A stretch of 45,476 nucleotides of DNA. Origin: an uncultured candidatus Brocadiaceae bacterium. Its GTDB lineage: Bacteria; Planctomycetota; Brocadiia; SM23-32. Below are positions 1 to 45,476 of this stretch, piece after piece. A model generated the notes under the pieces. It made no database searches. It was given only the letters and a program-made list of their open reading frames with translations, and had not been told where the DNA came from. Location of the stretch: contig CAZSET010000003.1 in assembly GCA_964605915.1 (NCBI GenBank), positions 2,886 through 48,361 of the forward strand, written 5' to 3'. Each line of letters opens with the position of its first letter. Positions within the stretch are counted from its first letter, which is position 1. Position numbers and translations under genes: made by a program.

Positions 1-1
1 C

Positions 2-319
2 AGCTCCCCCAGGCAAGGGCGCAGCAGCAGCGCCGCCAGGGACTCGGACGCGGTGCAGGGCGTGGACAACTCCCCCAGGCAAGGGTGCAGCAGCAGCGCG
101 GCCCCGGCGGCCGAGCGGGTGCTCCTCAAGCACCGGCGGCAGATGCGCCGCGCGCCCGTCGTGGCGGCCAGGACCGACCTGAGGAGCCGCAGGAAGACCA
201 GCCCGTCCAACCCCGGCGCCGCCAGGCAGGGCGCCGGGCTCCGGACGCGATGCCGGAGAGCCAGTAAGGCGGGCAAGGCGGACGACACCCGCTATACCCC
301 GCCTCCGCCGAGGCGATAA
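2..319 (+). CDS. 3' end of an unidentified ORF open from the window edge (Arg/Ser/Pro-rich, low complexity)
   Basis: The frame is open from nt 2 to TAA 317-319 and is strongly GC3-rich. It encodes SSPRQG[R/C]SSSAA twice, from a 30-nt direct repeat. The antisense frame shares the same third positions and is also open (from 291 downward), so the strand is not decidable. No domain recognised. Confidence 0.2.
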   Translation, partial: SSPRQGRSSSAARDSDAVQGVDNSPRQGCSSSAAPAAERVLLKHRRQMRRAPVVAARTDLRSRRKTSPSNPGAARQGAGLRTRCRRASKAGKADDTRYTPPPPRR

Positions 320-337
320 AATCGGCGGCACGCAGGG

Positions 338-374
338 CGAGCCGGGGAGGCGCCTCCCACCGTCCCCCGGCTCG
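338..374. terminator. GC-rich hairpin between convergent gene ends (candidate bidirectional terminator)
   Basis: cgagccgggg (338-347) is the exact reverse complement of ccccggctcg (365-374). The 17-nt loop contains the palindrome gggaggcgcctccc (345-358). It lies between the stop at 317-319 (+) and the aspS stop at 390-392 (-). Only a weak T tail (ttct). Confidence 0.35.
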
Positions 375-389
375 TTCTCCATATCCCCG

Positions 390-2156
390 TCAGGGCGCCT
401 CGTCGATCGAGATGCCCAGCTCCCTGAGCTGCTCCTCCGCCACCTCGGACGGAGCGCCCGTCAGCAGACAAACGGCGCGCTGCGTCTTGGGGAAGGCGAT
501 GGTCTCCCGAATGTCCTCCAGGCCGAGCAGCGTGGTCACGACGCGGTCGAAGCCGAAGGCAATGCCGCCGTGGGGCGGCGGGCCGTAGCGCAGGGCGTCC
601 AGGAAGAATCCGAACCGCTCCCGCGCCTGCTCTTCGGAGTAGCCGAGGATCTTGAGTGTCCGCAGTTGCAGGTCGCGCTCGGAGATACGGATGCTGCCGC
701 CGGCCAGCTCCTGGCCGTTCATCACCAGGTCGTAAGCCTGGGCACAGACCGATTCGGGATCGCTCTCGAGCCGGTCCACGTGCTCCGGCACGGGGCACGT
801 CCAGGGATGGTGAACGAAGGTCAGTTCGCCCGTGCGCTCGTCCCTCTCGAACGAGGGCGGCTCCACGACCCAGCAGAGCGCGTTCTCCGCGCCTGCCAGG
901 AGGCCGAGCTCGCGCGCCAGGTGCAGCCGCAGGTGCGACAGGGCCAGGTTGCAGACGTAGCGCCTATCCGCCACGAAGAGCAGGAGCGAACCGTCCCCCG
1001 CGCCCAGGCGCTCGCAGATGGCGCCGATCTCGCCCTCGTTGAAGAACTTGGCGACCCCGCCCTCCGCCGCTCCGTCCCTCACCTTGAACCATGCCAGGCC
1101 GCCGGGCCCGAACTGCTTGATCCACTCCACCAACCCGTCCACCTTGCTGCGCGGCATATCGGCCCCGCCCGGAACGCAGATGCCGCGGACCTGTCCGTCC
1201 TCCTCGACCGCCTGGCGGAAGACGCGGAACTCGCATTCGGCGGCAATGTCCGACACGTCCCCTATCTCGAGGCCGAAGCGAAGGTCGGGCGAGTCGGTGC
1301 CGTACTTGCGCATTGCGTCGTGGTAGGTCATGCGAGGGAGGGGGAGGGACAGCGTCTCGCCGAGCAGCTCATCGAATACGCGGGCCACCAGTCCCTCCGT
1401 CAGCTCCATGACGTCCTCCTTCTCGACGAAGGACATCTCGATGTCGATCTGGGTGAACTCGGGCTGGCGGTTGGCCCGCACGTCCTCATCGCGCAGGCAC
1501 TTGACGATCTGGAAGTAGCGATCCAGCGAGCCGATCATCAGCATCTGCTTGAAGAGCTGCGGACTCTGCGGCAGGGCGTAGAATCTGCCGGGATGCACGC
1601 GGCTGGGCACAAGGTAGTCGCGTGCGCCTTCGGGGGTGCTCTTTGTCAGGAACGGGGTTTCCACCTCGATGAAGCCGTGCTCGTCCAGGTAGCGGTGCAC
1701 GAGCTGGATGAGCCGGTGGCGGAACTCCAGATTCCGCTGCATGACCGGCCGGCGCAGGTCCAGATATCGGTGACGCAGCCGCACCTCCAGGGAGACCTCC
1801 TCGCTGCCCAAAACGTCGAACGGCGGCGGGTCGCTCTTGCTGTGAAGCTCCATCTCCTCGGCCACGACCTCGATCTGGCCGGTTGGCAGGTCGGGATTCG
1901 CCATCTCGGGAGGGCGCTCGTCCACGCGCCCGCGCACGCTGACGCAGTATTCGCTGCGCAGCGCGCGAGCCCGTCGGTGCAGATCGGGGTCCTGCTCCGG
2001 CCGGAAGACGACCTGCGTCAATCCCGTCCGGTCGCGGAGATCAATGAAGACCAGGCCCCCGTGATCGCGCCAGTTGCTCACCCAGCCGCTCAAGACGGCT
2101 TCTTCCCCGACGTTTTCCACCCGCAATTCGCCGCATCTGTGTGTTCGCTTCAGCAT
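390..2156 (-). CDS. aspS: Aspartyl-tRNA synthetase
   Basis: Translation shows the N-terminal OB anticodon-binding domain (GWVSNWRDHGGLVFIDLRDRTG) and a class II core (FYALPQSPQLFKQ, RDEDVRANRQPEFTQID, GGIAFGFDR). Start set at ATG 2156 (MLKRTH); the 27 upstream codons are Arg-rich and unlikely to be coding. Confidence 0.95.
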   Translation of the reverse strand: MLKRTHRCGELRVENVGEEAVLSGWVSNWRDHGGLVFIDLRDRTGLTQVVFRPEQDPDLHRRARALRSEYCVSVRGRVDERPPEMANPDLPTGQIEVVAEEMELHSKSDPPPFDVLGSEEVSLEVRLRHRYLDLRRPVMQRNLEFRHRLIQLVHRYLDEHGFIEVETPFLTKSTPEGARDYLVPSRVHPGRFYALPQSPQLFKQMLMIGSLDRYFQIVKCLRDEDVRANRQPEFTQIDIEMSFVEKEDVMELTEGLVARVFDELLGETLSLPLPRMTYHDAMRKYGTDSPDLRFGLEIGDVSDIAAECEFRVFRQAVEEDGQVRGICVPGGADMPRSKVDGLVEWIKQFGPGGLAWFKVRDGAAEGGVAKFFNEGEIGAICERLGAGDGSLLLFVADRRYVCNLALSHLRLHLARELGLLAGAENALCWVVEPPSFERDERTGELTFVHHPWTCPVPEHVDRLESDPESVCAQAYDLVMNGQELAGGSIRISERDLQLRTLKILGYSEEQARERFGFFLDALRYGPPPHGGIAFGFDRVVTTLLGLEDIRETIAFPKTQRAVCLLTGAPSEVAEEQLRELGISIDEAP

Positions 2157-2249
2157 TCGGTTCGGGATTCTCCTTGGACTATCGTGCTTGGATCGCCGCA
2201 GAGCCCTGGATCGCGGACGGAGCCGCAGGCTCTGCAAAGGGCGGCGGGC

Positions 2250-3002
2250 TTAATTCGTCAGCCGCCGTCTGGTTCGGTCGGCCCGCTGTCCGACCGTCAG
2301 TATGCTCTTGCGCAGTTCGACGGGGCTGAGGCCCTCGCGCAGGATCGTGTTGAACATCATGAAGTGGGGCTCGCCGCCGACGTCGCTGAGCGCTATCGCC
2401 CCGTAAGGCATCTTCAGGTTGTGGCGGAGCACGGTCTCGTAGTGCTCGGGCGCCGCCTTGCCGCAGTCGGCGTAGACGATCACTATGGCGGCGCCCTCGT
2501 GGTCGTGCGAGCCGAAGACGGCCCCCACGCGCTGGGAGCCGCCCCGCAACGGCACGTCAACGGCGTATCGACCCTCTCCTTCCTGTCGGAAGGACGCCTT
2601 GACCTCTCGGAGGGCCTGTTCCATGAGCGCGGTGTCGTCCAGTGCCGTCGACGGAGCCGGCGCTTCGGCGCGGCGCCCGTGCTGCTCGGCCCAGCGCAAC
2701 CACTCGTTCGGCACGGGGCCCAGGTCCTCGCCCACTATCCTTATGAGCGCATCATGCGCGACGCTCTGGTAGTCGGTCTGGTCCAGGCGGGGAGCGATGG
2801 CCGGCACGGCCTCGACGGCGCGGAGCTGGCCCAGGCACTTCAGGATGGCCCATCTGGCGCCCTCCTGGGCCTCGCGCTCAAGGGCGTCCAGCAGGGGGCC
2901 GACGGCCTCCGAGCCCATGGCCACCAGCTCGCGGGAGGCCGCGCTGCGTTGCCTGAAATCCCTCAACTGCGCAACGAGAGACCTGATCCTGTCTTCACTC
3001 AT
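2250..3002 (-). CDS. HEAT-repeat protein with C-terminal YbjN-like (T3SS-chaperone-like) domain
   Basis: The N-terminal half has HEAT/PBS-lyase-like repeats (GSEAVGPLLDALE..., AVEAVPAIAPRLD...). The C-terminal half (YAVDVPLRGGSQRVGAVF...IVIVYADCG...HFMMFNTIL...LTVGQRAD) fits the YbjN-like pattern. ATG 3002 overlaps the hisS stop (2995-2997), suggesting co-transcription. Confidence 0.7.
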   Translation of the reverse strand: MSEDRIRSLVAQLRDFRQRSAASRELVAMGSEAVGPLLDALEREAQEGARWAILKCLGQLRAVEAVPAIAPRLDQTDYQSVAHDALIRIVGEDLGPVPNEWLRWAEQHGRRAEAPAPSTALDDTALMEQALREVKASFRQEGEGRYAVDVPLRGGSQRVGAVFGSHDHEGAAIVIVYADCGKAAPEHYETVLRHNLKMPYGAIALSDVGGEPHFMMFNTILREGLSPVELRKSILTVGQRADRTRRRLTN

Positions 3003-4314
3003 CGCTCGTGGTCCCGCCCCCTTCGGCCTGGGCCTCTCGCCCGGCGGACGCATCCCGCACCTCTGTGACCGCGCGCTCCCGCGCGACGCTCCACTGCCGG
3101 CCGTCGGCCATGTCCTTGATCGTCACCTCGCCCCGCGCCAACTCGTCCGGCCCGATCAGCACGCAGAGCTGCGCCCCGCGCCGATTCGCCACGCGCATCT
3201 GGGACTTGGCGCTCCTGCCCTCGTAGTCCATGTCGGCCGACAGGCCGCCGTCGCGCAGGGCCTGCACCAGCTCGAAACAGTCGGCCCGCGCCGCGTCGTC
3301 GAAACTGACGACGTAGACCTCGACGCTGGGCGCGGTCTCCGGCGGCGGGCCTTGTTCGCTCTCCATGGCCAGCAGCGTCGACTCGGCACCGATGGCAAAG
3401 CCCACGCACGGAAGCGGAGGCCCGCCCAGCAGCTCGACCAGATCGTCGTAACGTCCGCCGCCGCAGATGGCGTCCCGCGCCCCGAGCCACCGGTGCTTGA
3501 TCTCGTAGACGGTGCGCGTGTAGTAGTCCAACCCGCGCACGAGGCGCGGATCCTCCTCGTAGCTGATGCCCGCCCGGTCCAGCGCCGACTTCACCTGCTC
3601 ATAGTGGGCCGCGCATTCGTCGCACAGGTAGTCCGTCATGACCGAAAGGACGGCCACCACTTCGCGACACTTCTCGTTCTTGCAGTCGAGCACGCGCAGC
3701 ACGTTGCGGTCCAGACGGCTGCGGCAGTCCTCGCAAAGCTCGTCTTCCCTACCGTGTAGTATAGCGCGCACCTCCTCACGGAACTGCGGCCGGCACTTGC
3801 TGCATCCGATCGAGTTGAGGGAGACGTCGAAGTCCTTCAGTCCTAGTTCCCGGAAGACGGAGACGGCCAGCAAAATCGTCTCGGCGTCCAGCAGCGGGCT
3901 GTCGCTGCCGATGGCCTCCACGCCCAACTGGTGGAACTGGCGCAGGCGCCCCTTCTGCGGACGCTCGTGCCGGAACATCGGCCCGACGTAGTAGAGCTTC
4001 TGGAACGCCTCCTGCTTGTGCAGATTCGCCTCCAGGTAGGCGCGGATGACAGAGGGCGTCCCCTCCGGGCAGAGGGTGATGCTCTCCCCGTCGCCCGCCG
4101 GGATGGTGTACATCTGCTTCTGGACGATCTCCGTGGTCTCGCCCGTGCCCTTCTCGAAGAGGCGGGTGTCCTCGAAGACCGGCGTTCGGATGCGCCCGTA
4201 GCCGTAGCGCTCGAACAGGCGCGCGGCCGTCTCATACAGCCGGCGCCAGTAGGTCCACTGGCCGGGCAGCACGTCCTCGGTTCCCTGGACTGATCTTATG
4301 TCTTCCTGAGCCAT
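2995..4314 (-). CDS. hisS: Histidyl-tRNA synthetase
   Basis: MAQEDIRSVQGTEDVLPGQ..., the class IIa core (MFRHERPQKGRLRQFHQLGVE, GGGRYDDL) and a C-terminal anticodon-binding domain. Start at ATG 4314. Confidence 0.95.
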   Translation of the reverse strand: MAQEDIRSVQGTEDVLPGQWTYWRRLYETAARLFERYGYGRIRTPVFEDTRLFEKGTGETTEIVQKQMYTIPAGDGESITLCPEGTPSVIRAYLEANLHKQEAFQKLYYVGPMFRHERPQKGRLRQFHQLGVEAIGSDSPLLDAETILLAVSVFRELGLKDFDVSLNSIGCSKCRPQFREEVRAILHGREDELCEDCRSRLDRNVLRVLDCKNEKCREVVAVLSVMTDYLCDECAAHYEQVKSALDRAGISYEEDPRLVRGLDYYTRTVYEIKHRWLGARDAICGGGRYDDLVELLGGPPLPCVGFAIGAESTLLAMESEQGPPPETAPSVEVYVVSFDDAARADCFELVQALRDGGLSADMDYEGRSAKSQMRVANRRGAQLCVLIGPDELARGEVTIKDMADGRQWSVARERAVTEVRDASAGREAQAEGGGTTSDE

Positions 4315-4450
4315 TGGTCCGATTGGGCCTGACGCGGGAAAGGCCAAGCAAGGAAGCGATGACATGGCATCCCGGGAAGCAGCGTCCGCGGGCAGCGGCA
4401 TGCAAGTCCGTGCCGACCGTCACTGCGCACAGAAAAGCGATAGATGCTGC

Positions 4451-4478
4451 ATTGTAGCAGAAGCCGGCCCATTTGCAA
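4451..4478 (-). promoter_or_regulatory. Candidate sigma70-type promoter for hisS operon
   Basis: On the minus strand: TTGCAA (4478-4473), 16-nt spacer, TACAAT (4456-4451), about 140 nt upstream of the hisS ATG. Confidence 0.35.
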
Positions 4479-4577
4479 AGCATCCCGCATCGGCTGCACT
4501 TGCAAAGGCGGGGCGCCGCCCGGTAGCGTACCTGAGGCCTGTGCCCGTCTCCCTATTCCCATCCGCGAAGGTAAGGC

Positions 4578-5264
4578 ATGGCCTCGGACCTGACCGGCAG
4601 GCGCATCCTGGTGACCAGCGGCCCGACCCGCGCCGACCTGGACGCGGTGCGGTTCATCAGCAACCGTTCGTCGGGCCGCCTCGGCTGCCGCATCGTCCGG
4701 GAGGCGCTCGCTCGCGGTGCAGCGGTGACGCTGGTGGCCGGCCCGCAGAGCGCCGTCCCCCGCCCGGACGATCTGAGCGCCCAAGAGGCCGAACGCCTGC
4801 GCGTGCTGCGCATAGAGACGGTGCCCGACCTCATGCGAACGCTCGAGGAAGAGTTGACGGGACCTGAGGCGCCGGAGGCCGTCGTGCACGCGATGGCCGT
4901 CCTGGACTACGTGCCCGAGGCCAGCCGCGCCGAGAAGACGCCCTCAGGGCAGGAGAGCTGGGACATCCGCCTGGTCAGGACGCCGAAGGTGATCCGGCGC
5001 ATCAAGGAATGGGCGCCGAAGACGTTCCTGGTCGAGTTCAAGCTCGAGGTGGGGGAACCGGAGGATCGGCTGCGCGAGATTGCGCTGGCGTCCCTGCGCG
5101 CCAACCGCGCGGACCTGGTCGTGGCGAACGATCTGACGCGGATCCGGGACGAAACCCACCCCGCCCTCATCATCTCCCCGGAGGGGCAGGTCCTGGCCCG
5201 CCCCGCCACCAAGACGGACATCGCCCGCGCCCTCTGCGACATCCTGGCCGGCCGTTCTCGTTGA
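4578..5264 (+). CDS. coaB: Phosphopantothenate-cysteine ligase (stand-alone CoaB domain)
   Basis: GRRILVTSGPTRADLDAVRFISNRSSGRLG...AVTLVAG matches the DFP/CoaB C-terminal domain. At 228 aa there is no CoaC flavoprotein half. Confidence 0.85.
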   Translation: MASDLTGRRILVTSGPTRADLDAVRFISNRSSGRLGCRIVREALARGAAVTLVAGPQSAVPRPDDLSAQEAERLRVLRIETVPDLMRTLEEELTGPEAPEAVVHAMAVLDYVPEASRAEKTPSGQESWDIRLVRTPKVIRRIKEWAPKTFLVEFKLEVGEPEDRLREIALASLRANRADLVVANDLTRIRDETHPALIISPEGQVLARPATKTDIARALCDILAGRSR

Positions 5265-5289
5265 GGCGCCGGCCGGGCGCCATCTGTGC

Positions 5290-8175
5290 CTAGAGGCGCT
5301 TCAGGGACAGGATCGGCTCCTGGGCGAGGAGGCGGCGCAGGATCGAGAAGTCCGGCAGCCTGAACGCCTTGCGCACGGCTTCGTCTATCTCCGCCCGCAC
5401 GGGGTCTTCCGCGATCTGTGCTATGGGGCTGAGCTCAGATGCTGCAAGAGAATCATAGGCTCCTGCGAGAAATGTGCGCACCTTTCTGCTCATGGCAGCC
5501 ACGCTTAGCACGGGGAGGCGCGCGAGCGCCGTCTTCTTGTAGTGCGACCATGGCCCTTCGGTCTCCACCCGATGCGTCAGCCAGACGCAGAGCCCCAGCG
5601 TCGAGTTAAGCCACAGCACAAGTGCCTTCTCGCCTGCATCGGATTCGCGCCTCCCACCCATTTTGAAAGGCCACCAGACGTTCGACAAAGCCGGCTTGTC
5701 AAGCAGCACGGACACAAGTCTGTGTGTGTTGAGCCTAAGTCCTTCGGCCAGCATCAACTTCCCAGCGCCCGCCCAAAGGTCTGAGGCCCTGGGGGGCGGC
5801 GGACCTTCCCCGTCGCCTGGAGCCGGTGAGAGATACAGATTAGGGTGCTGGGCCATCGTCCCGATGTCTTCGGATGTGTGCCCCCATAATGCCGGGTATG
5901 GCGTCAGCACGGCGCTCTTTCTGAATCCGCTGTGGACGCCGTGGCGGTCCGGCCCTAGCGAGCCCAGATCCCCTAAGGGGCACAGGGGAACTTTGCGCCT
6001 GCGGGCCCTGCCCGGCAGCCAGAGGTAGCCCCGAAGAAGGTTGTGGGCCGCTCGGACGAGGTCGGCCTGGGCGAAGGCGCAGGGCAGAAGCCAGCTCTCC
6101 TGGCTCTTGAGGAACTCCCACGACACGGAGACGGCCTCGCCAAGCTTCTGCTCCCCCAGGCGCAGTTCGAGGGCCCCCTGCCCTTGTTCCAGGTCCGGCG
6201 CCTGCTGCCGGCGGAGCTTCTCGGCAATGGCCAGCGCCTCGAACTGCGTCGTCGGGTTGCGCCAGAGATTGACGGCCGTCACGCGGCCATCCTGCGCATG
6301 CGCCTTGCGATCGGCCTTGACGGCGACCAGAAGGACCTCGCTCAGGTCGGTGCTCTCGGAGAAGTTCCAGCGCTCCGGATCGTGACTGCATATCACGTGT
6401 TCGACGCGGTAATAGCTCCGCAGCAGCTCGCGGCTCGGACCCCAGGCGACACCGGAGAGGACGGCCTTCGGCAACACCACGGCCAGACGCCCGCCGGGCT
6501 TGATGTGCGAATGGGCCACGGCCAGGAACACGGATCCGAGGCCCGCCGTGCTGTTCGCAAGGACCTTCGGGCCTCGGAGCATCCGGCCGAGTTTCTTCTG
6601 CATCTGGCGGCGCTCTTCCGGGGGCGATGAGCCGAACAGGAGGTTCCCGCCGACGCTCCGCGTGAAGGGCGGGTTCATCACGCACAGGTCGATGCGCGGC
6701 AGAGGAGCGGGCACTGGTCCGCTGGCCTGGGATGGGCTTACCCGCCCCGAAGCGCTCGGCCCGGCAAAGAGGTCCACGTGCATGTTGACGGTTCGGCTGT
6801 TGAGAAACTCGATGCTGCCCAGCCGCCGCTTCTCTCCGCCCAACGGAAGGCTGTAGAGATTCATCTCTCGGAAGGCCACCTCGGGGGCCCGGAGGGCCAG
6901 CGTGGAGGCCGTCAGGTGCACCGCCGACGCGAGCACGTCGTAGCCGTACATAACGTCCTCGGCGAGGACGCGGTGAAGGGCCGGAAGGTCCAGCCCCGGG
7001 CCCTTGCCCTGGGAGGCCTCGATGTAATTCTCGGCGACGGCCTGGGCGGCGGCCATCAGCAAGGTGCCGGTTCCGCAGGCCAGGTCCACGACGTGGAAAT
7101 CCCGGAGCTTCTCCAGGTCATGCCACGGCACGTCCCACGCCTTGGGCCGCAGGGCCATCTCCAGCAGCAGTGCCGCGGCCGGGATGCTGGTGTAGTAGGT
7201 TCCGAGGTACTTCGCCTGGGACAGCAGACGGTGGTAGACGCGGCCCATCAGGTCATGCCTCATCGGCGCCCGCATGTCAACCAATTCCCGCGCCGCCTCC
7301 GAGAGGCCCTCCACGGCCGCCTGTATCTCCCTGAAGGACGTGCAGCTGCGCAGGACTGCCTCCGCGAGGTGGAAGATGGGGTAGTAGTCGATCTCCCGCA
7401 GAATATAGCCCCAGTGCTCAGCGAACTTCATCACGGGGTCTCTGTCGCTGGGAAGGTTTGCGATAGCCTTCACGCGCGGATCAGAACCCGAAAGCACCTC
7501 CTGGAAGATCATGGCGTTCATGATGACGAGGCCGCCGACGCGGCAGGCGGCGCGCTCGGGCGTCTCCTCCCCAGGCATCGGCGAGCGGGGGGCATTGGCG
7601 GGGCCGGGGGAGAAGTCGATGGGCCGGATGCCAAGCCGATCCATGATGCGGCCAATCACGCCGGGCCGCGGGGCGAGAGCAGAGGCGAATCGGCTGACCG
7701 CCTCGTCCAGGATGGCGACGGCCTTCGCAACGACGTCCTCACGGACCAGCCGCTCGAAAGCCGCGTGCAACGACCTCTCCAGATAACCGACGTCCCCTGC
7801 GGCGAAACCGGTCTCGCCGGCCTCAGTCACGAGCGCGATCTGAAGGGAAGCGCGCCCCAGGCGATCCGGGAGCTCTGCGAACTCCGCGCGACGAAGCTCC
7901 GCCGGGTAAACCACCCCGATTCCGATGTGGGCGATGCCGTCCTCGACGCGCCGTCTGGCAGACTCAAGTGCGCGCCCCGCAGCATCGGGCTGGTCGGCCA
8001 CTTCCCCTTCGATAGCGGTCCTGAGCCCGCTGTAATAGACGATCACGTCGACCATCTTGCGTCCGTGCTCGAGCGTGGCATCGAATATGTACTCGGGCGC
8101 CGTGACCATGCCCCTGTCCTGCAGAAGCCTGGCCAGGGCTACGTTGAGGACTTCCTGTCTATAGCCGTCAGGCAT
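5290..8175 (-). CDS. Large N6-adenine-type DNA methyltransferase with N-terminal nuclease-like domain (type IIG-like R-M fusion)
   Basis: Motif X-like GTYYTS, motif I VVDLACGTGTLL, motif IV NPPF (6664-6675) and a TaqI_C/TRD-like ALVLWLNSTLGL are present. The N-terminus (VDVIVYYSGLRTAIEGEV) resembles a PD-(D/E)xK core. Start taken at ATG 8175 (MPDGYRQ) with GGGGAG upstream; the ORF extends to 8256. Confidence 0.8.
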   Translation of the reverse strand: MPDGYRQEVLNVALARLLQDRGMVTAPEYIFDATLEHGRKMVDVIVYYSGLRTAIEGEVADQPDAAGRALESARRRVEDGIAHIGIGVVYPAELRRAEFAELPDRLGRASLQIALVTEAGETGFAAGDVGYLERSLHAAFERLVREDVVAKAVAILDEAVSRFASALAPRPGVIGRIMDRLGIRPIDFSPGPANAPRSPMPGEETPERAACRVGGLVIMNAMIFQEVLSGSDPRVKAIANLPSDRDPVMKFAEHWGYILREIDYYPIFHLAEAVLRSCTSFREIQAAVEGLSEAARELVDMRAPMRHDLMGRVYHRLLSQAKYLGTYYTSIPAAALLLEMALRPKAWDVPWHDLEKLRDFHVVDLACGTGTLLMAAAQAVAENYIEASQGKGPGLDLPALHRVLAEDVMYGYDVLASAVHLTASTLALRAPEVAFREMNLYSLPLGGEKRRLGSIEFLNSRTVNMHVDLFAGPSASGRVSPSQASGPVPAPLPRIDLCVMNPPFTRSVGGNLLFGSSPPEERRQMQKKLGRMLRGPKVLANSTAGLGSVFLAVAHSHIKPGGRLAVVLPKAVLSGVAWGPSRELLRSYYRVEHVICSHDPERWNFSESTDLSEVLLVAVKADRKAHAQDGRVTAVNLWRNPTTQFEALAIAEKLRRQQAPDLEQGQGALELRLGEQKLGEAVSVSWEFLKSQESWLLPCAFAQADLVRAAHNLLRGYLWLPGRARRRKVPLCPLGDLGSLGPDRHGVHSGFRKSAVLTPYPALWGHTSEDIGTMAQHPNLYLSPAPGDGEGPPPPRASDLWAGAGKLMLAEGLRLNTHRLVSVLLDKPALSNVWWPFKMGGRRESDAGEKALVLWLNSTLGLCVWLTHRVETEGPWSHYKKTALARLPVLSVAAMSRKVRTFLAGAYDSLAASELSPIAQIAEDPVRAEIDEAVRKAFRLPDFSILRRLLAQEPILSLKRL

Positions 8176-8227
8176 GAACGACTCCCCGCCAATCCCCAAT
8201 CGGCAAGACCACTGCGGTCGAGCCCAA

Positions 8228-8256
8228 TCTATAACCGACCTTCTGTCCCCGTTCAA
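8228..8256 (-). promoter_or_regulatory. Candidate sigma70-type promoter for the 5290-8175 methyltransferase
   Basis: On the minus strand: TTGAAC (8256-8251), 17-nt spacer, TATAGA (8233-8228), in the 82-nt gap after the mtaB-like stop. Confidence 0.4.
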
Positions 8257-8257
8257 A

Positions 8258-9553
8258 CTACTGCCCCGGCCCCAGCCGACCCGTCAGCATCGTCCCTTCC
8301 CGCCCAAGGCAGCGAAGGCGCGCCGCGTGGCCGATCAGTGCGTCCCCACCCGGCGCGGTGAGGCGGACGTAGCGGTCCGTGTAGCCGGCGAGCAGTCCCG
8401 AGCGCGTCCGCCGCTCGAACAGCACGCGCACCGTCCGCCCGACGAAGCTCCCGGCCCACTTGATGGCCATCTCCCGCCCCAGGTCCCTGGCCCGCCCGCT
8501 GCGGTCATGGACGACCTCCGGCGCCACGCGGTCCGGCATATCGGCGGCCGCCGTCCCCGGGCGCGGGCTGAACGGGAAGACGTGCATCCGGCTGAACCGC
8601 GCCCGCCGGCAGACCGCCAGCGTGTTCTGGAACTGCTCCTCCGCCTCGCCCGGGAAACCGACCATCACGTCAGCGGTGATAGCGGGACGGTCCAGACGCT
8701 CGCGGGCCAGGTCCACCACGCCCAGGAACTGTTCCGGCGTGTAGGGCCGGTTCATGCGCCTGAGCACGTCCGCGTCGCCGCTCTGGAGCGGCAGGTGCAG
8801 GTGGGGGCAGACGGCCGGATGGCGCATCGCGTCGAGGAGGTCCTCCGTCACCTCGCGCGCCTCGATGGAGCTAAGCCGCACGCGCTCGACGCCCGGCGTC
8901 TCGGCAACTGCAAGGACCGCGTCGGCAACGGTCGGTGAGGCGTCAAGATCGCGCCCGTACAGGCCGAGGTGGATGCCGGTCAGGACGATCTCCGCGAAGC
9001 CGGCAGCCGCCAGCCGCTCGGCCTCGGCCCTGACACCCGCCAGCGGGTGGCTGCGTGGCTCTCCCCGCACGAAGGGCAAGATGCAGTAGGAGCAGAACGC
9101 GTCGCATCCCTCCTGGATCTTCAGAAACGCCCGCGCCCGGCCGCCGAACGAGCGGATGCCGAAGTCCCCGTCCAGGAGCTGCGGTCCGGCATCGCATGAG
9201 CCGCCATGCACGGCCCGGAGCAGCGCGTCCCACTCCCCGCGCCCGTAGACGCCCGCAACGTCCGCTGCCGCACGCAGATGCTCCGGCGCAGCGCTGGCGT
9301 AGCAGCCCGTGACGAAGACGCGCGCGCCCGGATTCTCCCTGACCAGCCGCGTCGCCCACTGGCGCGACTTGCGGTCCGCCGTCGCGGTCACGGTGCACGT
9401 ATTGAGCAGGCAGACGTCGGGGGGCTCGCCTTCCCTGGCCTCCCGGTAGCCGAGGGATTCGAGCGCCTCGGCCAGCCGGCGTGAATCATAGAGATTCGCC
9501 TTGCAGCCGAGCGTCACGACGCGATAGGTCTGCCCGTTCGGAGGGGACGTCAT
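8258..9553 (-). CDS. mtaB: MiaB/RimO-family radical SAM methylthiotransferase (MtaB-like)
   Basis: UPF0004 N-domain (YRVVTLGCKANLYDS...LLNTCTVT), radical SAM CDAFCSYC and a TRAM-like C-terminus. Start at ATG 9553 (MTSPPNG). Confidence 0.85.
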   Translation of the reverse strand: MTSPPNGQTYRVVTLGCKANLYDSRRLAEALESLGYREAREGEPPDVCLLNTCTVTATADRKSRQWATRLVRENPGARVFVTGCYASAAPEHLRAAADVAGVYGRGEWDALLRAVHGGSCDAGPQLLDGDFGIRSFGGRARAFLKIQEGCDAFCSYCILPFVRGEPRSHPLAGVRAEAERLAAAGFAEIVLTGIHLGLYGRDLDASPTVADAVLAVAETPGVERVRLSSIEAREVTEDLLDAMRHPAVCPHLHLPLQSGDADVLRRMNRPYTPEQFLGVVDLARERLDRPAITADVMVGFPGEAEEQFQNTLAVCRRARFSRMHVFPFSPRPGTAAADMPDRVAPEVVHDRSGRARDLGREMAIKWAGSFVGRTVRVLFERRTRSGLLAGYTDRYVRLTAPGGDALIGHAARLRCLGREGTMLTGRLGPGQ

Positions 9554-9680
9554 GAACCAGAAAGCTCGCAAAGAAAGGGGGACTCGAGCACGATTTGCCG
9601 ATAGCACCGCGCGTGCGCCGGACCGATCGGTTCCTTCGTCGTGCGCGTGGTGTTCGTCGTGGTTCGACGGCGACGTAGGG

Positions 9681-10838
9681 TCACGCGCGGGCGACACCGG
9701 TCTGGCGCGCGGCCCCCGCGACGGCGTCGGCGACGGCGCGATGCACGGCGCGGTCCATGAAGTCCGGCACGAGTTGGCCCTCGGGCGCCAGCGCGGCGAG
9801 GACCGAGGAGGCGGCGATCTTCATCTCTTCGTTGATGTCGCGCGCCCGCGCGTCCAGAGCGCCCCGGAAGATGCCGGGGAAGCCGAGCGCGTTGTTGATG
9901 TGCCGGCCGTCCTCGGCGGCGATGGCGCCGGCCTCCAGGGCTTCGTCCGGCCATATCTCGGGCACCGGGTTGGCCATGGCGAATACGATAGGCCCGGGCG
10001 CCATCGAGCGGACCATCTCCGGCGTCACCGCACCGGCGATGCTGACGCCGATGAAAACGTCCTTGTCCGGCATCACCTCGGCCAGGCTTCCCTTCTGGTT
10101 CGCCCGGTTCGTGATGGCGGCAATCTGCTCCTTGACGGGGTTCATGTTCTCGGTGCGCCCGCGGTAGATCGCACCGGCCCGATCGCACAGGACGACGTCC
10201 GCAATGCCGTAATTCAGCAAGAACCGGGCGACGGCAGAGCCCGCCGCGCCGGCCCCGTTCATCACCACGCGCACGTCGCCGGCCCGCTTGCCCGCGATCT
10301 TCAGGGCGCTGATGAGGGCGGCCAGGACCACCACCGCCGTGCCATGCTGATCGTCGTGGAAGACGGGCACGTCCACGCGCTCCTTGAGCGCGTCCTCGAC
10401 CTCGAAGCACACGGGCGCCGCGATGTCCTCCAGCAGAATGGCGCCGAAGGTCGGAGCGATGGCCGCCACGGCCTCGATCACCTGCGCGGCATCGTGACTA
10501 TCCACCAGCAGTGGCACGGCCGCGATGTCCACCATCTCCATCAAGATGACGCACTTGCCCTCCATGACGGGCATGGCGGCCCTGACGCCGACGTCCCCGA
10601 GGCCGAGCACGGCCGTGCCGTTGGTGACCACGGCCACCGTGTCCGCCACGGACGTATAGTCGTAGAGCTTATCGGGATCGGCCTCGATGATGCGGCTGAC
10701 CTCGGCCACGCCGGGCGTGTAGATCTGGCGCAGGCGCTGCACCGTGTCGAGCCTGAGGCGGCTGGTCATGCGCGTCTTGCCGCCGCGATGCAACCGCAGG
10801 ATGTCGTCCACTTGGGGTTCGGGTTCTCTGCGTTTCAC
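9681..10838 (-). CDS. NAD(P)-dependent malic enzyme (short form, no PTA domain)
   Basis: IYTPGVAEV, GTAVLGLGDVG...PVMEGK, FHDDQHGTAVV, NGAGAAG. GTG start at 10838. Confidence 0.9.
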   Translation of the reverse strand: MKRREPEPQVDDILRLHRGGKTRMTSRLRLDTVQRLRQIYTPGVAEVSRIIEADPDKLYDYTSVADTVAVVTNGTAVLGLGDVGVRAAMPVMEGKCVILMEMVDIAAVPLLVDSHDAAQVIEAVAAIAPTFGAILLEDIAAPVCFEVEDALKERVDVPVFHDDQHGTAVVVLAALISALKIAGKRAGDVRVVMNGAGAAGSAVARFLLNYGIADVVLCDRAGAIYRGRTENMNPVKEQIAAITNRANQKGSLAEVMPDKDVFIGVSIAGAVTPEMVRSMAPGPIVFAMANPVPEIWPDEALEAGAIAAEDGRHINNALGFPGIFRGALDARARDINEEMKIAASSVLAALAPEGQLVPDFMDRAVHRAVADAVAGAARQTGVARA

Positions 10839-11226
10839 CTGAATGGGCCATCACCTGAGAGAGTCGGGATAAGAGGAAGCCCTTTCCGGGGCCGTCTGCC
10901 AGTTATAACTGAGGCGGAGTCGAGGCCGCAAGCACAAACGCATCAAACGGATGCGTGAGGACGGCCGAGGCACGCGGCGCCATGGCGGCGTTGCATTCCG
11001 ACGGCAATGCCTGTATCCTGAGTTGCAGCGCGGCTCTGGAGCAAGGGGAACGTTCTCCACCGGCTGCTGCAGCACCAAACCCCGAAGCGGCAGGCACGTT
11101 GCCCGCCGGTGATTCCGCCGAAGTCAAGCGACAGTCAGCACGCTGGCGCCCTGTCACACGGCGGGGAACCGAAGCGGGCCCGACCTGTGTGACCCCCAAA
11201 CTTGCGCGCGCAAACGGTGCAGGGAT

Positions 11227-12303
11227 ATGATGCAAACGTTGCCGGGCTTGATGGCCGTCCTGACGGATGGGGAATGCGAGAGCGTCAGGCTGCACGGCAG
11301 CGGAGGCGCCGCGACGGCCACGTATCTGCGCCAGGGAGAGGATATTTGGGTCGCCGATGACCTGGAGTCGGACGAGCTGCACACGGCCGAACTGGCCTCC
11401 GCGATACGAAGGGGATTCGGCACGCGTTGGGACGGACTGGACTGCTTTCTCGCCGGCGAGAAGGTCGAGTACGCAATGGAAGGCAGTTCGATCCGGGTGC
11501 GTCGTCTTGCGGCTTCGGCGCCGGGCAGCGGCCCCGAATCGGACGAAGCCGGCCTGAAGGCGGTTGCCGACGCACTGGGCATACCGAAATCGAGGAGGAG
11601 GCACAAGCTCAAGCAGGCGCGTCAGTTCGCCAGGATCGTGGCGACGGCTCTTCCGGAGAGCGGCAAGGAGACGCTTCGCGTGCTGGACCTGGCTTGCGGA
11701 CGCAGCTACCTGGGATTCGTATTGGTGCACGAGCTGAGCGTCGGCGGGCGGAGAGTGGAGCTTCACGGCGTTGACTCGGATCCCGTCCTCGTGCAGAAGT
11801 GCCGCGAGATCGCCGGCGCCCTCGAGTGGCAGAACACCACGTTTGAAGCCGCGGACCTGTCCAGCCATTCGACAGAGCCGGGCACGTACGATATCATGGT
11901 GGCTCTCCACGGCTGCGACACGCTCACCGACGAGGCCCTGAGGATCGGGTGGGAAGCCCGGATCCCCCTTATGTTCGCGGCGCCTTGCTGTCAGCACGAG
12001 CTTCGTCACTTGTGGGGGGCGCACCCGCTGGAGTGGGTATCCCGCTACGGCCTGTTGGAGCAGCGTCTGGCGGACGTGTTGACCGACGCGTTCCGCTGCT
12101 TGGTCTTGGAGGCGCTGGGCTACCGGGTGAAGGTGCTGCGGTTCGCCGCGCCGGACGTCACGCCGAAGAACCTGCTGATCCAGGCGGAGCTCACGGGCGA
12201 GCGGGAGCCCGGCCGCGCGGCTGCAGCGCGCGCCTTCATGAAGCAGTTCGGGGCGCGGCCACGGCTTGCGGCCGTGCTTGAAGCGGCCGAAATGGGACAA
12301 TGA
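11227..12303 (+). CDS. Class I SAM-dependent methyltransferase (Methyltransf_32-like)
   Basis: LRVLDLACGRSYLG (motif I), GVDSDP, ALHGCDTLTD, TPKNLLIQA. The exact start is uncertain (ATG 11227 or 11230). Confidence 0.75.
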   Translation: MMQTLPGLMAVLTDGECESVRLHGSGGAATATYLRQGEDIWVADDLESDELHTAELASAIRRGFGTRWDGLDCFLAGEKVEYAMEGSSIRVRRLAASAPGSGPESDEAGLKAVADALGIPKSRRRHKLKQARQFARIVATALPESGKETLRVLDLACGRSYLGFVLVHELSVGGRRVELHGVDSDPVLVQKCREIAGALEWQNTTFEAADLSSHSTEPGTYDIMVALHGCDTLTDEALRIGWEARIPLMFAAPCCQHELRHLWGAHPLEWVSRYGLLEQRLADVLTDAFRCLVLEALGYRVKVLRFAAPDVTPKNLLIQAELTGEREPGRAAAARAFMKQFGARPRLAAVLEAAEMGQ

Positions 12304-12390
12304 GGTCGGGGTGACCGCGCGGACAGAAACCCATAACGACAGTGCAGCAGCCGGACACAGGCCCCGGAGCACAGCGCGGAGGGCGACAAG

Positions 12391-13785
12391 ATGCTGAAGT
12401 TCGATGAACATACTCGCACGTTGCTGCAGGACGAGCACCTCTTCGAGCTTCACGAGCCGGAAAGTCCCGAGTACTACGACGACGTCTTCCCGCAGGGCCG
12501 CGTGCCGCTCATAGTGTTCAACCACCGGCACGTGCCCATGGTGCCCGCGCCTGAAGTCTGGATAACGGACACGACTTTCCGCGACGGCCAGCAGGCAATG
12601 CCGCCGCTCAGGCCGAAACAGATCGTCGACCTCTATGAGCTCATGCACCAATTGGGCGGCGAGAAGGGGCTGATCCGCCAAAGTGAGTTCTTCCTCTACC
12701 AGCAGCGCGACCGGCAGGCCGTGGAGGAGTGCCTCGCCTTGGGCTACCGGTATCCGGAGGTGACCGCCTGGATCCGAGCCCACCCCAGGGACTTCCAACT
12801 GGTCAAGGACATGGGGCTTCAGGAGACCGGCATCCTGACGAGCGTCAGCGATTACCACATTTTTCACAAGTGGCCGGGCTCGAACAGACGGCAGGCGATC
12901 GACCGCTACCTGGCCATCGTCAAGGACGCCCTCAGCGCCGGCATCCGCTGCCGCTGCCACTTCGAGGACCTGACGCGCGCCGATTTCTACGGGTTCGTGG
13001 TGCCCTTTGCCATCGAGCTGCGCAAGCTGGCCGAAGAGACCGGGATGCCGATCAAGATACGCGCCTGCGACACGATGGGCTACGGCGTGCCGTATCCCGG
13101 CGCTTCGCTGCCGCGCAGCGTGCCCGGCATCATCTACGGCCTGGACCACCACGCGGGCATTCCCAGCGAATGGCTGGAATGGCACGGGCATAATGACTTT
13201 CACAAGGCGTTGGTCAACAGTGCGACCGCCTGGCTCTACGGCTGCGCTGGCGTGAACGCGACGCTCCTGGGCGTGGGCGAACGCACCGGCAACGCGCCGA
13301 TCGAGGCGCTCGTGTTCGAATACCTGGCACTGCGGGGCGACGATCCCACTGTCAACACCCGCGTGATCAGCGAGATTGCCCGTTACTTCCGCAAGGAGAT
13401 CGGCTACGAGATCCCTCCGCAACAGCCGTTTGTCGGCTCACGCTTCAACACCACGCTGGCCGGCATCCACGCCGACGCGCTGGCCAAGGACAACAGGATA
13501 TACACGATATTCGACACCGAGGCACTGCTCGGCGTGCCGGCCGACATCCGCATCACGGACAAGAGCGGGCGCGCCGGCGTGGCGCACTGGATCAACCTGA
13601 ATCTGGAGATCGAAGGCGAAGATCGGATCGACAAGAACCACCCGGGCGTCGCCGCAATGTTCAGCAAGATCTCCGAGCAGTACGAGGACGGCCGGGTCGC
13701 CATCATGAGCGACGAAGAGATGGCCGAGCTTCTCGCTGAGCATATTCCTGAGCTGGCCGAAAGGGCCAGAGCCCTTCTACCATAG
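12391..13785 (+). CDS. HMGL-like enzyme of the isopropylmalate/homocitrate synthase family (possible Re-citrate synthase type)
   Basis: WITDTTFRDGQQ at the barrel start, HFEDLTRAD, HGHNDFHKA and NATLLGVGERTGNAP fit a DRE-TIM metallolyase. No LeuA dimerisation/regulatory tail. Confidence 0.8.
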   Translation: MLKFDEHTRTLLQDEHLFELHEPESPEYYDDVFPQGRVPLIVFNHRHVPMVPAPEVWITDTTFRDGQQAMPPLRPKQIVDLYELMHQLGGEKGLIRQSEFFLYQQRDRQAVEECLALGYRYPEVTAWIRAHPRDFQLVKDMGLQETGILTSVSDYHIFHKWPGSNRRQAIDRYLAIVKDALSAGIRCRCHFEDLTRADFYGFVVPFAIELRKLAEETGMPIKIRACDTMGYGVPYPGASLPRSVPGIIYGLDHHAGIPSEWLEWHGHNDFHKALVNSATAWLYGCAGVNATLLGVGERTGNAPIEALVFEYLALRGDDPTVNTRVISEIARYFRKEIGYEIPPQQPFVGSRFNTTLAGIHADALAKDNRIYTIFDTEALLGVPADIRITDKSGRAGVAHWINLNLEIEGEDRIDKNHPGVAAMFSKISEQYEDGRVAIMSDEEMAELLAEHIPELAERARALLP

Positions 13786-13850
13786 AAGGGCGGCCCCCGG
13801 GCGGCCGCGGGCCGGCTTTCGCCCAAGAGCACCGGAGAGATCGGCGGGGC

Positions 13851-14615
13851 ATGATTGCCATCATCAGCGACGTCCACGGCAACCGCGAAGCGCTGGAAGC
13901 CGTGCTTCAGGAGCTGGACAGGCTCAAGCCCGACGCTGTGATATGCCTCGGCGACAACGTGGGCTACGGGCCTGAACCGATCGAGTGCATAGACGCCGTC
14001 CGCCAGCGATGCACGGTCACCGTCTGCGGCAACCACGACTTCGCCCTCATCTACGGGGCGAACGGATTCAGCCCCGTGGCGCGGGCCAGCATCGAGTATC
14101 ACCGCAGCATCATCATGCCCAGGCCGGACCAGGATGACGCCGACCGGCGCGAAAGGTGGCAGTTCCTCAAGGAAATGCCCTACCGCCACGTGCGCGGAGA
14201 GTTCCTTTTCGTGCACGGGGCCCCCAGGAACCCCGTCACTGAGTACCTCAGGAAGATCGACGTGCTGCTCGGCATGAACAAGAAGCTGACGGAGAACTTC
14301 CAGCAAGTCGACTGGCTCTGTTTCATCGGGCACACGCACCGGCCGGGCGTGATCACGCCGGACATGAGGTTCCTTGAGCCCGGCGAGATGCGCGGCGTCT
14401 TTGAGCCCAAGCCCCGCCAGAAGGCCATCATTAACGTGGGCAGCGTCGGCCAGCCGCGGGACGGGGACTGGCGTGCGTGCTTCGTGACCTTTGAGGAAGG
14501 CGGCCGCGTCCGGTTCCACCGGGTCGAGTACGACATCGACAGCGTGGTCGCGAAGATCCGGGCAACGGGCAGCATCGACGACTCGCTGGCCGACCGCCTG
14601 CGCCGGGGCAGGTGA
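13851..14615 (+). CDS. Metallophosphoesterase (calcineurin-like, YfcE/MJ0936 class)
   Basis: IAIISDVHGN, CLGDNVGYGP, GNHD, VHGAPR, GHTH. Confidence 0.85.
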   Translation: MIAIISDVHGNREALEAVLQELDRLKPDAVICLGDNVGYGPEPIECIDAVRQRCTVTVCGNHDFALIYGANGFSPVARASIEYHRSIIMPRPDQDDADRRERWQFLKEMPYRHVRGEFLFVHGAPRNPVTEYLRKIDVLLGMNKKLTENFQQVDWLCFIGHTHRPGVITPDMRFLEPGEMRGVFEPKPRQKAIINVGSVGQPRDGDWRACFVTFEEGGRVRFHRVEYDIDSVVAKIRATGSIDDSLADRLRRGR

Positions 14616-14646
14616 AAGGCCGCCAGCCGGCGGTGGAGCGCAATAC

Positions 14647-14675
14647 TTGTCCGCGCGCCCTGCCGCAGCTATAAT
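14647..14675 (+). promoter_or_regulatory. Candidate sigma70-type promoter for lysS
   Basis: TTGTCC (14647-14652), 17-nt spacer, TATAAT (14670-14675), followed by the palindrome ccggccccgggccgg. About 95 nt upstream of the lysS start. Confidence 0.45.
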
Positions 14676-14768
14676 CCGGCCCCGGGCCGGTTCCTTCCCG
14701 GTCGCTCCGCCGGCTTCTGTGTCGCACAAAGGAATCCCCTCGGGACCGAGCAGCGCACTTACGCGGAG

Positions 14769-16217
14769 GTGGGCGTGGCCCTCATCGAACCGGAAGACTT
14801 CCGGCTGAGCAAGCTTCAGGAGCTGCGCCGCCTGGGCATCGACGGCTACGGCGGCCGATTCGACGGCGCGGTCCCCGTCCGCGAGCTGACCGACCGCTTC
14901 GACGAGCTGCAGGGAGACAGCGTGCGCGCGGCCGGCAGGATCGCCGCTCTGCGCGGCATGGGCAAGGCGAGCTTCATGGACCTGAAGGACCGCACGGGGA
15001 AGGTCCAACTTTTGTTTCAGCTCAACCGTCTGGGGGAGGAACACTTCCACGTCTGCCAGCAGATCGAACCCGGCGACCTGATCGGCGTTGAGGGGCAGCT
15101 GTCCAAGACGCGCACCGGCGAGATCACGGTTTTCGTGGACCGATTCGAGATCCTGTCCAAGGCGCTTCTGAGCCCGCCGGAGAAATGGCACGGGCTGCGA
15201 GACCAGGAAAAGAGGGCTCGCCAGCGCTACGTGGACCTGTTCACCAACGACGACGTGATGGCCCGCTTCCTGAAGCGCAGCGAAATCGTCCGGGCCATGC
15301 GGGCCTTTCTGCACGAGCGGGGCTACGTCGAGGTGGAAACGCCCATAATGCAGGCCGTGGCGGGCGGCGGAGTGGCCCTGCCGTTCATCACCCACCACAA
15401 CGCGCTCGAACTCGACCTCTACCTGCGCATCGCCATCGAGCTGCACCTCAAGAGGCTGCTGGTGGGCGGCATCGAGAAAGTGTTCGAGATCGGCCGCATC
15501 TTCCGCAACGAGGGAATCTCCAGGGAGCACAGCCCCGAATTCACAATGCTGGAGCTCTACGAGGCCTACGGCGACTACGAGACGATGATGGACCTGACGC
15601 AGGACTTGATCGTCCGCCTGGCCGGCGACGTCTGCGGGTCGCTGTCCCTTCCCTATGACGGGTCTCAGATAGACTTCGCTCCCCCCTGGCCGCGACGCAG
15701 ATTCTGGGACCTTCTGCGGGAGCACGTCGACCTGCGCCGGGGCGACGAGGACGCCATACGCCGCAAGGCAGAGCAACTGAACACTCGTGGCGCACAGACC
15801 GAGCACCCCGACTATCTGGCCTACCAGGTGTTCGAGAAGACCGTGGGCGAGCGCCTGGTCGCCCCCACGTTCGTCATCGACTACCCGAAGAGCATCTCGC
15901 CGCTGGCGAAGGCCAGGGAAGACGACCCGGGGCTGGCCGAGCGGTTCGAACTGTACGTCGGCCGGATGGAGGTCGCACCGGCTTACACGGAGCTGAACGA
16001 CCCGCAGGAGCAGGAGAAGCGCTTCCTTGCACAAGTGGGCCACGAAGACGAGAAGGAGCGAATCGACACGGACTTCCTGCGCGCCCTGGCCTACGGAATG
16101 CCGCCCGCCGGCGGACTGGGGCTCGGCATTGACCGGCTCACCATGCTCCTGACCGACACCACCTCCATCCGCGAGGTCATCCTCTTTCCCCTGTTGCGCC
16201 CCGAAGAAGGGACGTGA
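14769..16217 (+). CDS. lysS: Lysyl-tRNA synthetase (class II)
   Basis: OB N-domain (RAAGRIAALRGMGKASFMDLKDRTGKVQL) and class II motifs (FRNEGISREHSPEFTMLELY, GLGLGIDRL). GTG start at 14769. Confidence 0.95.
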   Translation: MGVALIEPEDFRLSKLQELRRLGIDGYGGRFDGAVPVRELTDRFDELQGDSVRAAGRIAALRGMGKASFMDLKDRTGKVQLLFQLNRLGEEHFHVCQQIEPGDLIGVEGQLSKTRTGEITVFVDRFEILSKALLSPPEKWHGLRDQEKRARQRYVDLFTNDDVMARFLKRSEIVRAMRAFLHERGYVEVETPIMQAVAGGGVALPFITHHNALELDLYLRIAIELHLKRLLVGGIEKVFEIGRIFRNEGISREHSPEFTMLELYEAYGDYETMMDLTQDLIVRLAGDVCGSLSLPYDGSQIDFAPPWPRRRFWDLLREHVDLRRGDEDAIRRKAEQLNTRGAQTEHPDYLAYQVFEKTVGERLVAPTFVIDYPKSISPLAKAREDDPGLAERFELYVGRMEVAPAYTELNDPQEQEKRFLAQVGHEDEKERIDTDFLRALAYGMPPAGGLGLGIDRLTMLLTDTTSIREVILFPLLRPEEGT

Positions 16218-16239
16218 CGCCAGACCGGAGGCATGCGCA

Positions 16240-16938
16240 ATGCCCGGCCGGGTCCTCTTGCGTGCCCACGACCTGGTGAAGGACTACCGCATCGGCCGCT
16301 ACTCGCTGCGCGTTCTGCACGGGGTGTCGATGGAGGTGCGGCAGGGGGAGATGCTGAGCATTGTGGGGCCGAGCGGAGCCGGCAAGAGCACGCTGCTCCA
16401 CTTGCTGGGCATTCTGGACACACCGACGGAGGGCAGGGTGCTCTACGATGGAACGGACCTGGCCCGGCTTTCCTCTGCGGAGCAGGCCTACTGGCGCAAC
16501 CGCCTGTTCGGGTTCGTGTTCCAGTTCTACCATCTCCTGCCGGACTTCACGGCCCTGGAGAACGTGGCCATGCCGGCCCTGGTCGGCACGGGGCTGACGG
16601 GCTGGAGAGCGGCCAGGCGGGAGGCACGCAGCCGGGCCCGCCACATGCTGGATCTGGTGAAGCTGGGGGAGCGGGCCGGCCACCGCCCCAACCAGCTCTC
16701 GGGCGGCGAGAGACAGCGCGTCGCCATCGCGCGCGCCCTCATCAACCGGCCGGAAGTGCTGCTGTGCGACGAGCCGACGGGGAACCTCGACACGGACACC
16801 GGGCGGCAGATACTGGACCTGCTGGGCGAGGTGCGAGAGCGAACCGCGTGCACGCTCGTCATCGTTACCCACGACGAACGGGTGGCCGCCACCGGAGAGC
16901 GCGCCGTGCACCTGGTGGACGGCCGCGTCGCGGACTGA
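16240..16938 (+). CDS. ABC transporter ATP-binding protein (LolD/MacB-type)
   Basis: Walker A GPSGAGKST, signature LSGGERQR, Walker B LLCDEPTGNLD, H-loop VTHD. Confidence 0.85.
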   Translation: MPGRVLLRAHDLVKDYRIGRYSLRVLHGVSMEVRQGEMLSIVGPSGAGKSTLLHLLGILDTPTEGRVLYDGTDLARLSSAEQAYWRNRLFGFVFQFYHLLPDFTALENVAMPALVGTGLTGWRAARREARSRARHMLDLVKLGERAGHRPNQLSGGERQRVAIARALINRPEVLLCDEPTGNLDTDTGRQILDLLGEVRERTACTLVIVTHDERVAATGERAVHLVDGRVAD

Positions 16939-16957
16939 ATGGAGCGGGAACTCTCCG

Positions 16958-17129
16958 CTAAGGCGCTATTGCAGAACCCGCTCCGTCGGCCCGAGGTCGA
17001 GCGAGAACGCCGAGGGCAAGGAGGCCGAAGCAGGCGATTCAAAGGCCAGAATCGCCGATGCAGGCCGACACAGCCCTTCGGTGCTCGCAGCCGGCCGAAG
17101 CCAGGATGGGGTTTTGCAGCAGCGCCTAA
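16958..17129 (+). repeat. 172-nt rod-like interspersed repeat, copy A (structured RNA or MITE-like element)
   Basis: 168/172 identical to 44206-44377. It folds as one long imperfect hairpin (about 51 bp) with the apex loop at element nt 83-92. TAA lies at both ends. See findings. Confidence 0.85.
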
Positions 17130-17135
17130 AGAGGG

Positions 17136-17162
17136 TTGCAACCGGAGCTGTTTCCGTATAAT
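17136..17162 (+). promoter_or_regulatory. Candidate promoter for ilvE
   Basis: TTGCAA (17136-17141), 15-nt spacer (short), TATAAT (17157-17162), about 110 nt upstream of the ilvE ATG. Confidence 0.3.
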
Positions 17163-17270
17163 CTACTCCGTCGCAAAGATCCGAGTCGGGCGCCTGGTAG
17201 GGTCGGGGCCGGATTCTGGGGGATTCTGACGGCCTCCGGAAGCCTGCACGCGCAGACAAAGGAGCGGGAA

Positions 17271-18137
17271 ATGAGTCCCAAGGTCTACATCAACGGCGAG
17301 CTATACGAGAAGGAGAACGCCCGTATCTCCGTCTACGACCACGGCCTGCTATACGGAGACGGCGTCTTCGAGGGGATTCGGGCGTACAACGGAGAGATAT
17401 TCCGTTGCCGGGAGCACATTGACCGCCTGTTCGCCTCAGCCCGGGCGATCGCGCTCGAGATCCCCCTGAGCAAGGACGAGATGATCGAGGCCATCCGCCA
17501 GACGCTGGACGCCAACGGCATGACGGACGCCTACATACGGCTGCTGGTGACGCGCGGCATCGGCACGCTGGGGCTCGATCCCTACGAGTGCACCGATCCT
17601 CAGGTCATCATCATCACGGACCACATCGCTCTCTACCCGCCGAAATACTACGAGCAAGGGCTGGAGCTGGTGGCCGTCTCGACCATCCGCAACCACCCCA
17701 ACGCCCTGAACCCCCGGATCAAGTCGCTCAATTACCTGAACAACATCCTGGCGAAGATCGAATGTATCCAGGCCGGCGTCGGCGAGGCCATCATGCTCAA
17801 CAAGGATGGCTACGTGGCCGAGTGCACCGGCGACAACATCTTCACCGTCAGGAACGGCGCGCTCATCACGCCGCCGGTCCACGCCGGCATCCTGGAGGGC
17901 ATCACGCGCCAGGTGGTGATGGAGCTTGCCCGGGAGGCGGGCATCGAGACGCACGAGCAGGACATGACGCGCTTCGACCTTTACGTGGCCGATGAGTGCT
18001 TCCTGACCGGCACGGCGGCAGAGATCATACCTGTCGTGCGCATCGACAGCCGCGAGATCGGCGACGGCCAGCCGGGACCCGTCACGCTGATGCTGCTGAA
18101 GATGTTCAGAGATCAAACCACCAACAATACCGGCTGA
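17271..18137 (+). CDS. ilvE: Branched-chain amino acid aminotransferase (class IV)
   Basis: ISVYDHGLLYGDGVFEGIRAY, LNPRIKSLNYLNNILAK, EGITR. ATG 17271 is preceded by AAAGGAG. Confidence 0.93.
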   Translation: MSPKVYINGELYEKENARISVYDHGLLYGDGVFEGIRAYNGEIFRCREHIDRLFASARAIALEIPLSKDEMIEAIRQTLDANGMTDAYIRLLVTRGIGTLGLDPYECTDPQVIIITDHIALYPPKYYEQGLELVAVSTIRNHPNALNPRIKSLNYLNNILAKIECIQAGVGEAIMLNKDGYVAECTGDNIFTVRNGALITPPVHAGILEGITRQVVMELAREAGIETHEQDMTRFDLYVADECFLTGTAAEIIPVVRIDSREIGDGQPGPVTLMLLKMFRDQTTNNTG

Positions 18138-18189
18138 GATAACTGCCGCCTGCCGGCGAACGGCCAGCGGCAGTTGAGGGGTAGGACAG

Positions 18190-19023
18190 ATGTTCAAGAG
18201 CTTTTCAGGCGGTCCCATAGGCGTGAGGGCAGGCTTCGAGGAAGCGGTGCAACTCGCCGCACATTACGGCTTTGAGGGCGTCTCCACGGACGTCGGCTAC
18301 CTGATGGAGCACGGCCCGGAGACCGTCGTCCAGATGCTCGAGGAGCGGGATCTCAAACCGGGAGGATGGGGCCCGCCCATGCGGCTGATGGCGCCCGAAG
18401 AGGAGTTCAGGGAGAAGCTCAAGGACCTGCCCAAGATCGCGGACCTCTGCTCGCGCATCGGCGATCGGCGCTGCGCGACCTGGCTGCCGCCCGCATCGGA
18501 CGAGATGCCGTTCGACGAAATGTTTGCCTTTGTGCGAGACCGCCTGGCCGCGATCGGGGAGATCTTCAACGATTACGACGTGCGCTTCGGGCTGGAGTTC
18601 ATCGGCCCCGCCACCTCGCGCGCCAGCAAGAAGCACGATTTCGTCCACACGATGGACGGCATGCTGGAGCTGTGCGAGGCGGCCGGAACGGGCAACATCG
18701 GCCTCCTGCTCGACTGCTGGCACCTCTACACCAGCGGCGGGCAGGTCGACGACGTCCTGGACCTCACGGACCACGACGTGGTGACCGTCCACATCAACGA
18801 CGCCCCCAAGGGCGTCGCGCTCGAGGAGCACAAAGACAACGTTCGCGGGCTGCCCGGGGAGACGGGCGTGATCGGCGTGCCGCGTTTCCTGCAACGCCTC
18901 AAGGAGATCGGCTACACCGGCCCGGTCATCGTCGAACCGTTCAGCGACCGCGTGCGGCAGATGCCGACCGACGAAGCCGTCCGGGTCACCAAGGAAGCAA
19001 TGGACAGCGTCTGGCCGGAGTGA
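18190..19023 (+). CDS. Sugar phosphate isomerase/epimerase (xylose-isomerase-like TIM barrel)
   Basis: Typical AP_endonuc_2 pattern (GFEGVS..., LEFIGP, LLLDCWHL, VHINDA, IVEPF). Confidence 0.8.
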   Translation: MFKSFSGGPIGVRAGFEEAVQLAAHYGFEGVSTDVGYLMEHGPETVVQMLEERDLKPGGWGPPMRLMAPEEEFREKLKDLPKIADLCSRIGDRRCATWLPPASDEMPFDEMFAFVRDRLAAIGEIFNDYDVRFGLEFIGPATSRASKKHDFVHTMDGMLELCEAAGTGNIGLLLDCWHLYTSGGQVDDVLDLTDHDVVTVHINDAPKGVALEEHKDNVRGLPGETGVIGVPRFLQRLKEIGYTGPVIVEPFSDRVRQMPTDEAVRVTKEAMDSVWPE

Positions 19024-19091
19024 AATGCACGCCCCCCCGTACGTTCGGATGCCTGCGGGACACCGAGCGCCGCCCTTCCAGGAGGACTGCC

Positions 19092-19856
19092 ATGCCGCCA
19101 CCCGTGCATCAGAAGAGCTTCGTGCTCACCGTTGCAGAATCGAAGCGCCTCATCGCCCGCGCGCTGAAGCGCCACCCGGCTGTCATCGCCGCCCTTAACC
19201 AGGGCATCGTGGCCATTGCCAAAGGCACCACGAACGCCTACGTGGCGGAAGAGCTCGGCGAAGAAGGCATCCACAAGCCACATTACTGCATGGGCGTGAC
19301 GAAGCCGGCCAAGGGCGCCGAAAACGCGGAGACGGCCAACGAGCTGCCCGATCTGGTCCTGCGACGCGGGGAGCGTCAGCACGGCGTCTCCGCAGTCGAC
19401 ATCGTCTCCGAGATGGGGCCCGGCGACATCTTCATCAAGGGCGCCAACGCCGTCAACTACGAGAAGCGGCAGGCCGGAATCCTCATAGGGCATCCGACGG
19501 GCGGAACCATAGGCGCCGCGATCGGCAGCGTGGTGGCGCGCCGCGCAACGCTCCTCATCCCGGTCGGCCTGGAGAAGAACATCCCCGGCGACATCCACCA
19601 GATCTACCGTGACCTGGCCCGGATCGGGCCGAACGGATCGGGTCCAATGCTCTGGCCGGTAGACGGCGAGATCTTCACCGAGATCGAGGCGATCCAGCTC
19701 GTCGCCGGCGTGCGCGCCACGCTGATCGGAGCGGGCGGCATCGCCGGCGCGGAGGGAAGCGTCAGGCTCTCCGTTTGGGGCACGCCCGACGAGGTGACCC
19801 GCGCCGAGGCCTCAATCAAGGACGTGCTGGGCGAACCGCCCTTCATCAGCCCGTGA
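19092..19856 (+). CDS. Conserved-looking hypothetical protein (254 aa)
   Basis: ATG 19092 is preceded by GGAGGA. The frame is GC3-rich with a globular alpha/beta-like composition (IAKGTTNAYV, IFIKGANAVN, LLIPVGLEK). No family recognised by eye. Confidence 0.6.
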   Translation: MPPPVHQKSFVLTVAESKRLIARALKRHPAVIAALNQGIVAIAKGTTNAYVAEELGEEGIHKPHYCMGVTKPAKGAENAETANELPDLVLRRGERQHGVSAVDIVSEMGPGDIFIKGANAVNYEKRQAGILIGHPTGGTIGAAIGSVVARRATLLIPVGLEKNIPGDIHQIYRDLARIGPNGSGPMLWPVDGEIFTEIEAIQLVAGVRATLIGAGGIAGAEGSVRLSVWGTPDEVTRAEASIKDVLGEPPFISP

Positions 19857-19962
19857 GCGGCTCTCCCAGGTGCCGGCCGCGCACGCCCGGTCGCCGGGGG
19901 CCGATCTCAGATTCCACCCCTGCCGGCTGCGCCAGTCGGCCTCGCACTTCGTCCTTCACACT

Positions 19963-21207
19963 TCACCCTTCGCCTTCCGCCAGCTCCGCCCTGTTCTCGT
20001 ATACCTTGCGGAGGGCGGCCACTATGTCGTCCATATCCGCGGGCGCGGCGAGCAACATGCTGTGCCGCATCCAGACCGCCTCCCGGCAGATGCGCTCGGC
20101 GTTCGGGCAGTCCACGTCCAGGTAATCGCGCTTCACGCCATAGTACGGGCAGGAGAGCGGGCAGTACTCCGGCCCGTCGCCGCTGTGCTTGAACAGCCAG
20201 TGCCTGTAGAGGGGCTCTTTGTAGCCGCCGTAGCAGGGGACGCCCTCCGCGGTCAGCGCGGCCATGAACCGCCCTCGGCTGACGCCGTCGAACTCCTCGG
20301 ACACGAACCTCACCTGGTATCCGTGATAGGCGCGCCGCGTGACCCTTTCGTCCTCGCGGATCGTGTGAATGCCCGGTATCTGCGAGAGCTCGGCGGTGAG
20401 GCGGTGGGCGTTCTCCTGGCGCACGCGCGTGTGCTCGTCCATCCGCCCGAGCTGGGCCAGCAACAGCGCGGCCTGGAACTCCGTCATGCGGTAGTTGCTG
20501 CCCGTGCGATAATGGTGATACCAGGGGTTATCCAGCCCGCGCCCGCAGTTGGTGAACGAGCGGATCAGCGCGGCCAGTTCCTCATCGTCGGTCAGGACGA
20601 TGCCGCCCTCGCCGGCCGTCATGTTCTTCGATAGCTGGAAGCTGAACCCGCCGGCGTCGCCGAGCGCGCCGGTGCCCTTTCCCTTCCACTGGCTGCCCCA
20701 ACTGTGGCAGGCGTCCTCCACCACGACCAGGTCGTGCTCCTCGGCCATCTCGCCGATGCGGTCCATGTCGCACGGCAGCCCGACCCAGTGGACGGGCACG
20801 ATGGCCCTGGTTCTGTCCGTGACGAGCGCGGCCGCCGCGTCCACGTCCAGGTTGAAGGTGTGCAGCTCGACGTCGCAGAAGACGGGCACGGCGTTGGCGC
20901 GCAGCACGGCATCGGCCGTCGCCTGGAAGGTATAGGCCGGGATGATGACCTCGTCGCCCGCCTTCACATCGCAGCAAACGAGCGCCGCCTCGAGCGCGGC
21001 GGTGCCGTTGCACGTCGTTATGGCGAACCGTGCGCCCTGGAAGGTGGCGAACGCCTGCTCGAACTCGCGCACTTTCTCCGCGTAGTACCACCGCCCGCTG
21101 CGCAGCACGCCGAGCAGCGCCTCCTCTTCGGCCTCGCCGTAGACGGGCCAGTCGGGCCACGGCTCCGTCCTGACCGGCTCCCCGCCGTTCACCGCCAGCT
21201 GTGCCAT
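19963..21207 (-). CDS. DegT/DnrJ/EryC1/StrS-family PLP aminotransferase
   Basis: TTCNGTAALEAAL, VPVHWVGLPCDM, SFQLSKNMTAGEGG (PLP lysine). Start at ATG 21207. Confidence 0.9.
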   Translation of the reverse strand: MAQLAVNGGEPVRTEPWPDWPVYGEAEEEALLGVLRSGRWYYAEKVREFEQAFATFQGARFAITTCNGTAALEAALVCCDVKAGDEVIIPAYTFQATADAVLRANAVPVFCDVELHTFNLDVDAAAALVTDRTRAIVPVHWVGLPCDMDRIGEMAEEHDLVVVEDACHSWGSQWKGKGTGALGDAGGFSFQLSKNMTAGEGGIVLTDDEELAALIRSFTNCGRGLDNPWYHHYRTGSNYRMTEFQAALLLAQLGRMDEHTRVRQENAHRLTAELSQIPGIHTIREDERVTRRAYHGYQVRFVSEEFDGVSRGRFMAALTAEGVPCYGGYKEPLYRHWLFKHSGDGPEYCPLSCPYYGVKRDYLDVDCPNAERICREAVWMRHSMLLAAPADMDDIVAALRKVYENRAELAEGEG

Positions 21208-21269
21208 GGTCTGCCTATCTCCCTCCGCTGGGAACCCCCGTAGCAACGCTCATCGATTGCGGGCGCCCG

Positions 21270-22301
21270 TCATCTGCTGCGGAAATCACGAAGCCTGGTG
21301 TTGTCTACCATCCGGCCAATCGTCTTTGGCGTGAAGACCTTCCCTTTGGCGGCGACCAGAAGCTTCTTCATGTCCTCCCGCCGTACCGCGAAACCACGTC
21401 CTCCAATGCATGCGACAACTTGGAACCGCGGACGCTCCTCAACGGTGCCAGCCAGGCTCACCTCGGCCAAGTGCTGAATCCGGGTCACCTTGTCGCGCGC
21501 AGTGCCATCATCCTGTGTGATCTTGGCCTCAATGACCACTTGTGGGTTCAGTTCGCTCGGCACAATGAAGTCAGGCGCCTGGTCAAAGCCCTCGATCCGT
21601 TCAGCGCGCTTCGTCTTGCGAAAGCTTATGCCGGCCTTGCTCAGTATGTCCTCGACGGTAGATTCCAGGCCTCCCCCGATGAGATCACTGACTGAGTCTC
21701 TATGACCTGCGAACGGCCGCCCCAGGAATCTCTCGTACAAAAGGACCGCATATGGAGCACCCATGTCAGCCAGACGGCGAATGCCATCGGCCCCGGTTCT
21801 TGTGTCCGCCTTGCCAAGGCGGTGTATCTCGCCGGCCTCCACGTCAGGAGCCCCTTGGCTGAGCAACTGGCACGCCACCTTAACCAACGCGCCAAGTCTG
21901 GACGCCGTAACGCCCGTGACAACCAGCGGCCCTTCGGGCGCCATCCGGATCCGTCTATCGAGGGAGCGAGCTGCTCCTTGCGTCACCTCGATGCCGGTCC
22001 TCTGAGTAGCGACATAGGCCCACTCCGGCGGCGTGAAACCCAACATGGAGCGAAGGACTATGAATGAGACGGGGTGACTTCTAACAGCGCGCAGGACAAG
22101 CTCCGGCCGGATGTCGGCAAAGCCGCCTGTAGCGCGCTTCAACGCCTCGTAGCCCTCCTCGAAGGTGGCGTACTCAATGAATCCCGGTCCTTTGGGAAGT
22201 ACGAGGAACTCCGATTCGAGGCAGGAGAAGACTGACGAAACATAAACGTCAAGGTTCTCCTGCATTTCCCCGAAGGGGACTTCAAAAGGGAACTTGAGCA
22301 T
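21270..22301 (-). CDS. Putative type II restriction endonuclease (PD-(D/E)xK)
   Basis: APDFIVPSELNPQVVIEAKITQDDGTARDK (21522-21572) is a classical D...E-x-K core. The start overlaps the stop of the upstream methyltransferase by 20 nt. Lower GC than the flanks. Confidence 0.6.
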   Translation of the reverse strand: MLKFPFEVPFGEMQENLDVYVSSVFSCLESEFLVLPKGPGFIEYATFEEGYEALKRATGGFADIRPELVLRAVRSHPVSFIVLRSMLGFTPPEWAYVATQRTGIEVTQGAARSLDRRIRMAPEGPLVVTGVTASRLGALVKVACQLLSQGAPDVEAGEIHRLGKADTRTGADGIRRLADMGAPYAVLLYERFLGRPFAGHRDSVSDLIGGGLESTVEDILSKAGISFRKTKRAERIEGFDQAPDFIVPSELNPQVVIEAKITQDDGTARDKVTRIQHLAEVSLAGTVEERPRFQVVACIGGRGFAVRREDMKKLLVAAKGKVFTPKTIGRMVDNTRLRDFRSR

Positions 22302-24489
22302 CTTGCGCTCCGTATGGGGTCTCTACCTCCTCCACTCGCGCCCCTTGGCGTGCCGGCACGGTTTCCAGGAGACCAGCAAGGTGTCGCTCGACGACTTCAA
22401 CACCTCCGAAGGAGGCCGTCCAGAGCCCCACCTTGTCCAAACGCTCCTTTGTAGGCCATGTGGGATCCCATTGCGGCCTGAGCGACCACACGCAGAGCCG
22501 CACCAGATGCCCGTGAATGATGCAGCGGATGTCCCCGGCAGTAGGTCTCACCCCTCCGTCTTCAAGAGCCGCGATATCCGCCCGCACAAGGCCGGCAACG
22601 CCTTCCGCTTGCTCGGGCAGCCACCGGCGGGGGACAGAGCCGGTGGAACGGCACACGAATACGGTATCTATGATGGAAGAGCTAGTGCCGCTAATGTGAA
22701 TGGAGGCCCCCATCTCAGCCGGACAGGGAAACGATGCCGAGCACGTGAGCCCACAGTCCAGGATCGCGATCGCCACCGGATAGTATGCGGCCAGTTCATT
22801 GTGATGATAGGTAAAGACAAGCGGAGTCCCAGGCTTGAGCGCCCGGGCCATGTGACAGAACGCCCTCGATAGGCCTTCGGCGAAGTGCTCAATTCCGCGG
22901 TCCATGCTCACGTTGGCCGTCAGCTCTCCTGGGGTTCGAGTGGAAACGCCCTCAAAGCCCGGCGTGCCCTTGGGCACAAGGCGGCGCAACCACACGTAGC
23001 AGAAGTCCATCAGCTCGGCATACTGCACGTTGCCGAAGTACGGTGGATCGGTGAAGACCCCATCAAGGCTGTTCGGAGGTAACGGTTTCTGCGTCGCGTC
23101 TGCGCAAGAGATCTCAACGCAACGGACTTCAGAATCCTGACCGCGCCGAGATTCGCCTATCCACTCACCTGGCAGGACAACTTTGGTTCTACGTCCATCT
23201 TCGTGTCGCACCTCATACGGTTTCGGGCAATAGGACTTCGCCTTCGCGAACTTATCGATCATGTTGCACCAGCCCCCACTGCCAATACACCCCCCCCGCA
23301 CCGGGTCTTCAATCCCCAGGAGGTTGGATTCGCACTGCACGAGGCCCACAGGGAAACCGTGGACCGAAAAGATGTCGAGTGACTTGAGGGCCATGGTGTC
23401 GTAACGGCAAAGCATGTTCTGATACCGCAGCAGATCCGATAGATTCGTTGCCAGTGCATCTCGGATCCTGGCGTTGCTGAACGCCGCAATGAACCGGCAA
23501 CTCAACTCGAGCCCCAGCAACTGCCGTGCATTGAACATCTCCCTATAATGCCTGTAACCCCATCGATGGAGTCTATCGCTCTCGTCGCCAGGAGGAATCT
23601 GCTCTTCCGGGACGAACGCCGCGTCCATCCCGTTGTAGCGATGCTCGGCTGTGGCAAAGCGCCCCAGATCCTGCTCATCAGGCGCCTTGAAGAAGCGTCC
23701 CTTATGGTCCGGCTTGCAGTTGGGGCAGTAGTACTCGATAGCAAACATGCGGTGACGCGGAGGCCCTCCGTGTGGATCAGGATACGAGCCGATGAAGCCG
23801 CAGTGCGGGCACTCGAATCTGTTTCGCCTGGCCGAAGCCGCGGCGGCAAACGGCTCATCACACGCGGCACAGCGCGACACTGCGTCCCGGCTTTCTGCCT
23901 CGGTGAGGGCACCGCACTTCCCGCAAACAAAGACGTACTTGGGGTGCCGACGATTCTTTGCAACGACTTTGCCCGGCAGCAATGCGACATCCGCGCCGCA
24001 GTTACGACACGACTGAACTTTGACCCATAGGAAGTACTTCGCCAGGGCATTCTCAGCCCCGCACAGAACGCACCGCGTATGGTACAGCTCCCCGATTTCC
24101 CCCAGCAGGTAACGCCTAAGCTGCCCCGTGGCCTCCGCGTAATCGTCCAGATCCAGGGACCGCATCTCTTCTCTAACTATCCAGTACGCCATCGGGTTGA
24201 CATCGTACCCGACGACGTCACACCCAAGACGGTTCGCCTCCAGCAGAGGAGTCCCGCCTCCCATAAAGGGGTCAGCGACACGCACCCCCGCCAGCTTGTT
24301 GGTCTTGTAGTAAACCTCTCGGAGGTCCCCGCCCGCAAACTCAGATAGCAACAGCCCCCGGAAAAGGGAGCCCGGCCGACGCGCGAACCACTTGTGAACA
24401 CATATGATGGGGCGGTAGTTCTGCTGTATCTGCTTCTCGCGAAGTGCGAGATTGGAGATAAACGGTACGTCGAAATCGTGTTCTATCAT
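22282..24489 (-). CDS. COG1743/DUF1156-type DNA methyltransferase with Zn-ribbon insertions
   Basis: N-terminal DUF1156-like HKWFARRPGSLFRGLL, SAM motif DPFMGGGTPLLEA and motif IV DPPY (23038-23049). Several CxxC pairs lie between them (CVLCG...CRNCG, CGKCG...CAAC, CPHCG, CPNC). Confidence 0.85.
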   Translation of the reverse strand: MIEHDFDVPFISNLALREKQIQQNYRPIICVHKWFARRPGSLFRGLLLSEFAGGDLREVYYKTNKLAGVRVADPFMGGGTPLLEANRLGCDVVGYDVNPMAYWIVREEMRSLDLDDYAEATGQLRRYLLGEIGELYHTRCVLCGAENALAKYFLWVKVQSCRNCGADVALLPGKVVAKNRRHPKYVFVCGKCGALTEAESRDAVSRCAACDEPFAAAASARRNRFECPHCGFIGSYPDPHGGPPRHRMFAIEYYCPNCKPDHKGRFFKAPDEQDLGRFATAEHRYNGMDAAFVPEEQIPPGDESDRLHRWGYRHYREMFNARQLLGLELSCRFIAAFSNARIRDALATNLSDLLRYQNMLCRYDTMALKSLDIFSVHGFPVGLVQCESNLLGIEDPVRGGCIGSGGWCNMIDKFAKAKSYCPKPYEVRHEDGRRTKVVLPGEWIGESRRGQDSEVRCVEISCADATQKPLPPNSLDGVFTDPPYFGNVQYAELMDFCYVWLRRLVPKGTPGFEGVSTRTPGELTANVSMDRGIEHFAEGLSRAFCHMARALKPGTPLVFTYHHNELAAYYPVAIAILDCGLTCSASFPCPAEMGASIHISGTSSSIIDTVFVCRSTGSVPRRWLPEQAEGVAGLVRADIAALEDGGVRPTAGDIRCIIHGHLVRLCVWSLRPQWDPTWPTKERLDKVGLWTASFGGVEVVERHLAGLLETVPARQGARVEEVETPYGAQDAQVPF

Positions 24490-24513
24490 GTCCCCTACCC
24501 CTGCGTTTCCGCC

Positions 24514-24542
24514 ACAGTATCAGCCATGGCAGAACATGTCAA
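24514..24542 (-). promoter_or_regulatory. Candidate sigma70-type promoter for the M-R operon
   Basis: On the minus strand: TTGACA (24542-24537), 17-nt spacer, TACTGT (24519-24514), about 25 nt upstream of ATG 24489. Confidence 0.45.
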
Positions 24543-24610
24543 CAAAAGCATAGCGAATGGCGCCCGCCGGCGACTGCCTGGCTGTCCCGCCAATGGCATC
24601 CCATCGCCCG

Positions 24611-25765
24611 TCAGTAGTAGTTGAGGCCGTAGTTGACCAGCGGCAGGGGGAAGAGGCAGTCCAGCGTCTGCCTCAGCTCGGAGCCCTCCGCCAGACCCAG
24701 CTCCAGCCTGTCGCGGTGGCGCGGGTGGCAGAAGACCATGTCCGTGAACGATCGCATCTCCGCCAACTCCAGCTCCTCATCGCCATACGCGATCCTGACA
24801 TCGCCGTCCACGCTAAAGCGGAGACGGCCGAAGGCCTCGCCCCCCAGCCTCTCCCTGAACAGGGAGGCGCACGCCTGCCAAAACCGCCCCGGATCTATGA
24901 TGCCGACCGTGCCCCGGAAACCGGTCGGCTCCGATGGCCAGCCGAAGCCGGCCGCCATCTGGGAGACTTCAACGTCGCAGTCCGCGTAACGGAGCGTCAT
25001 GTCGTCCAATCCGCGCTCCGCCAGCAGCGCAGCCATCGCCTGCATGATTGCCCGACGCGAGCCTCCCATTTCCAGCACCGTGATGGCGTTCTCGGCCTTG
25101 TGTTCCCACGGCGCGCCGCCTATCTGACAGGCGACGAACGCAACCGGCCGGTCGCCGCCCTTCCGCCAGACGAGCCGCGACTCGCCCGGCGCGGTGCAGA
25201 GGCGATCCCGCTGGAGCAAGCGAAGGAATTCGTCCGGACCGCGCACGAAGCGAGCCGGTTCGGCCACGCTCAGCTCCAGGACGGCCCGCATATCCTCGCG
25301 CCTCGCCGGGCGCAGTTCGTACTGAGGGCTTCCCGCCACGGGCATCCGGTCTCGCCGGATGGTGCAGACGTTGAAGGCGCCCGTCTCGACATACCCCGAC
25401 CGTTTGTAGAGCCCGCGTCGGCCGGAGATGAGGACGAGATCGGCCCCGTCGGCCAGCGCCTTCTCCCTGCAGTCAACAAGGAGCCGCGTCGCCAGGCCGC
25501 GCCCCCGGTAGTCGGTATCCGTGCAGACCCCGCCGAAGCAACAGGCCAGGTGCCGGACGCCGAGCAAAGCGATCTCCCGGTAGGTCATGGCCACGGCCGA
25601 GACGACCTTGGCGTCATCGGCGAACACGCGCAGGTTCTCGCGCACTTCGTCGTCGGCGGGGGATGGCAGGTGCGCGTCTCCTCCCGTCCGGAACACACGG
25701 TGGGCGAGCTCTGCGGCGCTGCGGATCTCCACTCCTCTTGCGGCTTTGGGTCCCTGGATCGTCAT
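24611..25765 (-). CDS. GNAT N-acetyltransferase with Eis-like C-terminal (SCP2-like) region, paralogue 1
   Basis: GNAT core VCTDTDYRGRGLATRLL. Long C-terminal domain ending in LFPLPLVNYGLNYY. Confidence 0.85.
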   Translation of the reverse strand: MTIQGPKAARGVEIRSAAELAHRVFRTGGDAHLPSPADDEVRENLRVFADDAKVVSAVAMTYREIALLGVRHLACCFGGVCTDTDYRGRGLATRLLVDCREKALADGADLVLISGRRGLYKRSGYVETGAFNVCTIRRDRMPVAGSPQYELRPARREDMRAVLELSVAEPARFVRGPDEFLRLLQRDRLCTAPGESRLVWRKGGDRPVAFVACQIGGAPWEHKAENAITVLEMGGSRRAIMQAMAALLAERGLDDMTLRYADCDVEVSQMAAGFGWPSEPTGFRGTVGIIDPGRFWQACASLFRERLGGEAFGRLRFSVDGDVRIAYGDEELELAEMRSFTDMVFCHPRHRDRLELGLAEGSELRQTLDCLFPLPLVNYGLNYY

Positions 25766-25804
25766 TGTTGTTCCTGTGCGCGGAAGGTTCTGTCAGCGTG
25801 CTGC

Positions 25805-26962
25805 CTAGATGTAGTTGAGGCCGTAGTCGACCAGCGGCAGGGGGAACAGCTCATCGAGGATTCCGGCGAGCTCGGACCCGTCCCTCAGGCCGAGGTCAAG
25901 CTCCCCCCTCCGATGGCGAGGCAGAAAGACCAGGTTTGTGAGCGCGCTCATGTCCTCTAGCACGAGCTGCTCCCGTCCGTGGGCAATCCTGACCGGCGGC
26001 CCGGCGTCGAACTGGAGCGCGTCGAACTCCCGGCCCAACTTCTCCCGGAACACGGGGGTGCACGCATCCCAGAACCGGCCCGCGTCTATGATGCCCACGG
26101 TTCCGGGGAAGCCGCGCGGCTCCGTGGGCCAGCCACACGAGCGGGCCATCTCGCCAAACTCCACGTCGCTGGCCAGGTAGTGGACCGTCGCGCTCGCCAC
26201 GTCGTGTTCCTCCAGCAGTGCCCCCAGCACGCGCGCGACGGCCCAGCGCGCACCCGCCATCTCCGCGACCGTCACCGTGTCCGTATCGCGGTCCTGCGGG
26301 CGGAAGCCGCCCAGACGATAGGCCACGTAGCCGACCGGCTCGTCGCTTCCGCTCTGGCATACCATCCTTGTTTCGCCCCTGCGGTTCACGACCTGGCCGC
26401 AGCTCAGCAGGGCCACGAAGTCGTCCGGCGGGCGCACGAAACGCACCGGCTCGGCCGCGTGAAGCCGGACGAGCGCGGGCACGTCCTCCATCCGCCAGTG
26501 GCGCAGCACGCAACGGCCAGGGGGCGGCAACTGGTCGCGCCTGATGGTGCACGTGTGGTAATCGCCCACGTTCACGTAGTCCTGCCGGCGGTAGAGGCCT
26601 CGGCTGCCCGAGATCAGAAACACGTCCACGCCGTCGCGACGGGCCTTCTGCCTGGCGTCCAGCAACAGCCGTGTGGCCAGTCCCTGCCCGCGGTAGTCCG
26701 GATCGGTGCAGACCGAACCGATGCTGCCGGCGAGGTGCCGCGTGCCCAGAAGGACGATCTCGCGCTCGAGCATTCCGACGAGCGACACTACCTTGCCGTC
26801 CTCGACGAAGACCCGCAGCCCGTCCAGGTTCTTCTCGCTGAGAAGGAGCGGGTAGTGGCGCGCCATGGACGAGCCCCACCCGACGCGGAACACCTCATCG
26901 GCCAGCTCGATGGCAGAGCCGAGCTCCTCCTTGCGCAGAGCCCTTGGCCCTTCGATAGTCAC
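25805..26962 (-). CDS. GNAT N-acetyltransferase with Eis-like C-terminal region, paralogue 2
   Basis: VCTDPDYRGQGLATRLL. Same length and collinear with paralogue 1 (both start MTI[QE]GP and end LFPLPLV[ND]YGLNY). Confidence 0.85.
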   Translation of the reverse strand: MTIEGPRALRKEELGSAIELADEVFRVGWGSSMARHYPLLLSEKNLDGLRVFVEDGKVVSLVGMLEREIVLLGTRHLAGSIGSVCTDPDYRGQGLATRLLLDARQKARRDGVDVFLISGSRGLYRRQDYVNVGDYHTCTIRRDQLPPPGRCVLRHWRMEDVPALVRLHAAEPVRFVRPPDDFVALLSCGQVVNRRGETRMVCQSGSDEPVGYVAYRLGGFRPQDRDTDTVTVAEMAGARWAVARVLGALLEEHDVASATVHYLASDVEFGEMARSCGWPTEPRGFPGTVGIIDAGRFWDACTPVFREKLGREFDALQFDAGPPVRIAHGREQLVLEDMSALTNLVFLPRHRRGELDLGLRDGSELAGILDELFPLPLVDYGLNYI

Positions 26963-27171
26963 ACACTTCCTCCGCTGGGATGGCAGCCGATGGTGGGAGC
27001 GACGCCTGCACGGAACGAAACTCTAAACATACCGGCGCCCCGGCGGCAGTGCAAATGCGCAGGGTCGCGGGGCGGCTCGTAGGGCCACACGGCGGGAGTT
27101 ATGCTATTCTCCGTAAAGCTGTGCCGCCGAAGGTGGGACTATTGGAGTGGAAGGCCTTCGAAGAGATAGGA

Positions 27172-28437
27172 ATGGGCGGGGATGACTTGCGTGCACTGGT
27201 GACTCAAGCTCAAGCGGGCGACCTGGATGCCTTCGGCGAGATTGTCCGGCGGTTCCAGGACATGGCGTACGGCTACGCGTACTCCCTTCTGGGCGACTTC
27301 CACCTCGCCGAGGATGCGGCGCAGGAGGCGTTCATCGAGGCCTACCGCTGCCTGCCGAAGCTGCGCGAGCCGGCTGCGTTTCCCGGCTGGTTCAGGAGGA
27401 TCGTGTTCAAGCGATGCGACCGACTGACAAGACGCAAGCGGGTGAGCACTGCTCCACTCGGATCGGTCGGCAGCGTCGCCTCCGAGAGCCCCGGGCCGCC
27501 AGAGAAGGCAGAGAGGCGGGAGATGAGGGACAAGGTGCTCGACGCCATCGGCTCCCTCCCCGACGAAGAGCGCGCAGTCACCACGCTCTACTACATCGAC
27601 GGCTATTCCCAGAAGGACGTTGCCGAATTCCTGGAGGTGCCGGTCACGACGGTCAACAACCGCCTCCACGCCTCGCGGCAGCGGCTCAAAGAAAGGATGA
27701 TTGCTATGGTTGCTGACACGTTGAGGTCCAACGCGCCCGACCCCGAGGAGGCACAAGACAAGGTACGCTTCCTTCTGCAATTCGGCGAGCGCATAGGCCG
27801 AGGGGAGCCAATCCTCGCGGCCCTTAACGCACTGCGCGAGCAAACAGAGAGCGAACGTCTACAAGACATCATCCGCCACATGGAGGCGGTCATAACGGCC
27901 GCCGGGTCCGTTTCCGAAGCGCTCGCAGAGGGTGAGGACTTGTTCCCGCCAATGGTACTCTCCCTCATCAACGACGGTGAGCGCTTCGGCATCCTGGACC
28001 AGACGATGCCCCTGGCCGGCGAGTGGTTGCGGGATGGGCGGTTCTCAGCCGATCCTCATCTGTTCGCCGGCGGTCTCACCGCCAATGTCCGCAAGTACGT
28101 GCAGCACGCTACTGATGCAGGCGCAACGGAGATTGTGATTGACAGCACTCAGGTTGGGCCTCATCCGGACGATCGGGAAGAGACTGTGGTGTGGGTTGAG
28201 CACGTGATGCCCGATGGCACGCGGAAGCAAACAGACTACATCCATCCTGGCTATTTCAACGAGATATCGCTTCAACTGAGGAACTTGACCGTCCTGGACG
28301 CGCGTCAGGAAGGGGACGCCATGAGAGGGACGCTTTTCTCTGGCCTGATGCCTGGCAGCGGACGAGGAACAACTTTGCCCGTGTCATACCGTCCTCTCCG
28401 CAACGGGGAAGTGATTCGAATCCGGGTTGCCCCATAG
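27172..28437 (+). CDS. ECF (group 4) sigma factor with about 235-aa C-terminal extension resembling GspF/PilC and GspE/PilB N-terminal modules
   Basis: Region 2 (FGEIVRRFQDMAYGYAYSLLGD...AQEAFIEAY) and region 4 (LPDEERAVTTLYYIDGYSQKDVAEFLEVPVTTVNNRLHASRQRLK). The rest is T2SSF-like (27760-28029) and T2SSE-N-like (28078-28431). The start at ATG 27172 is uncertain. Confidence 0.85.
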   Translation: MGGDDLRALVTQAQAGDLDAFGEIVRRFQDMAYGYAYSLLGDFHLAEDAAQEAFIEAYRCLPKLREPAAFPGWFRRIVFKRCDRLTRRKRVSTAPLGSVGSVASESPGPPEKAERREMRDKVLDAIGSLPDEERAVTTLYYIDGYSQKDVAEFLEVPVTTVNNRLHASRQRLKERMIAMVADTLRSNAPDPEEAQDKVRFLLQFGERIGRGEPILAALNALREQTESERLQDIIRHMEAVITAAGSVSEALAEGEDLFPPMVLSLINDGERFGILDQTMPLAGEWLRDGRFSADPHLFAGGLTANVRKYVQHATDAGATEIVIDSTQVGPHPDDREETVVWVEHVMPDGTRKQTDYIHPGYFNEISLQLRNLTVLDARQEGDAMRGTLFSGLMPGSGRGTTLPVSYRPLRNGEVIRIRVAP

Positions 28438-28754
28438 TGGCAGCGGTCTGGGCCCCAGGGCTCCTCTTTTAACAGCGCCCCAGTCCCACGCCCGACGCTC
28501 TTGCCGCTGAAGTGCCGATAGCTTGAGCCGCTTGGGCTTGCCTTGGGGCTCGACGACGGCGCAGTCTGCTTCGGCCGGAGAGACGGGCGCGTCCACGCGC
28601 TGCAGCTTTGCGGGCCGTTGCGCGCCCGTAGGGTGCCTGGTAACATGGCCCGATCGGCCCGTCCCCGTCCCGGAGGGGGCCGAGTCCCGCTGAAACGACC
28701 ATTTCTCCCATTCGCTGGCCTGCGCAGTGAGCGGGCCGTGGAACCCAAGGCACA

Positions 28755-29540
28755 ATGCACATCGTCGTCTGCATCAAACAGGTGCCGGACACCACGGACG
28801 TGCGCATCGATCCCGAGCGCGGCACGTTGATCCGCGAGGGCGTGGCCAGCATCCTCAACCCACACGACGCGTACGCCATCGAGGGCGCGGTGGCCCTGCA
28901 CGAGCGCCTGGGCGGGTCGGTCACCGCGCTCACCATGGGCCCTCCGCAGGCGGAGGCCGTGTTGCGCGAGGCCGTCGCGCGCGGCTGCGACCGCTGCGTG
29001 CTGCTCACGGACCGCGCGTTCGCGGGCGCGGACACCTGGGCCACGTCCTACACGCTTGCCTGCGCCGTGCGCAAGCTCGGCGACGTGCGCCTCGTCCTGT
29101 GCGGCAAGCAGGCCATCGACGGCGACACAGCACAGGTCGGGCCCGGGCTGGCCGTGCACCTGGGCTGGCCGCAGGCCACTTACGTGCGCGGCATCGTCGA
29201 AGCCGACGTGGACGCCGTCGTCGTCGAGCGGCTCACCGACTGGGGTAACGAGACGCTGCGCGTGGAGCTCCCCGCCATGCTGACCGTGCTGAAGGACCTA
29301 AACTTCCCGCGCCTGCCGTCGCTGGTCAGCCAGATGCGGGGCCGGCGCTGCGACGTCGAACGGTGGGGCGTCGATGCCGTCGAGGGAGACGCCGCCGAGT
29401 TCGGCCTGAACGGCTCGCCAACGCGCGTCGTGCGCGTCTTCACGCCGCCGCCGCGCGGCGAGTGCGTGCTGTGGAAAGGGGACCCGGAGACGGCCGCTCC
29501 CGAACTCGTCCACGCGCTCAGGGACAAGAGGCTCGTCTGA
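28755..29540 (+). CDS. etfB: Electron transfer flavoprotein beta subunit
   Basis: MHIVVCIKQVPDT..., NPHDAYAIE, LLTDRAFAGADTWATS. The stop TGA overlaps the etfA ATG (ATGA at 29538-29542). Confidence 0.93.
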   Translation: MHIVVCIKQVPDTTDVRIDPERGTLIREGVASILNPHDAYAIEGAVALHERLGGSVTALTMGPPQAEAVLREAVARGCDRCVLLTDRAFAGADTWATSYTLACAVRKLGDVRLVLCGKQAIDGDTAQVGPGLAVHLGWPQATYVRGIVEADVDAVVVERLTDWGNETLRVELPAMLTVLKDLNFPRLPSLVSQMRGRRCDVERWGVDAVEGDAAEFGLNGSPTRVVRVFTPPPRGECVLWKGDPETAAPELVHALRDKRLV

Positions 29541-30757
29541 TGGCCCTCAAGATAGACCACGAAGCGTGCACGCTCTGCCTGCGCTGCATCGAGGAATGCC
29601 CCTACGGCGCCCTGTCGGAGGTGGAGGGCAGGATCGTCGTGAGCGAGGCGTGCACGCTCTGCGGCGCGTGCGTGGACGTCTGCCCCGTCGAGGCCATCCG
29701 GCTGGAACGAGAGCCAACACCTGAGGAAACAGCGCCAGCGGGCGAGTGCCGGGGCGTCTGGGTCCACGCGGAGCGCCACGCTGGCCGGCTGCACCCGGTG
29801 GTGTTCGAGCTGATCGGGAAAGGGGCCGAGCTGGCGGACGCCCTCGGCTGCCCGCTGGAGGTCGTCGCGGCGGGAGCCGGACTTGAGGGCCTGAGCGGGC
29901 AGCTTGCCGGCCTACCCGTGGACGCCCTCTACGTGGCGGAGCACCCAGGACTGGCGGAGTACACCGACGGCGCGCACGCGCTGGCCATCGCGCACTTGAT
30001 CCGGAAGCGCCGCCCCGAAATCGTGCTGGCCGGCGCCACGGCTCAGGGACGCTCGCTGATGCCGCGCGTGGCGGTGCTGTGCAAGACCGGGTTGACGGCC
30101 GACTGCACGGGCCTGGAGATGGACCCCGAGACCGGCAACCTGCTCCAGACGCGACCGGCCTTCGGCGGGAACGTGATGGCGACCATCGTCACCGCCCGGC
30201 ACAGGCCGCAGATGGCGACCGTGCGCCCCAAAGTGATGACGGTACCGCAGAGAGAGGGCGCGGCGGAGCCGGAAGTGCATCGCTGGAAGCTCCCGGATGG
30301 TCTGCTGCCCGGGGGCGTGACGGTGATCGGGCGCGAGGAGGAATCCCGGCAGTCGGTGAACATTGCCGATGCGGACGCCCTGGTTGCGGGCGGCAGGGGC
30401 CTCGGCGGGCCGGAGGGGTTCGAGCTGCTGCAGCGCCTGGCCGATGTGCTCGGCGCAGAGGTGGCCGCCAGCCGGGCCGCCGTAGACGCGGGCTGGGCGC
30501 CCTATGAACGCCAGGTTGGCCAGACGGGCAGGACGGTTCATCCCGATCTCTACGTGGCCGTCGGCATCTCGGGCGCCGTGCAGCACCGGGCCGGCATGCA
30601 GTCGTCGGGCACCATCGTGGCCGTCAACAGCGACGCGGCGGCGCCCATATTCGAAATCGCCGACTATGGCATCGTGGGCGACTACCGGGAGGTGCTGCCG
30701 CACGTCATCCAACAGCTCGCCGAACTCAAAGCGGCGGAGGGGGCCGAGCATGAATGA
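29540..30757 (+). CDS. etfA: Electron transfer flavoprotein alpha subunit with N-terminal 2x[4Fe-4S] ferredoxin domain
   Basis: CTLCLRCIEECP and CTLCGACVDVCP, followed by the EtfA core (PELYVAVGISGAVQH-type: PDLYVAVGISGAVQHRAGM). Confidence 0.93.
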   Translation: MALKIDHEACTLCLRCIEECPYGALSEVEGRIVVSEACTLCGACVDVCPVEAIRLEREPTPEETAPAGECRGVWVHAERHAGRLHPVVFELIGKGAELADALGCPLEVVAAGAGLEGLSGQLAGLPVDALYVAEHPGLAEYTDGAHALAIAHLIRKRRPEIVLAGATAQGRSLMPRVAVLCKTGLTADCTGLEMDPETGNLLQTRPAFGGNVMATIVTARHRPQMATVRPKVMTVPQREGAAEPEVHRWKLPDGLLPGGVTVIGREEESRQSVNIADADALVAGGRGLGGPEGFELLQRLADVLGAEVAASRAAVDAGWAPYERQVGQTGRTVHPDLYVAVGISGAVQHRAGMQSSGTIVAVNSDAAAPIFEIADYGIVGDYREVLPHVIQQLAELKAAEGAEHE

Positions 30758-32360
30758 GCTTATGCCCCGGCCGCCGAAGACGAGCGCGACTGACTACCGC
30801 AAGGTGACCGGCTGGGAGCGCGTCCGGGAGGGCTACGCTGAGTACCTGCATGACGAGTCGCGCCTGGCCGCCGAGCGGGTCGAGGTGATTCATTTCCCGA
30901 CCAATGTGGACGAGGTGGCAGCGGCCCTGAGGAGCGCACGGCAGACGGGGCACCGCGTCGCCGTCTCCGGGGCCCGCACGGGCATCACCGGCGCCGCCGT
31001 CCCCCTGGATGCCGAGGAGATCCTGTCGCTCGAACGCATCAAGCCCAGGCCCAAGGTGCGGCGAGACGGCGGGGGCAACTGGACCGTGCGCGTCGGCGCC
31101 GGCACGACCGTGGCCGAACTGAACGACGCGCTCGACCACGGACTGTGCGACTATCCCGACGGCAAACCGGACGCTCCGCTCTTCTACCCCGTAGACACCA
31201 CGGAGACCTCGGCGCACCTGGGCGGAACAGTCGCGACCAACGCCTCGGGCGCGCGGACCCTCTACTACGGAGCGACGCGCCGCTGGGTTGAGGCGCTCAC
31301 CATTGTCACCGCAGACGCGCGCGTTCTTGAGCTACGACGCGGAGACGTCCGCGCAGAGGACGGCGTCCTTGCCTATCGGCGCGAAGACGGCGGGCGGGCC
31401 GAACTGCGCGTCCCCGATCTGCCCATGCCGAAGACCAAGCACACGGCCGGTTACTATCTGAAGCCCGGCATGGACGCGATCGAACTCTTCATCGGCAGCG
31501 AGGGAACGCTCGGCATCGTGGTCGAGGCGGAGCTGCGACTGGCCCCGAAACCGGCAAACCGGCTCTTCCTCACCCAGTTCGTCGAGGGACCGGACGACGC
31601 CGTAGCGCTCGTGCGGGCGTGCAAGGGAATCCCAGCGCTGACGCCGCTCGCCATCGAGTACATCGGCCCCCGCGCAATGGCGCTGCTGCGCACGATGGGC
31701 CGGCAGACGGCAGCCTACGTGGAAGTGTCCCGCCTGCCCGAAGATGCTGCCGCCATGCTTTACGTCGAAGCGCCGTTCGACGACGAGGCCCACCTGGACG
31801 CGATCTACGACGCGCTTCGGGAGGTCATCGGCGCGGCCGGGCTCGACCCCGCGCATAGCTGGGCAGGCTTCACCGAGAACGACATGGAGGAGATGAAGCG
31901 GCTCCGCCACGCCGTGCCGGAGACGGTCAACGCCATCATCGGGCAGCGCAAGGCAGACGTGCCGGAACTGCACAAGGTGGGCACGGACATGGCCGTGCCG
32001 GACGAGTCACTCGGCGCGATGATAGGAGTTTACGAGGGGCGGCTGGCGGCGTCCGGGCTGGACTTCGTGATCTTCGGCCACATCGGGGACGGGCACCTGC
32101 ACGTCAACATCCTGCCCGGCTCGGCGGCGGAGTTGCGCGCGGCGGAGGACCTCTACGCCCAGTTCGCGACCGAGGCGGTGCGGCTGGGGGGCAGCGTGGC
32201 GGCCGAGCACGGCATCGGGCGGATCAAGAAGCCGTTCCTGCCGATCCAGTTCAGCGCGGGGGACCTGGCCGCCATGCGGTCGATCAAGCAAGCGCTGGAC
32301 CCGGACTGGACGCTCAACCCCGGCGTCCTGTTCGACGCGCCGGAGGCGGCGCAAGACTAA
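30750..32360 (+). CDS. FAD-linked oxidase (GlcD/D-lactate dehydrogenase family)
   Basis: FAD_binding_4 region (VAVSGARTGITGAAVP) and C-terminal FAD-oxidase domain (HIGDGHLHVNIL, AEHGIG). ATG 30750 overlaps the etfA end by 8 nt. Confidence 0.9.
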   Translation: MNELMPRPPKTSATDYRKVTGWERVREGYAEYLHDESRLAAERVEVIHFPTNVDEVAAALRSARQTGHRVAVSGARTGITGAAVPLDAEEILSLERIKPRPKVRRDGGGNWTVRVGAGTTVAELNDALDHGLCDYPDGKPDAPLFYPVDTTETSAHLGGTVATNASGARTLYYGATRRWVEALTIVTADARVLELRRGDVRAEDGVLAYRREDGGRAELRVPDLPMPKTKHTAGYYLKPGMDAIELFIGSEGTLGIVVEAELRLAPKPANRLFLTQFVEGPDDAVALVRACKGIPALTPLAIEYIGPRAMALLRTMGRQTAAYVEVSRLPEDAAAMLYVEAPFDDEAHLDAIYDALREVIGAAGLDPAHSWAGFTENDMEEMKRLRHAVPETVNAIIGQRKADVPELHKVGTDMAVPDESLGAMIGVYEGRLAASGLDFVIFGHIGDGHLHVNILPGSAAELRAAEDLYAQFATEAVRLGGSVAAEHGIGRIKKPFLPIQFSAGDLAAMRSIKQALDPDWTLNPGVLFDAPEAAQD

Positions 32361-32377
32361 TCATATGTGAAGTGCTC

Positions 32378-32406
32378 TTGACTTCGCTCGCCTTTTTCCG
32401 TATAAG
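32378..32406 (+). promoter_or_regulatory. Near-consensus sigma70-type promoter for the HTH-methyltransferase
   Basis: TTGACT (32378-32383), 17-nt spacer, TATAAG (32401-32406), in a locally AT-rich gap. A 5-7-5 inverted repeat gaagt...acttc (32369-32385) overlaps the -35. Confidence 0.55.
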
Positions 32407-32442
32407 ACCGTTTAACACCCAGTATTCCCGCGGCTTCTCGCG

Positions 32443-34011
32443 GTGCGAGATATGGACATACTCACTGTTCAAGGGGCGGCGGAGCTTCTGGCCGTCGACG
32501 CCAAGACGGTTTACCGGCTGATCGAGCGTGACGGGCTGCCTGCCTTCAAAGTCGGTCGGCAGTGGCGCATGCGAGTGAGGGACCTGGAAGCGTGGATCGA
32601 CCGGCAGATGCAGGTGAACGAAGCGTCACCCACCTATCGCGCGGGGCAAACGGCACTGTTTCCCGAGGCCGAAGGCGGTGAGACTGGGCCGCATGAGGCC
32701 GGACGGGGGTTCAGCGACTCCGCCTTCTCTGAGAATGGCGACTTGCCCGTCCATAGGTGGGTCCCCTGGATAGCGGGGTTCAGCGCCACTTTCGTTCGTG
32801 AGGTGCTGGACCGTTACGCATCGGGGGACGCGCAGCCAGAAAGCCAGACTGTGCTCGACCCCTTCGCCGGAGTGGGGACAACGCTGGTTGCCGCCTCGCT
32901 GAGGGGGCACCCGGTCTGCGGCTTCGAGATCAACCCGTACGCTGCAGAAGCTGCCGAAGTCAAACTGAGCGCCCCGGCGATCCCAGCGGACGAACTCAGC
33001 CGCAAGATCGGCGAATTCGAGACGACCTTTCAGGAAGCGATCCGCACGGGGGCCTCTCCCAGAGGGTCAGCACCGCGCGGCTTCCGCACCAGGCGAAGGT
33101 TCCTTTCACCGCTGGTGGAACGAAAGGTCCTGCTCGCGAGAGACTTCATTGAGGATCTGAAGGACCCGCTGATTCGGAAGTGCTTCCGCATCGCGCTGGC
33201 CTCGGAACTGGTGGGGTTCTCCAATTACTCCTACGAGCCCAGCCTCGGCACGCGGGTCGCTGCGGGGAAACCCGAGGTGCCCGACGCGCCTGTTGCTCGC
33301 GCGATGGGCAGCAAGCTGAGGCTGATGGTCGAGGACGTGAAGGCGCTGCAACGGGACCTCCACGCCAAGGCATCCTTGCCCGCAGCAGAGCTCCACCAGG
33401 GAGACTTCTTTGAGCTAGAGCACGTCCTGCCGGACAACAGCATCCAGTTGGTCATCACTTCACCGCCGTACCTCAACAACTACCACTACATCCGCAACAG
33501 CCGGCCGCAGATGTACTGGTTGCGCCTGGCACACTCCCCAAATGACCTTAAGGCAGTGGAACGTGGAAGTTTCGGCAAGTTCTGGCAGACGGTGCGCGCG
33601 GGGGAAGCGCTAAGTCTGCGCTTCGACATGCCCGAGCTGGAGGAAAGCATTGGGTTCCTGCGCTCGGTGAACTCCCACAAGGGAGCGTATGGAGGCCCCG
33701 GCTGGGCAAACTACGCGGCCACCTATTTCAGCGATTGCCACCGGTTCGCCGGAATCCTCAGGCGCGTGCTCCGTCCAGGAGGGAAGGAGGTAGTCGTGCT
33801 GGGCAACAGCATTCTTCAGGGGGTCGAGTTTAGAACGGACGTGCTGTTTGGCCGCATATGCGAGCTGCAAAGCTTGAAGCTCGAAGAGGTGGTCCCATTG
33901 CGCGAGAAGCGCACGGGAACCAGCATCATCCGCTCGTCCGTGCGCTCAAACTCCGCGCGAGGGAAGACGACGCTGTACGAGTCGGCCGTCGTGGTGGGCA
34001 AGGCCCGCTGA
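32443..34011 (+). CDS. DNA methyltransferase (SPPY motif IV) with N-terminal excisionase/MerR-type HTH
   Basis: HTH_17-like LTVQGAAELLAVDAKTVYRLIERDGLPAFKVGRQWRM. SAM motif VLDPFAGVGTTLVAA and motif IV ITSPPY (33460-33471). Start is GTG 32443 or ATG 32452. Confidence 0.85.
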   Translation: MRDMDILTVQGAAELLAVDAKTVYRLIERDGLPAFKVGRQWRMRVRDLEAWIDRQMQVNEASPTYRAGQTALFPEAEGGETGPHEAGRGFSDSAFSENGDLPVHRWVPWIAGFSATFVREVLDRYASGDAQPESQTVLDPFAGVGTTLVAASLRGHPVCGFEINPYAAEAAEVKLSAPAIPADELSRKIGEFETTFQEAIRTGASPRGSAPRGFRTRRRFLSPLVERKVLLARDFIEDLKDPLIRKCFRIALASELVGFSNYSYEPSLGTRVAAGKPEVPDAPVARAMGSKLRLMVEDVKALQRDLHAKASLPAAELHQGDFFELEHVLPDNSIQLVITSPPYLNNYHYIRNSRPQMYWLRLAHSPNDLKAVERGSFGKFWQTVRAGEALSLRFDMPELEESIGFLRSVNSHKGAYGGPGWANYAATYFSDCHRFAGILRRVLRPGGKEVVVLGNSILQGVEFRTDVLFGRICELQSLKLEEVVPLREKRTGTSIIRSSVRSNSARGKTTLYESAVVVGKAR

Positions 34012-34262
34012 CGTCTCAGTGCGGGGTCCCCCAGACAGCCAGATGCTGCCGGACCTCCCCGATTATGCCCTCAGCGGATTCCTCCGGCTCCAACTCCAGC
34101 GCCCAACTGCGGCCGGGATGGACGATGTAGCAAAGCACAGTCAACAGCGAATCAACCGCCGTCCGCGCGGCCTTCCACCGCCAAGCCGCTGGAGTCTGGT
34201 GCGCGAGGTAAAGGGGGCCCGAGCGGTCCGTATAGGCAGGGCCGGCTGCCCCTTGGCGTCGC

Positions 34263-34290
34263 TTGACAGAGCGGAGAGTTTTACTACAAT
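34263..34290 (+). promoter_or_regulatory. Near-consensus sigma70-type promoter for the FRG / orphan gene pair
   Basis: TTGACA (34263-34268), 16-nt spacer, TACAAT (34285-34290), about 65 nt upstream of ATG 34356. Confidence 0.55.
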
Positions 34291-34355
34291 TGTGGCGTAA
34301 TGGGATCATCGACCGTGGGCGCACGTGTGCATTGGCGAAGGGGTCGGCGCCGCGT

Positions 34356-35156
34356 ATGAAGCTCCTCAGTTCTTACAAGCAGAAGCTTTACATAGCACGC
34401 GGGCCGAGATGCAAGGTCCTGCCCAACGCAATCGGATCACTCGGAGATTACCTTGACGTTACCAGCAGCCTCCATACCAGCAGCAGGGCTTTCTGGTATC
34501 GTGGCCACGCAGACATTGCGTGGAAGCTCACTCCTGCCGCACTTCGTCCACGGACCGTCGACAAAAGGAAGCAGGCGCTCCGTTTGCTGGACGAATTCAA
34601 GCGCGTCGCCCCGACCAAGTTGCCCCCCAATGTACCGCGCCCAGACGACGAACTCGAATGGCTTGGGCTTGCCCAGCACTACGGATTGCCAACACGTTTG
34701 TTGGACTGGACTCAGAATCCGTTGATAGCGCTGTACTTCGCTTGCGAAGGTCCCCGTGGATATGGCGCAGTCTTCCTTCTGAATCCTGCCGAACTCAATC
34801 GGCAATCCCTTGCGGGAGAAGCGAGGGTCCTTGACGCTCGTCGCGACGCTGACCGCCTGCGGACGTACCTTGCGTTGGGCGCCGAGCGGCGGAAGGACGG
34901 GCGGCCAACTGTGGCAGTTTACCCCGTGTACAACTCGGACCGGATTCTCCTGCAAAAGGGGGCATTCACGCTGCACGGTGACAAGAACTTCTCTCTAGAC
35001 AACAGACAGGCAAGCTCCCTTGTGTGCGTGCCGGTACTACCGGCCCATAAGAGCCTATTCCTCGCAGAGCTGGGACGGGTCGGAATCGACGAGATGTCAA
35101 TCTTCCCGGAACCGGAGCATGTGTGCAGACAGCTACGCCGTAGTATTGAGATCTGA
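34356..35156 (+). CDS. FRG-domain protein
   Basis: FWYRGH (34491-34508) followed by LGLAQHYGLPTRLLDWTQNPLIALYFA, the two signature blocks of the FRG domain (PF08867). Start at ATG 34356 (the TTG at 34263 coincides with the promoter). Confidence 0.8.
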   Translation: MKLLSSYKQKLYIARGPRCKVLPNAIGSLGDYLDVTSSLHTSSRAFWYRGHADIAWKLTPAALRPRTVDKRKQALRLLDEFKRVAPTKLPPNVPRPDDELEWLGLAQHYGLPTRLLDWTQNPLIALYFACEGPRGYGAVFLLNPAELNRQSLAGEARVLDARRDADRLRTYLALGAERRKDGRPTVAVYPVYNSDRILLQKGAFTLHGDKNFSLDNRQASSLVCVPVLPAHKSLFLAELGRVGIDEMSIFPEPEHVCRQLRRSIEI

Positions 35157-35168
35157 GGTACTACCGCC

Positions 35169-36350
35169 ATGAGCGATTACCTACCCTTCGCGACTAGCGT
35201 GGACGACTGCCGCCTGATCCACCGCTTCTACTCGGACCCGGTTTGCGTACGGGTGGGGCTGCATGTCGCCAACGACGTAGTGAACCACCTCGGCGACGTG
35301 CCTATCTGGTTGGATCCATGCTTTGATGCATACCCATACGCCAGGCCGGACAGCACATGGGCCCAGTTCGTGTCGCAGTTCGAGGGCCATGATGTCTTGA
35401 CTGACCAGAAGCTTACAGATCGGGTGAGCACGCGGAAACTCCCCGATGCTTCAGCGGCTGCGCTGAGGGATCTTACGAACAGGGCCCTGGACGCATGCTT
35501 GGCGTACGCCCCAGACTGGGTATCAGTACCTCAGTTGCCACAAACGGATGGTAACGAACGCAACAGGGCAAACCGGGAGCTTGCGAAGGCGACCCGAGAG
35601 TGGGGAGAAGCGAACGCAGAATGCTCGCTGATCCTCCCACTGATCTTCACAAACCAGAGACAGGTAACCACAAAGACAGCATGGCAGAAGAAGGTACGCA
35701 CAGCCCGCAGGAACTACGAGTTGTCGGGCGCCGCAGGTCTGTGGATCGTAGACTCAAGTCTCGACGACCACCGCGGCACGAGCACAAACGAGGCCCGCCG
35801 CTTCCCAGCGTTGATTGACTTGCACCAATGCATCCGCGAGCAGTTCGCTGATGCCAGAGTTGTGGCGGGCCCATATTGGGGGATGAACCTAGTCCTCTGG
35901 GCACGCGGTCTAATCGATAACCCGGCTGTGGGAGTAGGCAGGGGTTACCAGTACTACTGCACCGGTGGGTTTATATCAAGGGCGATGCCAAGATTGGCCC
36001 TCCCGCCCCTGCGTCGCCAAGCCATGGCAGACGATGAACTGCCAGGCTGGCTAGACAAGTGTCTCGCGACGTTGCAGTCGACAGATCCTGCCTACGCGGA
36101 GCTCATGGCTCTCCGTCGAGACTACGACTTACTGCGCCTTGAACCCAGGGACCAAATGGCGGGGTTCTACAAACGCTGGTACCAGAGCATCGCGGAAGTA
36201 CCCCGGCGCGGGCGAGCGCTTGCATTGTACGAGGACCTGTCCAGCGCGTTCGTACTAGGCAAGATGCTGGCGACCCCCTTACCCTCTGAGACAGGCCATG
36301 CCAAGAAGCCTGAGATCCCGGCGAAGCAACTCATGCTCTTTTGTCTGTGA
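35169..36350 (+). CDS. Hypothetical 393-aa protein, no recognisable family
   Basis: ATG 35169 lies 12 nt after the FRG stop, with GAGG upstream. Alternating hydrophobic-strand/helix pattern (IWLDP, WVSVPQL, LILPLIF, LWIVDSS, VVAGPYWG, AVGVGRG) suggests an alpha/beta barrel-like fold. Lower GC. Confidence 0.7.
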   Translation: MSDYLPFATSVDDCRLIHRFYSDPVCVRVGLHVANDVVNHLGDVPIWLDPCFDAYPYARPDSTWAQFVSQFEGHDVLTDQKLTDRVSTRKLPDASAAALRDLTNRALDACLAYAPDWVSVPQLPQTDGNERNRANRELAKATREWGEANAECSLILPLIFTNQRQVTTKTAWQKKVRTARRNYELSGAAGLWIVDSSLDDHRGTSTNEARRFPALIDLHQCIREQFADARVVAGPYWGMNLVLWARGLIDNPAVGVGRGYQYYCTGGFISRAMPRLALPPLRRQAMADDELPGWLDKCLATLQSTDPAYAELMALRRDYDLLRLEPRDQMAGFYKRWYQSIAEVPRRGRALALYEDLSSAFVLGKMLATPLPSETGHAKKPEIPAKQLMLFCL

Positions 36351-37029
36351 GGTGATGCCGCCAAAGCCTTTCGGCTTCGTACGTCTGCGTGACGGTCCCA
36401 CTCTTGCCCCGTCTCTTCCTCCCGCTGGACGGAATTAGCACGGACACGCCTTCGGGAGAGATTCCCAGCAAACCGACCTGCGCAGACAGGAACTGGGCCC
36501 TACCAGATCCTTCGGCTACGTTGCCAGCCGACTCCACTGGAAGCCCAACGTAGGACTCATCCGCGAAGGCAAGGTACCGCCGAGCCTGACGAAGAGCTTC
36601 CGACACACGGGCTAGCTTCAACTCGACGGCGAGGATCCTGTCGTGAATCGGATGCCAGTCGCCGATCCTCTGGTAAGCTCCTCTGTTTGTTCGGCGCAAG
36701 AATCGGTCCCTTGTCAACGAGTCCACCTCGCGCCGTATCCGCTCCTCCCGGAAGAGCCGAGCGTACCGTTCGTACAGAACGGAGAAGCCCACAGAGCGAC
36801 GCTCTCTGATGCGGGGGATGTGATGCCAGACGTCCACCCTCAGGAGCGGGCCAAGCTGACGCATCTGGCCCAATGCGATCCTAGCATCGAGACGCTCGGG
36901 ATTCAGCGAGTAGGCCACGAGGTCACACACGCCTGCGCAACTGGCGAACTCCTGCTTCACGCTAAGCCTCTGACAGCGCAGCCAGCGCACCACAGGCTCT
37001 GTCATGTCGCACTCGAACTCAAAGGGCAC
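36331..37029 (-). CDS. Putative PD-(D/E)xK-fold nuclease with about 90-aa insertion
   Basis: E27 (KQEF), D36 (VCDLVAY) and E136-L-K138 (ILAVELKL) are separated by a basic, helical insert (aa 42-130). GTG 37029 is preceded by GGAGG at 10 nt. The 3' end overlaps the convergent 393-aa gene by 20 nt. Confidence 0.55.
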   Translation of the reverse strand: MPFEFECDMTEPVVRWLRCQRLSVKQEFASCAGVCDLVAYSLNPERLDARIALGQMRQLGPLLRVDVWHHIPRIRERRSVGFSVLYERYARLFREERIRREVDSLTRDRFLRRTNRGAYQRIGDWHPIHDRILAVELKLARVSEALRQARRYLAFADESYVGLPVESAGNVAEGSGRAQFLSAQVGLLGISPEGVSVLIPSSGRKRRGKSGTVTQTYEAERLWRHHLTDKRA

Positions 37030-37153
37030 GTTCCGCAGACCTCCAGCGCCGCTGGGCTTCGGCTCTCGCTTATGACGCCTCTCACACCTCTTCCGGCTGC
37101 CCCGTATACACGATCAGGCAAAGTGAGTGCAAGGTAAGACATCCAAAGCTGGC

Positions 37154-37570
37154 CTATATGCTGGGATTGGACCGTGGACGTGCCCGGCTCTCAGGCCCTT
37201 CCAGGACGACCTGGGCGATGGCGAAGTCGCGGTGGTGGGTCATGCTGACGTGCACGCGCTCGACGCCGAGCTCGCGGCTGAGCTCCAGCGCCCGACCCGA
37301 GAACGTCACGGCCGGCGCCCCCAGCTCGTTGTTGGATATCTCCGCCTCGAGGAATCGCACCCCCTGGCTCCAGCCCACGCCCAGGGCCTTCAGTGCCGCC
37401 TCCTTCGCTGCAAATCGGGTAGCGAAGCGCTCCTCCGGGCGCGGTCCTGCGCGGCAGTAGTCGGCCTCCCGGTCGGTAAAGACGCGGCCGACGAACCGGG
37501 CCCCGTAGCGCCGAACCGCGCGCTCGATCCTCCCCACCTCGACCAGGTCCACGCCGATCCCGACGATCAT
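37154..37570 (-). CDS. acpS: Holo-[acyl-carrier-protein] synthase
   Basis: MIVGIGVDLVEVGRIERA..., FAAKEAALKALG, MTHHRDFAIAQVVLE. Start at ATG 37570. Confidence 0.9.
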   Translation of the reverse strand: MIVGIGVDLVEVGRIERAVRRYGARFVGRVFTDREADYCRAGPRPEERFATRFAAKEAALKALGVGWSQGVRFLEAEISNNELGAPAVTFSGRALELSRELGVERVHVSMTHHRDFAIAQVVLEGPESRARPRSNPSI

Positions 37571-37651
37571 GCGTCGCTCCCGGGGTACCTGAAGGAGCCT
37601 ACCTCTCACCCCAGCGCACGGGTGCTGCACGGCGCGCCTCGGCCGCCGGCG

Positions 37652-38743
37652 TCACTCCTCCTCGGCCTCTTTGGCGCCGTCTCCACCGGCCACTGCTTCG
37701 GCCCGCTCGATCTGCTCGCGCCGTTTCTCGGCGAGGGTGGGCGAGACCTTCTCGAATACCGCGATCTCGATCTCCCGGGCCAGATCCGGGTTCTCTTCGA
37801 GGAACTGGCGCGCGTTCTCCTTGCCCTGACCGAGCCGCGTCTCGCCGTAGGAGTACCACGCGCCCGACTTCTCAACGACGTCGTACTCGCTTCCGAGGTC
37901 CAGCAGGTCGCTCTCGCGGGAGATGCCCTTGCTGAAAAGGAGTTCGATCTCGGCGGTTCGGAACGGGGGAGCCACTTTGTTCTTGGCGACCTTCACGCGG
38001 CAACGATTCCCGACGTTCTCGCCGCCTTCCTTTATGCTGGCGATGCGGCGCAGTTCGACGCGGACGGAGCTGTAGAACTTCAGCGCCCGCCCGCCCGGGG
38101 TCGTTTCCGGATTGCCGAACATCACGCCGATCTTCATCCGCACCTGGTTGACGAAGACGACGGCGGTCCGGGACTTGGAGATGCTGGCGGCCAGCTTGCG
38201 AAGCGCGCGCGACATCAGGCGCGCCTGGAGGCCGATGGTCTGGTCTCCCATCTCCCCCTCGATCTCGGCCCGCGGCACGAGTGCGGCCACCGAGTCCACC
38301 ACGACGATGTCCAGCGCGCTGCTCCGCACGAGGGCCTCAACGATGTCGAGGGCCTGCTCGCCCGACTCGGGCTGGTTGATGAGCAGGTCCTCGATATTGA
38401 CCCCGAGGGACTGCGCGTACTTGATGTCCAGGGCGTGCTCCGCGTCGATGAAGGCGGCCACGCCGCCGAGCTTCTGGGCCTCGGCCACCATGTGCAGGGC
38501 GAGGGTCGTCTTGCCCGAGGCCTCGGGACCGTAGACCTCGACGACCCGTCCGCGGGGCACACCGCCGACGCCCAGGGCCAGGTCCAGCGCCGGCGAGCCC
38601 GTGGGGATGGTCTCGATGTCCAGCCGTGCCTCCCCGTCGCGCAGCCGCATGATGGCTCCCTTGCCGAACTGCTTCTCGATCAGCTCGAGCGTTCTCTCCA
38701 GCGCCTTCTTTCGTTCGTCCTTCTCGTCGCTGCTCTTGGCCAT
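37652..38743 (-). CDS. recA: Recombinase A
   Basis: [21 protein letters not shown], Walker [65 protein letters not shown]. Start at ATG 38743. Confidence 0.97.
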
Positions 38744-40822
38744 CTGTGGCACCTGTGGGTAGAGCGGGTTGGTTCTCGGCTGTCCGAACGTATTGTAGTC
38801 GTTTGCCGCCCGGTTGCCAACGGAAACGGCGCGCGCGTCGCCGGCGGGCCGACTGCAACCATCTACTCGCCTGCCCGTTCCGCGGCGCCGGGCCCCTCGA
38901 TGCGGCGCCGCAAGAAGCCCACCCAGGACGAAAGCAGACGACGGCGGCGCGGCGCTCAGCTCCCCCAGGTAGACCTCGAGGAACCGGTCCGCCGCCGACG
39001 GGGACGCGGACCCGGCCAGCGAAGAGGCGAGTGTCGCCAGATCCAACCCGGCCAGCATCTGGCGCACGACGCCCGGCAGCCAGCCCACCCACCTGGCCCG
39101 GCCCAGGCCGACGAGCGATACCTCAGGCTCTTCAGTGTCCCCATCGGCGCACACAAGCACGTTCTCGTCCGTCAAACCGAGGTGCAAATACGCCGCCCGA
39201 TGGAAGGACCTGACGGCGGCGGTAGTTGCCCTGATGAGGGCGTCTTCCTCTGCCGAAGCCGCGCCGAAGTGGCCCGCCCCGTCCATCTCACGGAGCCGAT
39301 AGCGCAACGTAACCGCGCCGGGCAGCTCTTCGGCAAGCAGGAACTGATCCCTGTGCCAACGCGGGCCCCTTTCCATGTGGCAGACGTGGAAGGGGACTGC
39401 CGCTCCCCGGGCTCGGGCGGCCGTCGCACAGTTCCAGAACTGCTTCGCTTCGGAACCGCACAGCACCGTCGCAGCTACCCGGGGAAGACGGGAGTGGGGG
39501 CGGTATCGCTTCGCGATGAATCGATCCGAGGCACCCGCCACACGTGCCGGGACGGAAACCACCGTGCGATGCCTGCTCCGCTTGACCAGCTCGACGCCGG
39601 ACCCCCTCATGAAATCGTCCGGATAGCAGAGCCGGGTATAGAACTCGGGCGCGCTGTAGCAGGTGGCGATTCGACCGCGCCACTTGCCCAGCCGGAAGCG
39701 GTACGTGAACGGCTGGCGGATAGGCCCTTCACGGGCGCGACGCTCCCCGCCGCCGTCCAGCACGTCGAGCGCCGCCCCCAGCACCTGCCGCACGGTGATG
39801 CTCGTCATGCAGCGCACGTGCCTGCACCTGCGGCGGGAGCAGGGACGGCAGGCCGCACTGCCCGTGACCACCACGCTTCGACTGCAGTACGGGCCGGTCT
39901 GGACCGGATCCTTAGGCCCGAACAGGGCAACGACCGGCACGCCGAGCGCGGAGGCGATGTGCATGGGGCCTGTGTCGCTGCCAATGAACAGATCCGCCCT
40001 GCGGAGCAGGTGGATCAACTGGCCGACGCGCTCAGTGCGCGGGGCGAGGGACCCAGGCCGCCTCATGGAGGCCACGACCTGCTCGGCCAGCTCCCTGTCC
40101 GCCGGGCCGTAGGTCACGAGCACGTCGGCGCCCCGATCGGCCACCAGGCGGTCGGCCACGCGGGCGTATCGTTCGGGCAGCCAGCGCTTGAAGGCGGCGA
40201 ACTTGCTGGTGCCGGGATGGATGACAACGAGCGGCCCGCCGCTGAGCCGCCCTTCCAAGGCTTCCTCCAGGCGCCGGGCATCCCTCTCACGCCGGGGCAC
40301 GACCGGATCTGCGTAGCGGGTGGCAATGCCGAGCGGCGCCAGCAAGGCCAGGTCGCGCTCGATGCGGTGGACGCCCGCCGTCGGCACGCTGACCAAGTGG
40401 TTCTGGACCAGGCGGTTGAACTCGCGGTTGACGCCGCCGCCGAATCCCACCCGCATCCCGGCCCCGGCGGCGGCCACCAGCCAGGCGCTCTTAATGCTGC
40501 TCTGGAAGTCCACCGAGATGTCGAACTCCCGTTGGCGCAGCAGTTGCGCCATCTCCTTCAGCTCGGCGCCCAGGGCGAGCCAGCGGAAAGGCGTCTTGAC
40601 CATCTTCCCCCAGATCGTGCGGGGCACCGTGATGAGTTCGTCGATGTGGGGGTGGCGCCGCAGGAGCCCGCTGAATCTGTCCTCGACCAGCCAGGCGATG
40701 TGGGCGTCGGGCCGCTCCTGTCTGAGCAGCGAGAGGGCGTTGAGCGCGTGAGCGACGTCGCCCAGACCGCTCAGTCGGATGCAGAGGATCCTGCCGCCCG
40801 TGTTGCGCTCGCAGATGGTCAT
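38744..40822 (-). CDS. Glycosyltransferase family 9 (LPS heptosyltransferase-like) fused to a Kdo/WaaP-type LPS-kinase-like domain; 3' end undefined
   Basis: GT9: [47 protein letters not shown]. Kinase-like: [12 protein letters not shown]..., [19 protein letters not shown]. The frame continues without a stop into recA (ORF 37652-40822), so the true C-terminus is unknown. Confidence 0.75.
38792..38820 (-). promoter_or_regulatory. Candidate sigma70-type promoter for recA
   Basis: On the minus strand: TTGGCA (38820-38815), 17-nt spacer, TACAAT (38797-38792), about 50 nt upstream of the recA ATG. It lies inside the stop-less tail of the upstream ORF. Confidence 0.5.
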
Positions 40823-40853
40823 GGGCTGCCGGCCCCCTTTCGGCCCGGCGGCT

Positions 40854-42170
40854 TCACGCTTCGCGCTGGATCTTGCGCGTTCGCTCGGCCAGGCCCGAGA
40901 TGGTCAGGTCCGACTCGCCGGCAACGACCGTGCCGATGCGGTCCCTGAGCGGATCGCTCCAATGATCGGGGATCGCCTCGGCACCGATCATTGCGCCGAG
41001 CACAGAGCCCGCCGTAGCACCGTTGCAGTCCGTGTCCAGCCCCGCCCTCACCGCAAGTCCGATGGTGCGCGAGTAGTCCCTCTCGCCCCACAGCAGGCCC
41101 ATGGCCACGATGGCCGCGTTATTGATCGTGTGCACGCCGTGATAGGTGCCGTACGTGTCCAGGATGTTGTCGATCGCTTCCTCGGCGGAGCAGCCCTCCT
41201 CGCGCCAGGCAAGCACCTGGTGGATGGCTTCGGCGAGCCGGCATTCCCGAGGGATCTCGGACAGGCCGATGCGCACGACCTTCTCCACGTCGTCCGCCAC
41301 GAAGGCTACGGCCAGCATCGCGGCCACCCACATCTCGCCGTAGATGCCGTTTTTCACGTGGCTTACGCAGGCGTCCTTGAAGGCGAGCCCGGCCGCCTCC
41401 TCCGGCCTGCCGGGGCAGGCATAGCCGAAGCCGTCGGCGCGGATCTGCGCCCCAATCCACTCCCTGTAGGGATTGCGATGCATGGCGCTCTGGGGCGGCC
41501 AGATGCCGTTTGCGAAGTTCCGGTAGGCCACGCGCTCGGCGGTGTACGTGCAGGCGTAGGGCAGGTGCGCCATCCAGAACTCGGCCACCTGGCGGGGAGT
41601 GAACCCTCTGCCGTGCTGCTCCAGTATCCGCAGGCCCACGATCGTGTAATCCGTATCGTCGTCGCGCACGCCGCCCTCAATGTGGCCGCGTAGAAGCTTT
41701 ATGGACCATGCGGGGAACTCGATCCCGCGGTTATTCTCGGCAGGCGGCGGGAAGTAGTCCGTCAGATCTTCCAGGCCGCATACTTCCATCAGGTCGTCTA
41801 TCTTCTCTTTGCGCCATCCCTCCACCGGCTTCCCCAGCATGCAGCCGGCGGCCCGGCCGAGCCAGGCGCCCAGCGTCTTGTCGTCAAGCTCTTCGTCGGA
41901 GAGGGGGACGGCGATGTGTCGCGGCCCGTCCGGTCGGCGTTCCCGTATTCCTTCCAGGTCGCTCGGCTCGTCGTAGGGGAAGTCGGCGGCAGGCCCCAGG
42001 TTGGCCAGGGCCTCGCACAGTGCCCGGGCCCGCTTGGGCTGATCGGGGCCGCCTTCTTCTTCGATCAGGGACGCCTTGCGCTCGAACTCCCAGGTGTCAC
42101 AGCCCTCTTCCGAAAGCTGCTTCAGCTCTTCGCGTGCGAACTTCAACAGCTCGTCCGCGTTCTCGGCCAT
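40854..42170 (-). CDS. ADP-ribosylglycohydrolase-family protein with about 100-aa N-terminal extension
   Basis: [25 protein letters not shown] and [17 protein letters not shown] are the ARH metal-binding blocks. Start at ATG 42170 (MAENADELL). Confidence 0.85.
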
Positions 42171-42391
42171 GGCGCTGTGCCTTTCCGCGCATGTGTTCTG
42201 CCGCTCCAAGTAACGTCCCGGTACTACGTATCAGAAAAGGGCAGGGCGCGCAAGGAACGGCCTTCGGGCGCCCAAGAGGCCGGTTGCCGCCGCGCGGGGG
42301 GCCCGGGCATGGGCGTCCTCGTCCCTGCTTCTGCAAAGCATGAGCACGATGGCTTGGGGACTCGCTGCCCATCGGCCCCGTGATCAGAACG

Positions 42392-42420
42392 TTGCAATGA
42401 AAGGCACGGCTTCATAGAAT
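42392..42420 (+). promoter_or_regulatory. Candidate sigma70-type promoter for the M48 protease gene
   Basis: TTGCAA (42392-42397), 17-nt spacer, TAGAAT (42415-42420). It overlaps the ATG at 42419, arguing against that start. Confidence 0.5.
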
Positions 42421-42547
42421 GCGTTTTTCGGGTCCTCTCGTCGCTGTCCCTTCGGCGTGGAAGGCCGGAGCGTCTCCCAAGCGGGCGCGAGAGTCCCGCC
42501 GGGGGGAGACACCCGGGAGCGCAGTCCCTTTCTGCGGACCATGCGTC

Positions 42548-43897
42548 ATGCTGCTGCCGTTCCTCCTGTGCGTTCTGATCCTCTACATCCCCCTGCCGCT
42601 GAGTGACGGTGCGGTGCCGCTATCCGTTGGGGCAGGCGGGGTGGCGCTGTTGGCCCTGCTCAACGCGGCAGCCGCCTACGCGGGGACCGGCCTGGCTATG
42701 ACCCTCTCGCGCCTGCCGGGACCGCGCGGGGCGCTGGCCGCCAACCGGGTATTCTTGTTCCTCAAGGGCGGCGTCGTAGGCCTGGTGCTGGCCGACGTAT
42801 TGGCCCTGAAATGGCCTGCCCTGGTGAACGACCTTCTGGGCGCGCACCCGTGGGCGCTGATGCTGGACGACCTGCTCCTGCTGGCGCCCGCCGTCGTGAT
42901 GATCGTCACCCTGATGGCCTTCCAGCATCGGTTCGACTACAGCCGGGGGCGCGTCCACCTGTCGCTCAGCCAGTGCCTGTGGCTGAGGCTCCGGGTGGAG
43001 CTGGGGATCATCCTCGTTCCCTGGCTCATCCTTGTGCTGGTGACAGATACCGTGAACGCTGCCTTCTACGGCACTAGGTGGGCGGACACGGCCGACTCGG
43101 TCAGCTCAGGCCTGGTCCTGCTGGCGATCGTTGTGTTCAGCCCGCTGCTTCTGCGCTTCATCTGGTCCACGTCGTCCTTGCCGGCGGGGCCGTTGCGCGA
43201 GCGGCTGGACGCGCTCTGCCGGCGCCAGAAGCTGCGGTGCAACGACATCCTGCTCTGGCACACTCACAACCACCTGGCTAACGCCGGCGTAGTGGGGCCG
43301 ACGCCCCTGGTGCGCTACGTGCTGCTGACCGACGCGCTGGTGCAGCGCTCAACGCCCGACGAGGTGGAGGCCATCTTCGCACACGAGGTCGGGCACGTGC
43401 GGCACCACCACCTCGGCTTCTACATGCTGTTTGCGGTGGCGTTCGTGTGCTTCTATGTGAACCTGGTGGACCTCATCGCCCTGACCGGCTGGGTGACGCC
43501 CGTGCGGGACATCCTGGCCTTCCACATGACGGCGGAGCAGGGGGCCGTCATGCTGGGGTTTGCCGCAGTCTACTGGGTGGTGATCTTCGGGTTCGTCTCC
43601 CGCCGCATGGAGCAGCAGGCGGACCTGTTCAGTATCGAGGCGGTCGAGGAACCCCGCAGCTTCCTCAGCGCCCTGCGGCGGCTGGCCGCGCTCAGCGGCA
43701 CGCAAAGCGGCTTTGCCTCCTGGAGGCACTTCAGCATCCCACGCCGCATCGCCTTCTTGCTCGGCATTCTGGCGGACCCGTCCCGGGCGAGACGGCTCCG
43801 CGCCGCCATCGCTGCCATGCAGATCGCCCTTGTGGGCCTGCTGGTTCTCGGGGCGGCCAGGCTGCTGGTCTTCCGGCCGCACCTGTTCGGCCTCTGA
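42548..43897 (+). CDS. M48-family membrane zinc metalloprotease
   Basis: HEVGHVRHHH (HExxH) between multiple hydrophobic segments. Start set at ATG 42548 (MLLPFLLCVLILY), downstream of the predicted promoter. Confidence 0.85.
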   Translation: MLLPFLLCVLILYIPLPLSDGAVPLSVGAGGVALLALLNAAAAYAGTGLAMTLSRLPGPRGALAANRVFLFLKGGVVGLVLADVLALKWPALVNDLLGAHPWALMLDDLLLLAPAVVMIVTLMAFQHRFDYSRGRVHLSLSQCLWLRLRVELGIILVPWLILVLVTDTVNAAFYGTRWADTADSVSSGLVLLAIVVFSPLLLRFIWSTSSLPAGPLRERLDALCRRQKLRCNDILLWHTHNHLANAGVVGPTPLVRYVLLTDALVQRSTPDEVEAIFAHEVGHVRHHHLGFYMLFAVAFVCFYVNLVDLIALTGWVTPVRDILAFHMTAEQGAVMLGFAAVYWVVIFGFVSRRMEQQADLFSIEAVEEPRSFLSALRRLAALSGTQSGFASWRHFSIPRRIAFLLGILADPSRARRLRAAIAAMQIALVGLLVLGAARLLVFRPHLFGL

Positions 43898-43934
43898 GTG
43901 CGGCGGCCGGCCATTTGCGCTTCGAGGCTGTAGC

Positions 43935-43952
43935 GCCGGCATCTTTGCCGGC
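43935..43952 (+). terminator. Short hairpin downstream of the M48 gene
   Basis: gccggca-tctt-tgccggc (7-bp stem, 4-nt loop), 38 nt after the stop. No U-tract. Confidence 0.3.
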
Positions 43953-44113
43953 AACGCGGAGTCGTCCCCTCTGTGCCCTGCCCGTAGCGGCGGCGCGCCG
44001 TGCGGCGCGCGATCATCTCTGCCGGCAGCGCATGGGCGTCACCCCCGTTCTCTCGGTGTGCCGCGCCGCGGCCCAGGGCTGGATTCCCAGGTTGGCCGGC
44101 TCACGCTCCGCCT

Positions 44114-44142
44114 GTGACGGACGCCCCTCCGAGACGTATAAT
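44114..44142 (+). promoter_or_regulatory. Candidate promoter upstream of repeat copy B and the radical SAM gene
   Basis: GTGACG (44114-44119), 17-nt spacer, TATAAT (44137-44142), about 65 nt upstream of the repeat. Confidence 0.35.
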
Positions 44143-44205
44143 GGAAAGCGTGCGCATGGCGGGGCTAGAGAGACCGAGGATTGGCTGCACATGTACCGCA
44201 AGGAC

Positions 44206-44377
44206 CTAAGGCGCTATTGTAGGACCCGCTCCGTCGGCCCGAGGTCGAGCGAGAACGCCGAGGGCAAGGAGGCCGAAGCAGGCGATTCAAAGGCCAGAAT
44301 CGCCGATGCAGGCCGACACAGCCCTTCGGTGCTCGCAGCCGGCCGAAGCCAGGATGGGGTTCTGCAACAGCGCCTAA
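44206..44377 (+). repeat. 172-nt rod-like interspersed repeat, copy B
   Basis: 168/172 identical to 16958-17129 in the same orientation. The differences are at element nt 15, 18, 157 and 162 only. Confidence 0.85.
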
Positions 44378-45476
44378 GTCGCAGGGAGTTTGTGAAGGCC
44401 GCTGCGGGCGCAGCGGCATCGGTCTGCGGCATCGCCGCCGGAGGGACGGCTGAAGCGGGCCGACCGCTGTTGAGCGACCGCGAGGCGCTCTATTACCAGA
44501 AACTCCGCGGCGGGATGGTCCGCTGCAACCTATGTCCGCTGCGGTGCATCGTGGGCGAGGGCGCGCGCGGGCTCTGCGGCGTGCGCGAGAACCAAGGCGG
44601 CACGTACCGCACCCTCGTCTACGGGCGCCTCTGCGCCGCGCACGTCGACCCCATCGAGAAGAAGCCCCTCTTCCACTTCCTGCCGGGTACGAAATCGTTC
44701 TCCATCGCCACGGCGGGCTGCAACGTCGAGTGCCAGTTCTGCCAGAACTGGGACATCAGCCAGGCCGCACCGGAGGACGTGAGGACGACCTACAAGCGGC
44801 CCGAAGAGGTGGTCGAGCTGGCGCGGCGCAGGGACTGCGCCTCCATCGCCTTCACCTACTCGGAGCCGACCGTCTTCTACGAGTACTCGCTCGACATCGC
44901 CCGGGCGGGCAAGGAAGCCGGCGTGCCCTGCGTGAGCATCACGAACGGCTTCATCCAGCCCGAGCCGATGAAGCAGCTCTGCGAATCGCTCAGCGCCGTC
45001 AAGATCGACCTGAAGGCGTTCACCGAGGAGTTCTACCGGGAATACGTGCTCGGCGAGCTTCAGCCGGTGCTCGACACCATCGTGCTGCTCAAGAAGCTGG
45101 GCATGCACACGGAGCTGGTGACGCTGCTGATCCCGGGGCTGAACGACAGCGAGAAGGAGATCCGGGACCTGAGCCGGTGGGTGGTGAAGAACGTCGGGCC
45201 GGACGTGCCGCTGCACTTCTCCCGGTTCCATCCGGCCTACAAGATGACGAACCTGGCGAAGACGCCGGAGCGGACGGTGATCCGGGCGCGGGAGATCGCC
45301 GCGGCTGAGGGGGTGCACTACGCCTACGTGGGGAACCTCTCGGGGCACGAGTACGAGAGCACGTACTGTCACAACTGCGGCAAGCGGATCATCGAGCGGT
45401 TCGGCTTCCACGTGGGGGAGGTGCAGATCGTGGACGGCAAATGCGCCCACTGCGGCACCGCCATCCCGGGCGTGTG
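44329..45476 (+). CDS. AmmeMemoRadiSam-system-type radical SAM enzyme with Tat-like signal (3' truncated by window end)
   Basis: This frame is not in the ORF track because it has no stop before the window end. SRREFVKAAAGAAASVCGIAAGG (twin-arginine-like), CNLCPLRCIVGEGARGLCGVR, radical SAM AGCNVECQFCQNW, C-terminal CHNCG...CAHCG. The start is uncertain (GTG 44329 inside the repeat, or in-frame ATG 44191). Confidence 0.8.
   Translation, partial: MLAAGRSQDGVLQQRLSRREFVKAAAGAAASVCGIAAGGTAEAGRPLLSDREALYYQKLRGGMVRCNLCPLRCIVGEGARGLCGVRENQGGTYRTLVYGRLCAAHVDPIEKKPLFHFLPGTKSFSIATAGCNVECQFCQNWDISQAAPEDVRTTYKRPEEVVELARRRDCASIAFTYSEPTVFYEYSLDIARAGKEAGVPCVSITNGFIQPEPMKQLCESLSAVKIDLKAFTEEFYREYVLGELQPVLDTIVLLKKLGMHTELVTLLIPGLNDSEKEIRDLSRWVVKNVGPDVPLHFSRFHPAYKMTNLAKTPERTVIRAREIAAAEGVHYAYVGNLSGHEYESTYCHNCGKRIIERFGFHVGEVQIVDGKCAHCGTAIPGV

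Follow-up and report, generated by a model that had tools for sequence, protein, structure and literature searches.

The window analysed here is a stretch of 45,476 nucleotides from an uncultured candidatus Brocadiaceae bacterium. Its forward strand carries a gene for an ECF sigma factor of 421 amino acids with a C-terminal extension. The open frame of this gene spans 26980-28437 (+ strand) in the ORF scan, and the ATG at 27172 (MGGDDL...) is likely to be the start codon, judging from the sequence. The start at this position is supported by the two closest relatives, L002 and L001, which begin at the equivalent GTG/TTG and show in-frame stops shortly upstream. The product is soluble: it contains no hydrophobic segment, and the maximal Kyte-Doolittle mean over 19 residues is 0.92. 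The following features were located at the gene.

27134..27163, + strand: candidate ECF-type promoter, a block kept upstream of clade sigma genes with differing extension types
27172..28437, + strand: coding sequence of the 421-aa protein, ECF sigma factor plus C-terminal extension (ORF and translation; stop codon 28435-28437)
27241..27441, + strand: sigma region 2, aa 24-90 (Pfam Sigma70_r2, E 6.6e-13)
27529..27693, + strand: sigma region 4, aa 120-174 (Pfam Sigma70_r4_2, aa 120-172, E 3.4e-13, and Sigma70_r4)
27694..27759, + strand: post-sigma4 helix plus junction, conserved, aa 175-196, RMIAMVADTLRSNAPDPEEAQDKV (seen when cores with all types of extension are aligned)
27760..28035, + strand: GspF/PilC-type cytoplasmic helical domain, aa 197-288 (Pfam T2SSF, PDB sequence matches, Foldseek)
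28024..28026, + strand: Trp285 codon (TGG), where the two extension domains meet (TAG in L001, TGA in L003)
28078..28434, + strand: predicted PilB/GspE N2-subdomain-like alpha/beta domain, aa 303-421 (AlphaFold2 model, Foldseek, collinear hhalign alignment; no ATPase core)
28447..28473, + strand: terminator-like hairpin with a T-rich tail, 10 nt past the stop codon (pattern match from a consensus scan only)

The candidate promoter consists of a -35-like element, TGGGACTA (27134-27141), a spacer of 16 nt that includes the palindrome GAAGGCCTTC, and a -10-like element, TCGAAG (27158-27163), with the ATG 8 nt further on. Upstream of the sigma genes of the clade described below, the block has the ECF-like consensus TGGGACT-N16-TCnAA. 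Of 80 upstream regions, 16 contain the strict composite pattern, whereas shuffles predict 0.13 and random regions yield it in 2 of 380 cases; closely related loci of the ankyrin type make up 11 of the 16. The block may act as a promoter, and its conservation would be consistent with autoregulation. The classical ECF patterns GAAC-N-CGT and GGAAC-N-GTT are not enriched upstream of these genes, and a scan of the window for a regulon carrying the upstream motif was uninformative (9 matches, with ∼10 expected). No RNA family of Rfam was found within or around the gene.

In the window, the sigma gene is preceded by two GNAT genes and followed by Etf / FAD-oxidase genes, and no anti-sigma-like gene or conserved neighbour was seen adjoining it. 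The related loci L003, L011, L081 and L082 have unrelated genes around them. Pilus or secretion genes do not adjoin the sigma gene in any locus examined. The upstream GNAT genes were considered as kin of a large unassigned extension type, the L008 group; they have no blastp similarity to it, and the label 'GNAT-like' was dropped. The GC3 of the sigma gene is 0.73, as opposed to 0.85-0.93 in the neighbours, and it drops along the gene from 0.82 in the core to 0.76 in the T2SSF-like domain and 0.63 in the C-terminal domain.

The N-terminal part of the protein is a sigma2/sigma4 core. An earlier note on this DNA had placed the core at aa 1-185, and the present analysis puts it at aa 1-∼190. The match to TIGR02937 (sigma70-ECF) reaches 85.3 bits against a cut-off of 42.9, the linker between sigma2 and sigma4 is ∼30 aa long, and Pfam finds no r1 or r3. 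The best PDB relatives of the core in phmmer searches are SigW, SigE and SigH, and the NCBIfam equivalog models all stay below their cut-offs for the core. By r2, r4, the short linker and TIGR02937, the protein is classed on sequence grounds as an ECF (group 4) member of the sigma-70 family. The helix that follows sigma4 is common to clade members with any extension, and divergence begins straight after it.

The two domains of the extension

The first domain of the extension resembles the cytoplasmic domains of GspF/PilC, and the reading of aa ∼197-286 as one T2SSF repeat in the earlier note was borne out. Pfam T2SSF (PF00482, gathering cut-off 25.2) matches aa 200-288 of the full protein with 32.3 bits (E 1.1e-7) and the isolated extension with 36 bits (E 8e-9). 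The match covers only positions 1-90 of the 125 in the profile; the membrane helix of the Pfam model is absent. Phmmer searches of PDB sequences recover PilC of M. xanthus (3jc8, 8.8e-10), the N-domain of T. thermophilus PilC (2whn) and EpsF (2vma), and a family profile lifts the PilC match to 3.4e-28. In Foldseek, the domain matches 2vmb, 5nbg and 2whn, with an rmsd of 1.5 over 94 columns for the latter two. Both the helical-bundle fold and significant sequence similarity are shared with the cytoplasmic domains of GspF, EpsF, OutF, PilC and TcpE (2vma, 3c1q, 5nbg, 2whn, 4hhx), at an identity of only ∼30% to real PilC/GspF proteins. GspF/PilC platform proteins are polytopic inner-membrane proteins in which transmembrane helices come after each of two T2SSF repeats, whereas the protein studied here is soluble, carries a single T2SSF copy fused to a sigma core and has no transmembrane helices.

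The second domain lies outside the range of ordinary searches. Pfam, NCBIfam and PDB sequence and HMM searches with the C-terminal domain (aa ∼290-421) gave no match, including T2SSE/PilB, and PF00437 matched neither the full protein nor the isolated extension. The likeness to the N-terminal subdomain of GspE/PilB, which the earlier note had seen by eye at aa ∼303-420, is therefore below the reach of ordinary sequence profiles. The support for it came from structure. An AlphaFold2 model of aa 188-421, built with 17 homologues, has a pLDDT of 91.2 and a pTM of 0.87 over both extension domains; a single-sequence model of the full protein (pLDDT 48) was too poor for use. The top 35 matches of the model in a Foldseek search of the PDB comprise only cytoplasmic domains of GspF/PilC/TcpE and the ATPases PilB, PilF, GspE and EpsE. 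The E values for these ATPases range from 6e-4 to 9e-3, and matches such as 5zfr_C (5.9e-4), 5oiu and 4pht have a probability of 1.00 over ∼113 aligned columns; PilT/PilU are weaker matches and rank below. In sequence the signal is faint. The hhalign comparison of the domain profile with the GspE/PilB N2 segment of locus L026 is collinear over 100 columns with an E value of 1.6e-3 and a probability of only 16%, and it pairs GATEIVID with SSDLHIEP, MPDG with RIDG, and the final beta-hairpin.

The C-terminal domain is predicted from the model to have the N2-type subdomain fold of PilB/PilF/GspE ATPases. In the model, the alpha/beta fold and the order of its elements are shared with the N2 subdomains of PilB, PilF, GspE and EpsE (5zfr, 5tsg, 5oiu, 4pht, 1p9w), with sequence similarity lost. 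Unlike these secretion ATPases, the protein lacks the RecA-like C-terminal ATPase domain with its Walker, Asp and His boxes. It terminates directly past the N2-like domain, and a motif check found neither Walker A nor Walker B, in agreement with the earlier note. The similarity of the extension to T2SSF/T2SSE is significant, for T2SSF by profile and PDB sequence and for the N-subdomain by structure. In the model, the two extension domains are predicted to pack as one compact unit.

Conservation of the fusion and interchange of extensions

The combination of a sigma core, a T2SSF-like domain and the C-terminal domain recurs in ∼20 clusters at 50% identity, which come from independent assemblies and metagenomes. 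These relatives were recovered by exhaustive search; a word-indexed search with a single extension gave one relative only, and the search for related loci with an alignment of close relatives worked through sigma-core patterns. The identity of the extension among relatives is as low as 26-36%, and the region of the sigma/T2SSF junction is conserved. L002, which comes from an independent MAG, has the same continuous ORF at 90% identity. Purifying selection acts on each of the three parts: in this comparison, dN/dS is 0.27 (core), 0.37 (T2SSF-like domain) and 0.26 (C-terminal domain). The low identity to PilC/GspF and the loss of sequence similarity to N2 suggest that the extension consists of old specialised domains rather than of pil genes captured recently by accident.

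The module can be divided at its inner boundary. In L001 and L003, a stop at the same Trp codon separates the N2-like domain from the sigma-T2SSF part while the frame is kept, and in L003 an ATG directly follows the stop. This implies that the two extension domains can associate non-covalently. The two-domain module is also found without a sigma domain in P0008 and P0015, which represent a soluble multi-T2SSF type of protein; their module copies nest within a sigma-linked subgroup. Several other candidates were rejected. P0004, P0012 and P0158 (∼240 aa) seemed to be stand-alone modules, but they begin inside the post-sigma4 helix and are probably N-terminally cut ORFs. The similarity of the Ig-repeat giants P0028 and P0038 is repeat-driven noise, and P0045, which combines an OTCase with the final 85 aa of the domain, is likely to be a chimera.

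Members of the clade to which the sigma core belongs occur in many phyla, and their near-identical cores bear at least 21 unrelated C-terminal modules. The extension types include PheS, SecA, Rho, FliG, FliM, PurC, Ino1, GNAT, ankyrin, HEAT and TPR, and in some members whole PurC and Ino1 proteins are fused behind the core. Several paralogues of the clade occur per genome. The core encoded in the window is 58-78% identical to cores of members with PheS, SecA, Rho, FliG, FliM, PurC, ankyrin and other extensions, as opposed to 37-60% for many cores with the same extension. The histories of core and extension appear to disagree, as judged by this ranking of identities rather than by a formal tree test. 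Seen within this clade, the protein is one variant among sigma factors whose C-terminal modules are interchangeable, and the framing of the earlier note shifts accordingly.

Possible roles of the module

With no ATPase core and no membrane anchor, the module is unable to power or form a pilus or secretion machine. The protein would be a soluble stand-alone ECF sigma factor made up of the sigma2-sigma4 core, the post-sigma4 helix and a self-contained two-domain module. The module appears to have kept pieces of two motor components that cooperate in such machines, namely the platform protein and the ATPase. We tentatively favour, at slightly less than even confidence, a reading in which the module serves as the sigma factor's own input domain in place of an anti-sigma factor and acts via contacts with the pilus or secretion motor. 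It would control the access of the sigma core to RNA polymerase through contacts with components of a type IV pilus / type II secretion-type motor (PilB/PilT/GspE hexamers, PilC or their partners), and transcription from the gene's own ECF-type promoter and of the regulon would track the assembly or activity state of the machine. That the module regulates the sigma factor, which partners it would bind and whether it would sequester or activate are our inferences. Tight packing of the two domains in the model could also mean that the module is closed on itself and not open to partners. If the module does bind components of the motor, a surface machine would be connected to transcription directly at the protein level, and the module would offer a small soluble system for the fit between the platform and ATPase domains.

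The tolerance of the same core for at least 21 unrelated modules bears on these proposals in two ways. It makes a finely co-evolved contact between core and extension, of the ECF41/42 type, unlikely, and it means that a role of the extension in sigma regulation is not guaranteed. We consider it unlikely that the extension acts purely in cis in the style of ECF41, ECF42 and ECF44, docking onto sigma2, sigma4 or the linker and sensing a ligand or a modification, with the pilus folds as a reused scaffold. The known C-terminal extensions of ECF sigma factors act in cis (PMC7826278; review PMC8999054), and the compact module of the AlphaFold2 model and the lack of a genomic link to pilus genes fit such a role. 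However, unrelated extensions behind near-identical cores argue against an extension-specific docking surface, the module also exists in proteins without a sigma core, and two relatives have the N2-like domain as a polypeptide of its own.

Captured cargo is another reading to which we give a low probability. A duplicated sigma2-sigma4 cassette would have been inserted in or before a gene of the P0008/P0015 type, and the module would keep its own function and not regulate sigma. Such a 'fortuitous insertion' model was published by Pinto & da Fonseca for an ECF clade of Planctomycetes whose cores are conserved and whose extensions are unrelated (PMC7671368). The fusion of whole PurC and Ino1 proteins, the discordant similarities of cores and extensions, the fixed junction and the occurrence of the same module in non-sigma proteins all agree with it. 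A neutral fusion would be expected to decay or split, however, and the fusion described here is old and has been maintained in ∼20 diverged clusters of several subgroups, with both extension domains under purifying selection. An origin by capture is also compatible with a later regulatory role. If the module has no regulatory role, the gene would be a clear case of the 'cassette insertion' mode of sigma-factor evolution.

One core with at least 21 modules, many of them fragments of essential machines, raises the question of how unrelated C-terminal domains can control the same core. A wider proposal, which we regard as rather doubtful, is that the clade is a surveillance family spread over many phyla, with a near-invariant ECF output and a shared promoter specificity. 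Every paralogue would carry a copied piece of a different core machine and sense, through subunit mimicry, whether that machine is assembled or intact, or whether effectors of a phage or competitor attack it; the outcome would be one common transcriptional response. The machines that such a family would cover are the pilus/secretion motor (PilC and PilB N2), the flagellar switch (FliG, FliM), the SecA motor, the Rho RNA-binding domain and the PheRS catalytic core. If the proposal is true, the family would be a bacterial counterpart of 'integrated decoy' immune receptors, and the intramolecular pair of a PilC-like and a PilB-N2-like domain would model the platform-ATPase interface.

Very unlikely, in our assessment, is a role of the module as an integrated decoy or guard, which mimics a PilB-PilC interface targeted by a phage or competitor. 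Binding of the effector would free or activate sigma and start a protective programme, and other members of the clade would guard other machines. Phage proteins that bind PilB exist. The extensions are mostly pieces of core machines (the PheS core, the SecA motor, the Rho RNA-binding domain, FliG, FliM, and the PilC and PilB parts), attached to a single conserved output domain whose genes share an upstream motif, in several paralogues per genome. Yet no defence genes adjoin the sigma genes examined, some of the extensions are ordinary enzymes or repeats (PurC, Ino1, GNAT, ankyrin, HEAT, TPR), and the literature searched offered no support. Finally, an assembly chimera or a frameshift that merged a sigma gene with a separate ORF has a negligible probability: the GC3 of the gene lies below that of its neighbours and declines along it, and a stop interrupts two relatives at the inner domain junction, but no such error was found, L002 and many diverged homologues have the same continuous ORF with a conserved sigma/T2SSF junction, and the stops of the relatives sit at the T2SSF/N2 junction and not at the sigma junction, with the frame kept.

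Comparison with known systems

For the tentatively favoured reading, in which the module would be an input domain in contact with a pilus or secretion motor, a parallel in function is the flagellar checkpoint of FlgM and sigma-28, where the availability of sigma is tied to the state of a large envelope machine. The analogy is one of working only. FlgM is a separate anti-sigma factor exported by the machine, it has no homology to the protein described here, and the FlgM/sigma-28 system has no fused machine-derived domain; the coupling in our case is a proposal.

In architecture, the protein resembles the groups ECF41/ECF56 (SnoaL-like), ECF42 (TPR) and ECF44/ECF238 (Cys-rich), which combine a sigma2-sigma4 core with a long C-terminal extension and have no adjoining anti-sigma factor. 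C-terminal extensions correlate with the absence of anti-sigma factors in published ECF classifications, and the extension is expected to serve as an input domain in those groups as well as in this protein (PMC7826278). The fold of the extension is unrelated to those types, and no SnoaL, TPR or Cys-rich motif (ECF41/56/294/295, ECF42 and ECF238 types) was found in it. Those groups have one extension type per core group, whereas in the clade described here one core group bears many.

In this respect the clade is similar to a Planctomycetes ECF clade reported in 2020, which has conserved sigma2/sigma4 and unrelated extensions of multiple origins (Pinto & da Fonseca, PMC7671368). As far as the published description allows the two to be likened, they share highly conserved cores, extensions of multiple origins, discordant histories and the absence of a conserved context. 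The clade found here differs in spanning many phyla, and its T2SSF and N2 extension is anciently conserved and not a recent fortuitous capture.

The kind of protein, an ECF sigma factor with a C-terminal extension, is known. The fusion of a sigma factor to parts of a pilus motor appears to be a combination without an earlier description: in the literature searched, no paper links T2SSF to a sigma factor, which fits the statement of the earlier note that no such extension had been described. The ECF extension types studied so far are few (SnoaL-like, TPR, Cys-rich), and each has its own core group. An extension made of two interface parts of a type IV pilus / type II secretion motor is new, as is a module that is conserved as a unit, yet can be split at its domain boundary or moved to non-sigma proteins.

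A soluble ECF sigma factor with a compact pilus-type module

The gene at 27172-28437 (+ strand) translates into a protein of 421 aa that belongs to the ECF family and displays every defining feature that could be tested. In Pfam, Sigma70_r2 matches aa 24-90 and Sigma70_r4_2 matches aa 120-172; the curated ECF model TIGR02937 gives 85 bits (cut-off 43), and SigW, SigE and SigH are the closest solved structures to the sigma core. Behind the core, the Pfam T2SSF domain of GspF/PilC is matched at aa 200-288 with 32.3 bits (36 bits for the isolated extension; gathering score 25.2). The match spans only positions 1-90 of the 125 in the profile, corresponding to the cytoplasmic helical bundle with the membrane helix absent. 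Using phmmer against PDB sequences, we recovered M. xanthus PilC (8.8e-10), the T. thermophilus PilC N-domain and V. cholerae EpsF; a family profile matched PilC at 3.4e-28, with equally good matches to its two cytoplasmic repeats.

The C-terminal domain (aa ~290-421) has no Pfam match, and a 21-sequence profile of it matched nothing among the PDB sequences. An AlphaFold2 model of aa 188-421, with 17 homologues in the alignment, is confident (pLDDT 91.2, pTM 0.87) and gives this domain the element order alpha-beta-beta-beta-alpha, then several more strands. The first 35 Foldseek matches in the PDB fall into two families: the GspF/EpsF/OutF/PilC/TcpE cytoplasmic domains (best rmsd 1.5 over 94 columns) and the ATPases PilB, PilF, GspE and EpsE (probability 1.00, E 6e-4 to 9e-3, ~113 columns). 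Weaker matches to PilT and PilU follow. Modest as the Foldseek E-values are (about 1e-3 to 1e-4), the match list is exclusive. Weak but collinear alignment over 100 columns (hhalign, E 1.6e-3, probability 16%) was obtained between the profile of the domain and the GspE/PilB-type N2 segment in locus L026, pairing VRKYVQHATDAGATEIVIDST with VNTLLDEAAQRRSSDLHIEPT, MPDG with RIDG, and LPVSYRPLRNGEVIRIRV with VRVAVIPTILGERITLRI. The earlier note had read the protein as a sigma core followed by a T2SSF repeat and a GspE/PilB N-subdomain lacking Walker motifs. Profile matches confirm the first two parts, the third is upheld by structure and not by sequence statistics, and neither Walker A/B motifs nor a hydrophobic segment was found in the 421 aa.

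An exhaustive HMMER search with the extension (1.84 billion representatives, E<=0.001) returned 1547 proteins, the majority of them ordinary PilC/GspF proteins (~400 aa) aligned over the T2SSF part. Ranked first are ~20 diverged proteins that span the whole module, most of them 405-435 aa long with the module at about 186-430. A word-indexed database supplied further members, all metagenomic, with Sigma70_r2/r4 and T2SSF in their precomputed Pfam lists and 'RNA polymerase sigma factor' as their sole name. The relatives derive mostly from short metagenomic contigs. Their full-length alignment is conserved throughout, junctions included, and L002, a locus from a MAG labelled 'uncultured Candidatus Brocadiaceae bacterium', holds a 90%-identical copy in the same context of two GNAT genes. 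Compared with this copy, dN/dS is 0.27 in the core, 0.37 in the T2SSF-like domain and 0.26 in the N2-like domain. The survey proposed in the earlier note finds the architecture recurring, and this recurrence, the conserved junctions and the L002 copy answer its concern about a chimera or frameshift; the probability of an artefactual fusion is negligible. The protein is a soluble ECF sigma factor with a conserved, selected and compact module of PilC cytoplasmic and PilB N2 type.

GC3 declines through the sigma gene (27172-28434), with values of 0.82 for the core, 0.76 for the T2SSF-like domain and 0.63 for the N2-like domain, against 0.85-0.93 in most of the adjacent genes. Synonymous divergence from L002 is uneven (0.28, 0.08 and 0.19, respectively). 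The two observations together hint at a mosaic or recombinant history.

The module as a separable unit

Two soluble proteins from the homologue searches carry the module without a sigma domain: P0008 (529 aa), with two extra T2SSF domains, and P0015 (758 aa), with one extra T2SSF domain and a 3-keto-disaccharide hydrolase domain. Their modules are nearest to one sigma-linked subgroup (40% and 37% to P0007 and P0012) and do not form an outgroup. A further match, P0045 (286 aa), combines the N-terminal part of an ornithine/aspartate carbamoyltransferase with the final 85 residues of the N2-like domain and is probably an assembly or gene-call chimera.

The two domains of the module can also be parted. 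The codon of Trp285 at their junction (TGG, 28024-28026) is replaced by a stop in two related loci: TAG followed by TTG in L001 (2070-2072), and TGA directly followed by ATG in L003 (8844-8849), where the downstream 126-aa ORF is called separately. Frame and conservation persist past both stops, which come from two assemblies, one of about 2x coverage. Two explanations fit the stops: fission of the gene with translational coupling, or read-through of the stop codon. In both cases the N2-like domain can exist as a separate chain, presumably one that binds the T2SSF-like domain, in agreement with the compact two-domain model.

Genomic setting and upstream element

On the + strand, the reading frame of the gene stays open from 26980 to 28437. 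Translation likely begins at the ATG at 27172, judging from in-frame stops just 5' in L002 and L001, the two nearest relatives at the nucleotide level, which begin at the equivalent GTG/TTG. The surrounding features are:

24611-26962, - strand: two tandem paralogous GNAT acetyltransferase genes (384 and 385 aa, 51% identical)
27134-27163: conserved upstream block, 8 nt before the ATG
between the sigma gene stop and the EtfB cluster: terminator-like hairpin
28755-32360: EtfB, ferredoxin-EtfA and FAD-linked oxidase genes, downstream of the sigma gene past the hairpin

The flanking genes have no evident connection to the sigma gene. The GNAT pair lies upstream in divergent orientation, an arrangement kept in L002; its second paralogue also matches Acetyltransf_17, and no similarity was found between the pair and the extensions of other clade members. 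The EtfA product bears an N-terminal two-[4Fe-4S] ferredoxin domain, and the gene order resembles that of electron-bifurcating lactate/glycolate dehydrogenase-Etf clusters. No pilus or secretion genes occur among the ten genes flanking the sigma gene (19963-35156), no second sigma core was found in the window, and the contexts examined revealed neither an anti-sigma gene nor a conserved neighbour.

Two lower-GC regions were observed nearby. A 3.3-kb stretch (21270-24489, GC 0.59-0.63) between a DegT aminotransferase gene and the GNAT genes looks like an insertion, since these genes adjoin in the syntenic L002; its ORFs encode 343 aa without Pfam matches and 735 aa with weak DNA-methylase and methyltransferase matches. 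The region 32443-35156 (GC down to about 0.59-0.62 across 33000-37000) encodes an HTH_17 plus N6_N4 DNA-methylase protein and an FRG-domain protein, and may be another mobile or defence-related island.

The upstream block recurs 30-80 nt 5' of many sigma genes of the clade, across extension types (L002, L003, L007, L009, L015, L018, L019, L025, L034, L051, L065, L070 and others). It takes the form TGGGAC(T)T, 15-16 nt, TCnAA, and the spacer often contains the palindrome GAAGGCCTTC or compensated variants that preserve it. Of 80 upstream regions, 16 contain the strict composite pattern (11 of these loci being closely related Poribacteria) where 0.13 would be expected; among 380 random regions, 2 contain it. 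Sigma-E-type ECF promoters, GGAACTT-N16-TCnaA, resemble the block. In our reading, the block is a candidate autoregulatory promoter common to the clade, a reading that fits the near-identical DNA-binding regions of the clade cores; the leader of the window gene would then be very short. Within the window, the motif is not specific enough to pick out regulon members, and Rfam has no match at the element.

One core with many extensions and its possible role

Patterns derived from the sigma core, run against 185,579 species genomes, recovered 267 relatives; the pilus-type extension is present only in L002, L003 and L011. The remaining loci (L004-L080 range) encode cores 58-78% identical to that of the window, followed by quite different sequences, in MAGs labelled Planctomycetota, Poribacteria, Latescibacterota, Armatimonadota, Verrucomicrobiota, Chloroflexota, Hydrogenedentota, Actinomycetes and others. 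At least 21 extension types occur among 79 loci, several genomes holding paralogues of more than one type. Pfam assigns the following extension domains and leaves several types without an assignment:

PheS catalytic core (16 loci)
ankyrin repeats (19 loci)
SecA motor domains
Rho RNA-binding domain
FliG_N plus FliG_M
FliM
SAICAR synthetase (PurC)
inositol-1-phosphate synthase
bifunctional-nuclease (BFN) domain
GNAT domain
HEAT repeats
TPR repeats

Conservation reaches through a post-sigma4 helix (RLKERMxxMVxDTLxxNAPDxxF), after which nearly all extension types diverge from the same starting point. Many cores that carry the window's own type of extension resemble the window core less than cores with other extensions do.

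That a single core bears so many extensions speaks against a specific co-evolved docking surface and points to a generic mechanism, for instance one in which the fused domain's partners provide tethering or sequestration. As the likeliest of the readings considered, we tentatively propose that the PilC-PilB module is the input domain of the sigma factor: by contacting proteins of a pilus or secretion motor it would gate the core, and transcription would thereby follow the state of the machine. A purely cis-acting or ligand-sensing extension is unlikely, and we similarly doubt that this conserved and selected module is captured cargo with no regulatory role. An integrated decoy, sensing effectors aimed at the PilB-PilC interface, appears distinctly improbable.

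The single repeat and the lack of membrane helices exclude the protein from the GspF/PilC platform family, and the absence of the ATPase core separates it from the GspE/PilB ATPases. Its different extension domains place it outside the ECF groups with characterised extensions. ECF sigma factors with C-terminal extensions are known, and modular behaviour like that of the clade has been noted before; our literature search found no paper linking T2SSF to a sigma factor. Many extensions on one core contrast with the general rule of one extension type per ECF group (PMC7826278). In its pattern, the clade is like the planctomycetal ECF clade of Pinto & da Fonseca, in which conserved cores are likewise followed by differing extensions; those authors proposed that the sigma2-sigma4 segment was duplicated and captured adjacent sequence through 'fortuitous insertion' (PMC7671368).

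Follow-up and report, generated by a model that had tools for sequence, protein, structure and literature searches.

The window analysed here, a stretch of 45,476 nucleotides, contains a segment of low GC content between an FAD-linked oxidase gene, which ends at 32360, and acpS, whose stop lies at 37154 (both flanking genes as identified with Pfam). The segment carries four open reading frames, all of which are present as the first-pass annotation had described them. The features of the locus are as follows:

32361..37153, no strand: low-GC island flanked by the FAD-linked oxidase gene and acpS, carrying a methyltransferase gene and a gene triad
32378..32406, plus strand: promoter-like TTGACT-17-TATAAG upstream of the methyltransferase (direct reading)
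32428-32433: CCGCGG site in the methyltransferase leader
32443..34011, plus strand: HTH-fused alpha-class DNA methyltransferase, 522 aa
34263..34290, plus strand: near-consensus sigma-70-type promoter TTGACA-16-TACAAT of the FRG-O393 operon
34356..35156, plus strand: FRG-domain protein (Pfam FRG), triad gene 1, 266 aa
35169..36350, plus strand: O393, triad gene 2, 393 aa, modelled by AF2 as a (beta/alpha)8 TIM barrel plus a helical bundle at the C terminus
36331..36350, no strand: 20 nt shared by the convergent 3' ends of O393 and N232
36331..37029, minus strand: N232, triad gene 3, 232 aa, putative PD-(D/E)xK nuclease convergent with O393
36655-36852: winged-helix insert in N232 (residues ~60-125), splitting the putative nuclease motifs

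The GC content of the island is 0.609, compared with 0.667 for the remainder of the window, and in a sliding scan none of the 311 other 4.8-kb stretches was equally low. This bears out the earlier description of a low-GC island, and the hand counts that had been offered with it (34/60 at 34381, 36/60 at 35401 and 48/60 at 9001) were exact on recounting. The codon-usage comparison that had been proposed alongside places the three island genes that were scored at a GC3 of 0.70-0.77 (0.77 for the methyltransferase, 0.70-0.71 for O393 and N232; FRG was not scored), compared with 0.81-0.93 for most backbone genes. The island is compositionally foreign. As had been stated, no tRNA was found at its borders, and a search for flanking repeats was likewise empty. 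The arrangement of oxidase, cargo and acpS recurs in samples L150, L151 and L153. We conclude that the island holds two unrelated cargoes: the methyltransferase, and a triad consisting of the FRG gene, O393 and N232.

The methyltransferase was correctly recognised as an HTH-fused enzyme with an SPPY motif. Pfam reports HTH_17 at residues 7-55 (6.7e-15) and N6_N4_Mtase (3.2e-09), PADLOC matches it to MTase_II, and motif I (DPFAGVGTT, 32857-32883) precedes motif IV (SPPY, 33460-33471). Gene callers in other samples choose the ATG at 32452, which yields a protein of 519 aa. The promoter-like TTGACT-17-TATAAG can be read directly where it had been placed, though the consensus scanner did not report it; the site fails the scanner's rule of a T at position 6. 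By its sequence, the enzyme belongs to the family of M.DraR1, the methyltransferase of D. radiodurans CP1, with which it is 44% identical over residues 90-516; a methyltransferase of a Haloarcula virus, with an N4-cytosine annotation, is 31% identical. It is probably an N4-cytosine (m4C) methyltransferase, and its specificity is possibly CCGCGG. The window contains 23 copies of this hexamer where 60.6 +/- 8.3 are expected, and the depletion suggests that the recognition site of the characterised relative M.DraR1 is under restriction pressure. The enzyme may act alone or together with an unlinked nuclease.

The first-pass annotation had proposed that this methyltransferase marks self DNA, in the manner of classical restriction-modification (R-M), while N232 with the FRG and 393-aa proteins restricts unmethylated DNA. 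The methyltransferase does adjoin the triad within a single low-GC island, and the CCGCGG depletion would fit such a system, but a homologue was present at none of the 143 loci bearing the triad or an FRG relative, and no methyltransferase family was found to be kept as a neighbour of the triad. The co-occurrence on which the four-gene proposal depended is strict for the FRG, 393-aa and 232-aa genes and fails for the methyltransferase. The GC3 of the methyltransferase also differs from that of O393 and N232, and the partner nuclease of M.DraR1 is a GIY-YIG enzyme rather than a PD-(D/E)xK enzyme (PMC10855626). With a homologue missing from all 143 loci, the methyltransferase lies outside the conserved module and is a passenger gene, and we consider the four-gene model most improbable.

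The first gene of the triad encodes the FRG domain that had been expected (Pfam FRG, E = 1.6e-23), and its product matches the PADLOC model PDC-S15 over almost its full length (E = 1.5e-50); a profile search against the PDB gave no match. The open reading frame as called (34263-35156) opens with a TTG at 34263. Because this TTG is itself part of the -35 hexamer, and because the alignment of orthologues begins at residue 1 of the 266-aa form, the true start is most likely the ATG at 34356. The promoter, TTGACA-16-TACAAT, was located as previously noted, matches the consensus at 11 of 12 positions and is the only one reported by the scanner within 32000-37700. Invariant residues in an alignment of 43 sequences (A6) are W47 and R49 of the WYRG motif, R64, W102, H108, T113, R114, D117, W118, R196, Q200 and K232. 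FRG has been assigned to the ADP-ribosyltransferase (ART) superfamily as a predicted NADase, and the same superfamily holds the RNA 2'-phosphotransferase KptA (PMC9503650).

The 393-aa protein had been described as belonging to no nameable family, and sequence searches of Pfam, NCBIfam, PADLOC and the PDB indeed returned no match. Its family, with 316 cluster representatives among 1.84 billion, is small, isolated and new. The structural check that had been recommended confidently models O393 as a TIM barrel (AF2, pLDDT 92, pTM 0.91), and the nearest folds in the PDB by Foldseek are tRNA-guanine transglycosylases (TGT; 6rkq at a TM-score of 0.51, 2ash at 0.47), with generic TIM barrels at about 0.33. 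The TM-scores to TGT, 0.51 at most, are borderline. Phage proteins of the TGT/DpdA type are among the BFVD matches. Membership in the TGT family was considered and rejected: hhalign against E. coli Tgt gave a probability of 0.4%, none of 30 family members had a Pfam TGT match, and the conserved residues include neither zinc-site cysteines nor a CxCxxC...H pattern. At least 90% of sequences share W47, D49, D53, Q122, Q165, D200, G234-P-Y-W-G238, N240 and R283, with the Asp residues at, or right behind, the C-terminal ends of barrel strands.

N232 begins at a GTG with GGAGG 10 nt upstream, as had been read, and lies directly downstream of acpS on the same strand, so that read-through transcription from acpS is possible. 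No terminator-like site was reported at its overlap with O393. The earlier reading of a split PD-(D/E)xK nuclease stands in part. The residues E6, E27, D36, E136 and K138, arranged as E..D..ExK around the insert, are invariant across 62 orthologues; the Foldseek matches (Zur, Fur, MarR and Rpa2-WH, all with E values of at least 0.016), however, were confined to the winged-helix part, and the nuclease core, modelled with low confidence, was not recognised in the fold search. The AF2 model has a pLDDT of 80, with residues 31-37 of low confidence, and searches of Pfam, NCBIfam, PADLOC and the PDB by sequence, and of the PDB by profile, were empty. We therefore call N232 a putative nuclease, on the evidence of its motifs.

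The three genes form a conserved unit that is independent of the methyltransferase. The complete triad, constant in order and orientation, is present at 50 of 63 genome loci, the remainder being mostly truncated by contig ends or decayed. A reciprocal test used metagenome loci with enough downstream sequence to judge: where the FRG was at least 43% identical, O393 was present in 13/13 and N232 in 9/9, whereas more distant FRG proteins were accompanied by neither (0/47 and 0/25). In the window, 12 nt separate the FRG stop from the ATG of O393; the gap is between -4 and +17 nt at 53 of the 55 loci measured, which include two from IMG/VR. FRG and O393 are translationally coupled. At the large majority of the 55 loci the 3' overlap of O393 and N232 measures 14 or 20 nt. 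Pairwise distances of the three genes co-vary (Mantel r 0.85-0.90, p = 0.001), and there is no conserved fourth gene, the commonest flanking cluster occurring at 3 of ~60 loci. The first-pass annotation knew of no named system with the four-gene composition; we found no published account of the triad, and the FRG-O393-N232 cassette is, so far as we found, undescribed in the literature.

A convergent layout of writer and nuclease genes is typical of many type II R-M systems, and the triad, with a two-gene operon facing a nuclease-like gene across a conserved 3' overlap, resembles it. On this reading, host DNA would be protected by a mark that FRG and O393 write, either NAD-derived or made by base exchange, and N232 would cut unmarked DNA. 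The best fold neighbours of O393 are base-exchanging TGT enzymes and FRG is classed as an ART-fold enzyme (PMC9503650), which would suit such a role; moreover, no SAM-dependent methyltransferase is conserved near the triad, so that any self-mark would have to originate within it. Set against this are the failure of O393 in the tests of TGT membership, the lack of linkage between the triad and base-precursor biosynthesis genes and the pattern of decay. Loss or breakage affects FRG more often than the other two genes (L018, L041, L042, L053, L059, L061 and L066), and in five of these loci (L042, L059, L061, L066 and also L041) N232 remains intact, with all of its invariant catalytic-type residues, where FRG is missing and O393 has been truncated, frameshifted or left as a remnant. 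Such survival, which should be lethal if N232 depended on FRG and O393 for self-protection, argues against R-M logic, and we regard a non-methyl R-M system as unlikely. Many loci come from metagenome-assembled genomes (MAGs), some of them long-read, in which frameshifts may be sequencing errors, and the argument is accordingly based on ~5-7 loci.

The same loci bear on whether the triad acts selfishly, as a toxin-antitoxin or addiction module for which defence is not a primary role. FRG would then be an ART-type toxin, O393 an enzymatic antidote that reverses or prevents the FRG product in the style of DarT-DarG, and N232 an accessory protein or a regulator that binds DNA. Toxins of the ART fold paired with an enzymatic antitoxin are well known, as in DarTG. 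Consistent with such a module, FRG and O393 are tightly coupled, N232 bears a winged-helix insert, and FRG is lost first; an intact FRG with a broken O393 has a sole candidate, L025, from a long-read MAG, and no solid case. No locus examined had FRG and O393 without N232. We know of no precedent, however, for a TIM barrel as an ADP-ribosyl-removing antitoxin, and the nuclease-type residues invariant in 62 orthologues would be superfluous in a pure regulator. Defence genes are also frequent neighbours, although toxin-antitoxin and defence roles may coexist. On balance an addiction module seems improbable.

The triad is horizontally mobile and spans at least eight phyla, its hosts including Planctomycetota, Acidobacteriota, Verrucomicrobiota, Desulfobacterota, Binatia, Gemmatimonadota, Ignavibacteriales and Myxococcota. 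Its flanks are heterogeneous, with context differing between loci. It is almost absent from viral contigs (3 of 2.9 million) and was not found in the plasmid collection. The suggested check for enrichment beside defence genes showed that known defence genes often adjoin the triad, making up ~10 of 111 nearest neighbours in a count without a matched control; among them are SngC, a type III REase, BrxC, Avs2, a type IIG enzyme, BrxHI, HmaC and ShosA. Further neighbours include ResIII, Eco57I, BglII, integrases and one transposase. Most neighbours are housekeeping genes, and a housekeeping or stress function in the modification or repair of tRNA or DNA, with no part in conflict, might combine a TGT-like barrel, a Tpt1/KptA-like ART and an endonuclease. 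The TGT fold neighbours of O393 and the place of KptA in the ART superfamily (PMC9503650) would agree with this, but the patchy spread of the family, the varying context, the foreign composition at the window locus, the frequent pseudogenisation, the status of FRG as a PADLOC defence candidate and the lack of any queuosine or tRNA gene link near the triad all speak against it, and we find such a function distinctly unlikely.

We therefore favour, with a probability of roughly 45%, the interpretation that the triad is a self-contained mobile module acting as an NAD+-linked defence (conflict) system against mobile elements, for which we infer the activities and the order of events. N232, with its winged helix and PD-(D/E)xK-type motifs, and O393 would form an arm that recognises and processes nucleic acid; the barrel pocket of O393, predicted to be rich in carboxylate, aromatic and arginine residues, would resemble those of base-exchanging ribosyltransferases. 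FRG, coupled to O393, would be the costly NAD+-consuming effector which, upon detection of foreign DNA, may deplete NAD+ or ADP-ribosylate nucleic acid. Through the convergent 3' overlap, the FRG-O393 operon and N232 may control each other's expression, transcriptionally or by antisense.

Among known systems, the DraI R-M system of Deinococcus radiodurans (M.DraR1 m4C methyltransferase and R.DraR1 GIY-YIG nuclease) is a comparison for the methyltransferase only. The two enzymes are 44% identical over 427 residues, the window enzyme has the same alpha-class order of motif I before SPPY, and the window is depleted in CCGCGG; unlike M.DraR1, the window enzyme has an additional N-terminal HTH_17 domain, and a simple pattern scan of the window did not reveal a GIY-YIG gene. 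For O393 the comparison is with TGT and DpdA, which it resembles in its (beta/alpha)8 barrel, size, C-terminal helical part, top TM-scores (0.47-0.51) and viral matches; it differs in lacking a Pfam TGT match, hhalign support (0.4%) and a conserved zinc site, and preQ0/queuosine genes, DpdB and DpdC were not found near the triad.

PDC-S15, in which we take the S to denote a single-gene candidate, is a PADLOC phage-defence candidate made up of FRG-domain proteins (Pfam PF08867). The window FRG matches its model nearly end to end and triad FRGs likewise lie near defence genes, but the triad subclade is tied to two extra genes without PADLOC models. DarTG, an anti-phage system of an ART-fold DNA ADP-ribosyltransferase toxin and an enzymatic antitoxin, is similar in coupling an ART-superfamily enzyme to a second enzyme, in its association with defence islands and in that the putative toxin gene of the triad decays first. 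In contrast to DarTG, the triad lacks a macrodomain, pairs its ART-superfamily enzyme with a TIM barrel and has a third, obligatory gene that is nuclease-like, and its FRG belongs to a separate ART clade of predicted NADases (PMC9503650). Finally, in a sister FRG subclade, only 27-41% identical to triad FRGs, the FRG gene is likewise first in an operon, with a putative DNA-targeting partner 0-50 nt on: a GmrSD_N/DUF262 protein with matches to NsnA and PD-T4-2_A of PADLOC. There the partner is a single ParB/GmrSD-N-type protein, whereas in the triad two proteins take its place, a TIM barrel and, encoded convergently, a nuclease-like protein with a winged helix. FRG is therefore a recurrent module coupled to DNA-targeting defence partners.

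The low-GC island lies between a FAD-linked oxidase gene and acpS, and ORF calling confirmed the positions that the first-pass annotation had assigned to its four genes:

ends at 32360: FAD-linked oxidase gene, island flank (Pfam)
32443-34011, plus strand: methyltransferase (MT)
34356-35156, plus strand: FRG-domain gene (FRG), from its most likely start codon
35169-36350, plus strand: 393-aa protein (O393)
36331-37029, minus strand: 232-aa protein (N232), convergent with O393
stop at 37154: acpS, island flank (Pfam)
40857-42209, minus strand: ADP-ribosylglycohydrolase (Pfam PF03747, E = 1.5e-53), a backbone gene with high GC3

The four genes had been proposed to act together as a restriction-modification-like system, which would require them to co-occur in other genomes. 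Co-occurrence of FRG, O393 and N232 proved to be strict, whereas that of MT did not hold. A genome scan yielded 63 loci in MAGs, whose hosts belong to the Planctomycetota, Acidobacteriota, Verrucomicrobiota, Desulfobacterota, Binatia, Gemmatimonadota, Ignavibacteriales and Myxococcota. When the four window proteins were compared with these loci by tblastn, FRG, O393 and a convergent N232 were found jointly in 50 of the 63, and the 13 remaining loci were mostly contig-truncated or decayed. No MT homologue was present in the 63 genome loci, in 3 viral loci or in 80 metagenome loci. MT does accompany the triad in further samples of the window's own population (L153), and in no other locus that was examined.

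The arrangement of the three genes is equally constant. In the 55 loci in which spacing was measured, two IMG/VR loci included, the gap between the FRG stop and the O393 start was -4 to +17 nt in 53 cases, and the 3' ends of O393 and N232 overlapped by 14 or 20 nt in the great majority. Pairwise distances of the triad genes co-vary (Mantel r 0.85-0.90, p = 0.001). As a reciprocal test, we scanned metagenomes with an FRG profile and obtained 80 loci. Where the FRG shared 43% identity or more with that of the window, O393 was present in 13/13 and N232 in 9/9 informative cases; where identity was 27-41%, the counts were 0/47 for O393 and 0/25 for N232. No further gene family recurs next to the triad, the commonest flanking cluster being present in 3 of about 60 loci; a search for a fourth conserved gene, or for another methyltransferase in the place of MT, found none. 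From the co-occurrence, spacing, co-variation and reciprocal test, together with the lack of a recurring fourth gene, the conserved unit is therefore the triad of FRG, O393 and N232. Its architecture is unusually rigid, combining translational coupling with a conserved convergent 3' overlap of 14 or 20 nt.

The O393/N232 overlap (36331-36350 in the window, with equivalents in the 55 loci) falls, across phyla, into two length classes of 14 nt and 20 nt. It would make the 3' ends of the two mRNAs complementary and place a joint constraint on both C-termini; the conserved C-terminal end of O393 reads ...M-L-x-C-L.

The triad is found across at least eight phyla, mostly in uncultured bacteria. Searches of 72,556 plasmids and of 50,697 phages gave no O393 homologue, and in IMG/VR just 3 contigs contained one, counts that speak against carriage by plasmids or phages. 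Our literature search found no published description of the combination of FRG, O393 and N232, and of the three genes PADLOC models FRG alone. Because calling only FRG misses two-thirds of the system, the annotation needs correction.

The composition of the island differs from that of the backbone, as had been suggested from hand counts of 34/60, 36/60 and 48/60 GC that proved exact on recounting: its GC content is 60.9%, against 66.7% in the remaining window, and in a sliding-window analysis 0 of 311 other 4.8-kb windows had GC as low. GC3 is 0.70-0.77 in MT, O393 and N232, as compared with 0.81-0.93 in most backbone genes. Direct reading bore out the signals described for the island, namely TTGACT-17-TATAAG at 32378-32406, the 12-nt spacer between FRG and O393, and the GGAGG ahead of the GTG of N232. 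TTGACA-16-TACAAT at 34263-34290, which matches at 11 of 12 positions, was the sole promoter-like site returned by the scanner. With the TTG at 34263 coinciding with the -35 hexamer, the FRG start is most likely the ATG at 34356, giving a predicted protein of 266 aa. N232 lies directly downstream of acpS on the same strand. A tRNA search agreed with the earlier report of none at the borders, and we found no flanking repeats and no Rfam families there. An empty site that would prove insertion was not found; the island is present in all further samples of the population. Four short contigs from this population with identical acpS (L149, L150, L151 and L152) end at, or no more than about 300 nt past, the acpS-side border; these breaks may stem from assembly trouble with strain heterogeneity at the border, and no empty-site contig was found for the region.

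In Pfam searches MT showed an HTH_17 domain at its N-terminus and a core of the N6_N4_Mtase family, with motif I (DPFAGVGTT, residues 139-147) preceding SPPY (residues 340-343), the alpha-class order. Its nearest annotated relative is the Deinococcus radiodurans CP1 enzyme known as M.DraR1 (44.4% identity over residues 90-516, E = 2e-104), and the homology spans both the catalytic and the target-recognition regions, as expected of an M.DraR1-type enzyme. M.DraR1 is an alpha-class m4C methyltransferase for CCGCGG, and its cognate nuclease, R.DraR1, is of GIY-YIG type and encoded ten ORFs away (PMC10855626). A haloarchaeal virus homologue of MT is likewise annotated as an N4-cytosine methyltransferase, and m4C with CCGCGG specificity is the putative activity of MT. 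In the window itself, a simple pattern search revealed no ORF of GIY-YIG type. CCGCGG is much rarer there than expected (23 sites, as compared with 60.6 +/- 8.3 in dinucleotide shuffles), which is compatible with past CCGCGG restriction in the lineage and proves nothing. The sites include 32428-32433 and 35771-35776, the former in the leader of MT itself, between the -10-like hexamer and the start codon, where it may bear on autoregulation by the fused HTH. Membership of MT in a MADS system was rejected: NCBIfam MAD1 scored 50.4 bits against a cutoff of 80 and covered only the HTH, PADLOC mad2 matched weakly (1e-08, against 1.6e-24 for MTase_II), and no other mad genes are present within the island.

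The first-pass annotation had cast MT as the enzyme that marks self DNA on behalf of the module. The adjacency of a methyltransferase and a nuclease-like gene, on which such a model draws, can be coincidental, and no MT homologue occurs in the other triad or FRG loci examined. At 0 of 143 loci, we rejected MT as a system component and regard the methyltransferase-centred model as highly improbable; MT is a lineage-specific passenger.

Three other features of the window were recorded along the way. A second low-GC patch (21270-24489, minus strand; GC about 0.59-0.61, GC3 about 0.68) contains the gene for a DNA methyltransferase of 735 aa, with PADLOC matches to HmaB, DUF1156_MTase and PglX-type models, and after it a gene whose 343-aa product has no Pfam or PADLOC match; the patch is probably another horizontally acquired module of R-M or defence type. 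The 485-aa ORF at 26980-28434 (plus strand; GC3 lower, at 0.73) has an unusual architecture in which ECF-type sigma-70 regions 2 and 4 are joined to T2SSF (type II secretion protein F). Finally, at 37652-40822 (minus strand), recA (start 38743) is in frame with an upstream heptosyltransferase/Kdo-kinase-like gene with no stop between them. Mechanical ORF calling thus gives a single ORF of 1056 aa, whereas in another sample the gene callers let the upstream gene terminate in a different frame.

The FRG protein matches Pfam FRG (PF08867) at 83.8 bits against a cutoff of 25 (E = 1.6e-23), and the PADLOC PDC-S15 model PDLC04938 at E = 1.5e-50 over model positions 42-270 of 276. We take the "S" of that label to denote a single-gene phage-defence candidate, and found no tested function for PDC-S15 FRG-domain proteins in the literature. 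The Aravind laboratory has placed FRG in the ADP-ribosyltransferase (ART) superfamily, as a predicted NADase-type antiviral effector (PMC9503650). FRG goes unmentioned in an eLife paper of 2020. The invariant residues R49, T113, D117, R196 and Q200 are compatible with an ART assignment and not diagnostic of it, and an FRG profile search against the PDB returned nothing. The ADP-ribosylglycohydrolase gene lies 3.7 kb from this ART-like gene; a link between the two was rejected, since the glycohydrolase gene has backbone GC3 and no homologue near other triad or FRG loci, and the proximity looks coincidental.

A sister FRG subclade (15 loci; 27-41% identity to the window's FRG) has a different partner. 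In these loci, which include metagenome loci L085, L094, L099, L112, L117, L122, L125, L136, L138, L139, L141 and others, the gene for a protein of about 355 aa starts 0-50 nt downstream of FRG and matches GmrSD_N/DUF262 (Pfam) as well as NsnA and PD-T4-2_A (PADLOC). FRG thus recurs as the first gene of an operon with a putatively DNA-targeting, defence-type partner, and its operon with GmrSD_N/DUF262 is a further candidate system, the FRG of which PADLOC presumably treats as single-gene.

That O393 belongs to no nameable family was upheld by sequence searches of Pfam, NCBIfam, PADLOC and the PDB, and neither 30 family members searched against Pfam at E up to 5 nor a PDB profile search gave anything. 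Full-length homologues of about 40% identity number at least 239, and there are 316 cluster representatives of 1.84 billion at E <= 1e-3 (218 at <= 1e-30). Essentially all members are single-domain proteins of about 390 aa, and judged by these searches the family is small and isolated. An AlphaFold2 model built from a 30-sequence alignment (pLDDT 92, pTM 0.91) shows a beta/alpha barrel of eight strands and, C-terminal to it, a helical bundle. The top Foldseek TM-scores in the PDB were those of tRNA-guanine transglycosylases (TGTs; 0.47-0.51, with generic TIM barrels at about 0.33), at E-values of only 6e-4 to 2e-3, alongside which generic TIM barrels rank; viral matches include phage TGT/DpdA-type proteins at TM-scores of at most 0.39. 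At the sequence level, O393 as a true TGT or DpdA was rejected: TGT Pfam PF01702 matched neither O393 nor any of the 30 family members with E-values of up to 5 admitted, hhalign gave E. coli Tgt a probability of 0.4%, TGT was absent from the PDB profile results, and in place of the zinc-binding CxCxxC...H subdomain O393 has no conserved Cys/His cluster, only H219 and C392 being near-invariant. A metal-dependent TIM-barrel nuclease of TatD/Endo IV type is not favoured either, as a metal cluster of His or Glu is absent from its conserved residues; AP-endonuclease folds score below TGT. Conserved in at least 90% of members are D49, D53, Q122, Q165, D200, G234-P-Y-W-G238, N240, R283 and many tryptophans, several of which sit in the model at or just past the C-terminal ends of barrel strands. 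The pocket would thus be rich in carboxylates, aromatics and arginine, and might suit glycosyl or ribosyl chemistry on a phosphorylated ligand.

N232 had no sequence match in Pfam, NCBIfam, PADLOC or the PDB, and 37 family members searched against Pfam at E up to 5, together with a PDB profile search, returned nothing. The proposal that it is a PD-(D/E)xK nuclease stands in part. E6, E27, D36, E136 and K138 are invariant in 62 orthologues and in 37 database homologues, and their pattern and canonical order fit a PD-(D/E)xK site into which about 65 residues have been inserted. In the AlphaFold2 model (pLDDT 80) this insert folds as three helices and a hairpin, and Foldseek recognised the insert alone, matching winged-helix domains of Zur, Fur, MarR and Rpa2 (E >= 0.016). 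Because only the winged helix is seen and the model is poor near D36 (pLDDT below 50 at residues 31-37), the nuclease fold is plausible but unconfirmed.

The decayed loci are informative about which genes depend on one another, bearing in mind that the sample is small and that some frameshifts may be long-read sequencing errors. FRG is missing in L018, L041, L042, L059, L061 and L066, and an in-frame stop interrupts it in L053; in L042, L059, L061 and L066, O393 survives in truncated or frameshifted form or as a remnant. N232 is intact in L041, L042, L059, L061 and L066, and no locus has FRG and O393 without N232. N232 is therefore tolerated alone, which argues against a restriction nuclease that relies on FRG and O393 for self-protection, and the pattern points to FRG as the costly component. 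The earlier idea of a nuclease in need of a protective modification partner fails on the same loci, and on the occurrence of N232 in more than 60 genomes without a conserved adjoining methyltransferase. A restriction-modification system of a non-methyl kind, with FRG and O393 as the writers, we consider unlikely given the intact N232. To a DarTG-like toxin-antidote module we assign a similarly small chance.

To examine genomic context, we scored the 111 ORFs that are the triad's nearest neighbours. Among those with strong PADLOC matches are SngC, a type III REase, BrxC, Avs2 and a type IIG enzyme, as well as BrxHI, HmaC, ShosA and type II methyltransferases, and Pfam matches include ResIII (4 members), Eco57I (2), BglII, RhuM, integrases (3) and a transposase. 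Defence-type genes make up about 10% of the nearest neighbours, a share, scored without a matched control, that we judge to lie well above that of a typical gene. The majority of neighbours have housekeeping roles. That the triad itself serves a housekeeping pathway of modification or repair is quite improbable in our estimation.

The analysis establishes the architecture, co-evolution and distribution of the triad and the fold of O393; the biochemistry of the triad is inferred throughout. Our leading reading, to which we give a probability of about 45%, is a mobile NAD+-linked defence or conflict module in which O393 and N232 would form an arm that recognises and processes nucleic acid, FRG would be the effector that consumes NAD+, and the conserved convergent overlap would provide reciprocal expression control. 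There is also an outside chance that the triad performs ribosyl-transfer chemistry on nucleic acid, undescribed for any immune system. In one version, FRG would ADP-ribosylate DNA or RNA bases, the TGT-like barrel of O393 would excise or exchange the adducted base, and N232 would cleave the nucleic acid, marked or unmarked; in the other, FRG and O393 would jointly introduce a novel modification of DNA, derived from NAD or made by base exchange, for N232 to read. Either version, if true, would establish a new type of immunity based on modification, with two protein families without known relatives as its components.

Under the leading reading of an NAD+-linked module, the triad is a concrete, cloneable candidate for a new defence mechanism, and it offers a genomic context in which to find the role of the FRG domain. 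A cassette of three genes has one FRG subclade as an obligate member, and the two partner families, one a TIM barrel modelled with high confidence and the other nuclease-like and interrupted by a winged helix, have no relative in Pfam, PADLOC or the PDB. We rate the triad as adding two new protein families to the defence candidates known as FRG or PDC-S15.
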